NCBI GenBank assembly: GCA_020634975.1
Contig: JACKAQ010000002.1
Coordinates: forward strand, 93,456-157,455
Length of the DNA stretch: 64,000 bases
Source of the DNA: Calditrichia bacterium
GTDB lineage: Bacteria; Calditrichota; Calditrichia; RBG-13-44-9; J075
Direction of reading: 5' to 3'
The notes under the pieces were generated by a model that was not told where the DNA came from, did not search any database, and worked only from the letters and a program-made list of their open reading frames with translations. The first letter of the stretch is position 1. Each line of letters opens with the position of its first letter. A program made the translations under genes and the position numbers. Positions 1-64,000 of the stretch are shown one piece after another.

Positions 1-1266
1 AACTGTTGGCGACGCACTGTTCATCGCATCAAATCGTGCCAGTTGCTGCTCCCGCAACAGCCAGAAAATAGCATCCGGCAACGCATCACCGGCAAAATAT
101 TTGTAAACCGGATCGTCAAACAGCAGCGTGCCGATGGCCATTACACCGTCAATTGGGTTGTTTTCGGCATACGGGCGATCGGTGTCATCCTGCAGCACGG
201 GCGTACGGCGATTCGGCTGTGCGATGTTTACCAGCGCATCGAACATTTTCCGGAATCGCGTGACATATTCATCCGGAAGTTGAATCCCGTTCAATTTGGC
301 AAGCTGATACACTCGGAAATAATTTTCGATATCGCCGTTGTGATAGTGCACCGACCGCTCAAATTGGAACCCGTCGTCGTTTACTTCCTTTTTCAAATGC
401 GCCAGCAATCCGGCAATTGCCTGTTGCTGCCACTGCGCCGCATCGCGAAAATCCGGGAAAACCGCGGCAATTTCGAACAGCGCCACCAATCCGCGGGTGT
501 GGTGATTGCCGTAACTGAAATTTTCGGTGCGCTGCGCCAATTGTGCGGCGTGGTGCAGCATGGTTTTCAGAAATTGCAATTGCTGCGTGTCGCCGTAAAT
601 TTCGCTGCCCAAATACATGTGGTGACAAAACAGCCAGTTTTGCACCCGTTTTCCGGCGCGAAATCGTTCGTAAATGCCGTTTCCGGCATCGTCATATTTT
701 CCGGCTGCAAAGGCGCGATTGAGATCGGCAATCTGCCGCACAAAATAATCGGGATAAACCGGATTTTGCTGCTCGTAATAAAACATCAGCGCCATATCGG
801 CAGATTTTTGCTGGCGGGCGAGATGCCGCAATTCATACGCCGAAACCGAGTCGCCGGTCAAATCAACGAACGGCAGTTGCCAGTGCGTTTCCGGCGCGAA
901 ATGGGTCGTCTGGTATTCGGCAAGTTTGGCGTGCCCGTTGCGATTGCCGGGATAGCGGCGTTGGTAATCCGCGAACCGAGCTGCCACATTGCGCCAATCA
1001 AAAAAATAGCGTTTCGTTGATGCGTTTCGCAGATGTTCGAGCAGTTTTGCGATCGCCGAATCCGTATTCCCCGTATCGCGCAATTCGAGGATTGTTTGCA
1101 ATTCAGGCGCATCAGCTCGCAACAGCGACAGCAATTCCGCATCGCTGAGCAACCGATTTGCCGGCACAGTTTCGATAGGCGAATCTGCCGTTGCTGTTGA
1201 AACGCAGAAAGAAATAATCAGCGCAGCTATTTTCAAAAAATATAGATATTTGCGACGTTGTATCAT
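1..1266 (-). CDS. heparinase II/III-like polysaccharide lyase, N-terminal 422 codons only (gene runs off the left edge)
   Basis: Absent from the ORF track because no stop lies in the window. Manual reverse-strand translation from the ATG at 1266 gives an open frame to position 1: MIQRRKYLYFLKIAALIISFCVSTATA (signal peptide) ... NFSYGNHHTRGLVALFEI ... FERSVHYHNGDIENY. I associate these motifs with the alginate-lyase-fold/heparinase II/III superfamily. ATGA start/stop overlap with the upstream gene at 1263-1266. Confidence 0.7.
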   Translation of the reverse strand, partial: MIQRRKYLYFLKIAALIISFCVSTATADSPIETVPANRLLSDAELLSLLRADAPELQTILELRDTGNTDSAIAKLLEHLRNASTKRYFFDWRNVAARFADYQRRYPGNRNGHAKLAEYQTTHFAPETHWQLPFVDLTGDSVSAYELRHLARQQKSADMALMFYYEQQNPVYPDYFVRQIADLNRAFAAGKYDDAGNGIYERFRAGKRVQNWLFCHHMYLGSEIYGDTQQLQFLKTMLHHAAQLAQRTENFSYGNHHTRGLVALFEIAAVFPDFRDAAQWQQQAIAGLLAHLKKEVNDDGFQFERSVHYHNGDIENYFRVYQLAKLNGIQLPDEYVTRFRKMFDALVNIAQPNRRTPVLQDDTDRPYAENNPIDGVMAIGTLLFDDPVYKYFAGDALPDAIFWLLREQQLARFDAMNSASPTV

Positions 1267-2894
1267 TCCGACTGCAACCGTTTCGAAAGTTGAAATTCAT
1301 ACAGCGACGGCACCGCAATTCCGGTGCGATTCACGCCCTCAAAATAGGTATTCGGACCGTATTCGAGCTTCACCGGACGGTTGGCTGAGAAACCAACAAA
1401 TCGTGCAAATGGTCCGTCCTTTATCGGTTTGATGACCACGGAATCCTGCGCGATGTTGTCCGCAAATGTTAATTGAATATTCCAGAATGTGTTGAATTTT
1501 CCGTGGGTCGGTTTCCAATATCCGGCGCCGCCGTGCATAAATAAATCGAGCGGATTTTCGTTTGCGGAAATGCGGATGTTGTCGAACAAATTCTGGTGAT
1601 TGGTGCCGCAATGCTGGTCGAGAGAGGGCGTTTGCAGGATGTCCACATCTGTGTAAACGCTGCCTTTTGAGAAGGTGTTGAACGAAATGGAATGCTCTGT
1701 CGGGCAATCAACGGTCATGTTTTTGACCAAAAAATGGTTCACTTTGCCGACATGCGTGGTGTAGTGGGTGCGCCGTCCGCTGAATTTGATGTCGGTGATG
1801 GTTACGTTGGCGCAATCGTCGCTCAAAATGGCGTTGTCCGTGTTTACAAAATGCACGTCGCGAATCCACGAATGAGCGGTGCTGGTCAAATAAATAGCGT
1901 TATAACCGTGTTCGAGATGGTGCCCGCCGTATTCGGTTTCGGGGAATTCGATGCGCAGGTGCTCGATGCCGATTTCCGTTTGCACCTCCGCCGGTGCGAT
2001 GGCGCAATTCCATTCCGCGCGAACATCGTGCAGCAGCGGTTCTTTGATGCGAATGGTGTTGCCATCGATTTCGGTGATGGTCACGAGTTGCTGAATCAGT
2101 TCGCGTTCGGGATTTTCCCAATGCCGTTCGCCGATGCGGAAATCGCCTTCGCCATACATATGCGTCAGCAGCGACGATGTTTCGCCGAGCGGATTGAACC
2201 ACAGTAATTTCACCAAATCACCGGATTGCAGCGTTTCAGTTGATGCGGCAGTGAAATTGTGTTCGCCGCGTTTCCCGTTCTCGATGTGCGTGATAATTGG
2301 CGTCGGTTGGTCATTTTCTTCGAGATACGGGTAAATCCGTTTGCCCGGCATGCGCGTCCAAATGATGCCGCCCGTCCACGAAAACGGCGAAAACAGCTCG
2401 CCGGATTTCACCCGTTTGTCGTATCGCACCAGATATTCGTTCAGCTCCGCCAGTCCCTCTGCCAGCGGCATGTCTTTCATCGGAATGGGGAGGTAAATGG
2501 TGGTGCCATTGTTGCCGCTGCCGGAACCCTGCAACACAAAATTGCTGCGGTCGATATACAGCATTTTCGACAGAATGAATTTTCCGGCGGGAAATTTCAC
2601 TACCGCCACGCCCGGCTGTTCGTGTGCCGCCGCCACAGCTTTCAAGATGGCGTCGGAATCGTCCAGTCCGTCATCGGGAATCGCGCCAAAATCTGCAATA
2701 TTGATGGTTGCGGCGTGATCCGGCAGCGATTTTTCACCCCAGTGATATCCGGCGAATGAAAAATCGGGCAGATATACTTGCGTATCGGAGAGAATTTCCG
2801 GCGTCCATTGTTGTTGCGATTGCGTTTCGCCGCACGACATCAACATCGCAGCGCACAGCGCCAAAATGATCCACATTGATTTGAAAATGTTCAC
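1263..2894 (-). CDS. right-handed beta-helix (pectate-lyase-3-like) lipoprotein, unknown specificity
   Basis: 543-aa ORF. Lipobox LMSCGE. N-terminal INIADFGAIPDDGLDDSDAILKAV resembles the Pectate_lyase_3 start motif. Shares PDFSFAGY and a later beta-helix region with the ORF at 4911-6806. Confidence 0.6.
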   Translation of the reverse strand: MNIFKSMWIILALCAAMLMSCGETQSQQQWTPEILSDTQVYLPDFSFAGYHWGEKSLPDHAATINIADFGAIPDDGLDDSDAILKAVAAAHEQPGVAVVKFPAGKFILSKMLYIDRSNFVLQGSGSGNNGTTIYLPIPMKDMPLAEGLAELNEYLVRYDKRVKSGELFSPFSWTGGIIWTRMPGKRIYPYLEENDQPTPIITHIENGKRGEHNFTAASTETLQSGDLVKLLWFNPLGETSSLLTHMYGEGDFRIGERHWENPERELIQQLVTITEIDGNTIRIKEPLLHDVRAEWNCAIAPAEVQTEIGIEHLRIEFPETEYGGHHLEHGYNAIYLTSTAHSWIRDVHFVNTDNAILSDDCANVTITDIKFSGRRTHYTTHVGKVNHFLVKNMTVDCPTEHSISFNTFSKGSVYTDVDILQTPSLDQHCGTNHQNLFDNIRISANENPLDLFMHGGAGYWKPTHGKFNTFWNIQLTFADNIAQDSVVIKPIKDGPFARFVGFSANRPVKLEYGPNTYFEGVNRTGIAVPSLYEFQLSKRLQSE

Positions 2895-2906
2895 GGTGTC
2901 AACCTG

Positions 2907-4901
2907 TCAGTTTTGTTTTTTGGTGATGCCATCCCAATCATCGGTGCGGAATGGCGATGCAGGTAAGTTGCTGTTATTTATTAAATTGCAGTCGGGATCA
3001 GATGCCCAGCCATAGCGCACCGCAACGGGTTCGGCGATTGCCGGGTGCCATACTTTTACGCGATTGTCGGCGATTGCCGCTTTCGCACCTTTGAAATTTT
3101 TGTCGCTACCGGAAATGGCAAAACCGGTGAGCGAATCGCCGTTGGCGCGCAGCCCGTCTGCGAAATCAAATTCGATAAAAATCGCCCCGTTTTCAACGGA
3201 ATTTCCGCGATACAAGGGGCCGGAATATGGTACGGATTGTTGATAATTTTTGTTGAGCGCGATGAGCGCGAGCCGTCGCCCGACTTCCTGTTTATTTTTT
3301 GGATGAATGTCGTCCGGATTGCCGATGTCGATGGTCACCGCCATGCCGGTGTTCGGCAAATCGAGCGCCATTTGCTGCGCCTCGCGCAGTTCTGCCCACT
3401 TGCTTTCAAAGGGTTGCGGATCGGGTTGGTAAAAATTGGCGATCTGCACAAAATAGAATGGCAACGTCGGTTCGTCCCATTTTTCGCGCCAGTCGGTGAT
3501 GCACCTGCGGAACAATTCGCGATAGCTAAATGCCTGTGAAATATTACTTTCGCCCTGATACCAGATCACCCCCCGAACCGGGAATTTTGTCAACGGTGAA
3601 ACCATCGCGTTGAATAAAACGGTGGGACGTTTGTGCAAATAGGGGCGTTTCGGCGCCGGGGATTCGCTATTATCCAACGCAATTTCAAAACGCCAGTCAC
3701 CCGCCAGCGGAATCGTGTCAATCGCCGGAGAAGCGAGATACAGCTGATCCGCCGCACCCCAAATACCGCCGCGACTGCCGACATCCAGCACCCGGACGGC
3801 AATGGTATTTTCGCCGCTGTGCAGCCAGTTTGCCGGAACGCTGTATCGCGTCGGGTGATTGCGTTTCAGGTGTTCGCCGGCTTTTTTGCCGTTCACGAAA
3901 GTGATGTCAAAATCGTCGATGGTATCGAGATTGAGCACCCAGTCGTCGCCGTTTTCGGGCAACTCAGGAATCGTGATGGTTTTGCGAAACCAGATCACCC
4001 CGTCGAATGATTCGTAACCCACGCGATCCCACAAAGTGGGCAATTTCATGGATTTCCAGCCGGAATCGTCGAATTCGGGCTGTGCAAATGCGGTGTCATT
4101 CTGGAATCCGGCATCTTTTTCGAGAGTATTTTCGTACCAATTTTTGAGATCGTTTTTGTAGGTTTGCAGGATTTTCTCATCCGACTGCACCGTGCTTTTT
4201 TTTGCATCGGCGATGGCATCGCGCAAATTTGCAACATCCGAAAGTGCGGATTCGCTCATCCACGCTTCCACATTTGTGCCGCCCCACGAGGAGTGGATAA
4301 GTCCAACAGGAACATTCGTTTCGAGAAAAATATTCCGTCCGAAAAAATAGGCGACTGCGGAAAATTCTGCGATGGTTTCCGGTGAGCAGCGTGACCAGCC
4401 GTCGCTTTGCACATCGCTTTGCGGGATTGCCGCCATCGCTTTTTCGACGGTGAACAGCCGGATTTCCGGGTAATTTGCCTCGCGGATTTCCCGCTCAAAA
4501 TTGTCGATTCGTCCCCAACTCGCCAGCGGCATGTTCATGTTCGATTGACCGGAGCAGACCCACACCTCGCCGATGAGAATATCCTCAAAACGGAGCGATT
4601 GCCGCGCGGTCGAAACGTCCAGCGAAAACGGCCCGCCGCTCGATGTTGCCGGAAATTCCACCGCCCATTCGCCGTCCGGCGATGTGGTTGCGGTTTGCTG
4701 CTGTTCGGCAAATTCAACGGAAACGGTTTCACCCGGATTTGCCCAACCCCAAATCTTGATCGGCTTGTCCCGTTGCAAAACCATGTGGTCGCCAAATAAT
4801 TTGGGCAACTGCAAATCGCGGTTCTGGCTGCAGGAAATCAGCAGCAAAACGATCGCAAACAGGACCAATTTTTTGCAAAAATCTTTTGGGGGAAGTATCA
4901 T
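2907..4901 (-). CDS. sialate-O-acetylesterase-like (SGNH/DUF303) carbohydrate esterase, lipoprotein
   Basis: 664-aa ORF with lipobox LLISCSQ. It carries the hallmark GEVWVCSGQSNM block of 9-O-acetylesterase-type esterases. A central galactose-binding-like insertion is followed by VIWYQGESN. Confidence 0.75.
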   Translation of the reverse strand: MILPPKDFCKKLVLFAIVLLLISCSQNRDLQLPKLFGDHMVLQRDKPIKIWGWANPGETVSVEFAEQQQTATTSPDGEWAVEFPATSSGGPFSLDVSTARQSLRFEDILIGEVWVCSGQSNMNMPLASWGRIDNFEREIREANYPEIRLFTVEKAMAAIPQSDVQSDGWSRCSPETIAEFSAVAYFFGRNIFLETNVPVGLIHSSWGGTNVEAWMSESALSDVANLRDAIADAKKSTVQSDEKILQTYKNDLKNWYENTLEKDAGFQNDTAFAQPEFDDSGWKSMKLPTLWDRVGYESFDGVIWFRKTITIPELPENGDDWVLNLDTIDDFDITFVNGKKAGEHLKRNHPTRYSVPANWLHSGENTIAVRVLDVGSRGGIWGAADQLYLASPAIDTIPLAGDWRFEIALDNSESPAPKRPYLHKRPTVLFNAMVSPLTKFPVRGVIWYQGESNISQAFSYRELFRRCITDWREKWDEPTLPFYFVQIANFYQPDPQPFESKWAELREAQQMALDLPNTGMAVTIDIGNPDDIHPKNKQEVGRRLALIALNKNYQQSVPYSGPLYRGNSVENGAIFIEFDFADGLRANGDSLTGFAISGSDKNFKGAKAAIADNRVKVWHPAIAEPVAVRYGWASDPDCNLINNSNLPASPFRTDDWDGITKKQN

Positions 4902-4910
4902 TTTTCGACC

Positions 4911-6806
4911 TTATTTCAGCAACATCATTTTACGGGTTTGGCTGGCTGCGGTGCTGTTCAGGCGATAAAAATAAATGCCGCTGGACATGTCCGCTGCTTC
5001 CCAAATTACCGAGTGCAATCCCGTTGATTTGATGCCATCGACCAGCGTTTGGACGAGCCTGCCGGTTACATCGAACACCTGCAATTGCACGACGTCGGTT
5101 TTTGGCAGCCGGAAACTGAGCGTTGTAGTAGGATTAAATGGATTCGGATAATTTTGATAAAGCTCTGTTTCTTCTGGAATTAGCGGATTCGATTGCCCCT
5201 GATCTTCGTCGATGCCGGTGAGCACGCCGCCGCGTTCGGCAAGTTGCGCAACAAACAGCGATCGCGGGTTCAGTCCCGGCTGATTGCTGCCTTCGATGTA
5301 GCCTTCCGGCTCAGCAAACGAGTTCGGCGGCTTTTGTCCGGTGATGTATCCGGCGCAGCCGATGGCGTAATTTTGGGCGGTTGGCGGTTGCTGGACGTGG
5401 ATTTCCGCACCGTTCACATCGCAATTCCAGGTGATCGAATGCGCGGCAGACCAGCCGTGGCTGGTGCCAAAATAGCCGCGATTATACAACCCGATACGCC
5501 GGGGATTGTAGCCCGATCTCGGTCCGTCCAGTTCCCGGTGATTGTCGTAAAGCAAACCCTGGCTCCAGCGGCGATGCCCTTCGCTGCCGGCGTATGCGCC
5601 TTCCGATGTGCAATCCAAAAACACAATGCCCGATGCGCGACTGTTGCCATTTGATACATAGCTGTGCCGCCCAAAACTGGCGTGGCAATTTTGGAAAAGA
5701 ATCAATTGCGATGCGCTGTATGCGTTAAAATTATAGCGTCGCTCGCCGTCGATGAGCGACACCGGATCGATCGCCCGGCAGTTGTAAACCGTGACACGCG
5801 TTGCGGTATTTGTGTAAACGCCGGAATGCCCGAAATGCAAAATTGTGCAGTCGCGAACCCAGGCATCTTCGACGGTGTGCAGATAAATGCCGCTCCACGC
5901 ATGATTTTCATCGGTGCCGCCGGCGGTTTCGATATCGATCCGCAAATCTTCGATCCCGATGTTGGTTTTGAGCAAATTGCGGCTGTATTTGTAAATATAT
6001 GATTGCGATAGCGCCCGGATCAACGTGTTGAATACCGGGGCATCGATGGTAATTTTGTTGCCGTTAATTGCGGTAATATATCGATTAAAAACAATAGGTT
6101 GGCTGTCCACTTCCCAGGGAATATCCTCCGGTTCCGATCCCGGCTCGCCGGAATGCGTGCCGCCGTAATCGATGGCTGCCAGCCACGCTTCGGTGCAGGG
6201 GTGAACAATCACGATGTTGTCTCCAACGGCGTATGGCGAAGCGTCGCTCACTTCAAAAACGCGATCGCCGACAAAAACGGTGTCTGTGGTGATGTTGCGA
6301 GTGGTTGCGGAAACCGAATCGCGCCAAAGCGTTGAGGACGCGCCACCGGCGATGATCACATCGCGTTTGCCGGGAATGTTGCCGGTCGCGTGGAGAATGG
6401 TGTTGCTCGCCGGATCGTCGCCGTCACCGACGCCGCGCAGCACCACGCCATCCGCGTTGATCCGCAAATTGAAGCGAATCTGGTAAATGCCCGCCGTCAG
6501 CAGCAGCGCACCGCGAAAACCATTGGTATCCTGCGGCATCGCCGAAACGGCATCGATAGCTGCTTGCACATGAGCTGTGTTGTCGCCGGAAATGGGGGAG
6601 ATGCTCATCACGGTCGGCACATTTGGCAGCGGCTCGTTGCTGTTTTTGTATCCCGCGTAACTGAAATCCGGGATGCGGTTGCCCAGCGAATCAGCGACGT
6701 AAACCAGTTTGCCGTCGTTGCCAAAATACACGATTTCCGATTGCCAGGTTTGCGCCTGCAGCGTCCCCACAACCGCGATGATTATCGTAAAAAACAGGCG
6801 TTTCAT
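4911..6806 (-). CDS. secreted beta-helix protein with T9SS C-terminal sorting domain
   Basis: Start moved to the internal ATG at 6806 (MKRLFFTIIIAVVGTLQAQT signal peptide). PDFSYAGY motif. C-terminus LYQNYPNPFNPTTTLSF...GIYFYRL...RKMMLLK is a T9SS type-A CTD. Confidence 0.65.
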   Translation of the reverse strand: MKRLFFTIIIAVVGTLQAQTWQSEIVYFGNDGKLVYVADSLGNRIPDFSYAGYKNSNEPLPNVPTVMSISPISGDNTAHVQAAIDAVSAMPQDTNGFRGALLLTAGIYQIRFNLRINADGVVLRGVGDGDDPASNTILHATGNIPGKRDVIIAGGASSTLWRDSVSATTRNITTDTVFVGDRVFEVSDASPYAVGDNIVIVHPCTEAWLAAIDYGGTHSGEPGSEPEDIPWEVDSQPIVFNRYITAINGNKITIDAPVFNTLIRALSQSYIYKYSRNLLKTNIGIEDLRIDIETAGGTDENHAWSGIYLHTVEDAWVRDCTILHFGHSGVYTNTATRVTVYNCRAIDPVSLIDGERRYNFNAYSASQLILFQNCHASFGRHSYVSNGNSRASGIVFLDCTSEGAYAGSEGHRRWSQGLLYDNHRELDGPRSGYNPRRIGLYNRGYFGTSHGWSAAHSITWNCDVNGAEIHVQQPPTAQNYAIGCAGYITGQKPPNSFAEPEGYIEGSNQPGLNPRSLFVAQLAERGGVLTGIDEDQGQSNPLIPEETELYQNYPNPFNPTTTLSFRLPKTDVVQLQVFDVTGRLVQTLVDGIKSTGLHSVIWEAADMSSGIYFYRLNSTAASQTRKMMLLK

Positions 6807-6842
6807 TGTTCTCTCGTTGGCGGTTAAATTCGTAAAAATTGT

Positions 6843-7046
6843 TGCCGCAGAGGCACAGAGCACGCAGAGGATTTTACTGTATGAATAGGTATAATTTTAA
6901 CTTTTCGAATAGGAATCTCATGCATTCGCAGGAGTGACAGATTGTCTTTCCTTTGTCATTCCTGCGAAGGCAGGAATCTCATGTTCATGAAAGTTAATGA
7001 CCAATTACAGCTAATAAGTTCTCAGTGAACTCCGTGCCTCTGTGGC
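6843..7046. repeat. composite nested palindromic (MITE/REP-like) intergenic element
   Basis: Outer imperfect inverted repeat: gccgcagaggcacagag (6843-) versus ctccgtgcctctgtggc (-7046). Direct repeat aggaatctcatg at 6912-6923 and 6972-6983. Inner inverted repeat: ttcgcaggagtgaca versus tgtcattcctgcgaa. Perfect hairpin attcctgc-gaag-gcaggaat at 6958-6977. Confidence 0.55.
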
Positions 7047-7088
7047 ATCCTTTGTTAAATTTTCCGGATTATCAATTGCATTATACAA

Positions 7089-9839
7089 TTATTTTAATAA
7101 CAACAGCTTACGTGATAGAATTTTTCCGCGAAATTTCAATTGATACACATACACGCCGGAGGCAAAATTCACAGCGTTCCAGCGTACGGAATAGCTGCCC
7201 GGTGCGTGAAATTGATCGACGATTGTGGCAACCTGCGATCCGTCGATCGCATAAATTTTCAGAGAAACCTGCCCGGGTTTTTCGATCGCGTAACCGATGG
7301 TCGTTTCCGGGTTGAAGGGATTCGGGTAATTCTGGAATAACGCAAAACCGGTTGCCGGTTCGATGCCCGGATCATCCCCGATGCCCACAGTTTGCGACGC
7401 CCAGCGCAGGTCGCCGAGTGTTTTGCCATCGCTGGCCAAACCGGCGAGCGGCGTGCCGTTCGGGAGCATAAAATTGCCGTTCGACGGATCGGCGTATTGC
7501 GGATCGATCCCGACCATTCCGGTACCGATGCCCGCGCTGCGATTGGCAATTACCGGACCAACGTTGAACGTATCGCAATAGCTAATTGTGGCAACCAGCC
7601 CTTCGATAATCACGGCTGCGCTGTCCGCCGGACTGTTGCTGAAAATGCTGTTCTTGATTTGCGCGGCATCGCAATCTTTCGCGTAAACGATGCCCGTTCC
7701 GTCGCTGCCGCAATTGTCAAACGTGACGTGATCGATGCGCAATCGCGGTTGCGGTGTGAATGGCACCTGATCGCCGCCATACACAAAAATTGCCTGTTTC
7801 GCGATATTCCAGAACGTGCAGTTGCTGAATTCCAGCCAGTCCACATTGAATTCGCTGCTGCCGATGGCTTCGTCTTTGAGGCTGATGCCGATACCGGCGG
7901 CATCGGAAAACAGGCAGTTGCTGAACACAATCGAATCCGCGAACGTGCCGGGATAGGCGTAAAAAAAGCTGCCGTCGCTGCCGTCGTTGACATCGCGGAA
8001 CAGGCAATTTTCGGCTTTCAAAATGTAATTGCGGTTCATCGGCGCATCAGTTGTTCGGATGAGATGCGTTGCCGGCGTTGCGCTGCCGGACATGCCGTCC
8101 AGTTCCAGATCGCTCAGATAAAGTTTGCCGCCATCGATAATTTCAAAAATGGTGCGCGACGTTGCACCCGCTGCCGTGTTGCGGATCACCGGACGATCGG
8201 TGCTGTCCGCCGCGCGGATGGTCAGCGCAACGGATACCGCGATGTTGCCGTCGTTGGGAAATTCGCCGGGCAGGAGTTCGAGAATATCGCCGGGCAAAGA
8301 CAGTTGCACCGCATCCGAAAGCGCGTTGGCTCCCGGCGCAACCTGTTTCACGGAAATCGAGAGCGGATACCAATCCGCACCGGTGTTTTCACCGGAAACC
8401 GGGCGAATGAGGATCGGCTCTGCGGAAAATTCATCCGCGCCGATGTCTTTGGCTGCATCGCGTGGTTGACCGTCCACGTCGTTTGTAACGTCCGGGTAAT
8501 TGCCAACCGCCGCATCAATCAGCGGACTGGTATTTTCCGGTCGCCACAGCGAATCAATGGCAAGTACCAATTGCGGATCGACAGCGGTTATGCCGGGATT
8601 GGCATCGATGCCCAGCGGCGAGCCGAACATCACGTTACCCTCGTATTGCATGTTGACCGGCGTGTCCTCGTAATCGATAATCTGTCCGCTGTTGGTCGTG
8701 TAAATCACGTTATTGGCAATCATGCAGTCGAGCGGTGGTAGCGATAACTCGCTATCTTTTCCCGCGCCGACCAAAATCGTGTTGCGGCAATTCACAAAAG
8801 TATTGAACATCACCAACGCACGTTTCACCTGAAAATAGCGGTTCAGCGGTGAATTCGGCACGCCATTCATAAAAACAAGCGGGCTGTGATAACCGCTGCC
8901 GTATAAATCCTGGAAATAGTTGTTGTAAACTTTGTGGTCCTCACCGATGATGCGCACGCCGCCCGCGCCGGTGTTGTTCGCACCGAAAAAGAAGTTGCCG
9001 TAAACCTCTGCAAAATTGCCGTGGCGCAGCGTGAGAATCCCGTCGCAATTGTAAAAAGTGTTGTAACGGAAGGTGTTGTGACCGGATTTGTTGGAAATGA
9101 TTTCGGTTTCGCCGTTGCATTCCTCAAAATAATTGTATTCAACGGTCGTGTAGGAATCATACATCGACCAGTCGCTGGTGCCGATGCGAATGGTCTCGCC
9201 GCCGTTGAAACCGAGTTCCGGACGGAAGGCAAAATAGTTGTGATCGATCCGGTGATAATTCGGCGTATTCGACAACCAGACCACCAGCGTTGTGCCGGAG
9301 TGGGTTTTGTTGCGGAAATAGCAGTGATCGACGCGGTTGTTTACGCCATACAGCGACACCCATTTGTAATCTGTGTTGATGTTCGATGGGTTGTAATCGA
9401 CGATGACCGTGTTGGTCAATCGCGAGTGGTTGGCGAGATTTCCGCTGTTTTCCCGAAATTCAATGACCGAACCGGAGGGACGGCTGCCGCCTTTGAAATA
9501 CAATCCGGATACAATCAGGTAACTCCCGGCAATGCGCAATCTGGACGATCCGTTGAGCAACACGCGACCGGGCGTTTCTGCCCGCAGCAAAATGGAATCG
9601 CCTTCCGTTCCATTGGCTTTGAACAGGATTTCTGCGTTTGTCCAGATGCCGTTGGTCATCGTGATCGTATCGCCGGGCTGAACTTGCTGCAGCGCCGCGG
9701 AAATTTCGGAAGGCGTCGAAGCCCAAAATTCCTCCGCGATCAGCGAAACGGGTAACAGCAACACAGCCATTATCCATAATTTTCCAAAAAAGCGGGAACG
9801 CCCGGAGGCGCTCCCATGTGCACAAATTTCATTACTCAT
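7089..9839 (-). CDS. PL6-family (chondroitinase B / alginate lyase fold) polysaccharide lyase with second beta-helix domain and T9SS CTD
   Basis: 916-aa ORF. N-terminal PGDTITMTNGIWTNAEILFKANGTEGDSILLRAETPGRVLLNGSSRLRIAGSYLIVSGLYF, then NGGETIRIG, GETEIISNKSGHN and GILTLRHGN blocks typical of PL6 catalytic and Ca sites. Ends FQNYPNPFNPETTIGY...GVYVYQL...RKLLLLK. Confidence 0.75.
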   Translation of the reverse strand: MSNEICAHGSASGRSRFFGKLWIMAVLLLPVSLIAEEFWASTPSEISAALQQVQPGDTITMTNGIWTNAEILFKANGTEGDSILLRAETPGRVLLNGSSRLRIAGSYLIVSGLYFKGGSRPSGSVIEFRENSGNLANHSRLTNTVIVDYNPSNINTDYKWVSLYGVNNRVDHCYFRNKTHSGTTLVVWLSNTPNYHRIDHNYFAFRPELGFNGGETIRIGTSDWSMYDSYTTVEYNYFEECNGETEIISNKSGHNTFRYNTFYNCDGILTLRHGNFAEVYGNFFFGANNTGAGGVRIIGEDHKVYNNYFQDLYGSGYHSPLVFMNGVPNSPLNRYFQVKRALVMFNTFVNCRNTILVGAGKDSELSLPPLDCMIANNVIYTTNSGQIIDYEDTPVNMQYEGNVMFGSPLGIDANPGITAVDPQLVLAIDSLWRPENTSPLIDAAVGNYPDVTNDVDGQPRDAAKDIGADEFSAEPILIRPVSGENTGADWYPLSISVKQVAPGANALSDAVQLSLPGDILELLPGEFPNDGNIAVSVALTIRAADSTDRPVIRNTAAGATSRTIFEIIDGGKLYLSDLELDGMSGSATPATHLIRTTDAPMNRNYILKAENCLFRDVNDGSDGSFFYAYPGTFADSIVFSNCLFSDAAGIGISLKDEAIGSSEFNVDWLEFSNCTFWNIAKQAIFVYGGDQVPFTPQPRLRIDHVTFDNCGSDGTGIVYAKDCDAAQIKNSIFSNSPADSAAVIIEGLVATISYCDTFNVGPVIANRSAGIGTGMVGIDPQYADPSNGNFMLPNGTPLAGLASDGKTLGDLRWASQTVGIGDDPGIEPATGFALFQNYPNPFNPETTIGYAIEKPGQVSLKIYAIDGSQVATIVDQFHAPGSYSVRWNAVNFASGVYVYQLKFRGKILSRKLLLLK

Positions 9840-11251
9840 TTCAGAAGCATCATCTTTCTGGTTTCGGATGTTACGCCGTTTACATCCAGTCTGTAAAAAT
9901 AAACGCCGGAAGTCAGACCGCTGGCATCGAACGTTACTTGCTGTTCACCGGCTGACTGGATTTCGTTCACCAATGTGGTTACTTCCGCACCGGTGATATC
10001 GAAAACGCGCAGCACAACCGCGCCGTTTTTCGGCAGAAAATAGCTGATCACCGTTCCCGGGTTGAAAGGGTTCGGGTAATTTTGGCGCAGATAAAATTCG
10101 ACTGGTGTGTTGAAACGATCATCGTCGATACCTACCGCATCGCAGTTGCCTGCCCAGCGTTGATCGCTGATCGCCACGCCGCCAAAGCCTTTGTTGCACA
10201 CTTGCGAATTGTTGGCAAGGGTGTAATCCAGATTTCCGGGATCGGCGTAATTGGGATCGTATCCATAAACTGTGGATGAATCGACCGTGCCGCCTTTGGT
10301 TGCGCTGATGCGACCGGAACCGGGCTCCGGCGCTGTAAACGAATTCACGTTGAACGTATCGATATGGCTGACAACCGAGCCGAGTTCCTGAATTTGTAAA
10401 ACATAATCATCGCGACCGTGACCGGATTCCCGGGAATTGGTTACCAGAATATTCCGGGCGATTGTACCGCGATTGTTTTTCACAAACATCATCCGGGTTG
10501 CGCTGGCGTTGACGGTCAGGTTTTCGAATAATGCGTAAGCATCTTGGGTGCTGGTGTCCAGATCTGCATAAAAACGGATGCACTCGGCATCGATATTTGT
10601 GAATGTGCAGTTGCGAACAATCAGCGAATCGAGTGCGCGATCGATGGGATATTTTTCCGTTTCGGAGATGCGGATCGCTTCGTATCCGGTGTTGGCGAAC
10701 GAGCAATCTTCGATGCGAATCGTTCCGGCATCCACGCCTGTCAAAAAGTAAAATCCGTGACCATCTTTCGATAAGTCTTTGTCTTCATAAAAGTTAACGA
10801 AATCGCAATTGCGAATGGTTACGTTTAAACCGACTTTCGGCTGCGGGAATCCGTCCGGACCTTCGCCGACGCGAATGGCGTATTTCATGCCGTGGGTTGC
10901 CGGGTGTCCGCCATCAAAAATGACACCTTCCACAACAAAATCATTGTGAACGCGGAAAATTTCCAACTGGGTGCCGTTGGCGTCGCTGTGGGTGAGGATG
11001 GGTTTATTGGTCAATCCCGGTGCCGCAACAATGGTTAACGGGTGTTTAACTTGAAAATAAACCGTATCGGTGGTGGTGTACACGCCGCCATCGGTCACCA
11101 AAACCAACGAATCGATCATATTGTTGAACGCAAAATCCATAGCCAATTTGAAATCGAACTGATCGTCCACTTCAATTTTGCTGGCGAATAGCGGGTTTGC
11201 AAACATCAGCAGTATCATGCTGATAAAACCTGTTATCGCTAATTTCTTCAT
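9836..11251 (-). CDS. secreted beta-helix protein of an uncharacterised family, T9SS CTD
   Basis: Start set at ATG 11251 (MKKLAITGF...), preceded by AGGAGG. The longer track ORF only extends through the tandem repeats. Conserved block GYEAIRISETEKYPIDRALDSLIVRNCTFTNIDAECIRFY is shared with the protein at 19969-22917. CTD: RQNYPNPFNPGTVISY...RKMMLLK. ATGA overlap with the PL6 gene. Confidence 0.65.
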   Translation of the reverse strand: MKKLAITGFISMILLMFANPLFASKIEVDDQFDFKLAMDFAFNNMIDSLVLVTDGGVYTTTDTVYFQVKHPLTIVAAPGLTNKPILTHSDANGTQLEIFRVHNDFVVEGVIFDGGHPATHGMKYAIRVGEGPDGFPQPKVGLNVTIRNCDFVNFYEDKDLSKDGHGFYFLTGVDAGTIRIEDCSFANTGYEAIRISETEKYPIDRALDSLIVRNCTFTNIDAECIRFYADLDTSTQDAYALFENLTVNASATRMMFVKNNRGTIARNILVTNSRESGHGRDDYVLQIQELGSVVSHIDTFNVNSFTAPEPGSGRISATKGGTVDSSTVYGYDPNYADPGNLDYTLANNSQVCNKGFGGVAISDQRWAGNCDAVGIDDDRFNTPVEFYLRQNYPNPFNPGTVISYFLPKNGAVVLRVFDITGAEVTTLVNEIQSAGEQQVTFDASGLTSGVYFYRLDVNGVTSETRKMMLLK

Positions 11252-11277
11252 AATGCCTCCTGGTTTATTAAATGTGA

Positions 11278-11378
11278 GTAGATACAATTCATGAATTGTA
11301 TCTACCATTATCATGAATTGTATCTACCATTATCATGAATTGTATCTACCATTATCATAAATTGCATTTACCCATTGC
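11278..11378. repeat. 13-2-13 palindrome followed by three perfect and one degenerate 22-bp tandem repeats
   Basis: gtagatacaattc-at-gaattgtatctac at 11278-11305. Unit atgaattgtatctaccattatc at 11291-11312, 11313-11334 and 11335-11356. Degenerate copy ataaattgcatttacccattgc at 11357-11378. Lies in the 135-bp gap upstream of the gene starting at 11251. Confidence 0.9.
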
Positions 11379-11386
11379 TGTTACAA

Positions 11387-12907
11387 TCAAAATTGATACG
11401 CGTAACCGAGATAAAAATTATTCAACGATTCCTGCACATAATTGGTGTTGCTGTAATAGGAATCGTGGTAGCGCAGCCGGCGCCATTCGTATGCTGCGTC
11501 GATGCGACCGAGATTCCACAATTTCAAACTGGCGCCGAAAGAATAGCTATCCGATGCGGGACCTTCGTCGTCGAAAGCTGCGCCGTCGGGAACAAACGTT
11601 ACCGGCAAGCTGCGATAGCCACCCATCACCGAGAGAAATTCCGTCGCGCGATATTCGATGCCAAATCGCAGTGCCCGGTAATCTGCCCATTTCTGGAACA
11701 ATGAGTCCATCGGCTGGCTGGTCATCCGGTAATCGGCATCGCCGTATGGCGCGATATCGATGTCCATCGCAAAAGTAAAATTATCCACCGGCGTAACACT
11801 CAGCCCGAGCTGGAAAGTTGCCGGAACATCAATTTCATCGGTGCCACTGCTGTTAGTTGTGGTTGCTGTGCCAATTCCGCTGTTCACAGTTTCGTTGGTT
11901 GACGCTAATTGCCAGTCCCGCGCAATGGTGTAGGGCAGCCCGATTTTGGCACCAACGTTAAATCGCTGGAATTTCAACAACATGCCCAAATCAAAACGGG
12001 TTGCGCTAAAATCAGATTTTCCAGTGGTTTGTGTGGTGAGCGTATCGTATGAAAACCGGAATTTATTGTTACCGACCAGATCAAAATATCCCACTTTGTC
12101 GAGCAATTGGCGGTCGTCGGTTTCGGCAGACATGACGTTTACGGCAACGCCCAGTTCCAGCATTTTGAACGCCTGAACCGCAACCGCGCCGTTGATGTTG
12201 GTAACATTTCCGTCCCGTTCGCGCAAAAAGCGATGCCAGTTAAAGCTGACCGTATCCGTTGTGGTACCAACCGGCGGATTGCCGTAGAGATTGAAACCGA
12301 TATGCGGATCGAGATAGGTATCGTTGCGATCGAAATCGTCGATCAGAATATTTTGCGAATATCCCGCAGCGACAACCAGTTGACGTCCGCCCAATGCGAA
12401 TGGCATTGCCGCCATCACATTATTCAAGCCGGATTCGCTGAGTTTTTGTTTCCAGTCCGCAGCTTCGTCGCTGAAAGGATCGAGCCCCATATCCGGTTCG
12501 CGGATCTCGTACGTCACCGAATCGAAACCGAGCGTTCCGGCCAATTCGTGATCCCACATGCCGTTGTATCGCGCTTCGGGCGTGTACAGCCCTTCCAGAT
12601 AAAACGGCAGCGTTTGGTAAATGCGGTTGGGGCGATATTCCTGATTTTCCTGCCAACTCCGGCTTTGGGATATCGAACCGATGGAAAGCTGCAACGAAGT
12701 GATGCCTGCCAAACCGGCCGGATTACGGAACAGATTGCCCAAATCACCGGAAAGCGCGGTAGTTGCACCGCCCATCGCCATGGCTTTGACACCCACATCC
12801 TGCGGCGTTGCCAATCCCTGAAAAGCCAGTTGATCTCCGCGACGCTGGGCAAAAAGGGATACTGTCACCAGCAATGTTGCTAAAACGATAAATACTTGTT
12901 TGTTCAT
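11387..12907 (-). CDS. outer-membrane beta-barrel protein, PorV/FadL-like
   Basis: 506-aa ORF with a signal peptide. N-terminal GVKAMAMGGATTALSGDLGNLFRNPAGLAGI matches the G-x-G-A-x-x-x-G-M-G-G-A...NPAGL signature shared by FadL and PorV barrels. Ends in aromatic YAYQF. Confidence 0.5.
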   Translation of the reverse strand: MNKQVFIVLATLLVTVSLFAQRRGDQLAFQGLATPQDVGVKAMAMGGATTALSGDLGNLFRNPAGLAGITSLQLSIGSISQSRSWQENQEYRPNRIYQTLPFYLEGLYTPEARYNGMWDHELAGTLGFDSVTYEIREPDMGLDPFSDEAADWKQKLSESGLNNVMAAMPFALGGRQLVVAAGYSQNILIDDFDRNDTYLDPHIGFNLYGNPPVGTTTDTVSFNWHRFLRERDGNVTNINGAVAVQAFKMLELGVAVNVMSAETDDRQLLDKVGYFDLVGNNKFRFSYDTLTTQTTGKSDFSATRFDLGMLLKFQRFNVGAKIGLPYTIARDWQLASTNETVNSGIGTATTTNSSGTDEIDVPATFQLGLSVTPVDNFTFAMDIDIAPYGDADYRMTSQPMDSLFQKWADYRALRFGIEYRATEFLSVMGGYRSLPVTFVPDGAAFDDEGPASDSYSFGASLKLWNLGRIDAAYEWRRLRYHDSYYSNTNYVQESLNNFYLGYAYQF

Positions 12908-12945
12908 GGTTTATGACCTCAATTTATGTCGCGCCTTGCCCACCG

Positions 12946-13917
12946 TTATTGTAAAGAAAGTCCCACCGAAAACCGGTGAACGCCGCTTAACAGATCGCCG
13001 TAATCGTTATACGAATAGTCAAAACGATAGCCTTTGTAATTCATGCCCATGCCGAGGGCAATGCCTTCTTCATCGTAATTCATTTTGTAGCCGCCGCGCA
13101 AAAACAGCAGATTGCTGAACCCGTATTCCAGCCCGACGTTGTATTGCTGGTCGTAATCGCGCGGTTGAACCATGTCGAATGCGACCTGAACCGAATGCGT
13201 TTCGGAAATGGTGCCGAGATTGGCGGACGGTCCCATCAAAAAGCCGCTGATGCCGATGTTGAAGGTTTGCGGCAGCGGAAAATCTTTATCGATAAACGCC
13301 ACATTTTGCCCGAAATGGCGCACCGCCGCGGAAATCTGCACCGTTCGGAAACCGGTGTTGTAAATCAACCCGCCGTCAAAAACCACGGCGCTGGCGCTTT
13401 CCAGCCACAAATCTTCCCGGACAAATTTGGCGGTGATGCCAAATGAAAATTGTTCAGTCAACGATCGCGCCCACGAAACGCCGAGAACCATCGCGCCCGG
13501 CGAAAATGTGTTACCGGTCAGTCCAGGCATGTACACATCGTTTTCGTTGAAACCGAGTTGCGAAACAGTGGTTTCTTCAATTTCTCCGACATCCGTCAGC
13601 AAAGCCTGAAACCCCAAAACGCCCCAGGTTCCGGCATTCCAGCCGATCGCCAGCGAGGTATGTTTTACATCAAAAAAGTAATCCATGTATGATGCTTCGA
13701 CATCGAACCGGCGAACGGTCGTCAGCGCTCCGGGATTCCAGAATACCGCATCCGCGCCAAAAACGGCAGCGGAATACGCCTCACCCATGCCGGTGGAGCG
13801 CGCGCTCATGCCCACTTTCAGAAATTGAAAAGAGGTGGTGCCCACTTTTTCAAATCCGAAAGCAAGGGTTGTTATCAAAAGCCCTAAGCTTATAATTTTA
13901 TTGAAATTGGTGATCAT
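12946..13917 (-). CDS. PorV/PorQ-family outer-membrane beta-barrel protein
   Basis: 323-aa ORF. GTTSFQFLKVGMSARSTGMGEAYSAAVFGADAVFWNPGAL closely resembles the PorV-family N-terminal signature. GAGGAG SD upstream. Confidence 0.65.
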   Translation of the reverse strand: MITNFNKIISLGLLITTLAFGFEKVGTTSFQFLKVGMSARSTGMGEAYSAAVFGADAVFWNPGALTTVRRFDVEASYMDYFFDVKHTSLAIGWNAGTWGVLGFQALLTDVGEIEETTVSQLGFNENDVYMPGLTGNTFSPGAMVLGVSWARSLTEQFSFGITAKFVREDLWLESASAVVFDGGLIYNTGFRTVQISAAVRHFGQNVAFIDKDFPLPQTFNIGISGFLMGPSANLGTISETHSVQVAFDMVQPRDYDQQYNVGLEYGFSNLLFLRGGYKMNYDEEGIALGMGMNYKGYRFDYSYNDYGDLLSGVHRFSVGLSLQ

Positions 13918-13927
13918 GATGATCTCC

Positions 13928-16168
13928 TCACTTGATTACCACAAATTTGCCATGCGTTTGTTTGCCTTCCGGAGTGGTGACCACATAAAAATAGACGCCG
14001 GAGGCAATTTCCTGATCGTTACGGGATGCCTGAAACCATGCGACAGAATACACCGGTGTGTTGTGTTCGATCGTTTCGATCAACTGTCCGGCGTATGAAT
14101 AAATGCGAATGGTGCATTCCCGGGGGAGTCCGTAAAACCCGATTTGTCCGGCGGTTGCGCCGCCGCCGCTAAATCCGGAGGAAATGCGGAAGGGGTTGGG
14201 AACGGCGTAAATTTTATCACCCTGTTCCGGGCTGAAATTATCCACCGATCCGATATTTTTTTCAAATTCCACAATATTGGTGCGACCGCTGGTGTTGCCG
14301 TTTTCATCGACCGAAATCACCGAATAAAAGCGTTTTTCGCCCACTTTGAAATTTTCATCGGTATCGATGAATTCATAAATATCGTCGCCGGTGACAGCGC
14401 CTTTTTGGAGCGTGCCGATCAATTCCCACGGTCCCATTCCGGCGATGCTCCGGTAAATCTGGAATTCCTGCAAATCGCCCATCAAACGGGGATGGGTAAA
14501 TGCTTCCAGATCGCGCGTCCAGCGAATGCGAACTTCTGCGCTGACCGTATTTTCGATCGTATAATTCGGGGCAGGGAAGGGGACGGGAATTTTATAGCTG
14601 CCGTCTTTCGGATAATCTTCCGGCCACACCGGCAGTTGCGGTTCTTCGCCGAGATACGCCGTAAACGCTTTGTGGGCAACCTGGGTAACGTTGCGAACGT
14701 CGCTGTTAACATAATCCGGGTAACCGTATTCCGTGAGATAGTTTTCAGTCATCACTTCGCCGTCAATTGTGTAGCGGCGATCCAGCGATGGCGTGTTTGC
14801 CCACTGCGTGATGGTTTGTCCGCCCTCGATGCGTTTGCCGGGCTGCGCGCCGTAACCAACTACTTCGGCAAGGGCGTATTCCAGTTTGTCACCGTGATTG
14901 AGGGTGTACGGTCCGAAAACGATGTGCTTTTGTCCCGCATCCGCGCTTTGGCGATAGGGATACGCGGCACGTCCGATCCAGCGCGGGCTCGGCGGCTCCG
15001 GCCAGGTGGTGCTGCCGGGGGCATATCTGCCGCTCCAGCGGTTGTCCGGATTGATCGATTCGACCATCATTTTGGAGCTGCGGGTGTTCCCGGTGCTCAC
15101 TTTGTTCGACCACGGCTGTTTGATGCGCAGGTTTTCCGACAATTCGTAATATTCGCCAAAATTGGTGCGTAAAATTTTCACCGCTTCGGATTCATTTCGC
15201 GAAAGATCGAACGGATCGACAATCGCGAGATGAGTGGTATCGTATTGCAACATCGCCATTCCCGGTGCCTGCGGACTGGTGAGTGCGCCGCCGTTCAAAC
15301 CGGTTTCGGCAAATTGCCGGAAAAGCTCTTTGTTCGGCTCCGGTTTTGCGATCTGGTTTTCGCTGCCGGTTCGCAAATTCATATTGAAAGACAGCCAGTA
15401 ATCCGCGTCCCAAAAACCGTTTTGGTCTCCGCGATAAATACCGCCCTCATACAGCCATTCCTGATAATGGCGCTGATAGCCATACATCGATGGCGCCCAA
15501 CCGTAAATGAATAATGGCATGAAATCACGCAGTTGCTCAGTTTGCTCGATGGTGCTTTCGTCGCCGTCTGTATCTCCGGTGTATTCGAGGGTGTATTCGT
15601 AAATGATCATATCATCGTAATCGGGATAGCTCCACGCCCGCGATGTCCGGGTGACGGTTACGCCGATAGGCGTTGCCCATTTCGCGATGATAATTTCTTC
15701 CGCTTCATCCGGGTTGTAATCCGGGTTAATGCTGCCGTCATCCAACAGCGGGAAATTCTCGATTTCCACGAGCGACAACGGATAGCTCCAGACATTCACG
15801 GTAACTTCCGCCTCGCTGGCGCCGATGCCGCCGCAAAAAGCATACATCCGGTTGGCAAGTTCCGGTTTGCTGGCGAGGTTGGCAGCCATATACATGCCGC
15901 CGCCGAGAATATTGTGTTGACCGCTGTAATCCAGCCCCTGCACAATCGTTGCGGAGCGGGACGGCCATTCCATCAACGGGAAAGAAGTCCGGTTGCCCTG
16001 CTCTCCGGTTTGCCAGCCGCGCCCGATTTCCCCGGTGTTGAACACGGTTTCGTGCAGCATGCCGCGATCGTGAATACGGAAATCCCGGAAACCCTGCGCA
16101 ACCATCGCCGGACTTACCGAAACGATCAACATCAGGATCAGTGCAGCCGTTTTTGTTAAGGTTTTCAT
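13928..16168 (-). CDS. secreted protein of unknown function with FN3-like domain and CTD-like Ig domain
   Basis: Start set at ATG 16168 (MKTLTKTAALILMLIVSVSPAMVAQG) after GGAGA. About 570 aa have no motif I recognise. An FN3-like segment follows (EVRIRWTRD...FQIYRS...RFYSVISVDENGNTS). A divergent CTD ends the protein: YAVPNPFR...GVYFYVV...GKFVVIK. Confidence 0.6.
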   Translation of the reverse strand: MKTLTKTAALILMLIVSVSPAMVAQGFRDFRIHDRGMLHETVFNTGEIGRGWQTGEQGNRTSFPLMEWPSRSATIVQGLDYSGQHNILGGGMYMAANLASKPELANRMYAFCGGIGASEAEVTVNVWSYPLSLVEIENFPLLDDGSINPDYNPDEAEEIIIAKWATPIGVTVTRTSRAWSYPDYDDMIIYEYTLEYTGDTDGDESTIEQTEQLRDFMPLFIYGWAPSMYGYQRHYQEWLYEGGIYRGDQNGFWDADYWLSFNMNLRTGSENQIAKPEPNKELFRQFAETGLNGGALTSPQAPGMAMLQYDTTHLAIVDPFDLSRNESEAVKILRTNFGEYYELSENLRIKQPWSNKVSTGNTRSSKMMVESINPDNRWSGRYAPGSTTWPEPPSPRWIGRAAYPYRQSADAGQKHIVFGPYTLNHGDKLEYALAEVVGYGAQPGKRIEGGQTITQWANTPSLDRRYTIDGEVMTENYLTEYGYPDYVNSDVRNVTQVAHKAFTAYLGEEPQLPVWPEDYPKDGSYKIPVPFPAPNYTIENTVSAEVRIRWTRDLEAFTHPRLMGDLQEFQIYRSIAGMGPWELIGTLQKGAVTGDDIYEFIDTDENFKVGEKRFYSVISVDENGNTSGRTNIVEFEKNIGSVDNFSPEQGDKIYAVPNPFRISSGFSGGGATAGQIGFYGLPRECTIRIYSYAGQLIETIEHNTPVYSVAWFQASRNDQEIASGVYFYVVTTPEGKQTHGKFVVIK

Positions 16169-16230
16169 TCTGTTATCTCCAAAAATTTCTTTCGTTTTCC
16201 GCATGACATTTTCAAATCGTTGATCCGAAA

Positions 16231-19086
16231 TCAGAATCGCAGATACATGCCAAAGCGATAATGGCGCGGTTGATTGGCAACCAGATACACGCCCCGGCTG
16301 GTGTTGTACGGATCGTTCTCGTATTCAGTCAGGAAAATGTCGTTTCGCAGATTCCAGTCTTCCGCGGTTTCTTTATCGCCGAATGCGCGGGAATATGAAA
16401 ACACACCCTGATTGAGCAGGTTGAACGCTTCGAAATAGAGATTAAACTGCTGTTTCTGAATGACAATCCCTTTTTCGATGCGCATTTTCCAATCTTTTTC
16501 ATTGGGCGTGCGTTGGTTAAATTGCAAGCCCTGACCGGTGTTGTCGAACGTGTACGGACGTCCGGTCATGTATCGGAAAGTGGTGCTGAATTTCATTCTG
16601 CCAAACGGGTGATAGCCCAACACGGAAAAAAAGTCATCTTCATTTGTGTTAAAGCGCAGGTTGAAAACCGCTTTGTGGGTTCGGTCGAAGTTGAGATACA
16701 CATCGCCGAGTGCCGGCAGGTTTTCGGTAAACAGCGCGCCGTCTAATCCGGCTTCCTGAAAGGTGAGTGGTGCATCCAACGTATTCGGGCGATTTGCGGT
16801 TGCAGTTTCGTAATTATAGCGGACATATCCGTTAATAAATCCGCCGGTTTTTTCGAAACTGATGTGAAATCCTTTGATGTCCGCATATTCCCGGTTGACA
16901 AATGTTTGGTAGGAAACATCCTGAAAATCTTTGTAAATGGCATCCTGAATCAAATTGGTAACATCTTTATAATATGCGCTGACATCCAGCCGGACATCCT
17001 CGGTGATGCCCTGCACCAAACCGAAATCGTATGAATTGGTTTTTTCCGGTTCCAACAGCGGATTGCCCAAATACACAATACCGTTGCTCGAATTTACCTG
17101 ATTGTAAAACACCTGGTTAAAGCTGGGACGCTGGGTAAACGTGCCGTAATTCAGGTGAAAAACAGAGTTTTCGGAAACGGGGAAAGAAACGCCCACACGC
17201 GGTTGAACGATCACTTTCATATCCACATTTTCAACGGCGTCGGGATCGCGGAACGGGGCGTACGGATTTTGAAAAAAGGTGGTTTTGAGATCGTAAAAAT
17301 CGACCCGCATACCAGCGTTGGCAATCATGCCGGAAAATTCCATTTTATCCTGAATAAAAAATGCGCCTTCGATGGGGAAGTTGCGGAAATTCAGATTCCG
17401 GAAGTTGCCGGGTGTGGACAAGCTTTGTTTCATATCCACATTCAGATCGTAATAGGAAAACTGCAATCCGGCTTTCAGCAGGTTGAAGCGGTTGATCTGG
17501 CTGCTCAAACTGGCATCGAGATTGAAGGAATGCACTTTTTCATCGCCGTAATCGTCCTCCGGACGACCAACGCGGTGATTGGATGGCGCAGTGTAATCCA
17601 CCCAGTTGGTGTTGTTCGAATAATCTTCGATAAATTCGCCGTCATCCAGCAATTCGATGCGCTGTTCGGTGAGCAAATTCAGCGATTTCATCCGCAAATC
17701 CATGTAAGTTGAATTGCTGAAAACGTGGTTCCAGCTAAACCCGAACTGCTGCGAAACCGAATTTTCTTTGGCGATACTCAGCGTCCGGTCGAACATCCAG
17801 CGCAGATACGCGCTGCCGATATCGTTGCGGAACTGGCGATCGTAAATATATTCAAATTTTATTTTGTCCGACACGCCGAGCTGATAAGTGATGTTCCCGA
17901 CAAATTGGCGATCGATATCCGCCTGTGTGGTCGGAATAATTGGCGAGATAAAATTTTGCCGGGTGGCAAAAAAGAGCTTCGCTTTTTTTGAAATCGGTCC
18001 GCCGGTGGAGAAATCGAGCCGGGTATCGTATCGGTTATCGTAATCCATTCCGACGCCGCGAACTGCCTGCATCCACAAAATTTGCGAAATCCGGGCAACG
18101 CGCAGCGAATCCTGATGGGTCAGGTTGCGCGGCGGCCACACATTAAACGGCGGCAAATATGTGGGTCCGAAACCGTAGCTGATATCATACAACGGATTCC
18201 CGTCGATCGGGTCCGGTTGCAGCCATTGTTCGAGATCCATCAGCAAATTGTAAAATTGCAAATATTGGGCATCGTAAATGCTGCCGGCTTTCGGGTCGTC
18301 CCCGGTGCCTGTCCATGTTTTGTAATATGGCAGGTTGGACGAAACTTCCATCCGGCTGTTCCATTTGTTGCCGCCCTCTTTGGTGACCATATTCACCACG
18401 CCGGATTGGGCATTGCCATATTCCGCGCTGAAACCGCTGGTGTAAACTTCCACCTCCTGCAGCGCAGTTGTGATGGGACGAAACGCGCGCGAACGGTTGA
18501 GCGGGTTCACAATGCTGCTGCCGCTGACGAGATACAACGCCTCGCCCTCGCGTCCGCCGCGGAAGTTTTCGCCAACCACATCCGCCTGCAAAGAAAGAAT
18601 ATCCGTCACATCCGTTACACCGGCGATGCTCTGAATTTCTTCTACCGTATAGGATTGTTTGGTGGCGGTAACATCTTTCTCAACGCCGAGCGGTTTGTAT
18701 GCGGTTACCAACACTTCTTCGGCTTCCACAGATTGAGTGGCCAGCTGAAAATCCAGCCGGGTGGTTTTGTCCACTTCAACCCGCACTTTTTGTTTCACCT
18801 GATCCTGATAACCAACGTAAATCACCCGAACGTTGTAAACGCCCGGTCGCAAATTGAGGATGAAAAAGAATCCGTCCACATCAGATGCGGCGCCGGATGG
18901 CGTGTCCAATTCCACAATTTCTTCGCCGTCCCATCGGGATTCGACGACGACGTTTGCGCCAATCAGCGCTTCGCCGGTTTCGCTATCGGAAATTTTGCCG
19001 GAAATTTTACCGGTTTCGCCGGCAAAAATCCCGAGAGATCCGCCCATCAATAGCGCGAGACACCACAGTATTTTTCGCACTATCAT
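16231..19086 (-). CDS. TonB-dependent receptor with N-terminal carboxypeptidase-regulatory-like domain
   Basis: 951-aa ORF. GKISGKISDSETGEALIGANVVVE...PGVYNVRVIYVGYQ (CarbopepD_reg fold), then a plug region and a long barrel. C-terminal YRFGMYLRF. GGGAGGA SD. Confidence 0.85.
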   Translation of the reverse strand: MIVRKILWCLALLMGGSLGIFAGETGKISGKISDSETGEALIGANVVVESRWDGEEIVELDTPSGAASDVDGFFFILNLRPGVYNVRVIYVGYQDQVKQKVRVEVDKTTRLDFQLATQSVEAEEVLVTAYKPLGVEKDVTATKQSYTVEEIQSIAGVTDVTDILSLQADVVGENFRGGREGEALYLVSGSSIVNPLNRSRAFRPITTALQEVEVYTSGFSAEYGNAQSGVVNMVTKEGGNKWNSRMEVSSNLPYYKTWTGTGDDPKAGSIYDAQYLQFYNLLMDLEQWLQPDPIDGNPLYDISYGFGPTYLPPFNVWPPRNLTHQDSLRVARISQILWMQAVRGVGMDYDNRYDTRLDFSTGGPISKKAKLFFATRQNFISPIIPTTQADIDRQFVGNITYQLGVSDKIKFEYIYDRQFRNDIGSAYLRWMFDRTLSIAKENSVSQQFGFSWNHVFSNSTYMDLRMKSLNLLTEQRIELLDDGEFIEDYSNNTNWVDYTAPSNHRVGRPEDDYGDEKVHSFNLDASLSSQINRFNLLKAGLQFSYYDLNVDMKQSLSTPGNFRNLNFRNFPIEGAFFIQDKMEFSGMIANAGMRVDFYDLKTTFFQNPYAPFRDPDAVENVDMKVIVQPRVGVSFPVSENSVFHLNYGTFTQRPSFNQVFYNQVNSSNGIVYLGNPLLEPEKTNSYDFGLVQGITEDVRLDVSAYYKDVTNLIQDAIYKDFQDVSYQTFVNREYADIKGFHISFEKTGGFINGYVRYNYETATANRPNTLDAPLTFQEAGLDGALFTENLPALGDVYLNFDRTHKAVFNLRFNTNEDDFFSVLGYHPFGRMKFSTTFRYMTGRPYTFDNTGQGLQFNQRTPNEKDWKMRIEKGIVIQKQQFNLYFEAFNLLNQGVFSYSRAFGDKETAEDWNLRNDIFLTEYENDPYNTSRGVYLVANQPRHYRFGMYLRF

Positions 19087-19141
19087 AAACTGTCCTCCCG
19101 GTTATGTTGAAAACACATTGAACTTGACCTCTGTTTATGGG

Positions 19142-19903
19142 TTAACGCGCCATCCACCCGCCGTCCACGGTGAGCAAATGCCCGTTTACATAATCTGATG
19201 CTTTTGATGCGAGAAAAATAGCCACACCCGCCAGATCTGCCGGTGTTCCCCAACGTTCCGCCGGAATTCGTGCGCTGATCGCGCTGTTCCGTTCCGGATT
19301 TTCCCGCAGCGCTTTGGTGTTGTCCGTAACCATGTATCCGGGTGCAATTGCGTTAATGCAAATGCCATCCTTTGCCCATTCGTTTGCCAAAGCTTTGGTA
19401 ATTTGCGCGACCGCGCCTTTGCTGGCCGCATACGACGGCACCGTAATGCCGCCGGAAAAACTGAGCAGCGAAGCGATGTTGATAATTTTGCCATAATTCC
19501 GTTTCATCATATCCCGAGCGCAAAGCTGGCTCAAAAAGAACACGGTTTTGGCATTCAGATCCATCACGTCGTCCCAATCTTTTTCCGAGAAATCGATAGC
19601 CGGTTTGCGGCGGATAATCCCGGCATTGTTGACCAAAATATCCACTTTGCCGAAATTGTCCAGCGTGGCGTTAACCACCTGTTCCATCACTGCCATTTGG
19701 GAAAGATCGCCGTGCAACGTGAGCACTTTGCGACCCATTTTGCGAATTTGTGATGCAACTTCGTCCCTTTCGCGGTGATCAACCAGCACAATATCTGCGC
19801 CGGCGCTGGCAAGCCCCAACGACATGCCGGAACCCAAGCCGGTGCTGCCACCGGTGACAATTGCTGTCTTTCCTGATAAATCAAACCAATTCATAATAGT
19901 CAC
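19142..19903 (-). CDS. kduD: 2-dehydro-3-deoxy-D-gluconate 5-dehydrogenase
   Basis: 253 aa, collinear with E. coli KduD as I recall it: GKTAIVTGGSTGLGSGMSLGLASAGADIV, DILVNNAGIIRR, FSEKDWDDVMDLN, NEWAKDGICINAIAPGYM, ASDYVNGHLLTVDGGWMAR. Confidence 0.85.
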   Translation of the reverse strand: MTIMNWFDLSGKTAIVTGGSTGLGSGMSLGLASAGADIVLVDHRERDEVASQIRKMGRKVLTLHGDLSQMAVMEQVVNATLDNFGKVDILVNNAGIIRRKPAIDFSEKDWDDVMDLNAKTVFFLSQLCARDMMKRNYGKIINIASLLSFSGGITVPSYAASKGAVAQITKALANEWAKDGICINAIAPGYMVTDNTKALRENPERNSAISARIPAERWGTPADLAGVAIFLASKASDYVNGHLLTVDGGWMAR

Positions 19904-19916
19904 ATTTTGTTTAAAT

Positions 19917-19952
19917 ATCGCGTCGCTGCCAACCGTACGGCAGCGACGCGAT
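19917..19952 (-). other. perfect 14-bp-stem hairpin between the giant beta-helix gene and kduD
   Basis: atcgcgtcgctgcc-aaccgtac-ggcagcgacgcgat. On the coding (minus) strand it is followed by ATATTTAAAC rather than a clean U tract, so it is a weak terminator, attenuator or processing site. Confidence 0.45.
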
Positions 19953-22350
19953 GGATGGAAAATTCAGATTATTTCATCAAAATCATCTTCTGGATTTTTA
20001 CAAAATTTTCAGCTTCGAAACGGTAAATGTAGATACCCGTGGCAACGGAACTGCCCAGATCATTTCTGCCATCCCACGCTATTTTGTAAAATCCGGGTTC
20101 GAACGATTGGTTGGCGAGTGTGCGCACTTTTTGTCCGAGAATGTTGTACACTACCAGCGAAACAACGCTCACCTTCGGCACCTGGAAATTGAAATTGGTG
20201 CTCGGGTTGAACGGGTTCGGGTAGTTCGGGCTGATATCGAACACTTTCGGCAACGCCGAATCGTTATCGATGCCGACCATCAGTTTGAAGATTGCCGTAA
20301 CGGATTTGTGCCCATCCATCGTCAGCGAATCCGGGTTGTTATTGCCGGTGAGATCGCCGGTCCATTCCAGAAATTCCCAATTGGCTTCCGGAATTGCGGT
20401 TAACGTGACCACTGTTCCCGGATCGTAAGTTAAACCGATCGGCGGGGGGCTGAGGGTTACGCTGCCGGAATCGACAACCGCAACTGTCAGAGAAACGGTA
20501 ACCGGCGTGTTGGTTGCCCAATTCAAATCGCCGATGGCTTCGCCGTCCGAGCCGAGCCCGTACAGGTGCGAAGTTGGCAGCAAGGTGTAATTCAGGCTGT
20601 CTGCGGCTTCGTATTGCGGATCGATGCCATACAAAAATTCCTCAGCAACCGTTGCGCCTTTGGTGCCTTTGATCGGCACGGGCAGCACGTTGAAAGTATC
20701 GATGTGGGTAATTGTGGAGCCGTTACCCTGAATTTCCATGATATCCGCATCGCGACCGTGACCGGATTGGCGACTATTGGAAACGATGATATCGCGAACC
20801 ACTGCGCCGCCGCTGTTTTTCAGGAAAAATACCCGGGTGGCGGAATTGTTGATGGTGATGTGCTCGAGAAATACCGGCGCATCGGCAGTCAGCGTATCGA
20901 GATCGGAGTAGTAACGGACGCATTCCGCATCGATATTCGTGAATGAACAGTTGCGGATAATCAGCGAATCCAGCGCGCGATCGGTCACATATTTTTCCGT
21001 TTCGGAGATGCGGATTGCTTCATAACCGAAGTTATCGAAGGTGCAATCTTCAAAACGAATGGTTCCGGCAACCAGATCAACATCCAGTTTGATGGCGTGA
21101 CCGTCTGCCAGCGGGTTGTTCAATTCGTAGAAATTTTTGAAATCGACATCGATTGCGGTGACATTTGTGCCGGTTCGAACCGAATCTGTGCCGGTGTAAT
21201 GCCGCAGGCGAATCGCATATTTCATACCGTAGCTGAGCGGATGTGCCCCATCGACCACCACGCCGCGCAGATAAAAATCATCGAAAACGCGAAACACATC
21301 GAGGTTGGCGTGTTCGGGATCGCTGTGGGTGATAATGGGTTTTTCCGCCAAACCGTCGGCAGCGACAATCGCGAGCGGTTTCAAAATCGCCACGTCGGAA
21401 GTGCTGTAAGAGGTGTAAACCCCGCCGCTGGTCACCAGCCGGATGGTATCAACCGATGCGTTATTGTTGGCAAATTCGACCGCATCGCGCAGATCCCAGG
21501 TGGTGTCGATTTCCAGAACGTGGTTGGGCACCACAATTTCCTGGAAAACGGCGGTCACGGCTTTGTCGCCATTCATTAAAATAGATTCCGGGTTGGTGGC
21601 GGTTGCCACATCGCCCTGCCATTCGACAAATTCCCAGCCGAGTGCGGCTTCGGCGGTCAACATAACGACGGTGCTGCTGTCGTATGTGCCCAAAACCGGT
21701 TCGGGATCGAGTAAAATTGCACCCTGCCCGACGGTGTCGAGTGTCAGCGTGTATTGGGTGAAAATGCTCGCGAAGCTGGCGGTTACCTGCATATTGGAAT
21801 CGACCGCCACGGTGATGGGATTTTGGGTATCGTTCACATCGCCAAACCATTCCACAAATTCCCAATTGGGGCGGGCGGTTGCGGTGATGGTTACCATCGT
21901 GCCCTGGTCATACGTGCCGTTAGCGGACGGCTCGGGGTCGAGCGTCACAAAACCCAAACCGAGCGTGTCGACCGTCAGCGTAACTTGCGGCGCGTTGCTC
22001 ACAAATGTGGCGATCACGGTCTGATCGCTGTTCATCGTGATGTTCACCGGGTTAGCGTTCGGCGGGAAAACGTTGCCGGTCCATTGCGAAAAATCGTATC
22101 CGGGACCGGGAATTGCGGTCATAGTTACCACGGTGCCGGGAGTGTAAATGCCGCCGGGCGGATCGAGCGTAACTGTCCCGTTTCCAACGGTTTGGATATT
22201 CAAATAAACTTGCGACGGCAACACTTCCCATCGCAAATCGCCCATTGCGCGACCGTCATCGGCGGCGAGGCGTGCCGGTGAGGTTGCACCGAGGCGATAG
22301 TCGTTTTCGGTCGGATTGTTATACAACGGATCGTCGCCGATCATTCCGCT

Positions 22351-23087
22351 GCCGATGCTGGAGGAGCCGTTGGTTTTCACCGGAAAAACGTTGAAGGTAT
22401 CGCTGAACGAAATGGTTGAGTTGCCATACAATTCAACCGAAGTGCCCTGCGCACCGCCCTGATTGGTGAAAATCGAGTTTTTGATTTCCACATCGGTAAC
22501 GTCGCGGGGATACACCATGCGTTTGTTTTCGGCGTAGCTGATCGAATCGAATGTGCAATGGTTGATGCGCACCACCGGATCGCTGAATTCGATGTAAATC
22601 GCTTCGCGCCCGATGCGGGTAAAGGTGCAGTTATCCACTTCGACGTATTCGATATTCGGACCGCCGGCGGAAGTGCTTTCGCGGAGGAGCAACCCTTCGT
22701 TGCGGGCTTCGTCGAGAATGCTGCGGCGCAAAATAATCGAATCGGCGGAAGTGTTGGCGTGTGCTTTCACAATCGCTTCGGTGAAGTGGCGCATCACGCA
22801 GTCTTCAATTTTCAACTGGAAGCGGATGGAATCCGCCGGTGTGTTGATATCCTGCGACCGCACCGCATTTTTGGCGTGGGCGGTAGTGCTGCCGTCGATG
22901 CTGCCATCGAGATACAATCCCTGCAGGAACAGCTCGCCGCCGCCTGAATTTCGAACAACCGTGCGCTGGATGCGGCAGCGTTCGTGTTCCGAACGACTGG
23001 CATTTGCGCCAAACCTTCGGCAGCGCGAATGGTTAACTTCTTGTTTACAATAATCTTATCTGTGTCGGATGTGATATACAATCCGCC
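22351..23087. repeat. copy B of a 737-bp near-identical tandem duplication
   Basis: Manual alignment to 23321-24057 (offset 970/969). I count 9 substitutions plus two 1-nt indels. Flanking module sequence is homologous but far more diverged. Confidence 0.9.
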
Positions 23088-23320
23088 GCTGGTGATCAAT
23101 TCAATGATATCGCCATCGGCAGCCCCATCGATTGCAGCCTGAATGGTGCCGTCGCCGCCGGTATTTTATGCACTACCGGATCGTTGATGGTGGGGTCCCA
23201 ACGTCTGTCGCCCATCGATTTTCCGTCATCTGCCATTCCGATGAGCGGGGAGTTGTCGTCGAGTGTGTAATCGTTATTTGCCGGATCAAGATAAAGCGGA
23301 TCTTCGTTCAGCATTCCTGC

Positions 23321-24057
23321 GCCGACGCTGGAGGAGCCGTTGGTTTTCACCGGAAAAACGTTGAAGGTATCGCTGAACGAAATGGTCGAGTTGCCATACA
23401 ATTCAACCGAAGTGCCCTGCGCACCGCCCTGATTGGTGAAAATCGAGTTTTTGATTTCCACATCGGTAACGTCGCGGGATACACCATGCGTTTGTTTTCG
23501 GCGTAGCTGATCGAATCGAATGTGCAATGGTTGATGCGCACCACCGGATCGCTGAATTCGATGTAAATCGCTTCGCGCCCGATGCGGGTAAAGGTGCAGT
23601 TATCCACTTCGACGTATTCGATATTCGGACCGCCGGCGGAAGTGCTTTCGCGGAGGAGCAGCCCTTCGTTGCGGGCTTCGTCGAGAATGCTGCGGCGCAA
23701 AATAATCGAGTCGGCGGAAGTGTTGGCGTGTGCTTTCACAATCGCTTCGGTGAAATGGCGCATCACGCAGTCTTCAATTTTCAACTGAAAGCGGATGGAA
23801 TCCGCCGGTGTGTTGATATCCTGCGACCGCACCGCATTTTTGGCGTGGGCGGTAGTGCTGCCGTCGATGCTGCCATCGAGATACAATCCCTGCAGGAACA
23901 GCTCGCCGCCGGCCTGAATTTCGAACAAGCGTGCGCTGGATGCGGCAGCGTTCGTGTTCCGAACGACGGGCATTTGCGCCAAACCTTCAGCTGCGCGAAT
24001 GGTTAACTTCTTGTTTACAATAATCTTATCTGTGTCGGATGTGATATACAATCCGCC
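23321..24057. repeat. copy A of a 737-bp near-identical tandem duplication
   Basis: See copy B. Copy A has GGG where copy B has GGGG (23476-23478 versus 22506-22509). Copy B has gccgccgcc where copy A has gccgccggcc. Confidence 0.9.
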
Positions 24058-24268
24058 ACCGTCCACCAGTTCGAGAATGTCGCCATCGGCGGCAACGTCA
24101 ATCGCTGCCTGAATGGTACCGTCGCCGGCGCTCACCGGAGTGACGGTTTGAGCAACGGCGGAGCCAATCATCAACAGAGCAGAAAGGCTTGCCCAAAAGC
24201 AAAGCTTGGTAACCATCTTCATCATTAAGGTCCTCCTGTGGATTATTAATTTGAACAATTTTTCTCTA

Positions 24269-25564
24269 TTAAAACCCGAACCAGCGCGGTAACGCCAGCG
24301 TCAGTTCCGGGATTGAAACGATCAGAATAAGTGCGAAAATCATTGCGACATACATCGGGAGCAGCGGCTTCACGATTTCCGTTAGCGAAACTTTGGCGAC
24401 GCCGCAACCCACAAACAGCACGGTGCCGACCGGCGGTGTGCACAATCCGATGCACAAATTCAGCACCATCATGATCCCGAACAGCAGCGGATCGATGCCG
24501 ATGGTTTGGGCAACCGGCAGAAAAACCGGGGTAAAAATGAGAATCGCCGGTGTCATGTCCATAAATGTGCCGACGATGAGCAGCACCAGATTCATAATCA
24601 ATAAAATGACCAGCTTGTTTTCGCTGAGCGCCAGTAAAGTTGTGGTGATGTTTTGGGGAATATTTTCATACGACAGCACCCACGAGAGCGCCATCGATGT
24701 GCCGATCAGCAGCATCACCACCGCAGTGGTTCCGGCGGATTCCAGCAAAATGGATTCGAGATCGGAAAATTTGACTTCGCGATAAACGAACATCGCCAAA
24801 ATCAACGCATAAATAACAGCGATTGCAGCAGCTTCCGTCGCAGTAAAAATGCCCGCAACGATGCCGCCGATGACGATAAAAATCAGCGTGAGGCTGAGCA
24901 GCGCATCGCCCAAACGACGTCCGACTTCACTGGCAGAAACACGTTCGCCGCGACCGTAGCCTTCTTTTTTGGCGATAAACGCGGCAACCGCCATCAGCGC
25001 CAAACCGAGGATGGTGCCGGGAATATATCCGGCGATAAAGAGCGCACCAATCGAGACGCCGCCGCTTGCCAGCGAATAAATAATCAGCACATTGCTCGGC
25101 GGGATGATCAGCCCGGTGGTTGCGGAAGTGACGTTTACCGCCGCGCTGAAACCCGGATCGTAACCGTTTTCCACCATTCGCGGGTGCATAAATGAGCCGA
25201 TCGCCGCCGCTGATGCCACCGCCGAACCGGAAATCGCGCCGAACAGCATCGACGAAATAATGTTCACCAACGCCAGCCCGCCGGGAAACGAACCAACCAG
25301 CGCTTTGGCAAATTCCACCAGTCGTTTGGCGAGTCCGCCCCGCGCCATCAGCGTTCCGGAAAGGATGAAAAAGGGAATCGCCAGCAGCGTAAATTTGTCC
25401 AAACCTGTGGCAACCCGTTGCGCGATGGTGCTCACCGCCGGCGTAAAATCCACATTTACCATCAGTGTCAGCATCGTCGAAAGCCCGATGCTCACGGCAA
25501 TCGGCACGTTCAGCATCAGCAGAACCGCAAAACTGGCAACCAGAATGAAAACGTCAATAGTCAT
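24269..25564 (-). CDS. dctM: TRAP transporter large permease subunit
   Basis: 431-aa polytopic membrane protein with typical DctM organisation. Lies adjacent to DctQ and DctP homologues. Confidence 0.85.
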   Translation of the reverse strand: MTIDVFILVASFAVLLMLNVPIAVSIGLSTMLTLMVNVDFTPAVSTIAQRVATGLDKFTLLAIPFFILSGTLMARGGLAKRLVEFAKALVGSFPGGLALVNIISSMLFGAISGSAVASAAAIGSFMHPRMVENGYDPGFSAAVNVTSATTGLIIPPSNVLIIYSLASGGVSIGALFIAGYIPGTILGLALMAVAAFIAKKEGYGRGERVSASEVGRRLGDALLSLTLIFIVIGGIVAGIFTATEAAAIAVIYALILAMFVYREVKFSDLESILLESAGTTAVVMLLIGTSMALSWVLSYENIPQNITTTLLALSENKLVILLIMNLVLLIVGTFMDMTPAILIFTPVFLPVAQTIGIDPLLFGIMMVLNLCIGLCTPPVGTVLFVGCGVAKVSLTEIVKPLLPMYVAMIFALILIVSIPELTLALPRWFGF

Positions 25565-25608
25565 ATGCTTATCGAGGTTAAGTTACTGTTTTTTAATTTG
25601 ATAACAGA

Positions 25609-26076
25609 CTAATCTTCGGGATAAACCAACGCATCAATTGCGTAATAAATCATCAACATCCCGCTGATGGGAATAACGGTGTACACATAACCAACCGGCA
25701 CTTTGAACGCCGCAGAAAGCTGGTTCAGATACAGCGTCGTGTAAACCAATCGCGATCCGCCGTAAACAAAAACAATCACGGCAAATGCGATAACTGCAGA
25801 ATAAATAATAAGTTGTGAAACAGTTTTTGCGCGACCTTCCAATTTGCGGGTGAAAATATCGATGCCCAAATGGGCACGGTTCCGTAACGCCCAGGCAGCA
25901 CCGAGCAAACTGATCCAGATCAGCAAATACGTCGAAAGTTCCTCGGTGTACGAGCTGGGACTGTTGAGGACATAACGGGTGATCACCTGCCAGGTCACCA
26001 CAATGACCATCAGCGCCATCAGCCACACCAGAATTTTTTTCAACGCAGCGTCAATCAGTTGGGTTAAGGCTTTCAT
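25609..26076 (-). CDS. dctQ: TRAP transporter small permease subunit
   Basis: 155 aa with four hydrophobic spans. VITRYVLNSPSSYTEELSTYLLIWISLLGAAWA is DctQ-like. 4-bp overlap with the dctP stop. Confidence 0.8.
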   Translation of the reverse strand: MKALTQLIDAALKKILVWLMALMVIVVTWQVITRYVLNSPSSYTEELSTYLLIWISLLGAAWALRNRAHLGIDIFTRKLEGRAKTVSQLIIYSAVIAFAVIVFVYGGSRLVYTTLYLNQLSAAFKVPVGYVYTVIPISGMLMIYYAIDALVYPED

Positions 26077-27095
26077 TCTGTGGCTCCTTTCAGCGAATCT
26101 GCGGTTGCGGTGTCGTTCTCCGGTGGCAGATTCTGGATACGTTCTGCGAGCTTGCCCATTTCGGTGCCTTTCAGGTCATCGTAAATTGGCTGAACGGAAG
26201 CCAGAAACGGCTGTTTGTCCGGACGAATGACGGTAACGCCTTTCTCGACCACCGCTTTCAGCGATTCCTCGGTCATGTCATCCCATAATTTTCGCTGGAA
26301 TGCGACCGACTCTTGCACAGCCTGATCCAGCCATTGCTGTTCCTGCGGCGATAGTTTTTCCCAAACGTGGGTGCTCATCATCAGCACATCCGGCGGGGCG
26401 GAGTGTTCGTCCAAAACCAGATAATCGCAAAGCTCGAAGAATTTGTTTTGAAAAAAGTTAGGCGGATTATTTTCAGCACCGTCCACAACCCCTTGCTGCA
26501 ATGCGGAATACAGTTCGCCCCAAGCCAGCGGCGTTGCGTTTCCGCCGAGCAGGTTCACGGTCTGGATTTGCAGGTTGCTGCGCATCACCCGAATTTTTAA
26601 CCCGTTCAGGTCTTCCGGCGATTCAACGGCAGTGTTGCGCAGAAAAAAGCTGCGGAAACCGGCGTCGTAATAGCACAATCCGCGCAGCCAGTATTGTTCG
26701 CCTTTCAGCAAAATTTCCTGCCCGATTTCGCCGTTGAACACCTGCCAGTAATGATTCGCATCGCGGAACAAATAGGGGAGGGAATAAACGCCCATTTCCG
26801 GCACGAAATTTTCCACCACCGCGGAGGATACTTTCGCGATGTCCAGCGATCCCAACTGAAGCAATTCCAATGTTTCGCGCTCATTGCCGAGCTGGCTGCC
26901 GGGATACAAAATGACTTTCATTTTGCCGCCGGATAACGCTTCCAGCCGTTCACCCAAATGCGCCATTCCTTTGTGCACCGGTGAATTCACATCCAGCACA
27001 TGCGCCAGCCGCAGCGTGCGAACCTGTTCGCCGGATTGACACGCCAGCAGCAGTGCAACGCATCCGGCAAAAATTATGGTGATTGTTTTTTTCAT
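26073..27095 (-). CDS. dctP: TRAP transporter substrate-binding protein (lipoprotein)
   Basis: 340 aa. Lipobox LLACQSG. DctP-type blocks: LRLAHVLDVNSPVHKG, LKIRVMRSNLQIQTVNLLGGNATPLAWGELYSALQQGVVDGAENN. Confidence 0.85.
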   Translation of the reverse strand: MKKTITIIFAGCVALLLACQSGEQVRTLRLAHVLDVNSPVHKGMAHLGERLEALSGGKMKVILYPGSQLGNERETLELLQLGSLDIAKVSSAVVENFVPEMGVYSLPYLFRDANHYWQVFNGEIGQEILLKGEQYWLRGLCYYDAGFRSFFLRNTAVESPEDLNGLKIRVMRSNLQIQTVNLLGGNATPLAWGELYSALQQGVVDGAENNPPNFFQNKFFELCDYLVLDEHSAPPDVLMMSTHVWEKLSPQEQQWLDQAVQESVAFQRKLWDDMTEESLKAVVEKGVTVIRPDKQPFLASVQPIYDDLKGTEMGKLAERIQNLPPENDTATADSLKGATE

Positions 27096-27119
27096 ATCGC
27101 CCGATTATTGCTCGATTGT

Positions 27120-27458
27120 TTATTGAAGAAATTCTTCGCGAACCGGCGTAAACACATCCACCAGCACGCCATCTTCCAACGCCACACAGCCGTGAACCTG
27201 ATCTGCCGGAACAAAAAAGCTGTCGCCCGCTTCCAGCACTTCCTTTTTTCCGTCGATATGCACTTCAAAGCGCCCCTTTTCAACGAGGGTTACCTGCAGG
27301 TGCGGGTGGCTGTGTGCTTCGCCGACGGCGCCTTTTTTGAAGAATACGCGAACCATCATCAGTTCGGGATTGTAGCCCAGAATTTTGCGCGATAAGCCAT
27401 CGCCAACGTGTTCCAGTTCAATGTTTTTGTTTTTGATAAATACGTTTGAAGCAGACAT
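27120..27458 (-). CDS. kdgF: small cupin, KdgF-like (unsaturated uronate linearisation)
   Basis: 112-aa single cupin (GEAHSHPHLQVTLVEKGRFEV...GDSFFVPADQVHG). Size and position between a uronate-type SDR and the transporter match KdgF genes of pectin and alginate loci. Confidence 0.6.
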   Translation of the reverse strand: MSASNVFIKNKNIELEHVGDGLSRKILGYNPELMMVRVFFKKGAVGEAHSHPHLQVTLVEKGRFEVHIDGKKEVLEAGDSFFVPADQVHGCVALEDGVLVDVFTPVREEFLQ

Positions 27459-27505
27459 TGTTCAACTCCATAACTAAATAAAATTATTGCACTTACGGCA
27501 GTATG

Positions 27506-28261
27506 CTAAACAAAATATAAACCGCCGTTAATTTCGATAGACTCGCCATTGATGTAAGACGAAGCATCCGTTGCCAAAAAGAAAATGGCGTTTGCCACAT
27601 CCGCTGCGGTGCCTTCGCGATCCGCCAACGTTGCGTTCACGGTATTTTTCCGGGCTTCTGCTGGCGTGAATTTGTCGTGAAATGTGGTGTCGATCAATCC
27701 CGGCGAAACGCAATTCACCCGGATATGCCTGCTTTTTAATTCCTTCGCAAATCCGCGGGTAAACGTGAGCACACCGCCTTTGGCTGTGGCATAAGCCACT
27801 GCGCCGCCACCGCCGCCGTTGCGTGCCGCCAACGTGGACAAATTGACAATCGAACCGTTATCCGCCATATGCGGCACAAATGCCTTGCTCACCAAAAAAA
27901 CACTTTTGAGATTCAGTGTAATCACCTGATCCCAAAAAGATTCTTCCATTTCAACAATCTGTTTGCGTCCAACCAGTCCGCCGGCGTTATTTACCAACAC
28001 TTGCACCGGTTTGTTAAATGCCTTGAGTGTTTCCGAAACAAGCTGTGCAACGCCTGCTGAAGTACTGACATCTGCTTTTACGGCAACGGCATCGCCACCG
28101 GCTTTTTTGACCAATTCAACGGTTTCTGCTGCTGCGGATTCGCTGGCGAGATAATTGACAATAACAGACATGCCGTTTTCGCCAAATTTTACGCACGTTG
28201 CCCGCCCGATATCGCGCCCGCCGCCGGTTACGACAGCTACTTTACCTGTTAAATTTTCCAT
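27506..28261 (-). CDS. SDR-family oxidoreductase (candidate 4-deoxy-L-erythro-5-hexoseulose uronate reductase)
   Basis: 251 aa. TGGGRDIG Rossmann motif, NNAG, and a Y-x-x-x-K catalytic motif (YATAK). The specific substrate is inferred from context only. Confidence 0.75.
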   Translation of the reverse strand: MENLTGKVAVVTGGGRDIGRATCVKFGENGMSVIVNYLASESAAAETVELVKKAGGDAVAVKADVSTSAGVAQLVSETLKAFNKPVQVLVNNAGGLVGRKQIVEMEESFWDQVITLNLKSVFLVSKAFVPHMADNGSIVNLSTLAARNGGGGGAVAYATAKGGVLTFTRGFAKELKSRHIRVNCVSPGLIDTTFHDKFTPAEARKNTVNATLADREGTAADVANAIFFLATDASSYINGESIEINGGLYFV

Positions 28262-28306
28262 ATGTAAACTCCAAAATGTGATAGTTTTGGTTCCGTAAAT
28301 CTGATT

Positions 28307-30502
28307 TTAATTGTTTAAAAACAATACGTTATAATTTCCATTCCAACGGAAATTTTTTCCGTCAAATGAGACAGTTATTTCTTTATCCGTGGGTGTGCCG
28401 TTATTCACCATCACTTGCCAGCGGCGTCCGGATTTTGCGGCAATTTCGATGACGCTGGCGGACTCGTTGTGCCCGATTACCGACACCGAAACGATGGGAG
28501 AGCGGGCATCGCGGGAAATTTCTGCGGCTTCGTTGAAATAGCCATGCGGAACGATCACGCTGGCGAACAGTTGGTCCGTGGCGTTTCCGCGCAACATGAC
28601 AACCTGTTCAGAGCGCAGGTTAAAATCGGGATCGTTGGCGCCGGTTCTGCCCAAAATGAGTTGCATTTCCGGCGAATTTGCCGCAACCAACGAATAGTAT
28701 CGCTGTCCGTCCACCCAGGTAAATTGCAGCGGTTCGCTGACCGCGCCTTCGGCAATTTTCCAGATGTGCTGGTAACCGGCATCGTCGCCCAACGGCTGCA
28801 ATTGTGTGAGATTGGTGTTCAGCGGAACGTTGGTTACCACCATTTGTCCGTTGAAATACACCGGATAATCATATTGATGCGGTGTGTCGCTGGTGAGCCG
28901 GAACAGGTCGATTACCATTGGATAATCCAGTTGATCGTCCTTTAGCAAAACCTGGGTGCGCTGCATGTTCACGCCTTGGTACTGGCTGTTTGCCCGGGCG
29001 CTCATGGCTTGCACGTTGCCGCTGTTCCCATCAAAAAAGTGGCGTTCCGCCCAACGATCATCCGCCTCTCTGCGGGAAAAATTGTGCTGGGTTTTTTCGT
29101 CCACAACCACCGTATTGTGCGCGATGGTTTGTTTGGCAAATGTATCATTTTCTTTGGTGTAGCGACCACCATATTTCGGCTCCATGTTGATCCAGCGGGA
29201 AAAGCCGTAATCCGGCACCACTTCGCGATGCTGGTCATAAAAAATAAACTGCAGTTTGTCGAAATGTCCGTGTCCGTCGCCCTGAACGCCGTATTTCATC
29301 AGCAACATGGTTTGGTCGGGACCGCTGCCGTATCGCAGGATGCCCAAACCGCCGCGCTCACCGTCAAAACCGTCGGTAAATTCCACGCTTTTCCAGTTGA
29401 GATCGGGAACGTTGCTGCCGTCGCCGAAGGCTTTCGCGACAGCCAGTCCGGCGCCGTTCAGCATCACCTGATCCTGAATGGCGGCGATGGCCAGCAAATT
29501 GTCGTTCGCGCCGTAGCGAAGGAATGTCAGGTCATTTGCCACCACCGGACCGATATCAGCAATACTCATGGTTTTGGAGGCGTCGTTAATCGGCGGGAAA
29601 ACACCGTTGGGGAAAATCGTTTCTGCGAGCGAATAATAGGCTTTTTTGAGGATCGCATCGCGATGTTCATAAATTTTTCGTTGCGGCTCGATACGTTCAA
29701 TTGCATCGGCAAACAGGAAAAACGGGCGCACCGCATAGCGGCTGTAATACGGTCCTTCCATATAATATCCGTCCGGCGAGAACAGCAAATCCATCTGTTT
29801 CAGGAACCCGCCCTTGCCGTCCTTTTTGGTGCCGTACAGGCATTTTTCGATCCACTCCGGCTGGTCGAGCACATACGCCATCATCCCGACCGCCGCAACT
29901 GCCCATGTCCCGTGATTGTGTATTCTATCAAATTCTTCGTGGTGCTCGACGGCAAATAATTCCATCATTTTGAGAAAAATATTTGCTTCATATTTGGCGC
30001 GATCGGGCGGTTTCAGCCAATCGTAAACACAGTCATATGCGATGGCAACGTGGGTGAGCCACACTTCTTCATTGAGCGTCTGGTGGAATAATTTGCCCGG
30101 TTTTTGTTTGAACGAGCGTGGATGTGGACCCAAAGTGGGATACAGTTCCGCATAGCCGTCCAACATTTTTTTGATGAATTGTGCATATTTTTCCTCACCG
30201 GTGATGGCAAACAGTAGTCCGGCTCGATGCATTTCGCGATAATTTTGTTTGTGGCGTTCGTGGGAATATCCGCCGGCCTCGCCGGGCGCTGGCAGCTCGA
30301 TCGGCTTGTTCAGCGCATTTTCGACAGTTTCGCGGTAACCGGCGATCGTTTTGTCCAACAGTGGGTATTTGCCCATCGCAGCTTTAATTTGCTGCGCTTC
30401 AGCTTTGGAAATTGCAATTGAGGGATGTTCACGGGCGATAATCGTGCCGCAAAAGATAACCAGCGCAACCAAAACACTCAAAAAAGAATGATTAACCTTC
30501 AC
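28307..30502 (-). CDS. PL17-like oligo-alginate lyase / heparinase II/III family protein
   Basis: 731 aa with a signal peptide. GGYSHERHKQNY, RIHNHGTWAV, DGYYMEGPYYSRYA and GDGHGHFDKLQF blocks are as I recall for Alg17C-type exolytic lyases (N-terminal alpha/alpha toroid plus C-terminal heparinase II/III sandwich). Confidence 0.75.
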   Translation of the reverse strand: MKVNHSFLSVLVALVIFCGTIIAREHPSIAISKAEAQQIKAAMGKYPLLDKTIAGYRETVENALNKPIELPAPGEAGGYSHERHKQNYREMHRAGLLFAITGEEKYAQFIKKMLDGYAELYPTLGPHPRSFKQKPGKLFHQTLNEEVWLTHVAIAYDCVYDWLKPPDRAKYEANIFLKMMELFAVEHHEEFDRIHNHGTWAVAAVGMMAYVLDQPEWIEKCLYGTKKDGKGGFLKQMDLLFSPDGYYMEGPYYSRYAVRPFFLFADAIERIEPQRKIYEHRDAILKKAYYSLAETIFPNGVFPPINDASKTMSIADIGPVVANDLTFLRYGANDNLLAIAAIQDQVMLNGAGLAVAKAFGDGSNVPDLNWKSVEFTDGFDGERGGLGILRYGSGPDQTMLLMKYGVQGDGHGHFDKLQFIFYDQHREVVPDYGFSRWINMEPKYGGRYTKENDTFAKQTIAHNTVVVDEKTQHNFSRREADDRWAERHFFDGNSGNVQAMSARANSQYQGVNMQRTQVLLKDDQLDYPMVIDLFRLTSDTPHQYDYPVYFNGQMVVTNVPLNTNLTQLQPLGDDAGYQHIWKIAEGAVSEPLQFTWVDGQRYYSLVAANSPEMQLILGRTGANDPDFNLRSEQVVMLRGNATDQLFASVIVPHGYFNEAAEISRDARSPIVSVSVIGHNESASVIEIAAKSGRRWQVMVNNGTPTDKEITVSFDGKNFRWNGNYNVLFLNN

Positions 30503-30543
30503 AGTTGGACCTCTGTGTTTTTATTGATGTTACATTCGAATTA

Positions 30544-31380
30544 TTACCGGAGCATCTCCATCGTTACCGGATCCATATCGGTGTAATCGCGGTTTTCGCC
30601 GCCCATTGCCCAAATAAATGTGTAGTTGCTCGTGCCGCTGCCGGCGTGGATTGACCAGCCGGGCGAAAACACTGCTTGCTCGTTGCGAACCACCAAATGG
30701 CGCGTTTCGTCCGGTTTGCCCATCAGGTGCAGCACAACCGCATTTTCCGGTAAATTGAAATAGAAATACACTTCCGTGCGGCGCATGTGTTTGTGGGCGG
30801 GCATGGTGTTCCAGTTGCTGCCTTCCGCCATTTCCGTAAAGCCCATCACCAATTGCGAGCTGTTAATGCCACCGTTGAAAATGTATTTGTAGATCGTGCG
30901 TTTGTTGCATTCTGCATCGCTGCCGAGATGCAGCGGTTCCGCATCTTTCACCTTTGCGTGGGTTGTGGGATAAGCGGCATGCGCCGGATAGCTGATCAGA
31001 TAAAATTTTGCCGGTGAATTCGAATCGTTGCTGGAAAAAACTACATCTTTGCTGCCTTTGCCGATATACAGCGCATCGCGGAACGACAGTTCGTGCGCGG
31101 CTCCGTCAACCGTTATTTTGCCGGGCGCACCAACATTCATTATCCCGATTTCACGCCGTTCGGTAAAGTATTCTGCCCTCAACTCCGCAGGGGATGCCAG
31201 TTTCAGCGATTTTTCCACCGGCATTACGCCACCCAAAACCGTTCGTTCATCGTCCACATAGTTGAGCACGATCGAATCCGGTCGAAAAATGGTTTCGAAC
31301 AAAAAACTGTCACGCAGTTCTTTGCTGTTCATTCGTTCGGTTTGTTTTGAACAGGGAATTTCCCGAAATGTCATATCCAT
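30544..31380 (-). CDS. kduI: 5-dehydro-4-deoxy-D-glucuronate isomerase
   Basis: Collinear with E. coli KduI: RELGIMNVG, TVDG...ALYIGKG, PAKFYL, YPAHAAYPT, NWNTMPAHKHMRRTEVYFYF, GKPDETRHLVVRNEQAVFSPGWSIHAG, YTFIWAMGGEN. Start set at ATG 31380 (MDMTF) behind GAGAGGA, not the upstream TTG. Confidence 0.9.
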   Translation of the reverse strand: MDMTFREIPCSKQTERMNSKELRDSFLFETIFRPDSIVLNYVDDERTVLGGVMPVEKSLKLASPAELRAEYFTERREIGIMNVGAPGKITVDGAAHELSFRDALYIGKGSKDVVFSSNDSNSPAKFYLISYPAHAAYPTTHAKVKDAEPLHLGSDAECNKRTIYKYIFNGGINSSQLVMGFTEMAEGSNWNTMPAHKHMRRTEVYFYFNLPENAVVLHLMGKPDETRHLVVRNEQAVFSPGWSIHAGSGTSNYTFIWAMGGENRDYTDMDPVTMEMLR

Positions 31381-31425
31381 TACAAATCCTCTCAAATCAT
31401 GTTATATCATATCTTTTTACACTGA

Positions 31426-31448
31426 TGTATTACGTAAGATGTCATACA
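31426..31448 (-). promoter_or_regulatory. candidate GntR/FadR operator upstream of kduI
   Basis: 23-bp imperfect palindrome TGTATTACGTAAGATGTCATACA (8 of 11 symmetric pairs), 46-68 nt upstream of the kduI ATG. Shares the 10-mer ATGTCATACA (as reverse complement) with the site at 32268-32290. Confidence 0.35.
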
Positions 31449-31500
31449 CATTTTTTTTGAAAAAAAAGTCCTGATTACGAAATGGAAAATTTTCAGAAAA

Positions 31501-32247
31501 TCAGGATTTTAACAGGCGTTCAGCTTTGAGTGCTTCAATGAGTAAACGGGTATCTTCCATGGCAACTTCGAGGTGCGATTTCATCGCTTCGTAAGCGCCG
31601 TTTTCGTTGCCGGCTTTAATTTCTTCGAAGATATTTCTGTGATAATTCAACGCGTTGTGAATAATGTTGTGGCGAACCTTGTCCACAATCATCGATTTGA
31701 TTTTGGGCATCAAATTGAAAAGGGGCGTGGTCAGCAAACTGATCAGCGGATTGCCGGTTGCGTCTGCAATCGTTTTGTGAAACTCGAGATCCAATTGGGC
31801 ATGGCGTTCTGCGCTGATGTTGGCTTTCGAATATTCTTCGAGGTTAATTTCAAGATTTTCAATATCTTCCGAAGTATGATGGAGCGCAGCGAGGCGTGCG
31901 TTGTGCGGCTCGATTATCTGACGAAGCTCAACGAGGTGCAGCGCGTAATCTTCATCAAAATTGATTTCCAGATACAAACTCATGTTTTTGCTGGCGTCCA
32001 GCTCTGAAAAATTGTTTACATAAATGCCGCTTCCTTTGCGAATGGAAACCAACCCTTTGGCGCTCAACACCTGCATGGCTTCGCGCAGGGCAGTACGGCT
32101 GACGCCGAACATTTCACCGAGTTCTTTTTCAGTGGGTAATTTCTGCCCGGGCATCAGTTTTTTGTTGAGAATGTTCTCTTCAATTGTGCGAACAACTTCC
32201 TGGCTAAGTGTGCGCGGGCTACCGATGGTCTTGAAAATGTCGTTCAA
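31501..32247 (-). CDS. GntR/FadR-family transcriptional regulator
   Basis: 248 aa. N-terminal winged helix PGQKLPTEKELGEMFGVSRTALREAMQVLSAKGLVSIRKGSGIYV, plus an all-helical FCD-type C-terminal domain. Confidence 0.85.
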   Translation of the reverse strand: MNDIFKTIGSPRTLSQEVVRTIEENILNKKLMPGQKLPTEKELGEMFGVSRTALREAMQVLSAKGLVSIRKGSGIYVNNFSELDASKNMSLYLEINFDEDYALHLVELRQIIEPHNARLAALHHTSEDIENLEINLEEYSKANISAERHAQLDLEFHKTIADATGNPLISLLTTPLFNLMPKIKSMIVDKVRHNIIHNALNYHRNIFEEIKAGNENGAYEAMKSHLEVAMEDTRLLIEALKAERLLKS

Positions 32248-32267
32248 TTTCTATGTCCTTATAAATT

Positions 32268-32290
32268 TGTATGACATATTACATGTTACA
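32268..32290 (-). promoter_or_regulatory. candidate GntR/FadR autoregulatory operator
   Basis: TGTATGACATATTACATGTTACA has the same 23-bp TGTA...TACA frame and sits 21-43 nt upstream of the regulator ATG. A related ATGTTACA also occurs at 30526-30533, upstream of the PL17-like gene. Confidence 0.35.
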
Positions 32291-32517
32291 ATTTTTAAAA
32301 TCAAGTTTTTTGTGCGAAAAAATCGGGATTTTATTTTTCACACAAAAAACCACTCAACTTCGAATTCAGAAATTAGCAAAGTTTGTTGCAGAAAATTTGG
32401 TTAAAATAGCGGCTTCCGGGTTGTTTTTTCGGTGAATTTTCGCTAACATGATGGGGAAATATAACACTAAAATTTGTCGTTGAAGCATTGCGATTTCGAC
32501 AAAAACAGGAGAATTAA

Positions 32518-33327
32518 ATGCCGGTTTACCTGCAATATTATTTTTGGCTGATTGCGGTTTCGTTGTTTTGCTTTGCCATTGAGCGGCTATCACCGTGGCG
32601 AAAAAATCAGCCGGTTTTGCGCGAAGGCATTTGGCAGGATTTGTTCTGGCTGATTTTCAACGGACATTATTTGGGGTTGCTTCTGGCGATTGTCACCGGA
32701 AAAGTGGTTGCCGTTTTCAACACCTTTTTGTTCAACGCCGGGCTGCCGGTTCCGGAATCGCTGGCGCTGTTATCCGATTATCCGCTGTGGGCGCAATTCA
32801 TTATTTTTTTTATACTTAAAGATTTTATTGAGTGGAATATTCACCGGATGCTGCACACCGTTCCGTGGCTGTGGGAATTTCACAAATTGCATCACAGCAT
32901 CGAGGAAATGGACTGGATTGGCAATTTCCGGTTCCATTGGGGCGAGGTGGTGGTTTACAAAACGCTGTCGTATTTGCCGCTGGTAATTTTGGGAGTGGAC
33001 GGAACGGTAATCCTGATCATCGCGATCATCGGGACGCTGATGCAGGATTTGAATCACGCCAATTTGCCAATCGACTGGGGACCATTTAAATATGTGTTCA
33101 ACTCGCCGAAAATGCATATTTGGCATCACGATGTTGAAACGTATGGCAAAGGCGGGCAAAATTTTGGCATCGTTTTGAGCATTTGGGACTGGCTGTTTAA
33201 AACCGCGTACTGGCCAAAAGACCGGGAAGAACCGGAAAAACTGGGTTTCAAAGGCATCGATAATTATCCGAAAACGCTGCTGAAACGCATTGTTTATCCG
33301 CTGCGCATCGGGAAATCCGACAAATAA
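32518..33327 (+). CDS. fatty acid hydroxylase / sterol desaturase superfamily membrane protein
   Basis: 269 aa. Histidine boxes HRMLH, HKLHH and HIWHH within hydrophobic segments. Confidence 0.75.
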   Translation: MPVYLQYYFWLIAVSLFCFAIERLSPWRKNQPVLREGIWQDLFWLIFNGHYLGLLLAIVTGKVVAVFNTFLFNAGLPVPESLALLSDYPLWAQFIIFFILKDFIEWNIHRMLHTVPWLWEFHKLHHSIEEMDWIGNFRFHWGEVVVYKTLSYLPLVILGVDGTVILIIAIIGTLMQDLNHANLPIDWGPFKYVFNSPKMHIWHHDVETYGKGGQNFGIVLSIWDWLFKTAYWPKDREEPEKLGFKGIDNYPKTLLKRIVYPLRIGKSDK

Positions 33328-33398
33328 TAGCTATCGTTCAAAGTTAAAATTCATTAGCATAAGCATCTGTTTTTAAAATATTTGAGAAGGGACGAGAA

Positions 33399-35603
33399 TT
33401 GAATCGGAAACCGTTTTTTTTCACTCTTTTCCTGTTACTCTCCGCTATTTCTATAAATGGTTTTTCCCAGCATTCTGTTTCACGAAAATGGAACGAGGTG
33501 TTGCTCGAAGCGATTCGAAATGATTACGCCCGCCCGACGGTTCATGCCCGCAATTTATTTCACACAGCAATTGCAATGTACGATGCATGGGCAGCATACG
33601 ACGAAACAGCAGAAACCTATCTTTTGGGGAAAACACACGGTAATTTTTTTGCTGCATTTGATCCACCGCAAACTCCCACAGATGTAAAAAGCGCCCGCGA
33701 AACGGCTATCAGCTATGCCTGCTATCGGTTGCTGAAACATCGTTTTTCCGATACGCCCGGTGCGAGCGTTTCCATGGCGTTGGCAGATTCGCTCTTTAAC
33801 GCATTGGGCAACGATCCGGCAATAATTTCTATCGATTACAGTGACGGAAACCCGGCGCATTTTGGCAATTTTATTGCAGATCGGATAATTCAGTTCGGTT
33901 TTCAGGATGGTTCAAATGAACAAAACGGATATGAAAATCAATATTACGTGCCGGTAAATCCGCCGTTGGTGCCAATTGTGCCGGGCAATCCGGATATCAT
34001 TTTCCCCAATCGTTGGCAACCGTTAACACTGGATGTATTTATCGATCAAGCCGGTAACGTGATCCCGTTGAGCACACCCACATTTTTGAGCCCCGAATGG
34101 GGAAATGTAATGCCTTTTGCGATGGAAAATAATGTGCGAAACATTTATAATCGCGATGGTAACGATTTTTGGGTATATCACGATCCCGGCGCTCCGCCCT
34201 ATCTCGATCGAGTAAATGGCGGCGGAACGAGCGCGGAATATCAGTGGGGATTTTCGTTGGTGGCTATCTGGTCGTCGCAGCTCGATCCGGCTGATGGCGT
34301 GATGTGGGATATTTCACCCGGTTCGATCGGGAACATTCAGAAACTACCGGAAACCATTGAGGAATATCGCGATTTTTACAATTTGTTAGATGGCGGTGAT
34401 ACCGGTATTGGGCATGCTGTAAACCCATACACTGGTCAGCCGTACGCACCGCAAATCGTGCCTCGCGCGGATTATGCACGGGTATTGGCAGAATTTTGGG
34501 CAGATGGTCCAGATTCCGAAACACCGCCCGGTCACTGGTTTACCATTTTGAATTATGTTAACGATCACCCGCTTTTCCAGAAGCGCTATCGCGGAAAAGG
34601 AGCGGTTCTCGACGATCTGGAATGGGATGTGAAAGCCTATTTTACCCTCGCCGGTGCCGTTCACGATGCGGCGGTCAGCGCATGGGGCATTAAAGGATGG
34701 TATGATTATTTGCGCCCCATTTCCGCAATCCGAATGATGGCCGATTTGGGACAAAGCACAGATCAAACCTTGCCAAACTACGCACCCGGCGGTATTCCAT
34801 TGGTTGAAGGATTGGTTGAAGTTATCGCCGCAGGCGATCCGCTCGCCGGATTTAATAACGTAAATGTTGGTAAAATAAAATTGTTCGCATGGCGCGGCCC
34901 GGATTTTATCGCAAATCCTGAAACCGATGTTGCCGGCGTCGGTTGGATTCTCGCCGAAAATTGGTGGCCGTATCAACGCCCGACATTCGTGACACCACCG
35001 TTTGCCGGATTTATTTCCGGGCACTCAACCTTCTCCCGCGCTGCTGCGGAAGTCATGACCTTGCTCACCGGCGATCCCTTTTTTCCCGGCGGAATGGGCG
35101 AATTTCATGCGCCGCAAAATGAATTTCTGGTGTTCGAGGAAGGTCCGAGTGTAGACGTTACGTTGCAATGGGCAACCTACCGCGATGCATCGGATCAAAC
35201 CAGTTTATCGCGGATTTGGGGCGGCATTCACCCCCCGGCGGATGATATTCCCGGTCGCTTGATCGGTGAAAAACTCGGCATCGCCGCATTTGAAAAAGCC
35301 GAGCGTTACTTCACCGGTTTGATTGACGGCGACGCGCCACCGGCAAATGTAATCGTAAAAGTTTATCCGAATCCCTGCGTAAAAGGCGAATTGCTGACTG
35401 TTGATTTAAACCAGCTAACCGATGGCATCAGCGTCGAAATTTACAATATTCTGGGTCAGCGAATCCAGTTTAGCACATTGCTGCCAAATCTATCTTTACA
35501 GCAAATTGAACTGGATGGCAACGCCTTGTCTTCCGGCGTATATTTTTTGCGAATTAAAGGCACCGGTTGGGAATCAACCCAAAAATTGCTGATGTTGAGA
35601 TAA
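33399..35603 (+). CDS. secreted PAP2-superfamily vanadium-haloperoxidase-like protein with T9SS CTD
   Basis: 734 aa, TTG start, signal peptide. All three PAP2 motifs are intact: KGWYDYLRP (K-x6-R-P), SGHSTF (S-G-H) and SRIWGGIHPPADD (S-R-x5-H-x3-D). CTD: VYPNPCVKG...GVYFLRI...QKLLMLR. Confidence 0.7.
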   Translation: MNRKPFFFTLFLLLSAISINGFSQHSVSRKWNEVLLEAIRNDYARPTVHARNLFHTAIAMYDAWAAYDETAETYLLGKTHGNFFAAFDPPQTPTDVKSARETAISYACYRLLKHRFSDTPGASVSMALADSLFNALGNDPAIISIDYSDGNPAHFGNFIADRIIQFGFQDGSNEQNGYENQYYVPVNPPLVPIVPGNPDIIFPNRWQPLTLDVFIDQAGNVIPLSTPTFLSPEWGNVMPFAMENNVRNIYNRDGNDFWVYHDPGAPPYLDRVNGGGTSAEYQWGFSLVAIWSSQLDPADGVMWDISPGSIGNIQKLPETIEEYRDFYNLLDGGDTGIGHAVNPYTGQPYAPQIVPRADYARVLAEFWADGPDSETPPGHWFTILNYVNDHPLFQKRYRGKGAVLDDLEWDVKAYFTLAGAVHDAAVSAWGIKGWYDYLRPISAIRMMADLGQSTDQTLPNYAPGGIPLVEGLVEVIAAGDPLAGFNNVNVGKIKLFAWRGPDFIANPETDVAGVGWILAENWWPYQRPTFVTPPFAGFISGHSTFSRAAAEVMTLLTGDPFFPGGMGEFHAPQNEFLVFEEGPSVDVTLQWATYRDASDQTSLSRIWGGIHPPADDIPGRLIGEKLGIAAFEKAERYFTGLIDGDAPPANVIVKVYPNPCVKGELLTVDLNQLTDGISVEIYNILGQRIQFSTLLPNLSLQQIELDGNALSSGVYFLRIKGTGWESTQKLLMLR

Positions 35604-35618
35604 TTTGTTTTTTTCAAA

Positions 35619-35652
35619 AGCGCTGTTTTGCCAATGTGCACAGCGCTTTTTG
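35619..35652 (+). terminator. rho-independent terminator
   Basis: agcgctgt-N13-acagcgct followed by TTTTT, immediately after the stop at 35603. Confidence 0.6.
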
Positions 35653-35814
35653 TATTGCTCGAGTGCCAAAAAGTATTGGTTTTGCAACGCATTTCTCCAA
35701 AGCAACTTGCTCCCCTTAAACTTCTAATAATTCTATCAATTATCGAGATAATCTGTCGATTTGTATCATTGTATGTTTGTGAAATTTTTAAATTAAAAGT
35801 TTTGGAGATTAAAT

Positions 35815-37488
35815 ATGAAATGGAGCATTCGCTCAAAAATGCTTTTAAGCCTTGGATCAATCGGATTGATGCTGGTGGTCCAATTGATTATCAACAGAAA
35901 CATGACAGAAAATAGTATCGGGCAAATGAACACCGCCCGAGACAAAGGGTTTGCCGGCGCATTATTGGCATCCAGTATCCAATTGGATGTGGTTCAGGTA
36001 CAGCAATGGCTAACGGATATCAGCGCAACACGCGCAGCAGAAGGTTTTGATGATGGTTTTGATGAAGCCGAGCAATATGCCAAATCGTTCCGGAAGGACC
36101 TCGACAAATTGATGGCGATTTATCCAGAAAACCGTGCTGAATATGTCGAATTAGGCGAATCGTTTGAGAGGTTCTATGAAAATGGGAAAAAAATGGCGGA
36201 TGAGTATATTGCGGGTGGACCGGAGCTTGGCAATATTGCAATGGGTGAGTTCGACGCGTTTGCAGAGGATTTGGGTAATCGGATTGAAGTGCTGGTAGTG
36301 GAGATGAATCAAAATTCGGACAAATCAATCTCAACCGCGATTTCGGATGCTAAATCCAATGAATATATCAGTTTATTGTTCGCTTTTGCGATATTGGTAG
36401 CCACATTAGTGGTATCATTTGCGATGTCCGGGAATATCAGCAAACGAGTTAACCAATTGCTGGGTGCTGCCAAAAATGTAGCGGACGGCGATTTAACAAC
36501 CGCTATCGAAATTAATTCCACCGATGAATTGGGAGAACTTGCCGGCGCGTTGAAACAAATGGTTGAAAAGCTGAACGAGGTTGTTGGCAATGTTCAAGAT
36601 GTGGGCAGCAAAGTGCAATCCAACAGCCAGCAGGTGAGCGCTTCCGCAGAAAGTATTTCGACCGGAGCAACGGAGCAGGCTGCCACTGCCGAAGAAGTTT
36701 CTTCATCGATGGAAGAAATTGCCGCAAATATCCAGCAAAACGCAGATAATGCACAGCAAACCGAAAAAATCGCTGTGCAAACATCTCAAGAAGCCAAAAA
36801 AAGCGTTGGTGAAGTGCTTTCAACGGTAAAAGCGATGCAGCAAATTGCCGAAAAAATTTCGGTGGTTGAAGAAATTTCCCGCCAAACCAACTTGCTGGCA
36901 CTCAACGCGGCAATCGAAGCGGCGCGTGCCGGTGAACATGGAAAAGGTTTTGCGGTTGTTGCTGCAGAAGTTCGGAAATTAGCCGAAAGAAGCCAGGTTG
37001 CCGCTGTGGAAATCGGCGAGTTGTCCGCATCCAGTGTAAAAATTGCGGAAAAAGCCGGCGGCATGCTCAAAAAAATCCTGCCGGATATTCAGCGAACCGC
37101 AGAATTGGTGCAGGAAATCAGCATCGCGAGCAGTGAGCAGGGCTTGGGCGTCGATCAGATCAACACGGCGTTTCAACAGTTGGATCAGGTCATTCAGCAG
37201 AATGCCGCATCGTCGGAACAACTGTCGTCAATGGCGGAAGAATTATACACTGAATCGGATCAATTGAGCCAGGTTATTTCATTTTTCAAAGTTGACCGGA
37301 ATGCAGTTATGCATACGAAATTTACCCCGCGAAATTCTCGATCTGCTCAACCGCCGGTTACCGAAAAGAAAAGCTTACTGCCCGAAAAATTCAAAAATAA
37401 AGTAGCTGCGTTAATGCCGCCATCCGGCTCTGCCAAACAGAAATCGGAAACCATCGCTTCCGAAATTGACGATATGGAAGAATTATAA
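35815..37488 (+). CDS. methyl-accepting chemotaxis protein
   Basis: 557 aa with two TM segments and a HAMP region ([26 protein letters not shown]). Conserved signalling hairpin [41 protein letters not shown]. Confidence 0.85.
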
Positions 37489-37510
37489 CTGGATGTCACA
37501 TCTGTTTTTT

Positions 37511-37536
37511 GGGGCGGGTTTTCCCGCCCTTTTTTA
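37511..37536 (+). terminator. rho-independent terminator
   Basis: gggcggg-tttt-cccgccc followed by TTTTTT. Confidence 0.7.
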
Positions 37537-37761
37537 TTTACCCACCAGAGAATTCGATCGCAAGTAGATGTATCCGACCACAACAATTCACTTCAATTCT
37601 TCGAAAAAACTTGCCATATCAACTCCATTTGAGGATATTATCCACCGTTAAAACTATTTGTAAATTGCAAAAAATATTGAGCAATCGGCTTTGCTTCCAG
37701 CCGTTTTTGCAATTAAACCGGAAACATTGAATCCATCTCATAAAAACACAGGAATTTGATA

Positions 37762-39780
37762 ATGAACCGACTGAATGAAATGACGATTGACGAATTGTGC
37801 ATCCAGACAATCCGCACATTGTCCATCGATGGCGTTCAAAAAGCCAACTCCGGTCACCCCGGTGCACCGATGGGTCTGGCACCGCTGGCTTATGTGCTGT
37901 TTACGAAAATCATGCAGCACAATCCCGATAATCCGCATTGGTTTAACCGGGACAGATTTGTGCTGTCGAACGGTCACGCCTCGATGTTGCTGTATTCGAT
38001 GTTGCACCTTTGCGGTTACGATTTACCGCTGGATGAGTTGAAACAATTTCGCCAGTGGGGCAGCAAAACACCCGGACATCCCGAAGTGCACCACACCGCC
38101 GGGGTCGAAACAACGACCGGGCCGTTAGGGCAGGGCGTGATGAATTCGGTGGGAATGGCGATTGCCGAAGCCCATTTGGCTGCCACATATAATCGCGATG
38201 GCTTTGATATCGTCAATCATTTTACCTACGCCATTTGCGGTGACGGTGATTTAATGGAAGGCGCATCTCACGAAGCGGCGTCGCTTGCGGGACATTTGGG
38301 GTTGTCGCGACTTGTCTGGATTTACGATGACAACCACATCAGCATTGAGGGCAGCACCGATTTGGCATTTACCGAAGACGTGGCGAAACGCTTTCAGGGA
38401 TACAATTGGCATGTGCAAAATCTCGGCGAAAAAGGCAACGATATCGCCGCCATCGAAAAAGCGCTGAAACGCGCACAGCGGGAGAAAAACCGTCCGTCGC
38501 TGATACTTTTGCGCACACACATCGGCTACGGATCGCCAAATATGCAGGATACCAGCGAGGTTCACGGCTCGCCGTTGGGTGAAGAAGAAGTGAAATTGAC
38601 CAAAGAATATTACGGCTGGCCGACCGACGAAACATTTTTCATCCCCGAAAAAGCAGCCGCACATTTTGCGCAAACCAAACAGCGCGGCAAAGGTAAACAG
38701 CGCGGCTGGATGCGCAAATTCAACGCTTACAAAAAAGCATTTCCCGAACTGGCAGCGCAATTAAATGCAGCAATCAGCGGCAAATTGCCGGATGGATGGG
38801 ATGAAAAATTACCTCAATTCAAACCATCCGATGGTGCAATGGCTACCCGGAAAGCATCCGGTGCGGTGATCAATTCGTTTGCCGATCGCATTCCGTGGTT
38901 TGTCGGCGGCAGCGCAGATCTCACACCATCAACAAATACGTTCATAAAATCCAGTGGTTATTTTTCGAAAGAAACGCCTGCAAATCGCAATATTGCGTGG
39001 GGTGTGCGAGAACATGTAATGGCGGCAGCCTGCAACGGATTGGCGTTGCACGGTGGGATTCGTCCGTATGGCGCCACATTTTTTGTATTCACGGATTATG
39101 CCCGACCGGGAATCCGGCTTTCTGCGATTATGCATTTGCCGGTAATTTATGTGATGACCCACGATTCTATCGGTTTGGGCGAGGATGGACCGACCCACCA
39201 ACCGGTTGAACATTTGGCATCACTGCGGGCGATGCCGAATGTGACGCTGATCCGTCCGGCGGATGCCAACGAAACAACTTTCGCATGGAAAGCTGCGCTG
39301 GAGAACGCCAACGGTCCGACAATTCTGGTGCTCACCCGACAGGGATTACCCGTTTTTGATCGCAGCGAACTCGGTTCGGCTGATGGCGTGACAAAGGGAG
39401 CATACATTCTCGCCAAAGAAAAAGGTTTAAAACCAGCCGTAATTCTCATCGCCAGCGGGTCGGAAGTAGCAATTGTAATGGAAGCCAAAAAACAGCTCGA
39501 CGACGCAGGAATTGACACGCGGGTGGTAAGCATGCCCAGTTGGGAATTGTTCCGGATGCAATCGGCGAAATATCAAAAAGAAGTGTTGCCACCATCTGTG
39601 AAAGCGCGGGTTGCGCTGGAAGCAGGATCACCCATGGGCTGGCGCGATTGGGTTGGCGAAAAAGGCACTATCATCGGTATTGATACTTTTGGTGCCAGCG
39701 CACCATACAAAGAAATTTACAAACACTACGGGCTGACTGCCGAAAATGTGGTGGGAAAAGTCAAGGCTTTGGTTGGCTAA
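37762..39780 (+). CDS. tkt: transketolase
   Basis: [51 protein letters not shown], and full-length collinearity with Tkt. Start set at ATG 37762 after AGGAA rather than the TTG at 37756. Confidence 0.9.
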
Positions 39781-39812
39781 ATTGTGCAATAATTTTTTTT
39801 ATGGAAATTATC

Positions 39813-39852
39813 CAAAAAGCCGGTGCAGCAATTTGCACCGGCTTTTTTTTTA
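39813..39852. terminator. bidirectional rho-independent terminator
   Basis: AAAAA-agccggtgca-gcaatt-tgcaccggct-TTTTTTTT between convergent tkt and the Cys-rich gene. Confidence 0.7.
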
Positions 39853-39859
39853 TTTTTTG

Positions 39860-42004
39860 TCATCTGTTGGGATTCACCCGGCAGGAAATGACCGTTCCAA
39901 TCCAGCCGACCAGATTCAATCCGGTATTCCAGATCAGCATTATAAGCCAGCCCCATGCCCAAACACATGCACCGATGATAAATTCCAGCCAACTGACCAC
40001 CAGTTGCACTAACCCCAAACTACCGACTTCGAAAAATATTTTGCACATCGACGGACGGCAGGCCACAATCCACCAGATAAATACGCCAACGCCCGCGCCG
40101 AACAGCAAAAGACCGATCGGTACCAATTTTAATGCACAGAATGGGCAAGTGCCGAAGTAAAGAAATATAAAACCTGCACTGATGAGCACTTGCCAGAGGA
40201 GCACCATCCAATCATCGCACCATGTTGGGCGGCAACACCACCACCAAAAGAGTAAAATGGCGATGGTGATCAGAATGGCGATGACCAGAACAACTGGCGC
40301 GACCCACACTGCAATTGCAGCCCAGCCCGCGGTTTGGGGGATCAACGGATTGACGACCACTTTTGCACAAATCCAGACGGCTGCTGCCATCGCCGAGATA
40401 GTTGCGAAAAATATGATTGCCAATCGCAACAGCCAGCAGTCGATGCAAAATGTATCTGTCCGGCAACCGCGGAGGGTTACGCTGGCCGAACGATCCGGGC
40501 AGTTGGGATCGGCGTTTGCGGCCGTAACGGTAACGGTGGTGCTGGGCGGCGTGGTTCTCAAAAAGCAGCATCCGCCGATGGCAGAACCATCGAAAGTGAT
40601 GGTTGCCTGTGTGCCGTTGCCGAGTGGGGTTGCACCGGCAGACCATTGTAAATCCACATTTTCCAAATCACCGCCGGTTGCTTCCAGAAAATAGACCCCG
40701 GAATTTACGCAGCCTACGGTATTCACCGTATTTCCCGCGGTATCGGTAACGGTGATGCCGAGCGCTTCGTCCGGGCAGTCGCAGGCAACCAATGTAATTG
40801 CGTCGCTTAAAACCGGGCAGCCGTCGATCAGTACTGCCACGCTGATTTCCACAACTTCGCCTTCAGACAAATCGTAGCTAAACTCTGTTGTGGTGAATCC
40901 GGGTTGCAGAACGCCATCAACACTCCACGAAATTTGCATTTCCGGAGCATCCGGTTCAACCAGCACAATTGAGTATTTTGTTGCGGGAATGCAATCTTCG
41001 GTATCAATATCGATGGTGTTGCCAAGAGGATCGAGCACTGCCAAACGGGCGCGATCCGGGCAGCGTTGGCAACCGCTGAGCACCACGCTGTCTGCCAACG
41101 GGGGGCAATCCGGAGCGACGACCGCCACATTTATTTCCAGCGATTGCCCGGCAGAAACACTCACATCCAGTGTGCTGCCGGTTTGTCCTTGCTGCAACGT
41201 ACCGTTAATCGTCCACGAAAACGTCAGGTTTGATCCGGACGGCTGAACCACTTTTACTGAATAATTTCCCGGGTCCAGACATGCCAATTGATCGATGTCA
41301 ACGGTGTTGCCCAGCGCATCGCGGACTTCTGTTGATATCTGATCCGGACACGGCTCGGACGGACAATGGGGCAAATTCACCGTAACTTGCCCGGGCGGGC
41401 AGCCCTGCGGAAACACAATTCTGAACTCTGCAACATAACTCAGATTGTTTGGATCACTCGCGTCGTATTCGTGGGCGATATCCACCGGGTTTGCGCTAAA
41501 AACTTCGGACGATGAATTTTCGCCATCGCCGAAATCCCATTCATAAATGGTAGGGGTTGGCGCATTATTTACCGTCGCACGAAGCGAAACCAATCGTTTG
41601 CCATCGTTGGCGCAATTTTGTGAAATAGACAGTATTTCAACATTTACGGAGGGACACGGGTCGGTATCTGCCCGGCAGGTCAGCCCGTCGAACGCCTCAC
41701 TGTTGCCACATGTCGGTTCATCGCAGCAAAATGCTTCCACCACCAGTTTTTCGACGTTGCTGCAGGCAAAATCTCCGGTGGTAAAATCGCCGTTTGCGGC
41801 GTCGAACAGAATAATCCATTCACCGTTTGGATTGATATTTTCGGTTTCCAACACCGATGTTTCGGTGCCATTCAGTGTATTGATGACCTTCACACAAATT
41901 TTTTGGCAATCCGTTACAGTGCCGGTAACCTCAAGTTTTGAGGGTGGCTGCCCGGATCCCGGAACAATTCCGGAAATACCGGAAATGATTATCTGACATG
42001 CCAT
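39860..42004 (-). CDS. orphan cysteine- and tryptophan-rich repeat protein with C-terminal polytopic membrane domain
   Basis: 714-aa ORF with ATG behind AAAGGGGA. No N-terminal signal peptide. One PKD-like segment (YEWDFGDGE). Three ~95-aa tandem modules each begin C-P-D. About six C-terminal hydrophobic spans. Details are in the findings. Confidence 0.6.
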   Translation of the reverse strand: MACQIIISGISGIVPGSGQPPSKLEVTGTVTDCQKICVKVINTLNGTETSVLETENINPNGEWIILFDAANGDFTTGDFACSNVEKLVVEAFCCDEPTCGNSEAFDGLTCRADTDPCPSVNVEILSISQNCANDGKRLVSLRATVNNAPTPTIYEWDFGDGENSSSEVFSANPVDIAHEYDASDPNNLSYVAEFRIVFPQGCPPGQVTVNLPHCPSEPCPDQISTEVRDALGNTVDIDQLACLDPGNYSVKVVQPSGSNLTFSWTINGTLQQGQTGSTLDVSVSAGQSLEINVAVVAPDCPPLADSVVLSGCQRCPDRARLAVLDPLGNTIDIDTEDCIPATKYSIVLVEPDAPEMQISWSVDGVLQPGFTTTEFSYDLSEGEVVEISVAVLIDGCPVLSDAITLVACDCPDEALGITVTDTAGNTVNTVGCVNSGVYFLEATGGDLENVDLQWSAGATPLGNGTQATITFDGSAIGGCCFLRTTPPSTTVTVTAANADPNCPDRSASVTLRGCRTDTFCIDCWLLRLAIIFFATISAMAAAVWICAKVVVNPLIPQTAGWAAIAVWVAPVVLVIAILITIAILLFWWWCCRPTWCDDWMVLLWQVLISAGFIFLYFGTCPFCALKLVPIGLLLFGAGVGVFIWWIVACRPSMCKIFFEVGSLGLVQLVVSWLEFIIGACVWAWGWLIMLIWNTGLNLVGWIGTVISCRVNPNR

Positions 42005-42390
42005 ATTATTCCCCTTTATGGGTTGAATAGTGTGGAATAGTATTTAATGTAAATGATCTAACTTAGAAATAATTTGAAGTGCAAGCGGTTCGCGAATAAT
42101 GAGAATAGCAAAATGAAATGTATTTTTTAGATGCCGAATAAAATATGAATATATTATGAAAAATCCAACGTTTGCGCCCGACAATTTTGTATGAAAATTT
42201 GCGAAGCCAATTTGCCGTTTCGTAAACCTGTGAGCCTACAAATGCCGTTCGCTGACGATTCTTCCGGTAAATTTTACAAAAATAAAATGTAAATTTAACC
42301 ATTTTGTGACGAATGTTTTTTGTTGTCTCTGAAATTCTGTTTTAAATTATGTGTAATTTTTTTTCAACCAATTTTAATTAAGGGTATTCA

Positions 42391-42846
42391 TTGAAATACG
42401 TAAATGCATTTATTCTGATGGTGTTTTTTGGCACGGTCGCATGCCAAAAAACGGATAAAACCGCAGAGCATTCTCAAATGCAATCTGCAGATTCGGCGGT
42501 TGTTTACCAAGCACCCGTTGTTGCCGAAAATATCCCTCCCGGACAATGCCGTTTGGTTGGCAAAGTTGTTGAAACGGGTAATCCTGTGATTATTGCAGTG
42601 GAAAAAATTATCGGATACGGTTCCGGATTCAATGTACCGATTGCCGTTGGCAACCAAATTCCGGTTGAATTTGCCCAAAACGGAACGGGCAGTTCCGACA
42701 CGGTTTCCCAACCATCGCTTCCCTCCGAAAATTTGCAACCCGGTGATTTGATTCGCACAGATATTCGTCGAAAAACGGATTCTTTCGATCAGCTCAACCG
42801 CCAGTTGATTGTTTTTATCGCTTATCAATTCGAAAAAATACAGTGA
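42391..42846 (+). CDS. small lipoprotein, unknown function
   Basis: 151 aa, TTG start. Signal peptide with lipobox FFGTVAC. No recognisable motif. Confidence 0.45.
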   Translation: MKYVNAFILMVFFGTVACQKTDKTAEHSQMQSADSAVVYQAPVVAENIPPGQCRLVGKVVETGNPVIIAVEKIIGYGSGFNVPIAVGNQIPVEFAQNGTGSSDTVSQPSLPSENLQPGDLIRTDIRRKTDSFDQLNRQLIVFIAYQFEKIQ

Positions 42847-42910
42847 TTGTTGAAAATATTAAAATTAGATACTTATTCATTTATGTTGATTCACAATGGA
42901 GGTAATTTTA

Positions 42911-45900
42911 ATGAAATTAACAGTTTATAAACGATTGCTTTTTGCGCTACCCGTTGTCCTTGTGTTGATTGCAGCGGCAATATTTTTTACAACAGAACGG
43001 CGGGTTGCTCTTAACGAAGTCGATTTTAGCAACCGGCCACGGGTGCGATCATCATTTTCGCCCAAAAATCCGGATGACGCGCAATCCCGGACAAGCTTTG
43101 AATTCAACCGTTTCAAAAACCCGGTGACCGGCGAAATTCCAGCCAACATCCGCCAAAAAGAATTAGCGTTTGTGCGTAACTTAACCCAACAGCAACAATT
43201 GCAAAACAGCAACATTACCTATTCCGCTAATTGGGAATTGCGCGGTCCGAAAAACGTTGGCGGTAGAACCCGGGCATTGGCAATCGATCTCAATTTTAAC
43301 GGATCGACCAACCGGCGGATTTTGGCCGGCGGAATTTCAGGTGGCGTTTATTTATCAGAAGATGACGGTGCAACCTGGAGTTTGCGCACCAGTTTGAGTT
43401 CGCACGCGAGTGTTACCTGCATTGCGCAGGACCCCACAAATCGCAGTGTGTGGTATTACGGCACCGGCGAAGCCGTCGGGAATTCGGCTGCCGGTGGCGG
43501 CAATTTTGCTTATTGGGGGCACGGTATTTTCAAATCCACCGACAACGGCAACAGTTGGTCGCAGTTGCCCAGCACGATAAACAATAACGATCCGCACAAT
43601 TTTGATCAATTTTTTGATCTGGTTTACAACGTTGTCGTTAGCCCCACAAATAGCAATATTTTTGCCGCAACGTATGGCGCCATTTTCCGCTCGACGGATG
43701 GCGGCAATAGCTGGACACCGGTTCTCGGCAGACAACAATCGCCATTTAATTTTAGCACGGACGTAGCCGTTGCCAGCAATGGCGATGTGTATGCCGTTAT
43801 GGGTAAACATGGCGCGCAAATTACGGAATATGGTGTGTACCGCTCCACCGATAACGGCGCCAATTGGACGCAAATTAACCCGTCGGGATTAAATGCAGAT
43901 CCGCAACGGATGGTTGTGAACACCGCACCGTCAGATGCAAATACGGTGTATGTTTTGTTGCAGGTTGGCAATGGCTCCACTGCTGCGGAGCATCAATTAT
44001 TCAAATACAACGCGGGTTCGAACAGTTGGACAAACCTCAGCTCTACGCTGCCAAACTTCGCGGATCTCGGTAAATTTGATTCGCAGGGCGGTTACGATTT
44101 GTATGTTAAAGTGAAACCGGATAATCCGAACACTTTCTGGCTCGGTGCTACCAACCTGTATCGAACCACCAACGGCGGACAATCTTATGATTGGGTTGGC
44201 GGTTATCACCAAACCGATTTTCTCTATCAAAATCACCATCCGGATAACCATTCGATGTCGTTTTATCCGAACAATGTCAATGCGCTTATTTCCGGGCACG
44301 ACGGTGGTTTGTCGAAAGCGAGCAATGCGCTGGAATCGCCGCAAACCTGGACATCGCTCAACAATGGCTATCTGACATCGCAGTTTTATGCGACATCTGT
44401 AGACCCGAATCCCGGTGGCGTAAACATGTTGGGCGGCTTGCAGGACAACGGCAGTTGGCTGCTGGAGTCCAACGCACCCAATACCGATTGGGTGAATGTG
44501 TTCAGCGGCGACGGTGCGTATAACGCCATTGCTCCCGGCGGTTTCCCATTTTATGTCTCCTCCCAAAGCGGGAATGTGGTTCGGGTAACGATCAGCGGTA
44601 ACCAGGCCGTTTATTCGCTGGTGAAACCGGCAAATGCTCAGAATTTCCTGTTCATCACTCCGTTTTTGCTCGACCCGAACGATCACAAAGTAATGTATAT
44701 GGCTGAAGGCGGGCAGGTATGGCGAAACAGCAATCTCGATGGCATTCCGTCCGGAAACGGAAACCCGACATCGGTGAACTGGACAGCGTTGACCGGCTCA
44801 GCTGTCGCCAATTCACAGGTTACGACAATCGCGGTTGCCAAAACTCCGGCAAACCGGTTGTATTTTGGCGCAACCAATTATCAATCGACAACAGTTTTAA
44901 AACGGGTAGATAACGCCGCGAGCAATCCCGCCGGAACGGTTATTACGCCCGGCGTTACCCAGGGTGCGTATCCGTCCTGCATTGCTGTGAATCCCAATAA
45001 TGGCGATGAAATTATCGCAGTTTTCTCCAGCTACGGTGTTGAGGGACTGTGGTATTCGTCGAACGCGGGAGCATCGTGGACAAATATTGACGGCAATTTG
45101 AGCGGGCAAAGCTCGCCATGCAGACGCTGGGCGAGCATCGTGCCAACTTCGTCCGGAACGGTTTATTTTATCGCGACCAGCGCCGGTGTTTACTCGACGA
45201 CATCCGTTTCCGGCAATGTGAGTTGGCAACAGGAAGGTACTGCCCTGATCGGCAACGTACCAACCGATATGCTGGTTTCCCGTCCTGCAGACGGTTTGAT
45301 TCTTGCTGCAACGCACGGACGCGGTGTGTATTCCGCGACTGTCGGCAGTGGGGGCAGTCCGGCAATTGCCAATGTAAACGTAAGCCAGGTGAACATCGAA
45401 TTGCAGCCAAACCAAACGCGTTCCAGAAGTTTTCAGTTGAGTAATGTTGGCGGTCAGCCGTTGAGTTACTCCATTTCGGTGAGCGGTTTGGGCAATGCGG
45501 ATAAAGGCGGTTTTCGGAACATGCTTTCCGAAAATTCGAAAATCGATAACAATTCGCCGCGCGCTTTTCCGCCAAAAAAACGTCCGGCGCAACTGCAACG
45601 GGTTTCTGCTGCCGGGGAAGTGGGGCAGCAGGGTGCATTTTCGCCGCAAACGCCGTTGATCGATGTGCTGTATCTCGACGATGGAAATGCGACGTCCGAT
45701 GATTTTATCGGGACCAACGATTTTGTCGATTTCTATTGGGCAACTGAATACAACCTGACCAGCGGCTTCCAACTAGAGCAAATCGATTTTTACATGCGCA
45801 CGGAAGGGTTGTTTTCCAACCTCGTTTATGTAGGTGTTTACAGCGATTTAAACGGCGCTGCGCTCGAAGAAGGGCTCCTGAATTTCAACACTGCGCCAAG

Positions 45901-46897
45901 TGGCGGATGGTTTACCGTAACACTAACGCCGGGCATCCAGTTTAACGCAGGGAGCACCTTTTATTTGGTTGTTGGTGCGGATGGGCTGATCAGCTTCCCC
46001 GCCGGTGCGGATGTGGATGCAACCATACCAAACAAAAGTTACTATCTCGATAATACCAGTTTTACCTGGCAAAACCTGAATACCGTTGGCGGATTTGAAA
46101 ACGGTGCCTTTTTAGTCCGGGCGCTCGGGACGATCTCCGGTGGCGGAAATACGCCGCCCAACGCAGTTGCATCTGTGCCAACAACCGGCAACACAAATCA
46201 GGCAATCACGTTTGATGGCTCCGGATCGAACGATACCGACGGGACAATCAGCCAATATTCATGGAATTTTGGGGATGGCACAAACGGCAGCCAGGCCGTT
46301 ACATCGCACACCTATTCGCAGCCGAATACCTACACCTGGACGCTGACCGTCACCGATGACGATGGCGCAACCGATCAGGCAACCGGGCAAATTACCATTT
46401 CCAACACAACCACAACACGATTGACAGTTACGCCCAGTTCAGGCTCCGTTGCGGCGGGCGGCAGCCAAACTATTGTCGCGAATTACGACGCCACCAATCA
46501 GCCGGAAGGCACTTACACCGGACAAATTTCCATCACTACCAACGGCGGGAATATCTCGTTGCCTGTAACGGTTTTGGTGAGCAATCTGGTGGGTATCGAT
46601 GATGATGCAGCGCAGCCGGAAGCGTTCGAATTGGCGCAAAACTATCCCAACCCGTTTAATCCGGCTACGACTATTCGTTACAAACTTGGTGCGGCATCGC
46701 CGGTATCGTTAAAAATTTACGATATGCTCGGTCGGGAGATCAAAACATTGGTTGCAAACTCGCAGCCGGCCGGCAGCTACGAAATTGTTTGGGACGGCAC
46801 AAATGCCCGAAACCAGCCGGTGCCTAGTGGCGTTTATTTGTATCGACTGAAAGCTGAAAATTTTTCTGAACAACGGAAGATGATTTTGTCAAAATAA
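42911..46897 (+). CDS. BNR/sortilin-type beta-propeller protein with PKD domain and T9SS CTD
   Basis: Start at ATG 42911 behind GGAGG. Repeated S-x-D-x-G-x-x-W BNR motifs (SEDDGATWS, STDNGNSWS, STDGGNSWT, STDNGANWT, SSNAGASWT). PKD segment YSWNFGDGTNG...TLTVTDDDGATD. CTD: AQNYPNPFNPATTIRY...GVYLYRL...RKMILSK. Confidence 0.75.
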   Translation: MKLTVYKRLLFALPVVLVLIAAAIFFTTERRVALNEVDFSNRPRVRSSFSPKNPDDAQSRTSFEFNRFKNPVTGEIPANIRQKELAFVRNLTQQQQLQNSNITYSANWELRGPKNVGGRTRALAIDLNFNGSTNRRILAGGISGGVYLSEDDGATWSLRTSLSSHASVTCIAQDPTNRSVWYYGTGEAVGNSAAGGGNFAYWGHGIFKSTDNGNSWSQLPSTINNNDPHNFDQFFDLVYNVVVSPTNSNIFAATYGAIFRSTDGGNSWTPVLGRQQSPFNFSTDVAVASNGDVYAVMGKHGAQITEYGVYRSTDNGANWTQINPSGLNADPQRMVVNTAPSDANTVYVLLQVGNGSTAAEHQLFKYNAGSNSWTNLSSTLPNFADLGKFDSQGGYDLYVKVKPDNPNTFWLGATNLYRTTNGGQSYDWVGGYHQTDFLYQNHHPDNHSMSFYPNNVNALISGHDGGLSKASNALESPQTWTSLNNGYLTSQFYATSVDPNPGGVNMLGGLQDNGSWLLESNAPNTDWVNVFSGDGAYNAIAPGGFPFYVSSQSGNVVRVTISGNQAVYSLVKPANAQNFLFITPFLLDPNDHKVMYMAEGGQVWRNSNLDGIPSGNGNPTSVNWTALTGSAVANSQVTTIAVAKTPANRLYFGATNYQSTTVLKRVDNAASNPAGTVITPGVTQGAYPSCIAVNPNNGDEIIAVFSSYGVEGLWYSSNAGASWTNIDGNLSGQSSPCRRWASIVPTSSGTVYFIATSAGVYSTTSVSGNVSWQQEGTALIGNVPTDMLVSRPADGLILAATHGRGVYSATVGSGGSPAIANVNVSQVNIELQPNQTRSRSFQLSNVGGQPLSYSISVSGLGNADKGGFRNMLSENSKIDNNSPRAFPPKKRPAQLQRVSAAGEVGQQGAFSPQTPLIDVLYLDDGNATSDDFIGTNDFVDFYWATEYNLTSGFQLEQIDFYMRTEGLFSNLVYVGVYSDLNGAALEEGLLNFNTAPSGGWFTVTLTPGIQFNAGSTFYLVVGADGLISFPAGADVDATIPNKSYYLDNTSFTWQNLNTVGGFENGAFLVRALGTISGGGNTPPNAVASVPTTGNTNQAITFDGSGSNDTDGTISQYSWNFGDGTNGSQAVTSHTYSQPNTYTWTLTVTDDDGATDQATGQITISNTTTTRLTVTPSSGSVAAGGSQTIVANYDATNQPEGTYTGQISITTNGGNISLPVTVLVSNLVGIDDDAAQPEAFELAQNYPNPFNPATTIRYKLGAASPVSLKIYDMLGREIKTLVANSQPAGSYEIVWDGTNARNQPVPSGVYLYRLKAENFSEQRKMILSK

Positions 46898-46926
46898 TTT
46901 CACAAATCACCACATTTCATTTGATA

Positions 46927-46954
46927 AGGCTGCGTTCGCGCAGCCTTTTTTTTA
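46927..46954 (+). terminator. rho-independent terminator
   Basis: aggctgcg-ttcg-cgcagcct followed by TTTTTTTT. Confidence 0.75.
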
Positions 46955-47122
46955 TTTCAGAATGATGCGCCTGGTATTTCAATTTGATAATCCAGTTCTT
47001 GTGAAAATTATCCAAGTTGCTGTTTTTGTTGGATTTGAGAAAACACGAACTGTGTGGCACAGTTGTTGAACTTTATTGTTCGAATTACGGATCAAATTCT
47101 CAAATCGATAAAAGGAGTAACA

Positions 47123-47689
47123 ATGCAAGTTGAACAATTTCAAGCAATTATCATCGGCTCGGGGCAGGGTGGGGGACCGCTAGCAACGGATTTGGCAGAA
47201 GCCGGATGGAAAACCGCCCTCATTGAAAAAGGAAATCCCGGCGGAACCTGCGTCAATCGCGGATGCACGCCCACCAAAACCGTTGCCGCCAGCGCACGGG
47301 TTGCTCATTTGGTCAGCCGTGCGGGCGAATTCGGTGTGCGAACCGGTCCGGTAGTTATCGATCTGCCAGCCATTCTCAATCGGAAAGATGACGTTGTCGA
47401 ATTGTTTCGGAAGAGCGTTAAAAAATCGTTTAAAAATGTGGAAAATTTGACCTTTATCAGCGGCGAAGCGCGGTTTACCGGCGAAACGCGCGGCAAAATG
47501 AAAGTGGTCATTGATGCGAAAACCGACTGCATTTTGGGGTGCGCAATTCTGGCGCCGGAAGGCGGCGAGGTGATGTCTGCCCTGCAAATGGCGATGATGG
47601 GCGAACTGCCATACACCGAAATCCGTGATGGCGTTTTTGCTCACCCAACGATGACAGAATCGTTGAACAATCTGTTTGAAACGGTATAA
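47123..47689 (+). CDS. internally deleted pyridine-nucleotide-disulfide oxidoreductase remnant (open frame retained)
   Basis: Start at ATG 47123 behind AAGGAG. The N-terminal FAD/redox-centre part is IIGSGQGGGPLATDLAEAGWKTALIEK...GGTCVNRGCTPTK. It joins directly to the C-terminal dimerisation part, KVVIDAKTDCILGCAILAPEGGEVMSALQMAMMGELPYTEIRDGVFAHPTMTESL. Total length is 188 aa, where this family is normally about 450 aa. Confidence 0.7.
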   Translation: MQVEQFQAIIIGSGQGGGPLATDLAEAGWKTALIEKGNPGGTCVNRGCTPTKTVAASARVAHLVSRAGEFGVRTGPVVIDLPAILNRKDDVVELFRKSVKKSFKNVENLTFISGEARFTGETRGKMKVVIDAKTDCILGCAILAPEGGEVMSALQMAMMGELPYTEIRDGVFAHPTMTESLNNLFETV

Positions 47690-47792
47690 ACTTGGCGTTG
47701 CGGCAAAAACGCAGTAGGTTTAAGTAATTGATATTTCAATAGATATATCGGCAGCAATTGATTTAAATATTTCAAAAATAGCATGGTGGAAA

Positions 47793-48458
47793 ATGCGAAC
47801 CCTGATAATCGATATTTTGACAAACGTTCATTTTTTGCAATTCTGGCTGGTTATGGTTGTTGGATCGATGGCAACATTAATCCTCGATCTCACCACAAAT
47901 AATTACCGATTGGGCGGATTGATGAAATGGGTTTGGGGATTTACAGTTTTGTATTCCGGTCCGTTTGGATTAGGGATTTACTTTTTTTCGGGTCGCCGGG
48001 AAATTAGTCATGATTCACTGTGGCGAAAGTCGTTTCGATCGGTTGCGCACTGCTATTCCGGCTGCGGCGCGGGTGAAATTGTTGGCGTTTTTATTGCAGC
48101 TGGTATTTTTTCGTTGAGCAATTGGTGGATCGCCGGAATTACTTTTGTTCTGGCATATGTTTCCGGATTTGCCTTCACCATCGGTCCGCTAATGCAGGAT
48201 GGCGAACCCTTTCACCAGGCGTTGATGGATGCGCTTTTTAGCGAAACAGCCAGCATTTCAGTCATGGAAATTAGTGCAATTTGTGTTGATTTGTGGCTGG
48301 CGCAGAATGCAACCATGGCTCAGCCGGCATTTTGGGCATCATTGGTATTTTCATTGAGTATCGGATTGTTCGCCGCATATCCGGTGAATGTTTTGTTGAT
48401 CCATTTTGGGGTAAAAGAAGGCATGCACAACCCGAAACACATGGCACACGCGCATTAA
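47793..48458 (+). CDS. DUF4396-like integral membrane protein
   Basis: 221 aa, polytopic. The HCYSGCGAGEIVG motif resembles the conserved H-C-x-x-G-C-x-x-G-E block of DUF4396. Confidence 0.55.
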   Translation: MRTLIIDILTNVHFLQFWLVMVVGSMATLILDLTTNNYRLGGLMKWVWGFTVLYSGPFGLGIYFFSGRREISHDSLWRKSFRSVAHCYSGCGAGEIVGVFIAAGIFSLSNWWIAGITFVLAYVSGFAFTIGPLMQDGEPFHQALMDALFSETASISVMEISAICVDLWLAQNATMAQPAFWASLVFSLSIGLFAAYPVNVLLIHFGVKEGMHNPKHMAHAH

Positions 48459-48465
48459 TCGCAAT

Positions 48466-48498
48466 AAAAAAAGGGACGTGAAAAACTCCACATCCCTT
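48466..48498 (-). terminator. rho-independent terminator of the sodC/ferritin-like unit
   Basis: On the minus strand: AGGGAUGUG-N8-CACGUCCCU (one G-U pair) followed by UUUUUUU. Confidence 0.6.
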
Positions 48499-48538
48499 TA
48501 ACTGATTAACGAATCAGCATCGATTGCTCTATCGTGGA

Positions 48539-48964
48539 TTAAAATGGCCAATCTCTGAGCATGCGTTCTGTTTCTTCCGCATGTTTGGTTTCATCTTTTA
48601 CAATATCTTCCAATTGGACCACTAAGCCTTTGTCGCCAAAGGCTTCTGCCTCTTTTGTCCGTTGTGTATAATCTGCGATGGCACATTTTTCGGCATTTAA
48701 CACAGCTTTCAACATCTCTTTATTTAACTCAACCGCCGGAACTTCTCTGGGTTGGGTGACAGGTTTACCACCGAGTGCCACAATCTTATTTGCCAAAAAT
48801 TCCGCATGTTGCTGTTCGTCAGTAACTTCATCCAGAAAAAATTGCGAGAGCTGTGGCCGATACGGTCCGGTGGTTTTTGCTGCGTATGTAATATATTGAA
48901 TCATCGCGCTTAACTCACCGGCAAGATCCTGGTTTAAATTGTCGATTAATTGTTGTTTATCCAT
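48539..48964 (-). CDS. ferritin-like (bacterioferritin/Dps-fold) di-iron protein
   Basis: 141-aa four-helix pattern with E...E-x-x-H pairs (LAGELSAMIQY, DEQQHAEF, ...DETKHAEE). Confidence 0.65.
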   Translation of the reverse strand: MDKQQLIDNLNQDLAGELSAMIQYITYAAKTTGPYRPQLSQFFLDEVTDEQQHAEFLANKIVALGGKPVTQPREVPAVELNKEMLKAVLNAEKCAIADYTQRTKEAEAFGDKGLVVQLEDIVKDETKHAEETERMLRDWPF

Positions 48965-49003
48965 AACTTAACTTCCTTTCCATTTAGAGAAAATTCGAGC
49001 TTT

Positions 49004-49582
49004 TTATTCAGAAGGTTTCACTTCCGGCTTGCTGATACCAATCGTTCCGCAGGCAACTCTCGCTCCGGCTGCACCGGTTGGTTGGGAGGTCATGTCGTCT
49101 TTATCGGCATGAACAATTACGCCCCGGCCAATAATGGAATGTTCACCGTTCAATGCAATCTCTGAATCGATGTACATTTTATTTGCAACACCGTTTTCAT
49201 CAGCGGTGATATTGCCTAAATCGCCAACATGGCGTGGGTCATCTGTGGGTCCGGCATGTTGGGCTTTTTCGGGATTATAGTGTCCGCCAGCCGATGTTCC
49301 ATCGTCTGCGCTGCAATCACCAAATTCGTGGATATGAAAACCGTGATCTCCAGGTGTTAACCCGGTCACGCTCACCACAACCTGAACTGCATCACCAACC
49401 TTTGTGAAAACAACTTTACCGGTCACGCCACTGTCATTTTTTGGGTAAAGCACTGCAACGGCTTCCAGTACATCTGCAGTTGCTTTTACTTCCGGCATCT
49501 CCATTTTTTCCTGCTGCTGTTGACAAGATAACACCACGATGCTGAGCAAACCGGTTAAGGCTAAGTGAACTAATTTCATCAT
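49004..49582 (-). CDS. sodC: periplasmic Cu/Zn superoxide dismutase
   Basis: [36 protein letters not shown] and [10 protein letters not shown] motifs. Signal peptide present. Confidence 0.9.
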
Positions 49583-49644
49583 ATCTCCTCTTTTAAATAC
49601 TGCGTTATTTGTTGATGGCGCATTGCCACCTTACTACAGGTATT

Positions 49645-49660
49645 TGCAATGCCTGTGCCA
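49645..49660 (-). promoter_or_regulatory. sigma-54 (-24/-12) promoter upstream of sodC
   Basis: The minus strand reads TGGCAC-aggca-TTGCA, an exact match to the TGGCAC-N5-TTGCW consensus. It lies about 63-78 nt upstream of the sodC ATG. Confidence 0.55.
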
Positions 49661-50181
49661 AAATGAATCTTATTTAAGTGAGGAATATAGTTAAAAAAAA
49701 GGGACGTATTCGAATTTTCCAAAATACATCTCATAAAATTGTTTCAAATTGTTGTTTTTTAATAATATACGGTAGTGATCTTTGAAAAATTTCTCGGGCG
49801 GTTGTATTCCCTGCAGTTGCAAAAACTATTGATTTTGGCCGGAAGTTATCATAATCCAAAATTTACGTGCCGGAACAATCGTAAAAAGCATCTCTCATTT
49901 TGATAGAAATATCTCATTTTGATATGGCGCTTATGTTTGAGAATCGAGTGTGTTTGGAGAAATCGATCTGACCAAAATTTTTCAAGGGCACTTTACGGGC
50001 TCATCCGGTCAATTAAAATGGTTGTTTAAATCTATTAAAAACAGATAATTATCGCCTAAAAGCATAACGCCTGAAAACATTTGTGCGCTGACAAAAAACA
50101 TTCGTTTATTGAGTGTGGCATTGTTTTTGGGGCATAGTTAAGCGATTAAAAAATTAAAATCAATCAGAAGGGAGTTATTGT

Positions 50182-50550
50182 ATGTATTACACTTTTTTTC
50201 AGGAAACCAATAAAATAGAATTGGTATTAAGTGATAAATTGACCAAATCCGAGTTGTTTCAAATTACACATCAACTCGAATCGTTATCCACCATGTATAA
50301 CGGCATAAATGTATTGATCGATGCTGGAAGTTTGACGTCGTATGATATTTCAACCGGAATGGATGAATTGAATATGTTGCGTCATAATCTTAATCGCATT
50401 GAACGAATAGCAATTGTTTCTGACGATAAATTTTATCAGTTTATCGCAAAAATTTTGGGCAAACTTACGGATACTGAAATTCGTTCGTTCTCTGTTCAAG
50501 AGATTGAGGACGGACGAAACTGGATTTTTCCGTCCAAGCTGCCCGTATAA
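50182..50550 (+). CDS. STAS/SpoIIAA-like domain protein
   Basis: 122 aa. IERIAIVSDDKFYQFIAKILGKLTDTEIRSFSVQEIEDGRNWI resembles the C-terminal block of the SpoIIAA-like (PF11964-type) family. Confidence 0.5.
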   Translation: MYYTFFQETNKIELVLSDKLTKSELFQITHQLESLSTMYNGINVLIDAGSLTSYDISTGMDELNMLRHNLNRIERIAIVSDDKFYQFIAKILGKLTDTEIRSFSVQEIEDGRNWIFPSKLPV

Positions 50551-50603
50551 ATTCAACACCAGATTACAACCAAAAACCAACCACCATTGAAAGGAGAATT
50601 TTG

Positions 50604-51857
50604 ATGCAAAACATCAAATATTTGAGTCATTCGAATCTTTCGATTAATAAATCTTTTACGGCCTTCGTGCTGATGATTCTCATTAGTTTGGCGGGTACAA
50701 TCCGGGGATTTTCCCAGGCACCCATTGGTGATCGTCAAATCGTTTCATCAATCGAAACAGCTATTGCTGATGATCAGCTGATTGATCCGGATGCGTTGAA
50801 GATATCATCTTTAAACGGCATTGTAACAATGGAAGGCTGGACAAGTAACCTATTAGTGAAAGATCGCGCGGTTAAAATCGCAACATCTATAAAAGGTGTT
50901 CGCAGCATTATCGACCGGATGAGTGTTCGTCCCGCATTTGTGAGGGATGACGTTATTCAACAAAATGTGAAAAATGCTTTGGCATACGATCCCGCAACTG
51001 AATCGTATGAAGTTAACGTTACATCTGATAATTACACCGTCACGTTGAGCGGAACAGTAGATTCATGGCAAGAAAAACAACTTGCTGCGGAAGTTGCAAA
51101 AGGTATCAAAGGCGTGCAAAAAATTGAAAATAATATCGATGTCCAGTTTAACGGAAATCGCGATGACAGCGAAATAGAAATGGAAATTAAGCGTCGGATG
51201 CAATCCAGCATTTGGGTTGATGCAGAAGCTTTCAGCGTGAAAGTGAATAATCACGTTGTCACCATTTCCGGATATGTCGGCGATTTACCGGAAAAAAACC
51301 GCGCATACACAATGGCGTGGGTTCCCGGTGTCAAAAATGTAAACGATGAAAATCTGATTGTCGCATCTGTTTTGGATGATGACATGCAGAAAAAAAATCG
51401 CTTTATGACCGTTACAGATGAACAAATAAAGTCTACCATTGAAGATGCACTCATGTATGATCCAAGAGTTGCTTCATATAAACCGAACATATCGGTTGAA
51501 AACAGTGTGGTTACCCTAACAGGAACCGTAAAGGATTTTCTGGCGAAACGAGCCGCCGGAGAAAACGCCAAAAATACCTATGGCGTTAAAACCGTCAAAA
51601 ACGATTTGTTGGTTCAACCCGTTTTTTCACCCGCCGATGAAATAATCGAAGAGCATGTGGAAGAAGCATTGCTCTGGGATCCGGTTGTGGAAAAATACCA
51701 AATTTCTGTGGATGTCGTTAATGGCGAAGTGTTGCTCAACGGCATTGTAAATAATGCGTTTGAAAAACATCGTGCAGTTCGGGTTGCCGGTGGAATTGCC
51801 GGTGTTGTGGGTGTTAACAACGCCATTACCATCCAGTCCCCAACGGCTGTTTACTAA
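50604..51857 (+). CDS. multi-BON-domain (OsmY-like) periplasmic protein
   Basis: Start at ATG 50604 behind AAGGAG, with a signal peptide. At least five repeats of the BON pattern, e.g. ISSLNGIVTMEGWTSNLLVKDRAVKIATSIKGVRSIIDRMSV. Confidence 0.8.
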   Translation: MQNIKYLSHSNLSINKSFTAFVLMILISLAGTIRGFSQAPIGDRQIVSSIETAIADDQLIDPDALKISSLNGIVTMEGWTSNLLVKDRAVKIATSIKGVRSIIDRMSVRPAFVRDDVIQQNVKNALAYDPATESYEVNVTSDNYTVTLSGTVDSWQEKQLAAEVAKGIKGVQKIENNIDVQFNGNRDDSEIEMEIKRRMQSSIWVDAEAFSVKVNNHVVTISGYVGDLPEKNRAYTMAWVPGVKNVNDENLIVASVLDDDMQKKNRFMTVTDEQIKSTIEDALMYDPRVASYKPNISVENSVVTLTGTVKDFLAKRAAGENAKNTYGVKTVKNDLLVQPVFSPADEIIEEHVEEALLWDPVVEKYQISVDVVNGEVLLNGIVNNAFEKHRAVRVAGGIAGVVGVNNAITIQSPTAVY

Positions 51858-51897
51858 ACCTTAACCACTCATCCAGTTGAGCGGAACCAACGGTATC

Positions 51898-51927
51898 TTG
51901 CCAAACCTTTTACCGGGTTTGGCAAGA
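51898..51927 (+). terminator. 11-bp-stem hairpin after the BON gene
   Basis: cttgccaaacc-N8-ggtttggcaag. The T-rich tract follows only after 10 nt, so this is a moderate terminator candidate. Confidence 0.45.
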
Positions 51928-51969
51928 CCCGTATGGTTTTATTTTTCTCATTTAACAAAAGGAATTACA

Positions 51970-52425
51970 ATGAGTTACGAACAAGTAAAAGATGTACTGC
52001 AACAAGCCAAGTTGTTTTACAAAAAAACAGCAAATTTTTATGAACAATTGAGCCGTGAAAGTGATCAAGAGCGTGTAAAACTGCTGCTAAATTATATGGC
52101 AAAGCGTGAAAAAGCGTTTGAGCAAATAGTGGATCGATTTCATAACGAGAGCAAACAGAGTATTATTCAGCAATGGATGCAGTTTACGCCACCGCGAACA
52201 GTGACCAAAACACTGGATGAGTTGAAGAAAAAACCGATTGAATCTGTCGATGAATTAATGCAAATGGCGACAACAATGGACGACGCGCTCATCGAATATT
52301 ACCGGACGCTGGTGAATATTTCCCGTAAACCGGAAGTTCGCGATGCGTTTATCAACCTCATGGAAGCAACGCTCAAAAAAGATCGCGAGATGGTATTTAA
52401 TATGCACATGCAGCAGGAAATATGA
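51970..52425 (+). CDS. helical hypothetical protein
   Basis: Start moved to ATG 51970 (MSYEQVKDVLQQ...), because the longer track ORF runs through the upstream hairpin. All-helical, charged composition with no motif I recognise. Confidence 0.5.
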   Translation: MSYEQVKDVLQQAKLFYKKTANFYEQLSRESDQERVKLLLNYMAKREKAFEQIVDRFHNESKQSIIQQWMQFTPPRTVTKTLDELKKKPIESVDELMQMATTMDDALIEYYRTLVNISRKPEVRDAFINLMEATLKKDREMVFNMHMQQEI

Positions 52426-52443
52426 TATTTACGAATCGATATT

Positions 52444-53328
52444 TTACAGATGAACAATAATTTCCCCGCGAAATACGGGATAGCTTTCCTGCCAGAAATA
52501 GCGGGAATAATATAAACGGTAAATCAAAAACGAATCGCTTCGCATTTCTATATAGGAATTTACCAGATGAATGCCCGGATAGTAGCTGAGATACAGCCGT
52601 TTGTTTTTCCCGGGTAAAATGCTGGCTGAGTAAATGTGCCGGTTCGATCCGGTAGAAAAACTCAGCCCCAAAGGTTTGGCAATCCAATACGTAAAACGGT
52701 GTATCTTGTAATATTCTGTCATATATAGCGAGTATTGCGTCTTGATTCGCGGGAGCGTAATATTCACGCCATCTGCAGAATAGCCTTTGTATAGCGTCAT
52801 CGAAATCAGATTGCGGTATTGCTGACGGACAAAAACCCGGTCCAGATCCCAGCGGATGGAGCGAATTTTCCATTTCCGAAGTTGCCGGTTGGTTTCGCCG
52901 GAAAGCACATTTGCTGCGCCACCGGCAATTGCCATTTTCACAATAGTCGTTTGTTTTTCGATGGGCAGTTGCTGCCCGATTTCCACCAGATCTTCAACGG
53001 TTTCATAGCCGTTCAGCCCGGCAGGGGCAACGGTTTGGACCAATCGCCGCAAATCGCGCATCACCCAATATTCATCGCGAAAATAGGGATGAATTCGCGG
53101 TCGACGGATGCCTGCCGCGTTGTTAATCTGCGTAAAATATGCCGAGGCAAGCGTATCGCGAACGGGTTCAACAGCCGGTTCAACCACCGCTGCGGTTTCT
53201 GTTCTGCGCGTGGCGTCGATAGCCTCCAAAAGCTCGTCCGGCGATTGTGCCATTGCACCCGACAGCCATAGACTCAACACCGGCAACCAGATTCGGCGAA
53301 AAAATTTCCCATCGAGAAACATATTCAA
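52444..53328 (-). CDS. secreted hypothetical protein
   Basis: 294-aa ORF with signal peptide RRIWLPVLSLWLSGAMAQ. No recognisable motif. Confidence 0.45.
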   Translation of the reverse strand: MNMFLDGKFFRRIWLPVLSLWLSGAMAQSPDELLEAIDATRRTETAAVVEPAVEPVRDTLASAYFTQINNAAGIRRPRIHPYFRDEYWVMRDLRRLVQTVAPAGLNGYETVEDLVEIGQQLPIEKQTTIVKMAIAGGAANVLSGETNRQLRKWKIRSIRWDLDRVFVRQQYRNLISMTLYKGYSADGVNITLPRIKTQYSLYMTEYYKIHRFTYWIAKPLGLSFSTGSNRHIYSASILPGKNKRLYLSYYPGIHLVNSYIEMRSDSFLIYRLYYSRYFWQESYPVFRGEIIVHL

Positions 53329-53584
53329 CCCTGTTTGATTTGTTGAATGACATCCAAAAAATCATCAAAAAAACCAGTTGAGAATGAGAAATTGCGAATT
53401 CGAAAGTGCGGTAATTTCTTCCGGAATATTCGGTTGAGATTGAAAATTAGCATCGCGAATGTTGCTTTTCAAGTGCAAAATGTGCAGCCGATTTCGCCAC
53501 AAATTGACCCGAATGTGAAGAACTACAACGCTTTTTGTCGATGAAAATCCGGTTCGCAGAAATGATAATTTTTCATATATTCAA

Positions 53585-55426
53585 ATGAACAAAAATTCGC
53601 AGGAATGTATGAAACCAGCAGCTTTTTATTTCATTTTGAGAATGATGATCCCGGTTATTTTCGCAATTTCAACGATTGCAGTCGCGGATGAAAGTAGGCA
53701 ATTTCCCGGTTTTTCAACGCATCCGTATGGAGATGAACAGGTTGTCTCGTTCAATTATTTTCCGGAAATACAGGTTCACATCAACGTTGCAGCCACAACG
53801 GATTTCGATCCGCAAAAACCGGTTGGGCTGGCGCTATTTGCCCTGCCAAATGGCAATTCCATCGAGCAAACGGTAGGAAAAATTGTGCAACCGGAAGATG
53901 ACTGGCATTTTGGCATTCAGCATATCGGCGCGCAAACCCGTTTTCTGCGGCAGCAAATTGATGATTATAATTTGGTTGTTGTGTATCTGGCGGTGAATCA
54001 AAAAAGCTGGCCGATGTGGAAAAGCCAACACTCTGATTATGCGGAAATCGTAAAATCGTTGGTTGAGCACCTCATATCCTATTTCCGGGATTACGATCCG
54101 TTTGTAATTTTAACCGGACACAGCGGCGGCGGCAGGTTCATTTTTTCGGTTTTGGATGCATATCCCGAAATCCCAACATTTGTTCGGCGAATTTGTTTTC
54201 TGGATAGTAATTACGGTTATGAGGACAGTTACGGCGATCAGATTATCCAATGGCTGAATGCATCGGATATAAATTGCCTCAGCGTTTTGGCGTATAACGA
54301 CAGTATTGCATTGTATAACGGGAAGCCGTTTGTTTCTGCAACCGGCGGAACCTGGTATCGCAGCAAAATGATGCAGCGGTATTTGTCAAACACCTTCGAA
54401 TTTTCCACCAAAGAAGATGACGATTTTATCCGCCACAAAGCGTTGGACGGACGAATCCAGATTTTATTGAAAAAAAATCCCGGGCGGGAAATATTTCACA
54501 CCGTTCAGGTGGAAAAAAACGGATTTATCCACACAATGTTGAGCGGAACGGCAACGGAAAACGCCGGATATGAGTATTACGGCGATCGCGTTTACGATGA
54601 CTGGATTCAGCCGGATGCGCTGGAATACCCGAATTTTCAGATACCGCTGCGTTCACCGGCGGCTCCTGGGGGTTCGCAATTTATGGAATCGCTAAAGCCA
54701 TTGTCCCGGGACGAAAAGCAGATGGCAATTTTAAACGAATTGCGCAAAGGTAACCTGCCATATTTTTTACGAAATTTAAAAACACTTGAAATGACAACCG
54801 AAGATGCCAACGGCAACATGCATCACGTGAAATACTGTGTGATGCCGGATTATCTCGCCATCGGATCGGACAGCAATTACTGCCGGATCCCGGTGACACC
54901 CGCCGTTGCCCAGCTCGTTGCAAATCAATTTGGCGCAACCTTGCCAACCCGTAAATTGGTGGATCATATTTATCGCGAAGCGGAAATAAAAATTGCACCG
55001 GTAACTTACACGCCGGTTGAGCGCCAAAATGAAACGATCGAAAAATTTGTGCTGCACAATTCGGCAATTGAACAACAGCGAATTGAAGCCGGCGGATCGC
55101 CCGGACAATTGATTGCCGGACACAAAAAAGATGTCGTTTTGAGCAATAAAATTGTCGATCCTGCACGACCCAATCACGTTGTGATTTATGGTTGGCACAA
55201 ACTGGATGGTATTCGCATCCAACCGCTGACCAATATTCACATTGATTGGTATGTGGATTACAGCCACGGTGCGCGATTGATCGATTCGGAAATTTTTGTT
55301 GATGGCGAAAAAACCACAGTTCAAGCTGTATTGCAGGATCAGGTTTTATACAAGTTGCTGAGCGACGAAGATGCTCCAATGCCTCAAACCAGCTATTTAC
55401 CGGAAAATGCAACAAAATCACAATAG
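53585..55426 (+). CDS. secreted hypothetical protein with possible alpha/beta-hydrolase nucleophile elbow
   Basis: 613 aa with an N-terminal hydrophobic segment. VILTGHSGGGRFIF is a G-x-S-x-G motif. The C-terminal ~230 aa (IYGWHKLDGIRIQPLTNIHIDWYVDYSHGARL) are unassigned. Confidence 0.55.
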   Translation: MNKNSQECMKPAAFYFILRMMIPVIFAISTIAVADESRQFPGFSTHPYGDEQVVSFNYFPEIQVHINVAATTDFDPQKPVGLALFALPNGNSIEQTVGKIVQPEDDWHFGIQHIGAQTRFLRQQIDDYNLVVVYLAVNQKSWPMWKSQHSDYAEIVKSLVEHLISYFRDYDPFVILTGHSGGGRFIFSVLDAYPEIPTFVRRICFLDSNYGYEDSYGDQIIQWLNASDINCLSVLAYNDSIALYNGKPFVSATGGTWYRSKMMQRYLSNTFEFSTKEDDDFIRHKALDGRIQILLKKNPGREIFHTVQVEKNGFIHTMLSGTATENAGYEYYGDRVYDDWIQPDALEYPNFQIPLRSPAAPGGSQFMESLKPLSRDEKQMAILNELRKGNLPYFLRNLKTLEMTTEDANGNMHHVKYCVMPDYLAIGSDSNYCRIPVTPAVAQLVANQFGATLPTRKLVDHIYREAEIKIAPVTYTPVERQNETIEKFVLHNSAIEQQRIEAGGSPGQLIAGHKKDVVLSNKIVDPARPNHVVIYGWHKLDGIRIQPLTNIHIDWYVDYSHGARLIDSEIFVDGEKTTVQAVLQDQVLYKLLSDEDAPMPQTSYLPENATKSQ

Positions 55427-55436
55427 AACAAAAAAA

Positions 55437-55468
55437 GCGGCGCCGTAATTGATCAATTACGGCGCCGC
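55437..55468. terminator. bidirectional rho-independent terminator
   Basis: AAAAAA-gcggcgccgtaatt-gatc-aattacggcgccgc-TTTT, a perfect 14-bp stem. Confidence 0.75.
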
Positions 55469-55504
55469 TTTTAAAATCGTAAACTACTGTTTTTACTTCA
55501 GCAA

Positions 55505-55584
55505 TGCGAGGGGGACTCGAACCCCACGGGATTGCTCCCACTAGACCCTGAACCTAGCGCGTCTGCCAATTCCGCCACCTCGGC
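55505..55584 (-). tRNA. tRNA-Leu (anticodon CAG), with non-canonical T-stem and acceptor 3' strand
   Basis: The minus strand reads GCCGAGG-TG-GCGG-AATTGGCAGA-CGCG-CTAGG-TTCAGGG-TCTAG-TGGGAGCAATCCCGT-GGGG-TTCGAGT-CCCCC-TCGCA. The 5' two-thirds are nearly identical to E. coli tRNA-Leu(CAG) as I recall it, including the long variable arm. The 3' end does not pair properly (see findings). Confidence 0.7.
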
Positions 55585-55856
55585 ATCTGTTAATCATCAA
55601 GCGGGGCAAATATAATTCGTAATTGGGGTATTCGCAAGATATTTTTGAAGAACTCAACTGAATAAAATAACATTTTTACTCAGAAAATTACGAACCTGAA
55701 TTTCACCTTTTTTTCACTCCGTTTTCTCCATAAATTCCTCGCGTCATTGGATATTTTATGTATCGTAAGTTATTGAAAGTGTTGCAATTTGAGAGGCAAA
55801 AATATCTCTCGAAATCAACAGATGTTCAGTAAATTCTACAAACAAAGGTAAGGTCT

Positions 55857-58800
55857 ATGCAATTTTCAAAGGTGTTGTGCATTTTTGCCGCAATTCTGTT
55901 TTTTACCGTACAACTCCCTGCCCAACAGGAAAGCAACGATTTCTCATACGCGCTAAAATTATACAACGAAGGTTTTTACGATATTTCCGCGCAGCAATTC
56001 AGCAATTTTCTGGCGCGATATCCCGGGAGCGAGCGATTGCCCGAAGCACGATATTATTTCGGGGATGCGTTATTCAAGCTCAACGAAATTGAAAATGCGC
56101 GAATCGAATTTCAGGCGTTGGCGGTCAGCTTTCCCGATCACCAGCGCGCTCCGCAGGGCTGGTTTCGGGCTGGCGAATGTTATGAATTGCTCAACAAGCC
56201 GGAAGAAGCCGCAAAAGCATTCGAAACGGTGAAAATCCTGTATCCGAACGATGCCAGTGCCCCCCGCGCGCTGTTGCGAGCCGGTGAGGCGTTGATGAAA
56301 GTTGAACAATTCTCCCGCGCAGAACAGATTGTCCGGGAATTTCTGAACCGATATGTTGAATCCGCGGAATATCAGCGCGGCAGAGTGCTCTACGGCAAAA
56401 TTTTGTTTGCCAAAGGTGAACCGGAACGCGCAAATGGCGAATTTGAATCGGTACTCAAAACCTCGCAAGATCCTGCAATTCAGGCGGAAGCGAAGTTGGG
56501 ACAAGCTATTGTTTTTAAAGAGCTTGGGTTTAGCAATCGCGCTGAACAGATTCTCACGGAAGTGGTTCAAAAAAATGCCGGCAGTGAAATCGGGTATTCA
56601 GCGGTGAATGATTTGGGTGAGCTTTACATTGATAGTCGTCGCTGGGAAAATGCTATTACGCTGTTGCAACGCGAAACAGACAAATACAATACCGCAGGTA
56701 AAAACGAACCGCTCAAACTGATGTTGGCTCAGGCAAATTTTTTAAAACAAGACTATTTTCAGGCGAGGACAGTCGCGCAGGATTTGGTGAACAGCAACAA
56801 TCCGCAAACATCGTTGCTGGCAAAATTTTATTTGGCAAGCAGCCAACTGGAAGAAGGGCGAATCACGCAGGCTGAACCGGCGCTCAAATCCCTCACAGAA
56901 ATTTCAACGGAAACAGATGTTGAAAAAAGTGTCTATCGTGCGTCATTGCGTAATCTAATTCGATTGCATGTTCAGAAAAACGATATAGCCAATGCCAGAA
57001 CCGTACTTGGCCAATACCAAAATGTGGCGCCAAATGATGCCGGGAATGAATCGTTGCATCGCGAATTGGTGGAACGTGCGTTTGCCGCCAATCAGCTTTC
57101 TGCGGGCGTTGACGAAATGCAACGCTATCGCGGCTCATATCCCAACTCAAATTTTCGCGATGAATTGCTGTTTGTTGCCGGAAAATCATTTTTTGCGAAT
57201 CAACAATATGATCGCAGCCTGATATATTTTGAACAAATTGTGGATGAATATCCAGCTTCCGCCAAATGGGATTCCAGTTTGACTTACCGCGATTTTATCC
57301 GCTCATTTCACGGGCAAAGCCAAAATAACGGTGTAAAAGAACTTGCCAGAATGATGGGGCAATTGCTGACTGGTGTCGATCGTAAAGCGTTGTTATTCGA
57401 TTTGGGTAAAATTTATTTATCGGATTTGCGCGATTACCGCGAAGCCGCAAAAATATTCGAAAAATATGTGACAGAAACCCAGGATTCCGTTGCTGTTGCT
57501 GAAGGTTGGTATTATTTGAGCGAAAGCTATTTGCGGCAGGCTGAATACGAATCGTTCATGAATGCCGCAGTCGAGGGGGAAAGTGCTTCGCAAACAAAAG
57601 CAAACGAAACCCTAAAAAAAGCAATGGCTTACGTGAAATATTCACCGTATCCCGATAGCCTCACATTCCGTTTTTTAAATATGACTGCGCCGTTGGCAAC
57701 AACATCACCCGAAAATTTTTTGAAATATTGGCAGGTGTTTGAGCAGCGCTATCCGACATCCGCATTGCTGCACGCTGTTCGGCTGCAATTGGCAGATGCG
57801 CTTCAGCAAAAAGGGGATAACGCCGCTGCATTGGCAAAATTGGGCACCATTTCCGGCAACACGATTATCGCCGGAACAGCGCAGTGGCGCAAAGCGAACT
57901 TGCTGATGGAAATCGGTCAAACAGAAAATGGGGTACAGGGATTAAAAGATTTTTTGCTGAATTTCCCCAAACATCCGTATCAAGCCAAAGGATATGCCAA
58001 ATTAGCGGAATATTATCAGTCAACGGGTGATTACGAAACGGCTGCACAGTTTTGGGATCGATTGGCAACTTTGTATGATTATGCAGATGAAGCCGAAAAC
58101 GCCCGAAACCTGGCTGTTGAAAATTATCTGCGAAGCGGTGACGATGAACGCGCACTGGCATATTTGACGCCACAATTGCAGAAATATCAACTAGTTAGCG
58201 ATCCTGTTTTGGCAAGTTATCTGGCCATTGAATCGCCGGAAACTTTTTACTACGCGGGCAGCGCACGCTATCGCCAAAATGATTTCAACGCGGCGCGCGG
58301 ATATTTGCTGCAATATCTGAAACTCGCCGATGCGGGCGAAAAGCAGAGCGAAACCCTGCTATTGCTCGGTAAAATGGCGCAGGCTGAACAGGATAATGAG
58401 GCAGCGTTGTTGCAATTGGCGCTCATCAAAAAAGCGGATGATCCATCGATATTTTATCAAGCTAATGAGATTTCTGCCGATATATTGTTTGAAGAAAAAA
58501 AATATACGGAAGCACTGCGCAAATACGATATGCTCATCAGTGAAAATGCAAATGCCGAAAAAATGATTGATTACGAAGGTCAGAAGCTGCGTTGTCTGGT
58601 TAATTTGGGCAGTGGTTCGTTGAATAGCCAGTTAACGGCTTTTCGCCAGAAATATGGCAAACTGCCAAAGGCTGATGACTACCTTGCCGCAGTGGAATAT
58701 GAAAGTGCAAAAGTGGATTTTACAGCCAAAAGCTTTGACCAGTCTATCAACCATTGCAAAACAATTTTGAGTAAATATAAACAAACAGAATATGCGGATG

Positions 58801-59513
58801 ATGCTCAATTCTTAATCGGTCGCAACTATACAACGCTCAATAAAGGCGATAAAGCACTGGAAGAATTTGAGAAATTTTTAAAAAATTATCCAAAAAGTGA
58901 TTTAACTGCCAACGTTTACTTAACGATTGCCGAAATTTATTTTCGCGATGAAGAAACAGAAGCCGGCGTAACCGCTGTCCGAAGGGCAGTGGATGTTGCC
59001 AGCAATCCGGAAACACAACAACAGGCGTTGGCATCGCTGATTAGCACTTACAAAAGCTTGCAATTATGGGATGGCGCATTGCAGAATGCTCGCGAATATG
59101 TTCAAAAATTTCCCAATGCGGATGACATCGTTGACCAGAAAATTACTATTGGAATTGCGTTAAATCGTCTCAATCGTTTTTCTGAAGCGGTAGATTATCT
59201 GAAAGATTTGAAATTTTCGGTGAATAGCGATCAGGAACCGGAAATCCAGTTTTACATCGGTGAAGCATATTTTAACGGCGGGCAATATGAGCAGGCAATC
59301 AACGAGTTTGTGAAAATTCCGCTGCTCTCCCAAAAAACAAAGTTGCAATGGGAAGCCAGCGCGTTGTATTTTGCCGGACAATCCTATGAAAAATTAGGGC
59401 GAACCAACGAAGCTGTTCGTATGTATCAGGAAATAATTGACCGTCCCGGCATTCAACTTGAGTTGAAACGCCAGGCACGAAAATTGATCGACAACATCAA
59501 AAGTGTGAATTAA
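55857..59513 (+). CDS. large tetratricopeptide-repeat protein
   Basis: 1218 aa with a signal peptide and dozens of TPR-like A-x-x-x-Y/F-x-x-G repeats (YbgF-like units). Confidence 0.8.
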   Translation: MQFSKVLCIFAAILFFTVQLPAQQESNDFSYALKLYNEGFYDISAQQFSNFLARYPGSERLPEARYYFGDALFKLNEIENARIEFQALAVSFPDHQRAPQGWFRAGECYELLNKPEEAAKAFETVKILYPNDASAPRALLRAGEALMKVEQFSRAEQIVREFLNRYVESAEYQRGRVLYGKILFAKGEPERANGEFESVLKTSQDPAIQAEAKLGQAIVFKELGFSNRAEQILTEVVQKNAGSEIGYSAVNDLGELYIDSRRWENAITLLQRETDKYNTAGKNEPLKLMLAQANFLKQDYFQARTVAQDLVNSNNPQTSLLAKFYLASSQLEEGRITQAEPALKSLTEISTETDVEKSVYRASLRNLIRLHVQKNDIANARTVLGQYQNVAPNDAGNESLHRELVERAFAANQLSAGVDEMQRYRGSYPNSNFRDELLFVAGKSFFANQQYDRSLIYFEQIVDEYPASAKWDSSLTYRDFIRSFHGQSQNNGVKELARMMGQLLTGVDRKALLFDLGKIYLSDLRDYREAAKIFEKYVTETQDSVAVAEGWYYLSESYLRQAEYESFMNAAVEGESASQTKANETLKKAMAYVKYSPYPDSLTFRFLNMTAPLATTSPENFLKYWQVFEQRYPTSALLHAVRLQLADALQQKGDNAAALAKLGTISGNTIIAGTAQWRKANLLMEIGQTENGVQGLKDFLLNFPKHPYQAKGYAKLAEYYQSTGDYETAAQFWDRLATLYDYADEAENARNLAVENYLRSGDDERALAYLTPQLQKYQLVSDPVLASYLAIESPETFYYAGSARYRQNDFNAARGYLLQYLKLADAGEKQSETLLLLGKMAQAEQDNEAALLQLALIKKADDPSIFYQANEISADILFEEKKYTEALRKYDMLISENANAEKMIDYEGQKLRCLVNLGSGSLNSQLTAFRQKYGKLPKADDYLAAVEYESAKVDFTAKSFDQSINHCKTILSKYKQTEYADDAQFLIGRNYTTLNKGDKALEEFEKFLKNYPKSDLTANVYLTIAEIYFRDEETEAGVTAVRRAVDVASNPETQQQALASLISTYKSLQLWDGALQNAREYVQKFPNADDIVDQKITIGIALNRLNRFSEAVDYLKDLKFSVNSDQEPEIQFYIGEAYFNGGQYEQAINEFVKIPLLSQKTKLQWEASALYFAGQSYEKLGRTNEAVRMYQEIIDRPGIQLELKRQARKLIDNIKSVN

Positions 59514-59528
59514 TTTAAGGAGCGATTC

Positions 59529-60836
59529 ATGAAAATGCTCACTCGAGTTGGGGTGATTTTTTGCATTTCAATCGTATTGGTAAGTTGTGGCGCCAAAAAA
59601 TTGGCAATGGAAGATTACAACCGGATGGCACCGCAGGAACGAATTGCGTATCTGGAAGAACGCATTTTGAAAAACCCGGATGATCCGATGCTCAAAAAGC
59701 AGTTGTATCAGGAGCATTTGGCGATTGGAAACCGCGACCGTGCATTAGCGGTTATGGAAGATTATTTGCGGCTCGATCCGTATCAGATCGATACACAATT
59801 CGAATACGGAAAATTGCGTTACGAAAATGGCGATTATAACGATGCTTATCGCGCATTTTTAAATGTGATGCAAAGCAGCTCGGCAGATTTGTATCTCAGC
59901 AGGGTTTCGCAATATGTTGGCGGAAGTTATATTCTGCAGCAACTGACGGCGACATCGACAGATGAAGCGTATCCCAGTTTTGCGCCCGATGGTAAAAAAA
60001 TAATTTATCAGAAACGCGTCAACGACAACTGGGATATATACGAATTTTCATTCGAAACCAAAACCGAAACAGCACTGCTGACAGACAAAGCCAACGAAGA
60101 ATTGCCGGTTTTTTCACCGGATGGCAAACGGATAGTTTTTGCCAGCACAGCTGCGGATCGCCGCCCGATAAACGATAAATTCAAAGTGCGCGAAATTAAC
60201 CGGATGGAAACCAGTGACAAATATATTGCCAGCCTAACCCGGTCCTTCGCGGATGACTGGCTGCCAAAATACAGCCATAACGGTGAGCAAATTGTATTTG
60301 TTTCGGACCGCGATGATCTGCGCAAAGTATCGTATGTCACCAAACAAAGTGATGTTTACATCATGGAAAACGATGGCGATTTTCAATTACAACTGACCAA
60401 AACACCTGCAACTGATGGCGGTGCAACGTTCAGTGCAGATGACAAATACATCTTTTTTCATTCTGATCGCAACGGCAATTTCGACATTATGAAAATGCGC
60501 AAAGACGGCAGCCAACAAATGACGGTTGTCGATTCAAAAGGCAACGATGTTAATCCCGATTGCTCACCCGATGGACAATATCTGGTTTACGTTTCCGACC
60601 GGAGCGGCAATTATGAAATTTACCGCAGCAAAATAGACGGCTCGGCTGATGAACAATTGACCTTTAGCCCGGCTGTCGATTCCAATCCGGTTTATTCACC
60701 GGATGGACGTTCGGTGCTTTTCCATTCCAATCGCAATGGCAATTACGATATTTTTCTCCTCAATTTTACAGAAAGCAATTCCGGAGAAAAAACCGTTGCT
60801 GGAGTGGTGGAACGGTTGCAACAGTTGATCAACTAA
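59529..60836 (+). CDS. TolB-like WD40/PD40 beta-propeller protein with N-terminal TPR
   Basis: 435 aa, lipobox LVSCGA. Repeated PD40 units: PSFAPDGKKIIY, PVFSPDGKRIVF, PDCSPDGQYLVYVSDRSGNYEIY, PVYSPDGRSVLFHSNRNGNYDIF. Confidence 0.8.
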   Translation: MKMLTRVGVIFCISIVLVSCGAKKLAMEDYNRMAPQERIAYLEERILKNPDDPMLKKQLYQEHLAIGNRDRALAVMEDYLRLDPYQIDTQFEYGKLRYENGDYNDAYRAFLNVMQSSSADLYLSRVSQYVGGSYILQQLTATSTDEAYPSFAPDGKKIIYQKRVNDNWDIYEFSFETKTETALLTDKANEELPVFSPDGKRIVFASTAADRRPINDKFKVREINRMETSDKYIASLTRSFADDWLPKYSHNGEQIVFVSDRDDLRKVSYVTKQSDVYIMENDGDFQLQLTKTPATDGGATFSADDKYIFFHSDRNGNFDIMKMRKDGSQQMTVVDSKGNDVNPDCSPDGQYLVYVSDRSGNYEIYRSKIDGSADEQLTFSPAVDSNPVYSPDGRSVLFHSNRNGNYDIFLLNFTESNSGEKTVAGVVERLQQLIN

Positions 60837-60857
60837 AAAAATACGCATAAAATTACG

Positions 60858-60903
60858 AACGCCGAAGTTGCCGGAACCATCCGGTAGCTTCGGCGTTTTT
60901 TTT
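60858..60903 (+). terminator. rho-independent terminator
   Basis: aacgccgaag-N20-cttcggcgtt followed by TTTTTTTT. Confidence 0.8.
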
Positions 60904-61041
60904 ATGTTCAGGATTTGGTGCATATGCGAACGCGCATTTGCTACTGATTTTATAACTTGGATGGGCAAATATTTTTCAGTAAAATTTGAATCGACTATTC
61001 ATGAAATCGTCATTGTCAATTTTTAGTAGAGAAATTTATAT

Positions 61042-61923
61042 ATGAAGAAATATTGTATTTTGAAACTAATTTTATTGTTCGCAACTGCGATAACATTTGC
61101 TGCATCTGCGCAAACATTTCAGGCGAAAGCTGATTTGAGAGCGGAGCGGTTGCTTCCCGAAGATCAGGATATCCTTCGGGAAATTCCCCGGAATCTGGAA
61201 GAATACATCAATAATTATCGTTGGGGCGATGAAGATGAGGAAATCATTATCCGCTGTGATTTCAATATCATCATCGAATCTGTGACTGAGCGGAGCGGGC
61301 AAAAAGTGTATCGCGGGCAATTGCTCGTTGGTTCGCAATCCGGCGAAAATTTTCTCGATAAATCATTTGAGTTTCCGTATCAGCGCGGGCAGTTGATGGA
61401 GCACACACGCGGCAGTTACGACGCTTTGTTGACCGTCATCGATTATTATGTGAATATGATTCTCGGTGGGGAAATGGACACTTTCATTCTTCGGGGCGGC
61501 ACACGGTATTATGACCAGGCCCGGAATTTCGTTTCCGAAGGTCGGGTAAGTCAGTTTGCAGGTGGTTGGAGCAATCGCCAGGAAATGGTCGAAGTAATCC
61601 GCAATGGCGATCATGAGGCGCTTCGCGATGCCAAATTCTATTATTACGAAGGATTGTTTTACATCGAAGAACGCAAAGATGCCCAAAAAGCGCCGGGATA
61701 CGCCAAACGCGTGGTCGAATTGTTGGACAAAGTGTATCGCAGAAGTCCAAATAGCCAGGCAATGAAGCGTTTTATGGATGCGCACTATCAGGAGTTTTGC
61801 TGGCTATTTACCTATGATTCAGACAGAAGCAATTTGCAGGCGATGATGCGAATCGATAACCGCCATCGAGAATCTTATGAAGAATGTGTGCTGACAGCCG
61901 GTGGTGGCAGAATCGAGCGATAA
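61042..61923 (+). CDS. secreted hypothetical protein (DUF4835-like)
   Basis: 293 aa with a signal peptide. The family assignment comes from memory of the general layout only (N-terminal ...INNYRWGDEDEE..IRCDFNIII...). Confidence 0.45.
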   Translation: MKKYCILKLILLFATAITFAASAQTFQAKADLRAERLLPEDQDILREIPRNLEEYINNYRWGDEDEEIIIRCDFNIIIESVTERSGQKVYRGQLLVGSQSGENFLDKSFEFPYQRGQLMEHTRGSYDALLTVIDYYVNMILGGEMDTFILRGGTRYYDQARNFVSEGRVSQFAGGWSNRQEMVEVIRNGDHEALRDAKFYYYEGLFYIEERKDAQKAPGYAKRVVELLDKVYRRSPNSQAMKRFMDAHYQEFCWLFTYDSDRSNLQAMMRIDNRHRESYEECVLTAGGGRIER

Positions 61924-61942
61924 CATAATTAAAAACATCCGG

Positions 61943-63022
61943 TTACACGTTGAACCGGATGTTCATGATATCGCCATCTTTTACAATATATTGCTTACCT
62001 TCCAACCGGTAAACCCCATTTTCCTTACATTTGCTGACGCTTTTGTGGGTCATAAAATCGACGTAACTGACCACCTCAGCGCGAATAAATCCGCGTTCGA
62101 GATCAGAGTGAATGGCACCGGCAGCCCGCTGTGCGTTCGTGTTACGGCGGATTGTCCATGCGCGGCACTCGTCTTCACCAACTGTGAAAAACGATATAAG
62201 TCCCAATAATTCGTAAGTTGTGCGAATGACTTTATCCAGCGCCGGCTCGGTGATGCCCAGTTCTTCCATAAACATTTCGCGATCGTCATCGTCAAGTTGG
62301 GAGATTTCCTGCTCAGCTTTGGCGCAAAATGCGATGACCGTAACGTGTTTGCGCGGCGGCACTTTCGCAGCCAATTCATCTGCTTTGGGAATATCGCTTT
62401 CGTTGATGTTCAGTGCGAAAACCAACGGTTTCGCTGTCAAAAATTGATAGCCGCGAATCAGCGTGCGCTCATCTTCGGTGAATTCAAACTCGCGGAGCGG
62501 GATCTCCTGTTCGAGGTGATCACGCAGCCGTTGCATCAGTTCCAGCTCTTTTAATCCCTGTTCATCTTTCGCTTTTTTGGCCTGTTTGTCCAACCGTTCG
62601 ATGCGGTTCTCAACGATGGTCAAATCGGACAGCAGGAATTCGCTTTCCACGGTTTGCACATCGCGCAAAATGTCGATTTTACCGGCTGGATGCGGATGAA
62701 ATTCGTTGTCGAACGCACGAATGACCACACACAACGCATCGGTATTTTTGAGCACTTGCAAAAATTGCGGATCAAATCCTTTGTTGCCGCTGCCATCGCT
62801 CTCCATTCCGCCAACCTCGATGTATTCGATGGTCGCGTTGACCTGCTTTTTGGGATTAAAAATGGCGGTCAATTCGTTCAGCCGGGTATCCGGCACGCGC
62901 ACGACGCCGCGATGTACTTCAATTTTGCCGCCGCCAAATGCAGCCTGCAAATCCTGACCGGTGACGGTCGAAAAAAGGGTCGTTTTTCCGGATACGGGTA
63001 ATCCTACAATGCCAACTTCCAT
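61943..63022 (-). CDS. ychF: redox-regulated ATPase YchF
   Basis: 359 aa. P-loop GIVGLPVSGKTTLF. C-terminal TGS/DUF933 block RAWTIRRNTNAQRAAGAIHSDLERGFIRAEVV...GKQYIVKDGDIMNIRFNV. Confidence 0.85.
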   Translation of the reverse strand: MEVGIVGLPVSGKTTLFSTVTGQDLQAAFGGGKIEVHRGVVRVPDTRLNELTAIFNPKKQVNATIEYIEVGGMESDGSGNKGFDPQFLQVLKNTDALCVVIRAFDNEFHPHPAGKIDILRDVQTVESEFLLSDLTIVENRIERLDKQAKKAKDEQGLKELELMQRLRDHLEQEIPLREFEFTEDERTLIRGYQFLTAKPLVFALNINESDIPKADELAAKVPPRKHVTVIAFCAKAEQEISQLDDDDREMFMEELGITEPALDKVIRTTYELLGLISFFTVGEDECRAWTIRRNTNAQRAAGAIHSDLERGFIRAEVVSYVDFMTHKSVSKCKENGVYRLEGKQYIVKDGDIMNIRFNV

Positions 63023-63187
63023 TGCCGGTGGTTCTCCTTCAGCGTTAGGTTTTATTTACAGCCGGGAAATTTAATGCGAATCCGGCGGCTTTCCAACGGG
63101 TTCTGCATTCTTTCTGATCGATCGCTTGATTGATTGGCGGGAAAACGGTATTTTTGGCAGTTCCAAAACGACGACGAAAGCGAGAAT

Positions 63188-63799
63188 ATGAATATTCCCG
63201 AAAATTTGATCACAGAAACAGCCCTTTGGCAAAGCGGAATGCGACGCATTTGCGGCGTGGACGAAGCGGGGCGGGGACCGCTGGCCGGACCGGTTGTGGC
63301 TGCCGCTGTTATTTTTGAGCCGCAGTTTTGGATCGAAGGCGTTACGGATTCCAAAAAATTGACCGAAACGAAGCGCGAATTGTTTTTTCAAAAGATTTTA
63401 GACGGATCGCTGGCGTATGGCGTCGGGATCGTTTCGGCGGCGGAAATCGACCGGATCAACATCCGGCAGGCGACGCTGAAAGCGATGCAAACGGCCGTCG
63501 CAGCGCTAAACATCGCGCCGGAATACGTGCTCATCGACGGCAACGACGCGCCGGAACTGGCGTTTCCGCACGAAACGCTGGTGAAAGGCGACAGCCGTAG
63601 TTTTACCATCGCAGCGGCGTCCATCATCGCAAAGGTGACCCGTGACCGGATGCTTCTGGCGCTGGATCGTGATTTTCCGGCTTACGGATTTGCGCAACAC
63701 AAAGGATACGGCACCGCCAAACACATCGCAGCTATTCGCCAGGTTGGTCCGTGCCCGGAGCATCGCCGGTCGTTTCTCGGCAAGATTTTATCCAGATAA
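63188..63799 (+). CDS. rnhB: ribonuclease HII
   Basis: CGVDEAGRGPLAGPVVAAAVI, DSKKLTE, IDGN, KGDS...SIAAASIIAKVTRD and GYGT..H motifs. Start set at ATG 63188. Confidence 0.9.
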   Translation: MNIPENLITETALWQSGMRRICGVDEAGRGPLAGPVVAAAVIFEPQFWIEGVTDSKKLTETKRELFFQKILDGSLAYGVGIVSAAEIDRINIRQATLKAMQTAVAALNIAPEYVLIDGNDAPELAFPHETLVKGDSRSFTIAAASIIAKVTRDRMLLALDRDFPAYGFAQHKGYGTAKHIAAIRQVGPCPEHRRSFLGKILSR

Positions 63800-63811
63800 T
63801 CACGTTTTTCG

Positions 63812-63878
63812 GAACGCATGTATGCGTTCCCTACCCACTGTTGATGCCTGCATGTAAGGTTCGCACATGTGCGAACCG
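63812..63878. repeat. pair of related 20-nt GC-rich palindromes downstream of rnhB
   Basis: ggaacgcat-gt-atgcgttcc (63812-63831) and ggttcgcaca-tgtgcgaacc (63859-63878). They share the pattern GG-WW-CGCA...TGCG-WW-CC. Confidence 0.6.
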
Positions 63879-64000
63879 AACCCAACAATCCTGTTTTTCG
63901 CCGCAACACTGAATAATTGGCAGATATCCCTTGCCAGTTTGTCCGCCCATTCCTAATGTCGAGAAATGACGCAACTTGTTGTTATCATTGGAAATAAACC

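Follow-up and report, generated by a model that had tools for sequence, protein, structure and literature searches.

A four-gene cassette in a Calditrichia bacterium encodes a TonB-dependent receptor, a partner protein with an unrecognized N-terminal part (UNK) and two outer-membrane barrels, and its first three genes are a general module of FCB-superphylum lineages. The gene order cannot be put down to chance, because it recurs in about 150 independent loci from several phylum-level lineages. On the strength of comparative genomics, we read the cassette as the putative uptake core of an alginate locus, a SusCD-like system whose partner would be exported by the T9SS (type IX secretion system) and held on a dedicated PorQ-like barrel; for this reading taken whole we consider the chances evenly balanced. 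A literature search found no published description of the cassette. The features concerned lie as follows in the window, by which we mean the whole 64,000-nucleotide stretch that was analysed:

16231..19086, minus strand: TonB-dependent receptor, 951 aa (PF00593, PF13620, PF13715)
13928..16168, minus strand: UNK, predicted surface partner, 746 aa (no Pfam family for the N-domain; matches in the C-terminal domain, CTD)
14564..16096, minus strand: UNK N-domain, aa 25–535 (beta-rich in the AF2 model; no fold homologue)
14234..14563, minus strand: UNK FN3-like domain, aa 536–645 (AF2 and Foldseek)
13931..14221, minus strand: divergent T9SS CTD of UNK, aa 650–746 (TIGR04183, PorZ C-terminus)
12946..13917, minus strand: PorV/PorQ-family outer-membrane barrel, 323 aa (NF033709)
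11387..12907, minus strand: FadL-family barrel, 506 aa (PF03349)
9836..11314, minus strand: beta-helix/DUF5123 protein, 492 aa, with canonical T9SS CTD (Por_Secre_tail)
7089..9839, minus strand: PL6 (chondroitinase B-like) lyase with DUF4957/DUF5123 and CTD, a context enzyme (PF14592)
19142..19903, minus strand: KduD-type dehydrogenase, directly upstream of the receptor (TIGR01832)

The second gene of the cassette has an open reading frame of 758 aa (13928..16204, minus strand), and its second ATG, at 16168, gives the 746 aa also seen in a 99%-identical database protein from the homologue search. Because the start is placed there, the ORF listing yields intergenic gaps of 62, 10 and 38 nt between the four minus-strand genes, as the first-pass annotation had described; a search inside the cassette found no terminators in these stretches. 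Cassette genes overlap in some related loci. The surroundings form an alginate locus, with PL6, PL17-like, KduD, KduI, TRAP-transporter and GntR genes, in which the PL6 lyase scores 358 bits against PF14592 and the KduD-type dehydrogenase 367 bits against TIGR01832 (cut-off 339). T9SS CTDs occur on seven window proteins, including the 492-aa protein (Por_Secre_tail, 36 bits), which stays below the cut-offs for DUF5123 (31 bits; 35.1) and Beta_helix (21 bits; 25.9). A profile scan of window ORFs of at least 200 aa returned no match to the SusD family, in keeping with the earlier view that SusD is missing.

The receptor is of the CarbopepD_reg type named at first pass. It consists of a signal peptide, a CarboxypepD_reg domain (aa 28–115; 56 bits to PF13620 and 53 bits to PF13715), a TonB-box-like EEVLVTAY, a plug (19 bits, under the cut-off of 23.9) and a large barrel (TonB_dep_Rec_b-barrel, PF00593, 75 bits; cut-off 27). 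EEVVVTAY is the consensus over 68 aligned receptor sequences. An NCBIfam profile scan gave no match to SusC/RagA (TIGR04056), and the receptor is not a member of that family.

The cassette, whose conservation in related genomes had been left to be established, proved very strongly conserved in 80 genome loci drawn from Calditrichota, Ignavibacteria, Fidelibacterota and KSB1. Nearly all of them keep the order receptor, UNK, PorV-like barrel, FadL-like barrel on one strand; genes are absent mostly at contig ends, the exceptions being L071, where a fusion occurs, and L045, which is disrupted. A receptor homologue lies directly upstream of the UNK gene in 78 of the 80 and a PorV-like gene directly downstream in 77, and both hold for all metagenome loci with enough flank. 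Beta-helix CTD, PL6 and CTD proteins are shared by 58–60 of the 80 loci (PL6 homologues by 59), and GntR, PL17, SDR and TRAP genes are present in some. Distant UNK relatives (about 25–35% identity) have the same FN3 and CTD architecture, and all 79 metagenome loci with sufficient flank keep the triad of receptor, partner and PorV-like barrel around them. Besides Calditrichota, Ignavibacteria, Fidelibacterota/Marinimicrobia and KSB1, the lineages carrying this three-gene module include, by the labels of their MAG proteins, Gemmatimonadota, Latescibacterota and Handelsmanbacteria. The neighbours of the triad vary, from GDPD with ceramidase to GH106 rhamnosidase, PfkB with RhaT or SBP, and sulfatase with DUF3604; TonB_C is also seen near the triad in metagenome loci. 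Because its enzyme sets vary in this way, the triad appears to behave as the core of a polysaccharide utilization locus (PUL) with exchangeable enzymes, and the first-pass suggestion of a new capture complex is, on genome comparison, the better supported of the two roles then proposed.

UNK carries a type I signal peptide without a lipobox Cys, followed by a beta-rich N-domain, an FN3-like domain and a divergent T9SS CTD, much as had been proposed from its sequence. Pfam and NCBIfam match the CTD region only (TIGR04183, 25.5 bits; cut-off 23), and among about 600 full-length homologues at 47–99% identity none has its N-domain in Pfam. The family is compact, with 224 representatives among 1.84 billion. 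Foldseek matches the FN3-like domain best to tandem FN3 arrays (probability 1.0); the domain is without Pfam support. The N-domain contains conserved Asp-rich motifs, SYPDYDDMIIYEY..TGDTDGD. A profile search against the PDB found no match to it, profile and Foldseek searches together detected no similarity to SusD, any CBM or any solved fold, and the Foldseek matches that did appear were weak (TM ≤0.24), to beta-sandwich domains of GH116, GH94 and GH63. The AF2 model of full-length UNK has a pLDDT of 73 and a pTM of 0.76; modelled alone, the N-domain has a pLDDT of 57. Because the N-domain is without similarity and the model moderately confident, ligand binding by UNK is proposed by positional analogy.

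UNK is also the best-conserved product of the cassette, with a mean identity of 64%, ahead of the PorV-like barrel (~51%), the receptor (49%) and the FadL-like barrel (42%), and numerous His, Arg, Tyr, Glu, Asp, Gln and Trp positions are invariant among its homologues. An enzyme would be consistent with this extreme conservation too, and with the many charged and aromatic positions that do not vary. UNK would then be a surface-displayed member of a new family, such as a uronate or oligosaccharide lyase or hydrolase, that works beside the receptor, is no binding or lid protein and is still anchored by the PorV-like barrel. The N-domain is found fused to pectate-lyase-like beta-helix modules, and all its structural resemblances, weak as they are, involve beta-sandwich domains of glycoside hydrolases and phosphorylases. 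However, neither Pfam/NCBIfam nor PDB-profile nor Foldseek searches matched UNK to a catalytic fold or a characterized enzyme family, and the locus already encodes several lyases. Gly and Pro account for most columns that are invariant in both UNK subfamilies; Tyr, Asp, Trp, Val, Ala and Asn occupy a small number, and the nearly invariant columns add many Asp in Ca-site-like motifs. Moreover, the superfamily sits alike with lyases, GH106, sulfatase, GDPD and ceramidase, and a single conserved chemistry is hard to fit because these companion sets differ so greatly. We regard a catalytic UNK as unlikely, although it is the strongest competitor of a capture role.

The CTD of UNK (VPNPF...GKFVVIK) most resembles the C-terminus of the PorZ model (32.7 bits), and its best non-artefact match in the PDB is the PorZ CTD (5m11), a weak one at E=0.08. 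It scores 21 bits against CHU_C, below the cut-off of 27; the CTD of one relative clears that type-B-like threshold at 27.8 bits. Over 77 orthologues the CTD has a mean identity of 64%, the same as the N-domain (the FN3-like domain has 50%), whereas the CTDs of cargo from the same loci (PL6, beta-helix and others) average 33–45%; in PL6 the catalytic domain stands at 61% and the CTD at 34%. Such conservation could instead mean that a T9SS recognition step particular to the lineage makes strict demands on the CTD, rather than that the CTD is retained.

Both barrels bear out their PorV/FadL-like description: the N-terminal motifs quoted at first pass are present, and NPA/NPAGL is at least 90% conserved in 66–74 aligned sequences (the window protein plus orthologues). 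The 323-aa barrel belongs to the PorV/PorQ family (NF033709, 182 bits; cut-off 90) and matches Flavobacterium johnsoniae PorV (6h3i) at E=0.003; its PorP_SprF score, 21.4 bits, is under the cut-off. We rejected it as an orthologue of PorQ (85 bits; 220) or PorV (56 bits; 250), as both equivalog scores fall far short. The 506-aa barrel clears Toluene_X/FadL (PF03349, 44 bits; cut-off 29.7), and its best NCBIfam match is BamG (47 bits; cut-off 250), with PorV_fam at 39 bits (cut-off 90); NCBI names it 'outer membrane protein transport protein'. Its gene is present in 73 of the 80 genome loci and in the metagenome set is confined to alginate-type loci. The gene that usually comes next encodes a beta-helix/DUF5123 protein: among 61 loci with enough flank, 49 have such a homologue starting within 900 nt of the FadL-like gene. 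The FadL-like family counts 240 members, each about 500 aa long, a small size resembling that of the UNK family. Several listed contigs of the two families coincide in size.

The other role proposed at first pass, a locus-specific export or tethering module, would make the two barrels T9SS shuttles or tethers for the CTD enzymes, not partners of UNK and the receptor. In the T9SS, PorV is the known shuttle of CTD cargo (PMC5562754); the window has its seven CTD proteins, and the FadL-like barrel is limited to alginate loci rich in CTD enzymes. The PorV-like gene nevertheless follows UNK directly wherever the flank is long enough, even in L086 and L084, which by precomputed Pfam annotation are without other CTD cargo, and its presence shows no dependence on how many CTD enzymes a locus has. 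Conversely, in L071, the one natural fusion that has an ordinary CTD, the UNK N-domain and FN3 domain are joined to a beta-helix/DUF5123 protein of the same type as the 492-aa one, and inspection of the locus found no receptor or PorV-like gene adjoining. The enzyme CTDs are ordinary, poorly conserved type-A domains, for which the general T9SS should suffice. This module has thus lost ground, and is in our judgement somewhat less probable again than a catalytic UNK; the PorV-like gene goes with the UNK family and the receptor, not with the CTD enzymes. That the genes are functionally independent neighbours is highly improbable; the receptor would then be an ordinary one, the secreted protein unrelated to it and the barrels FadL-type channels for hydrophobic compounds, with no mechanistic meaning in their closeness: the 506-aa protein does pass the Pfam FadL/Toluene_X threshold and bears a transport name at NCBI, and the interactions within the cassette are predictions from comparative genomics, but order and orientation persist beside very different enzymes in all those lineages, the gaps of 10–62 nt are without terminators, genes overlap in some loci, the FadL-like and UNK families are similarly small with several listed contigs of equal size, and both barrel genes, one of them of the PorV/PorQ family, show strict linkage to a gene for T9SS cargo.

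The gene families, the invariant synteny, the changing enzyme setting and the unusually conserved CTD are observed; for the SusCD-like uptake core we infer from them all physical interactions, that the CTD is retained, that UNK binds a ligand and which way transport runs. UNK would be exported by the T9SS through its CTD, which would not merely be discarded and may dock the protein on the neighbouring PorV/PorQ-family barrel, much as PorZ sits on PorQ. Because the CTD would be docked in this way, the FN3 stalk and the large beta-rich N-domain would stay on the cell surface, next to the SusC-like receptor. There the N-domain could take the part that SusD or an SGBP plays in Bacteroidota, catching oligo-uronates freed by T9SS-displayed lyases and delivering them to the receptor, which would import them by TonB-driven transport. 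Periplasmic PL17-like, KduI and KduD enzymes with the TRAP transporter would complete catabolism. In alginate-type loci the 506-aa barrel might offer a second docking platform, perhaps for the beta-helix/DUF5123 CTD protein usually encoded next, by analogy with BamG–BamH; this docking role is the least secure part of the mechanism.

Alginate receptor loci of Proteobacteria and alginate PULs of Flavobacteriia combine PL6, PL17, KdgF/KduI, a DEH-reductase-type SDR, GntR and a TonB-dependent importer, and the locus described here follows the same catabolic logic. Those systems use a receptor alone or SusC/SusD, and we know of none with a T9SS-exported partner and dedicated PorV/FadL-type barrels. 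In the Bacteroidota BAM complex, BamG, a barrel of the FadL family, holds the surface protein BamH in place (PMC12611786), so that a 14-stranded barrel acts as a docking pillar, not a hydrophobic-compound channel. A comparable role is proposed for the 506-aa barrel, whose best NCBIfam match is BamG; it scores far below that cut-off, however, has no BamA link and is limited to alginate-type loci, and BamH is a lipoprotein.

PorQ anchors PorZ and PorV anchors PorU in the Porphyromonas gingivalis T9SS attachment complex (PMC5562754), each barrel holding an exported protein at about 1:1, as we propose for the PorQ-sized 323-aa barrel and UNK, with its PorZ-like CTD. The barrel is an orthologue of neither, and the UNK–barrel pair adjoins a TonB-dependent receptor in catabolic loci, outside the secretion machinery, with CTD retention only inferred. 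Type-B CTD cargo is anchored by PorP/SprF-like barrels (PMC9143113), and in SprB–SprF and PG1035–PorP a cargo gene likewise precedes the gene for its barrel; anchoring is proposed here, and the borderline CHU_C scores of UNK-family CTDs extend the likeness. Unlike in those pairs, the barrel is of the PorV/PorQ family, below the PorP_SprF cut-off, and UNK is no adhesin and is coupled to a TonB-dependent receptor.

The closest parallel is with SusC/SusD and RagA/RagB, the core of Bacteroidota PULs. In both cases a large receptor of about 950–1,030 aa bears a CarboxypepD_reg-type domain at its N-terminus, and the gene directly after it encodes a partner exposed at the surface (predicted for UNK); the pair is set in loci whose enzymes shift with substrate, and one genome can have several paralogous copies. 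The receptor falls below the SusC/RagA threshold, and UNK differs from SusD in lacking the SusD Pfam match, in being predicted beta-rich rather than TPR-helical, in not being a lipoprotein, and in carrying a T9SS CTD and always coming with its own PorV/PorQ-family barrel. The three-gene core looks like a counterpart, in related lineages, of the Bacteroidota SusC/SusD pair, apparently drawn from the parts of type IX secretion.

The cassette consists of four genes arranged head to tail, all on the minus strand of the window (ORF map), and each encodes a protein with an N-terminal signal peptide:

16231..19086, minus strand: TonB-dependent receptor (TBDR), 951 aa
13928..16204, minus strand: partner, 758 aa from the first ATG and 746 aa from the ATG at 16168
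12946..13917, minus strand: PorV-like barrel, 323 aa
11387..12907, minus strand: FadL-like barrel, 506 aa

From the start at 16168 the partner has the length of a 99%-identical database protein, likewise of 746 aa. With this start the intergenic gaps are the 62, 10 and 38 nt given in the first-pass annotation, whose family assignments for all four genes were each upheld by profile searches. A terminator scan placed no terminator-like site within these gaps; promoter and terminator scans were otherwise uninformative. The Calditrichia MAG chromosome OZ245730.1 matches the window, with 99% protein identity over the partner.

The cassette is embedded in a long minus-strand gene array typical of an alginate or polyuronate locus, in which the lyases, KduD, KduI/KdgF, SDR, TRAP and GntR genes were assigned by profile searches:

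4911.., 9836.. and 19969.., minus strand: three beta-helix proteins with T9SS C-terminal domains (CTDs), two of them with DUF5123/DUF4957-type domains
7089..9839, minus strand: PL6 lyase with a CTD
19142..19903, minus strand: KduD
24269-25564, minus-strand array: TRAP gene DctM
26073-27095, minus-strand array: TRAP gene DctP
28307..30502, minus-strand array: PL17-like lyase
31501..32247, minus-strand array: GntR regulator
within the minus-strand array: SDR and KduI/KdgF

Seven window proteins carry T9SS CTDs, and no SusD-family match was found among the scanned window ORFs. A PUL in the Bacteroidota sense comprises an adjacent susC–susD pair, linked CAZymes and a regulator; here CAZymes, GntR and a receptor are present and susD is absent, so the locus works like a PUL though it falls outside the PUL definition. 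The interval between DctM and DctP (25565-26072) is roughly the size of a DctQ small subunit.

Several other features of the window lie outside this locus. Just beyond its GntR gene, a fatty-acid hydroxylase family gene (32518-33327, plus strand) adjoins the gene for a 734-aa protein (33399-35603, plus strand) with DUF6851, a vanadium-chloroperoxidase-like helical-bundle match and a T9SS CTD. More T9SS cargo is represented by a 1333-aa Sortilin/BNR-like protein with PKD domains and a T9SS CTD (42896-46897, plus strand) and a nearby 714-aa protein with only faint PKD/DUF11 matches (39860-42004, minus strand). A 211-aa ORF (47054-47689, plus strand) corresponds to the start of Pyr_redox_2 plus Pyr_redox_dim; it resembles a pyridine-nucleotide disulfide oxidoreductase with an internal truncation and may be a pseudogene. 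The G+C content is 0.40-0.44 at 48000-54000, compared with about 0.51-0.53 in the alginate locus; 48.5-50.6 kb holds short ORFs only, followed by a 418-aa protein of five BON domains (50601-51857). ARAGORN placed a tRNA-Leu (CAG) at 55503-55586 (minus strand), and an Rfam scan of the full window at gathering thresholds gave no match to any family, tRNA included.

Scanning one genome per species for the partner revealed relatives in 214 genomes, and the best 80 loci were taken for synteny. By their deposited labels these belong to Calditrichia/Calditrichota, Ignavibacteriales/Melioribacteraceae, Fidelibacterota/Neomarinimicrobiota and KSB1, with a few MAGs of doubtful label. Searches with the four window proteins (tblastn) recovered an unchanged gene order and orientation in virtually all of them: the PorV-like gene is downstream of the partner in 77 of the 80, the FadL-like gene is present in 73, and the receptor gene is upstream of the partner in 78. 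The receptor gene also precedes the partner gene in every metagenome locus with sufficient flank. The misses are mostly contig ends, the remainder being a fusion (L071) and a locus that looks disrupted (L045). In some loci neighbouring genes share a few bases, and several genomes carry two cassette copies. Homologues of the window's beta-helix CTD protein, PL6 and 650-aa CTD protein are present in 58-60 of the 80 loci, and GntR, PL17, SDR and TRAP genes in some; because these enzymes travel with the cassette, the orthologous group is an alginate-locus core common to phylum-level lineages. In the apparently disrupted locus (Fidelibacterota bin809, CP070656.1, 7479-10376), only about the last 157 aa of the receptor match, the partner match does not extend past aa 712, and matches to the PorV-like and FadL-like barrels are absent downstream, which could reflect gene decay or assembly frameshifts.

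The barrel domain of the receptor scores 75 bits on PF00593 (cut-off 27), which assigns the protein to the TonB-dependent receptor family at the sequence level. Its N-terminal CarboxypepD_reg domain scores 56 and 53 bits on two models; the plug domain is sub-threshold in the window (19 bits, cut-off 23.9) and passes at 35 bits in a relative. A TonB-box-like motif, EEV(V/L)VTAY, follows the N-terminal domain and precedes the plug. The SusC/RagA model TIGR04056 (cut-off 368 bits) gave no match to the window receptor at E ≤ 0.01, and reached 63 bits, over the N-terminus only, on the receptor of one distant triad (receptor, partner and PorV-like barrel).

The partner gene lies directly downstream of the receptor gene, 62 nt away in the window, in the position of a susD. 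SusD Pfam models (SusD_RagB, SusD-like 2/3) did not match the protein at E ≤ 0.01, Foldseek returned no SusD structure for its models, and its AlphaFold2 (AF2) model is predominantly beta, whereas the SusD fold is alpha-helical and TPR-rich. The N-terminus (MKTLTKTAALILMLIVSVSPAMVAQG) has no cysteine for the lipobox of a SusD lipoprotein, and the signal peptide ends in an AxA-like type I cleavage site. Around 600 full-length homologues (47-99% identity, about 735-800 aa) are all annotated as hypothetical, and in none does the N-domain have a Pfam family. The AF2 model (28 homologues; pLDDT 73, pTM 0.76) predicts that a beta-rich N-domain spanning about aa 25-535 is followed by an FN3-like domain at about aa 536-645 and, at the C-terminus, by a beta-sandwich. 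Foldseek with the full-length model returned FN3 arrays and CTD-bearing proteins, with PorZ (5m11) and PorU (6za2) both weak; the N-domain matched only, and at low TM, the beta-sandwich domains of GH116, GH94 and GH144 enzymes. Modelled alone (AF2, 16 sequences), the N-domain was poorer (pLDDT 57) and gave no Foldseek match below E = 0.008, and a PDB sequence search with the partner family profile was empty. A known alginate-lyase fold for the N-domain was set aside for want of any Pfam or PDB signal, but may still apply, given the moderate-to-low confidence of the models.

The 323-aa barrel belongs by its full-length score of 182.4 bits on NF033709 (cut-off 90) to the PorV/PorQ family, as does its relative in a marine locus (L102; 175.7 bits). 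It is PorQ-sized, and its closest solved relative is F. johnsoniae PorV (E = 0.003). We rejected it as the core PorV or PorQ of the organism, because it scores far under the equivalog cut-offs (PorQ NF033711, 84.8 against 220; PorV NF033710, 55.8 against 250) and the gene is duplicated per locus; it represents a paralogous branch of PorV/PorQ and not a core T9SS component. The 506-aa barrel, named OmpP1/FadL transporter by NCBI, is a member of PF03349 (OMPP1/FadL/TodX; 44.3 bits, gathering threshold 29.7). It scores 46.6 bits on the BamG model NF053685, below the equivalog cut-off of 250, and a weak 39 bits on the PorV-family model, and no solved relative was found by sequence. It belongs to a family of 240 proteins of about 500 aa, for which several of the listed contigs agree in size with contigs of partner homologues. 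Both barrels keep the FadL-family N-terminal hatch motif, with NPA(A/G)L at least 90% conserved; in the 506-aa barrel, NPAGL is at least 90% conserved across 66 aligned sequences. The gene after this barrel encodes a beta-helix CTD protein in 49 of the 61 loci with enough flank.

An exhaustive HMMER search of 1.84 billion representative proteins with the N-domain profile returned 224 matches, 38 of them below 1e-30, and the N-domain family is compact; a tail of 700-840-aa proteins matches mainly around ...WAT..G.TVTR.SRAWSYPDYDD.IIYEY..GD.DG. in the profile. By BLASTP these distant proteins, about 25% identical to the partner, share its FN3 plus CTD architecture and end in the same signature, VPNP...IK; they are 23-47% identical to one another and have no Pfam match. 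Cluster members of the distant subfamilies are labelled, as deposited for the MAGs, Gemmatimonadota, Latescibacterota and Handelsmanbacteria. A metagenome scan yielded 79 loci, and the order receptor, partner, PorV/PorQ-family barrel recurs in every one with enough flank; the FadL-like fourth gene is missing from most and was seen only in alginate-type loci. The genes around the triad vary: GH106 rhamnosidase; a PfkB kinase with RhaT or a solute-binding protein; a sulfatase with DUF3604; and TonB_C nearby. In marine contigs (L102:3951-14905; similar L101, L106, L109, L116, L119, L125-L128, L133, L134 and L141) the triad is followed by a glycerophosphodiester phosphodiesterase (GDPD), a neutral-ceramidase-like protein and a second partner paralogue, which suggests a locus for uptake of lipid headgroups or membrane debris, not of glycan. 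What defines a PUL core is that its outer-membrane genes stay constant while the catabolic genes around them are exchanged, and the triad behaves in this way. Beside one cassette, in Fidelibacterota CP070638.1 (L081:1-6507, minus strand), a second CarboxypepD_reg TBDR (1107 aa) on the opposite strand is adjoined by two CTD proteins, one with Laminin_G_3/fn3 and one with FlgD_ig, and may be another style of receptor/T9SS-cargo pairing.

Profile searches matched the partner only to T9SS CTD models, all weakly. TIGR04183 is marginal at the extreme C-terminus (25.5 bits, cut-off 23), CHU_C reaches 21 bits (cut-off 27), the C-terminus of the PorZ model reaches 32.7 bits and PF18962 does not match; distant partner relatives score 27.8 bits on CHU_C or do not match it. 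Across 77 orthologues the partner CTD is 64% identical, equal to the N-domain (mean identity 64%; FN3, 50%), whereas conservation is 33-45% in the CTDs that PL6, the beta-helix proteins and further cargo carry in these loci; in PL6 the catalytic domain stands at 61% and the CTD at 34%. Since a signal that is cleaved off and lost should be under weaker constraint than the functional body, the pattern argues that the partner CTD would have a lasting structural partner.

A natural variant supports this pairing logic. In Candidatus Neomarinimicrobiota MAG BH27 (L071; JAERTH010000047.1, 8001-12287, plus strand), a fusion joins aa 1-641 of the partner, covering N-domain and FN3 at 56% identity, to Beta_helix, DUF5123, a dockerin-like segment and a canonical Por_Secre_tail, in an ORF of at least 1429 aa that reaches the contig end. 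Neither a receptor gene nor a PorV-like gene adjoins it; next to it lie a GH30 and a CBM9/PKD CTD protein. An ordinary four-gene cassette (L041) is also present in this MAG. In further representatives, part of the partner N-domain is fused to beta-helix modules.

Starting from the gene families, the invariant synteny in exchangeable contexts and the unusual conservation of the partner CTD, all directly observed, we propose a mechanism from sequence and synteny. The partner would be exported by the T9SS, and its specialised CTD would stay docked on the adjacent PorV/PorQ-family barrel, for which PorZ on PorQ and PorU on PorV (PMC5562754) are precedents, as are type-B CTD cargo held by PorP/SprF-like barrels encoded alongside (PMC9143113). 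Docking would put the N-domain beside, or over, the SusC-like receptor, where it would capture oligo-uronates from surface lyases and pass them on for TonB-dependent import. In the most speculative step, the FadL-family barrel would be a second docking pillar, with BamG holding BamH as precedent (PMC12611786), and may hold the following beta-helix/DUF5123 protein, which is of the type fused to the N-domain in L071. Overall, we tentatively suggest, as a possibility that falls somewhat short of probable, that FCB-superphylum lineages that rarely or never use SusD equip nutrient-specific TonB-dependent transporters with a previously unrecognised family of partners of about 750-840 aa, T9SS-exported and permanently docked through a specialised, retained CTD on a dedicated PorQ-like barrel: a T9SS-built SusCD analogue. 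The lineages concerned would be Calditrichota, Ignavibacteria, Fidelibacterota/Marinimicrobia and KSB1 and, by MAG labels, Gemmatimonadota, Latescibacterota and Handelsmanbacteria.

Alternatively, the partner may be a new surface enzyme, as its many invariant polar and aromatic residues and the lack of a fold match for its N-domain would allow; such a role fits poorly with the diverse enzyme contexts of the superfamily, whose shared columns are mainly Gly and Pro, plus many near-invariant Asp. The first-pass annotation had suggested instead that the barrels could serve the CTD enzymes of the locus in general. This is disfavoured, because the PorV-like gene follows the partner and not other CTD cargo: it tracks the partner even where precomputed annotation marks no other CTD cargo, and it is absent beside the ordinary-CTD fusion of L071. 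That the four genes have independent functions and are neighbours by chance is excluded for practical purposes by about 150 syntenic loci in all.

SusC/SusD pairs are the marker for finding and classifying PULs, so lineages without SusD, many of which are abundant as degraders in sediment, subsurface and ocean settings, are largely invisible to PUL prediction. If the docked-partner reading is true, the cassette would define a second PUL-like paradigm, independent of the first, and would give PorV/PorQ- and FadL-family barrels a new role outside secretion, carrying the recent docking-platform theme of PorQ–PorZ and BamG–BamH from machinery to nutrient acquisition. The conserved triad would serve as a signature by which to search Calditrichota, Ignavibacteria, Marinimicrobia/Fidelibacterota, KSB1 and related groups for substrate-uptake loci, and would give a role to a several-hundred-member family now annotated as hypothetical; the model predicts CTD retention, 1:1 complexes and uptake phenotypes.

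We found no published description of the receptor–partner–barrel cassette in the open-access literature on TonB, PorV, alginate, T9SS and SusD topics or on Calditrichota, Ignavibacteria and Marinimicrobia, and it goes unmentioned in the genome papers on Melioribacter and Caldithrix. The cassette is of a known kind, a TonB-dependent uptake locus equipped with an accessory protein at the surface, and contains an uncharacterised protein family. The closest functional analogue of the receptor–partner pair is SusC/SusD, from which it differs in that the partner resembles SusD in position alone and the receptor falls outside the SusC/RagA model. Like PorQ–PorZ and SprB–SprF, the cassette contains a unit of cargo and cognate barrel; unlike them, it uses a paralogous PorV/PorQ branch, wired to a TonB-dependent receptor in catabolic loci.

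Follow-up and report, generated by a model that had tools for sequence, protein, structure and literature searches.

On which side of a membrane does a protein stand when its cysteines are arranged like those of an exported protein and its N-terminus carries no export signal? The question is raised by the gene for a 714-residue protein in a stretch of 64,000 nucleotides from a Calditrichia bacterium, which was analysed as a whole and is called the window below. Two rules clash here. The lack of a signal peptide and a positive-inside bias point to a cytoplasmic soluble part, while paired invariant cysteines in Ig/PKD modules point to extracytoplasmic disulfides. Before sides can be argued over, the gene and its start have to be secure, and the following features bear on this.

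39860..42004, minus strand: complete coding sequence, 714 aa plus stop, ATG start; 38 Cys, 23 Trp, no signal peptide
42010..42017, minus strand: AAAGGGGA, a ribosome-binding-site-like (Shine-Dalgarno-like) motif read in the sequence, 6 nt upstream of the ATG
39814..39847, no strand assigned: GC-rich hairpin with a 15-bp stem, bordered by an A-run on one side and a T-run on the other
42005..42390, no strand assigned: AT-rich region, predicted divergent promoter, 386 bp, GC about 0.33
42391..42846, plus strand: lipoprotein-like gene, 151 aa, with a signal peptide and a Cys

Translation begins at the annotated ATG and an export signal is absent. An N-terminal extension is excluded because an in-frame TAA lies at 42044-42046, 13 codons upstream of the ATG, with no alternative start between. 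From this fixed N-terminus no hydrophobic region of the kind found in Sec signal peptides of T9SS cargo follows: the highest Kyte-Doolittle mean over 19 residues is about 1.07 in residues 1-40 (measured on the 99%-identical protein P0001). Across 95 sequences (94 listed proteins and the window protein) an M-x-C-x-I-x-I N-terminus stands at residue 1, and almost every one of these proteins ends in transmembrane (TM) helices. An earlier note on this DNA had counted about 38 cysteines; there are exactly 38, next to 23 Trp and as few as 2 His and 10 Lys. Orthologues of 90% and 60% identity retain all 38, and dN/dS is 0.093 against the L010 orthologue (Calditrichia, 90% identical). Because the frame is under purifying selection and has many homologues, the ORF is a real gene and not a chance one.

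PKD similarity and a neighbourhood with many genes for T9SS cargo might suggest something simpler, namely an ordinary Sec/T9SS-secreted PKD adhesin with a mis-called start, or else a decaying or spurious ORF. We hold this to be extremely improbable, and take it as refuted, in view of the upstream stop and good ribosome-binding site, the N-terminus conserved at residue 1 in about 95 sequences and the dN/dS of 0.09. The sorting domain Por_Secre_tail (TIGR04183), moreover, reaches 12.2 bits against a 23-bit cut-off, and does so internally (aa 419-446).

The evidence supports the earlier description of the gene as monocistronic and insulated, with a hairpin terminator on one side and the 386-bp AT-rich region on the other. 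The hairpin is a predicted convergent terminator common to our gene and the transketolase gene, and Rfam matches there were sub-threshold and terminator-like only. The AT-rich region is shared divergently with the lipoprotein-like gene and contains no riboswitch or known RNA according to Rfam. Its pairwise identity to the orthologous region is about 80%, the same as that of other intergenic regions; a seemingly strong conservation of 89% 'mean column identity' was an artefact of the measure. A 79-aa ORF within the region was rejected, being broken by a 1-nt indel in the orthologue. As for the lipoprotein-like gene, which had been put forward as a neighbour worth following, it is conserved in the closest relative only, and small upstream proteins at four loci are related neither to one another nor to the window lipoprotein.

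Is the protein an orphan, as was initially thought? It is not. A profile search gave 210 matches below 1e-30, and about 90 cluster representatives (50% identity) share its architecture. By these sequence comparisons the protein is a member of an undescribed, widespread, multi-phylum family, which has members in Calditrichota and Gammaproteobacteria at the least and is seen mostly in metagenomes; alignment-driven locus searches returned only two Calditrichia genomes, or none. Searches of Pfam, NCBIfam, PHROGs, PADLOC and PDB yielded nothing past PKD/Ig similarity, and none of them places the protein in a characterised family. With homologues at hand and a dN/dS of 0.09 as well, none of the outcomes that the earlier note had named as fatal to its finding has come about. 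The library matches were sub-threshold PKD and DUF11 only, no family of PADLOC (anti-phage defence) or PHROGs (phage proteins) was matched, and a PDB sequence search with the whole protein found no match.

What the protein looks like can be suggested from an AlphaFold2 (AF2) model, in which five beta-sandwich domains are followed by six helices at 523-710. The soluble part divides as follows.

41657..42004, minus strand: N-terminal head, a beta-sandwich, aa 1-116, pLDDT about 88
41351..41656, minus strand: PKD-like module 1 (YEWDFGDGE), aa 117-218, delimited by the AF2 model and module alignment
41063..41350, minus strand: Ig/PKD-derived module 2, aa 219-314, starting CPD; Cys 219, 242, 300, 312
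40778..41062, minus strand: Ig/PKD-derived module 3, aa 315-409, starting CPD; Cys 315, 338, 396, 408
40454..40777, minus strand: Ig/PKD-derived module 4, aa 410-517, starting CPD; Cys 410, 432, 502, 514

The first ~517 residues are thus predicted to consist of one RTX-adhesin-type Ig domain and four PKD-derived modules. A fold search with the full model (PDB, BFVD) gave generic multi-Ig matches only. The tandem CPD modules of about 95 aa and the PKD-like segment had been noticed from the sequence, and alignment bears this out: all four align mutually, each with a C-P start and a CPxxxxxxLxxC end. In the 714-aa protein PF00801 and PF18911 score 19.8 bits (cut-off 23.5) and 18.5 bits (cut-off 27), over aa 139-168 only, and the family members P0020, P0125 and P0094 exceed the Pfam PKD thresholds. 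Module 4 has a weak, sub-threshold similarity to DUF11 (Pfam) and an extra, lineage-specific CC at 479-480.

Each PKD-derived module would have two Cys pairs, one at the N-terminal and one at the C-terminal end; in module 1 the bottom pair would be 117 with 202 and the top pair 131 with 214. Further predicted pairs are 219-300, 242-312, 315-396, 338-408, 410-502 and 432-514 and, in the membrane part, 523-591, 596-649 and 654-708. The arrangement of 2+2 Cys per module looks like disulfides. Across the junctions between domains, cysteines stand 0 to 6 residues apart, vicinal CC included. At one and the same junction the spacing ranges from 0 to 4 residues among homologues, and we consider fixed Cys4 metal sites at the junctions unlikely for that reason.

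The repeat modules are homologous to those of T9SS PKD-repeat cargo of Bacteroidota/FCB (PF00801/PF18911 plus CHU_C or Por_Secre_tail), with profile E-values of 1e-60 to 1e-90. A Cys that starts the first strand and a G-C ahead of the last strand are common to both, and our soluble part is acidic and Lys-poor, as in secreted PKD proteins. The cargo proteins start with a signal peptide and end in a sorting domain, are without a TM domain, and never carry the membrane domain described below, whereas the family lacks signal peptide and sorting domain and has in addition a second Cys pair per module and six C-terminal membrane helices. The Cys-rich head of the earlier note is no special fold. Its profile matches Ig extender domains of RTX adhesins (4p99, E=4.6e-10; 5irb, 0.055), the former being the RII extender of Marinomonas MpIBP, of LapA type; a word-index search with the head found no matches. 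In RTX adhesins as in the family, Ig-like domains are strung together into rigid spacers, and Sec signals are absent from both. The adhesins leave by type I secretion through a C-terminal signal, in place of which the family has a polytopic membrane domain; no RTX or hemolysin-type Pfam match occurs in the 714-aa protein, whose C-terminus is predicted to be membrane-embedded. RTX adhesins are stiffened by Ca2+ and are Cys-poor, in contrast to the family head with its six conserved cysteines (3, 33, 81, 93, 99 and 110, invariant or nearly so in alignments of 95 and 34 sequences).

The C-terminal part had been read as about six hydrophobic spans, in agreement with the six helices of the model. 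The last ~195 residues are modelled with high confidence (pLDDT 90.5, pTM 0.85 for the membrane domain) as a compact bundle of six helices, in which a helical hairpin is repeated three times over.

40220..40447, minus strand: membrane hairpin repeat 1, aa 520-595; C523 - TM1 - C546 - TM2 - WWWC(C591)RP
40046..40219, minus strand: membrane hairpin repeat 2, aa 596-653; C596 - TM3 - C620PFC623 - TM4 - WWIVAC649RP
39863..40045, minus strand: membrane hairpin repeat 3, aa 654-714; C654 - TM5 - C680 - TM6 - C708RVNPNR tail

Every hairpin reads Cys - helix - Cys (turn) - helix - Cys-(Arg)-Pro, and the three align with their cysteines in register (hhalign P=4.8e-5 and 6e-4). The duplicated WWxxxCRPxxC motif seen earlier is present as FWWWCCRPTWC (aa 586-596) and IWWIVACRPSMC (aa 643-654). 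In the family alignment C596 and C649 are invariant and C523, C591, C620 and C654 near-invariant, all at helix ends, and hairpin 2 has CC or CxxC at its turn, the two being mutually exclusive (p=3e-7). Apparent co-loss of the Cys pairs 523-591, 546-620 and 623-680 was set aside as confounded by phylogeny and alignment shifts. The anchor still looks novel, as it did at first sight, and has no counterpart in Pfam, NCBIfam or PDB: when the TM domain was scanned against Pfam with E allowed up to 10, two chance DUF matches were all that appeared, a PDB profile search with it gave 0 matches, and Foldseek with the membrane-domain model against PDB gave no match at E<1 (best E-value 1.0). We thus deal with an undescribed family from at least two phyla whose membrane domain is apparently new.

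What might such a domain do? One suggestion is that its Cys rings on both membrane faces, together with the Cys ladder of a cytoplasmic stalk, bind or relay thiophilic metals (Hg, Cu(I), Cd, Zn) in the manner of MerT, MerC and MerF, exchange thiols and disulfides across the membrane like DsbD/CcdA, or sense redox state. Those proteins too have paired Cys (CC or CxxC) at membrane boundaries and further pairs on the cytoplasmic face, where in our protein two C-(R)-P-x-x-C turns are predicted to adjoin. The interchange of CC and CxxC is seen among Mer transporters as well, and in DsbD, too, an Ig-fold domain with a Cys pair is joined to a TM domain that bears Cys. The constancy of the helix-end cysteines and the exclusive turn motifs agree with such a function, as does one class-2 relative that is flanked by DsbD and a thioredoxin/AhpC-like gene. 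We nevertheless think it quite unlikely. MerT, MerC, DsbD_TM, DsbB and VKOR gave no Pfam match even with E as high as 10. Neither in sequence nor in fold was a similarity to them detected, and helix number and repeat structure are different. No metal-resistance or redox genes are conserved beside class-1 genes at the loci examined, and the family gene has no associated mer or redox operon. His or Met ligands are almost absent, the variable junction spacing speaks against fixed Cys4 metal sites, and the family alignment has no conserved polar pathway in the membrane core. The core has no conserved charged residues either, and because of this we take the membrane domain to serve probably for anchoring or oligomerisation and not for transport.

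Which side, then, does the stalk take? The term ectodomain, used in the earlier note, was an assumption. The membrane domain is found in ~85 family proteins, and all of them lack a signal peptide. In 72 sequences, Lys and Arg number 429 in the loops before TM1, between TM2 and TM3 and between TM4 and TM5 plus the C-tail, against 28 in the other loops, and 71 of the 72 show the bias in the same direction. For these two reasons we predict that the Ig stalk lies on the cytoplasmic side. The hairpin tips would point toward the periplasm, and the Arg/Lys-bearing connectors and both protein termini would be in the cytoplasm. Family variants arise by loss of hairpin 1 or hairpin 3, and since TM counts are therefore always even, sidedness would be kept across them.

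The Cys pattern, however, is typical of extracytoplasmic disulfides, which normally cannot form in the bacterial cytoplasm, and the acidic, Lys-poor composition of the soluble part also speaks against that side. Since the 2+2 Cys per module look like disulfides, the topology problem pointed out from the sequence is real and has become sharper. If the N-terminus were outside, the stalk would be periplasmic with disulfides made by DsbA, it would serve as an envelope spacer, receptor or adhesin toward peptidoglycan or the outer membrane, and it would have left by a signal-peptide-independent route, possibly via the hairpin-repeat domain. The even Cys count and the vicinal CC at some junctions would be accounted for. 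The bottom Cys pair is the counterpart of a pair in truly secreted T9SS PKD repeats, the head is homologous to extracellular adhesin extender domains, and the fold matches are all extracellular multi-Ig proteins. Conserved cysteines facing the cytoplasm would then be just four (546, 620, 621/623 and 680). All the same we judge a periplasmic stalk unlikely, as the lack of signal peptides and the Lys+Arg bias both go the opposite way, several relatives have Arg-rich C-terminal tails, and signal-less relatives without any TM domain exist. Sec-independent N-tail translocation is documented for about 100 residues (ProW) and is not known for 500 to 1,200, and the N-tails of this family, at 500 to 1,200 residues, exceed that precedent. 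That the triple Cys-stapled hairpin domain of such an exported protein is itself, or recruits, a new translocation or anchoring device seems to us very unlikely. If the stalk is outside, an unknown export route exists; with no signal peptide, it would be a new way to bring large N-terminal domains, folded or foldable, through the bacterial inner membrane in defiance of the positive-inside rule.

We prefer, though only tentatively and with considerable doubt, to see the 714-aa protein as a cytoplasm-facing, membrane-anchored fibre or tether, a function that we offer as a proposal. The stalk, about 20 nm long, would rise from the cytoplasmic membrane on its inner side and end in the N-terminal Ig domain, a distal binding tip. 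Speculatively, it may be a tail-fibre-like tether that, like Cis13, ties a cytoplasmic contractile injection system (CIS) to the membrane. The Cys pairs could be latent cross-links, reduced in the living cell, which would lock the stalk on meeting oxidising conditions, e.g. during stress or lysis. As a precedent, cytoplasm-made particles carrying disulfide networks are reported in two sources (PMC10811340, PMC13576161).

Cis13, from the thylakoid-anchored CIS of Anabaena, is tail-fibre-like, and its C-terminal TM anchor holds a cytoplasmic machine on the membrane (PMC8894136). Set side by side on architecture, Cis13 and our protein are both signal-less, made in the cytoplasm, elongated in the N-terminal part and anchored by a C-terminal TM region from the cytoplasmic side, where the cytoplasmic N-terminus of our protein is a prediction. 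In Cis13 a single TM helix goes with a trimeric coiled stalk, and its gene belongs to a CIS cluster; the window gene, in contrast, encodes six helices and an Ig stalk and stands alone with no CIS genes nearby. Neither in the window nor at the other class-1 loci examined does the gene lie inside a CIS gene cluster, and in nine independent class-1 genomic contexts no CIS or other conserved partner gene occurs within 10 kb, which counts against the tether. A CIS locus in the 64-kb window was considered and rejected: the window has no CIS Pfam families, and an alginate/pectin utilisation locus occupies its left flank. Likewise rejected as a conserved partner were the Sortilin/BNR T9SS proteins that occur near three loci, since they have 22-27% repeat-level similarity only.

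A link to eCIS, with their fibre-type proteins, comes through P0017, a signal-less relative that shares the PKD modules. Its gene sits within an eCIS locus, surrounded by eCIS_core toxin genes, a CIS tape-measure gene and an AAA ATPase gene. This gives a precedent for cytoplasmic synthesis of such modules. It counts against the proposal, too, that the head of the 714-aa protein differs from the N-domain of the CIS-locus relative (one such locus was looked at).

If the stalk is cytoplasmic, bacteria possess inside-facing, membrane-anchored Ig fibres, and these may link to phage-tail-like machines or to redox-gated mechanics. The annotation 'PKD domain-containing protein' hides such cases. Other cytoplasmic chains of Ig domains that act as spacers are the eukaryotic titin and filamin, which are mentioned as an analogy with no claim of homology. 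They are not membrane-anchored, unlike the family protein. The Ig domains of titin have conserved cysteines, and their oxidation alters the mechanics of these domains.

The gene for the Cys-rich window protein and its nearest flanking features are as follows.

39860..42004, minus strand: ORF of the window protein, 714 aa, ATG start
39814-39847: hairpin terminator flanking the gene
42391-42846, plus strand: lipoprotein-like ORF, 151 aa, TTG start, signal peptide ending ...FFGTVAC

A AAAGGGGA motif lies 6 nt 5' of the ATG. An in-frame TAA is found 13 codons 5' of the ATG and the intervening codons contain no alternative start, so a hidden signal peptide is impossible. The product contains 38 Cys, 23 Trp, 2 His and 10 Lys. 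The terminator and the 386-bp AT-rich upstream region (42005-42390, GC ~0.33) are as the earlier note described them. The upstream region is ~80% identical to the orthologous one, which is not above other intergenic regions. A 79-aa ORF inside it (42063-42302, minus strand) was rejected as not conserved, a 1-nt indel breaking the orthologous frame. The 151-aa lipoprotein-like ORF has no match in Pfam or NCBIfam, and its position beside the family gene is shared by the closest Calditrichia relative alone and not by other family loci.

The protein had been taken for an orphan, a description that has to be abandoned. An orthologue of 90% identity is present, in the same gene order, in the complete Calditrichia MAG chromosome OZ245730.1. 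Compared with it, dN/dS is 0.093 overall; by region it is 0.10 (N-terminal head), 0.105 (Ig modules) and 0.064 (membrane domain). None of the 38 Cys is lost there, nor in an orthologue of 60% identity. Word-indexed search finds only 8 relatives; exhaustive profile search gives 3,608 matches below 1e-3, of which 210 are below 1e-30. From the best 150 profile matches we chose 94 proteins shorter than 1,100 aa with Cys among the first residues. They can be aligned with one another starting at residue 1 (N-terminal consensus M-[A/P/T/S]-C-x-I-x-I...VxGTA...C), and most of them are 420-990 aa long, lack a signal peptide and have 3-8 C-terminal hydrophobic helices. Cys 3, 33, 81, 93, 99 and 110, together with C117-P118 that opens the next module, occur in 96-100% of the selected sequences. 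One member, P0012, adjoins queA-tgt-yajC-secDF, and the Tgt encoded there shares 84% identity with Sedimenticola Tgt; hence the family spans Calditrichota and Gammaproteobacteria. The window gene is genuine and conserved, a member of an undescribed family. We regard both a mis-annotated secreted adhesin and a spurious ORF as refuted readings of it.

In an AlphaFold2 model built on 7 aligned sequences, five beta-sandwich domains are followed by six helices (523-710); the mean pLDDT is 76.

aa 4-112, 119-210, 224-311, 320-407 and 416-513: beta-sandwich domains of the window protein (AlphaFold2 model)

The sole matching model in Pfam, NCBIfam, PHROGs and PADLOC, for this protein and ten diverse members, is PKD. 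The tandem ~95-aa modules noticed earlier are borne out: the PKD-like segment and the three modules can be aligned with each other, all with C-P at the start and CPx7LxxC at the end. The Cys-rich head has no special fold: at profile level it resembles Ig-like RII extender repeats from the Marinomonas RTX adhesin (4p99, E=4.6e-10), as well as Ig domains of other surface proteins, and in some family members the head is duplicated in tandem. The modules are homologous to PKD repeats of T9SS cargo of Bacteroidota, proteins that bear signal peptides. The module-start Cys and the Cys before the last strand correspond to the paired Cys in these secreted proteins, whereas the other two Cys of each module are specific to the window family. 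Judging from strand order in the AlphaFold2 model, each module should have a Cys pair at either end, N-terminal as well as C-terminal. The last Cys of a module is 0 to 6 residues from the first Cys of the next, and the spacing at the same junction differs between homologues. This favours independent Cys pairs over fixed four-Cys metal sites at the junctions. A thiol-based metal or redox function is a rival reading of the protein that we consider rather unlikely.

The membrane domain is homologous in ~80 cluster representatives. Modelled alone from 24 sequences, it forms a compact six-helix bundle (pLDDT 90.5, pTM 0.85). Foldseek finds no PDB match for this model with E <1, and its profile has zero matches to PDB sequences, so it still looks as novel as first supposed. 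The duplicated WWxxxCRPxxC motif was located at aa 586-596 and 643-654. When the three thirds of the domain are aligned profile to profile, their Cys fall in register with the pattern [P-x-x-C] - helix - C at turn - helix - [W..C-(R)-P] (hhalign P: units 1-2, 4.8e-5; units 2-3, 6e-4; units 1-3, 0.1). Three repeated hairpin units are suggested by this, but not proven. Natural variants of the P0006 type lack unit 1 and those of the P0007 type lack unit 3, and since an entire unit is lost the number of helices is always even. C596 and C649 are invariant; 89-95% of sequences have C523, C591, C620 and C654. At the turn of unit 2 stands CC or CxxC, and these two forms exclude each other (p=3e-7). 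Conserved residues of the core are Gly, Trp, Gln605 and Tyr616, with no conserved charged residue there among family sequences, and for this reason the domain would be better suited to anchoring or oligomerisation than to transport.

Which side of the membrane does the stalk face? In 72 sequences there are 429 Lys+Arg in the pre-helix-1 segment, loops 2-3 and 4-5 and the C-tail, and 28 in loops 1-2, 3-4 and 5-6; the direction of the bias agrees in 71 sequences and is tied in one. Given also that signal peptides are lacking, that the number of helices is even and that some members have Arg-rich C-terminal tails, both termini and the entire Ig stalk are predicted to be cytoplasmic. Such a location conflicts with the disulfide-like Cys pattern. 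Hence the topology problem raised in the earlier note is genuine, and sharper at the level of the family. Export of the stalk to the periplasm by an unknown route would suit the Cys pattern and would go against the Lys+Arg bias; we regard it as unlikely.

Relatives with another N-terminal domain (class 2) offer a lead. They share the PKD modules, some (~1,250 aa) have the membrane domain as well, and they likewise lack a signal peptide. Their conserved N-domain of ~165 aa (M..LIP.P..L.ER..I.SG.I...GVIFT...GGYY.E...VFG) differs from the head and has no match in Pfam or PDB. One of them, P0017, is a giant of 3,055 aa with PKD repeats, no signal peptide and no TM, encoded inside an extracellular contractile-injection-system (eCIS) locus (L017 1-20502, Logan SRR23274238 contig). 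Its gene is preceded by CIS_TMP (tape-measure), two eCIS_core toxin genes and a ParA-like gene, and directly followed by an AAA ATPase gene. P0017 may be a giant tail-fibre-type component. Components of eCIS-type systems are made in the cytoplasm. Phage tails, also built there, bear disulfide networks according to two published papers (PMC10811340, PMC13576161), and the tail-fibre-like Cis13 of Anabaena uses a C-terminal TM helix to hold a cytoplasmic CIS at a membrane (PMC8894136). These cases together show a precedent for signal-less synthesis of Cys-paired PKD fibres. The precedent covers such synthesis, not service of the window protein in a CIS. Two TM-bearing class-2 genes lie outside CIS loci, and nine genomic contexts of proteins sharing the head, when compared, have no neighbour gene in common. 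CIS families are likewise absent from the other genes of the window.

Our tentative preference is for a cytoplasm-facing Ig/PKD fibre. Its stalk would be held in the inner membrane by the new triple-hairpin anchor, the protein's role would be that of a tether or spacer, and the Cys pairs of the stalk would be latent cross-links. What is new here is the anchor and the unexpected predicted location; PKD/Ig repeats are known building blocks.

Several loci deserve mention in their own right. At L008, a 286-aa mini-paralogue (9088-9948), with one PKD-like module and a multi-TM Trp/Cys-rich tail ending QCC, is encoded directly upstream of the TM-bearing class-2 protein P0112 (10001-13801); DsbD and a 494-aa thioredoxin/AhpC-like gene are nearby. 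The related locus L018 retains sensor-kinase and response-regulator neighbours. P0027 and P0104 have a third, unrelated N-terminal domain of ~185-300 aa (MPVFYLELYRKAIPDFF...NAHLNP...FYQQPLLR), without a Pfam match; it is followed by the PKD modules and membrane domain of the family, and here too a signal peptide is lacking. Some family members (L001 1-9060; L020 3111-5507 and 12957-17194) occur among mobilome/defence-type genes, including PIN/Phd, HicAB and MNT/HepT toxin-antitoxin pairs, a NACHT/STAND-like ATPase and transposases, which hints at an accessory-genome placement for them.

Elsewhere in the window two features can be singled out.

1263-31395, mostly minus strand: large polysaccharide (alginate/pectin-type) utilisation locus
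47054-47689, plus strand: FAD pyridine-nucleotide-disulfide oxidoreductase ORF, 211 aa

Among the products of the first are chondroitinase-B-like, heparinase II/III-alginate lyase and beta-helix enzymes bearing T9SS C-terminal domains. Also encoded there are a TonB-dependent receptor, a PorV/FadL-like porin, a TRAP transporter (DctPQM), KduI, two SDRs and a GntR regulator. Further genes are those for MCP, transketolase, lipoprotein-like, T9SS cargo, DUF4396, superoxide dismutase (SOD) and BON-domain proteins. The oxidoreductase ORF matches only ~2-119 and 368-439 of a 459-position profile. Its counterpart in the Calditrichia MAG is a 475-aa ORF (L010 3492-4919), and the window is ~820 bp shorter at this place, meaning that the gene has suffered an internal deletion.
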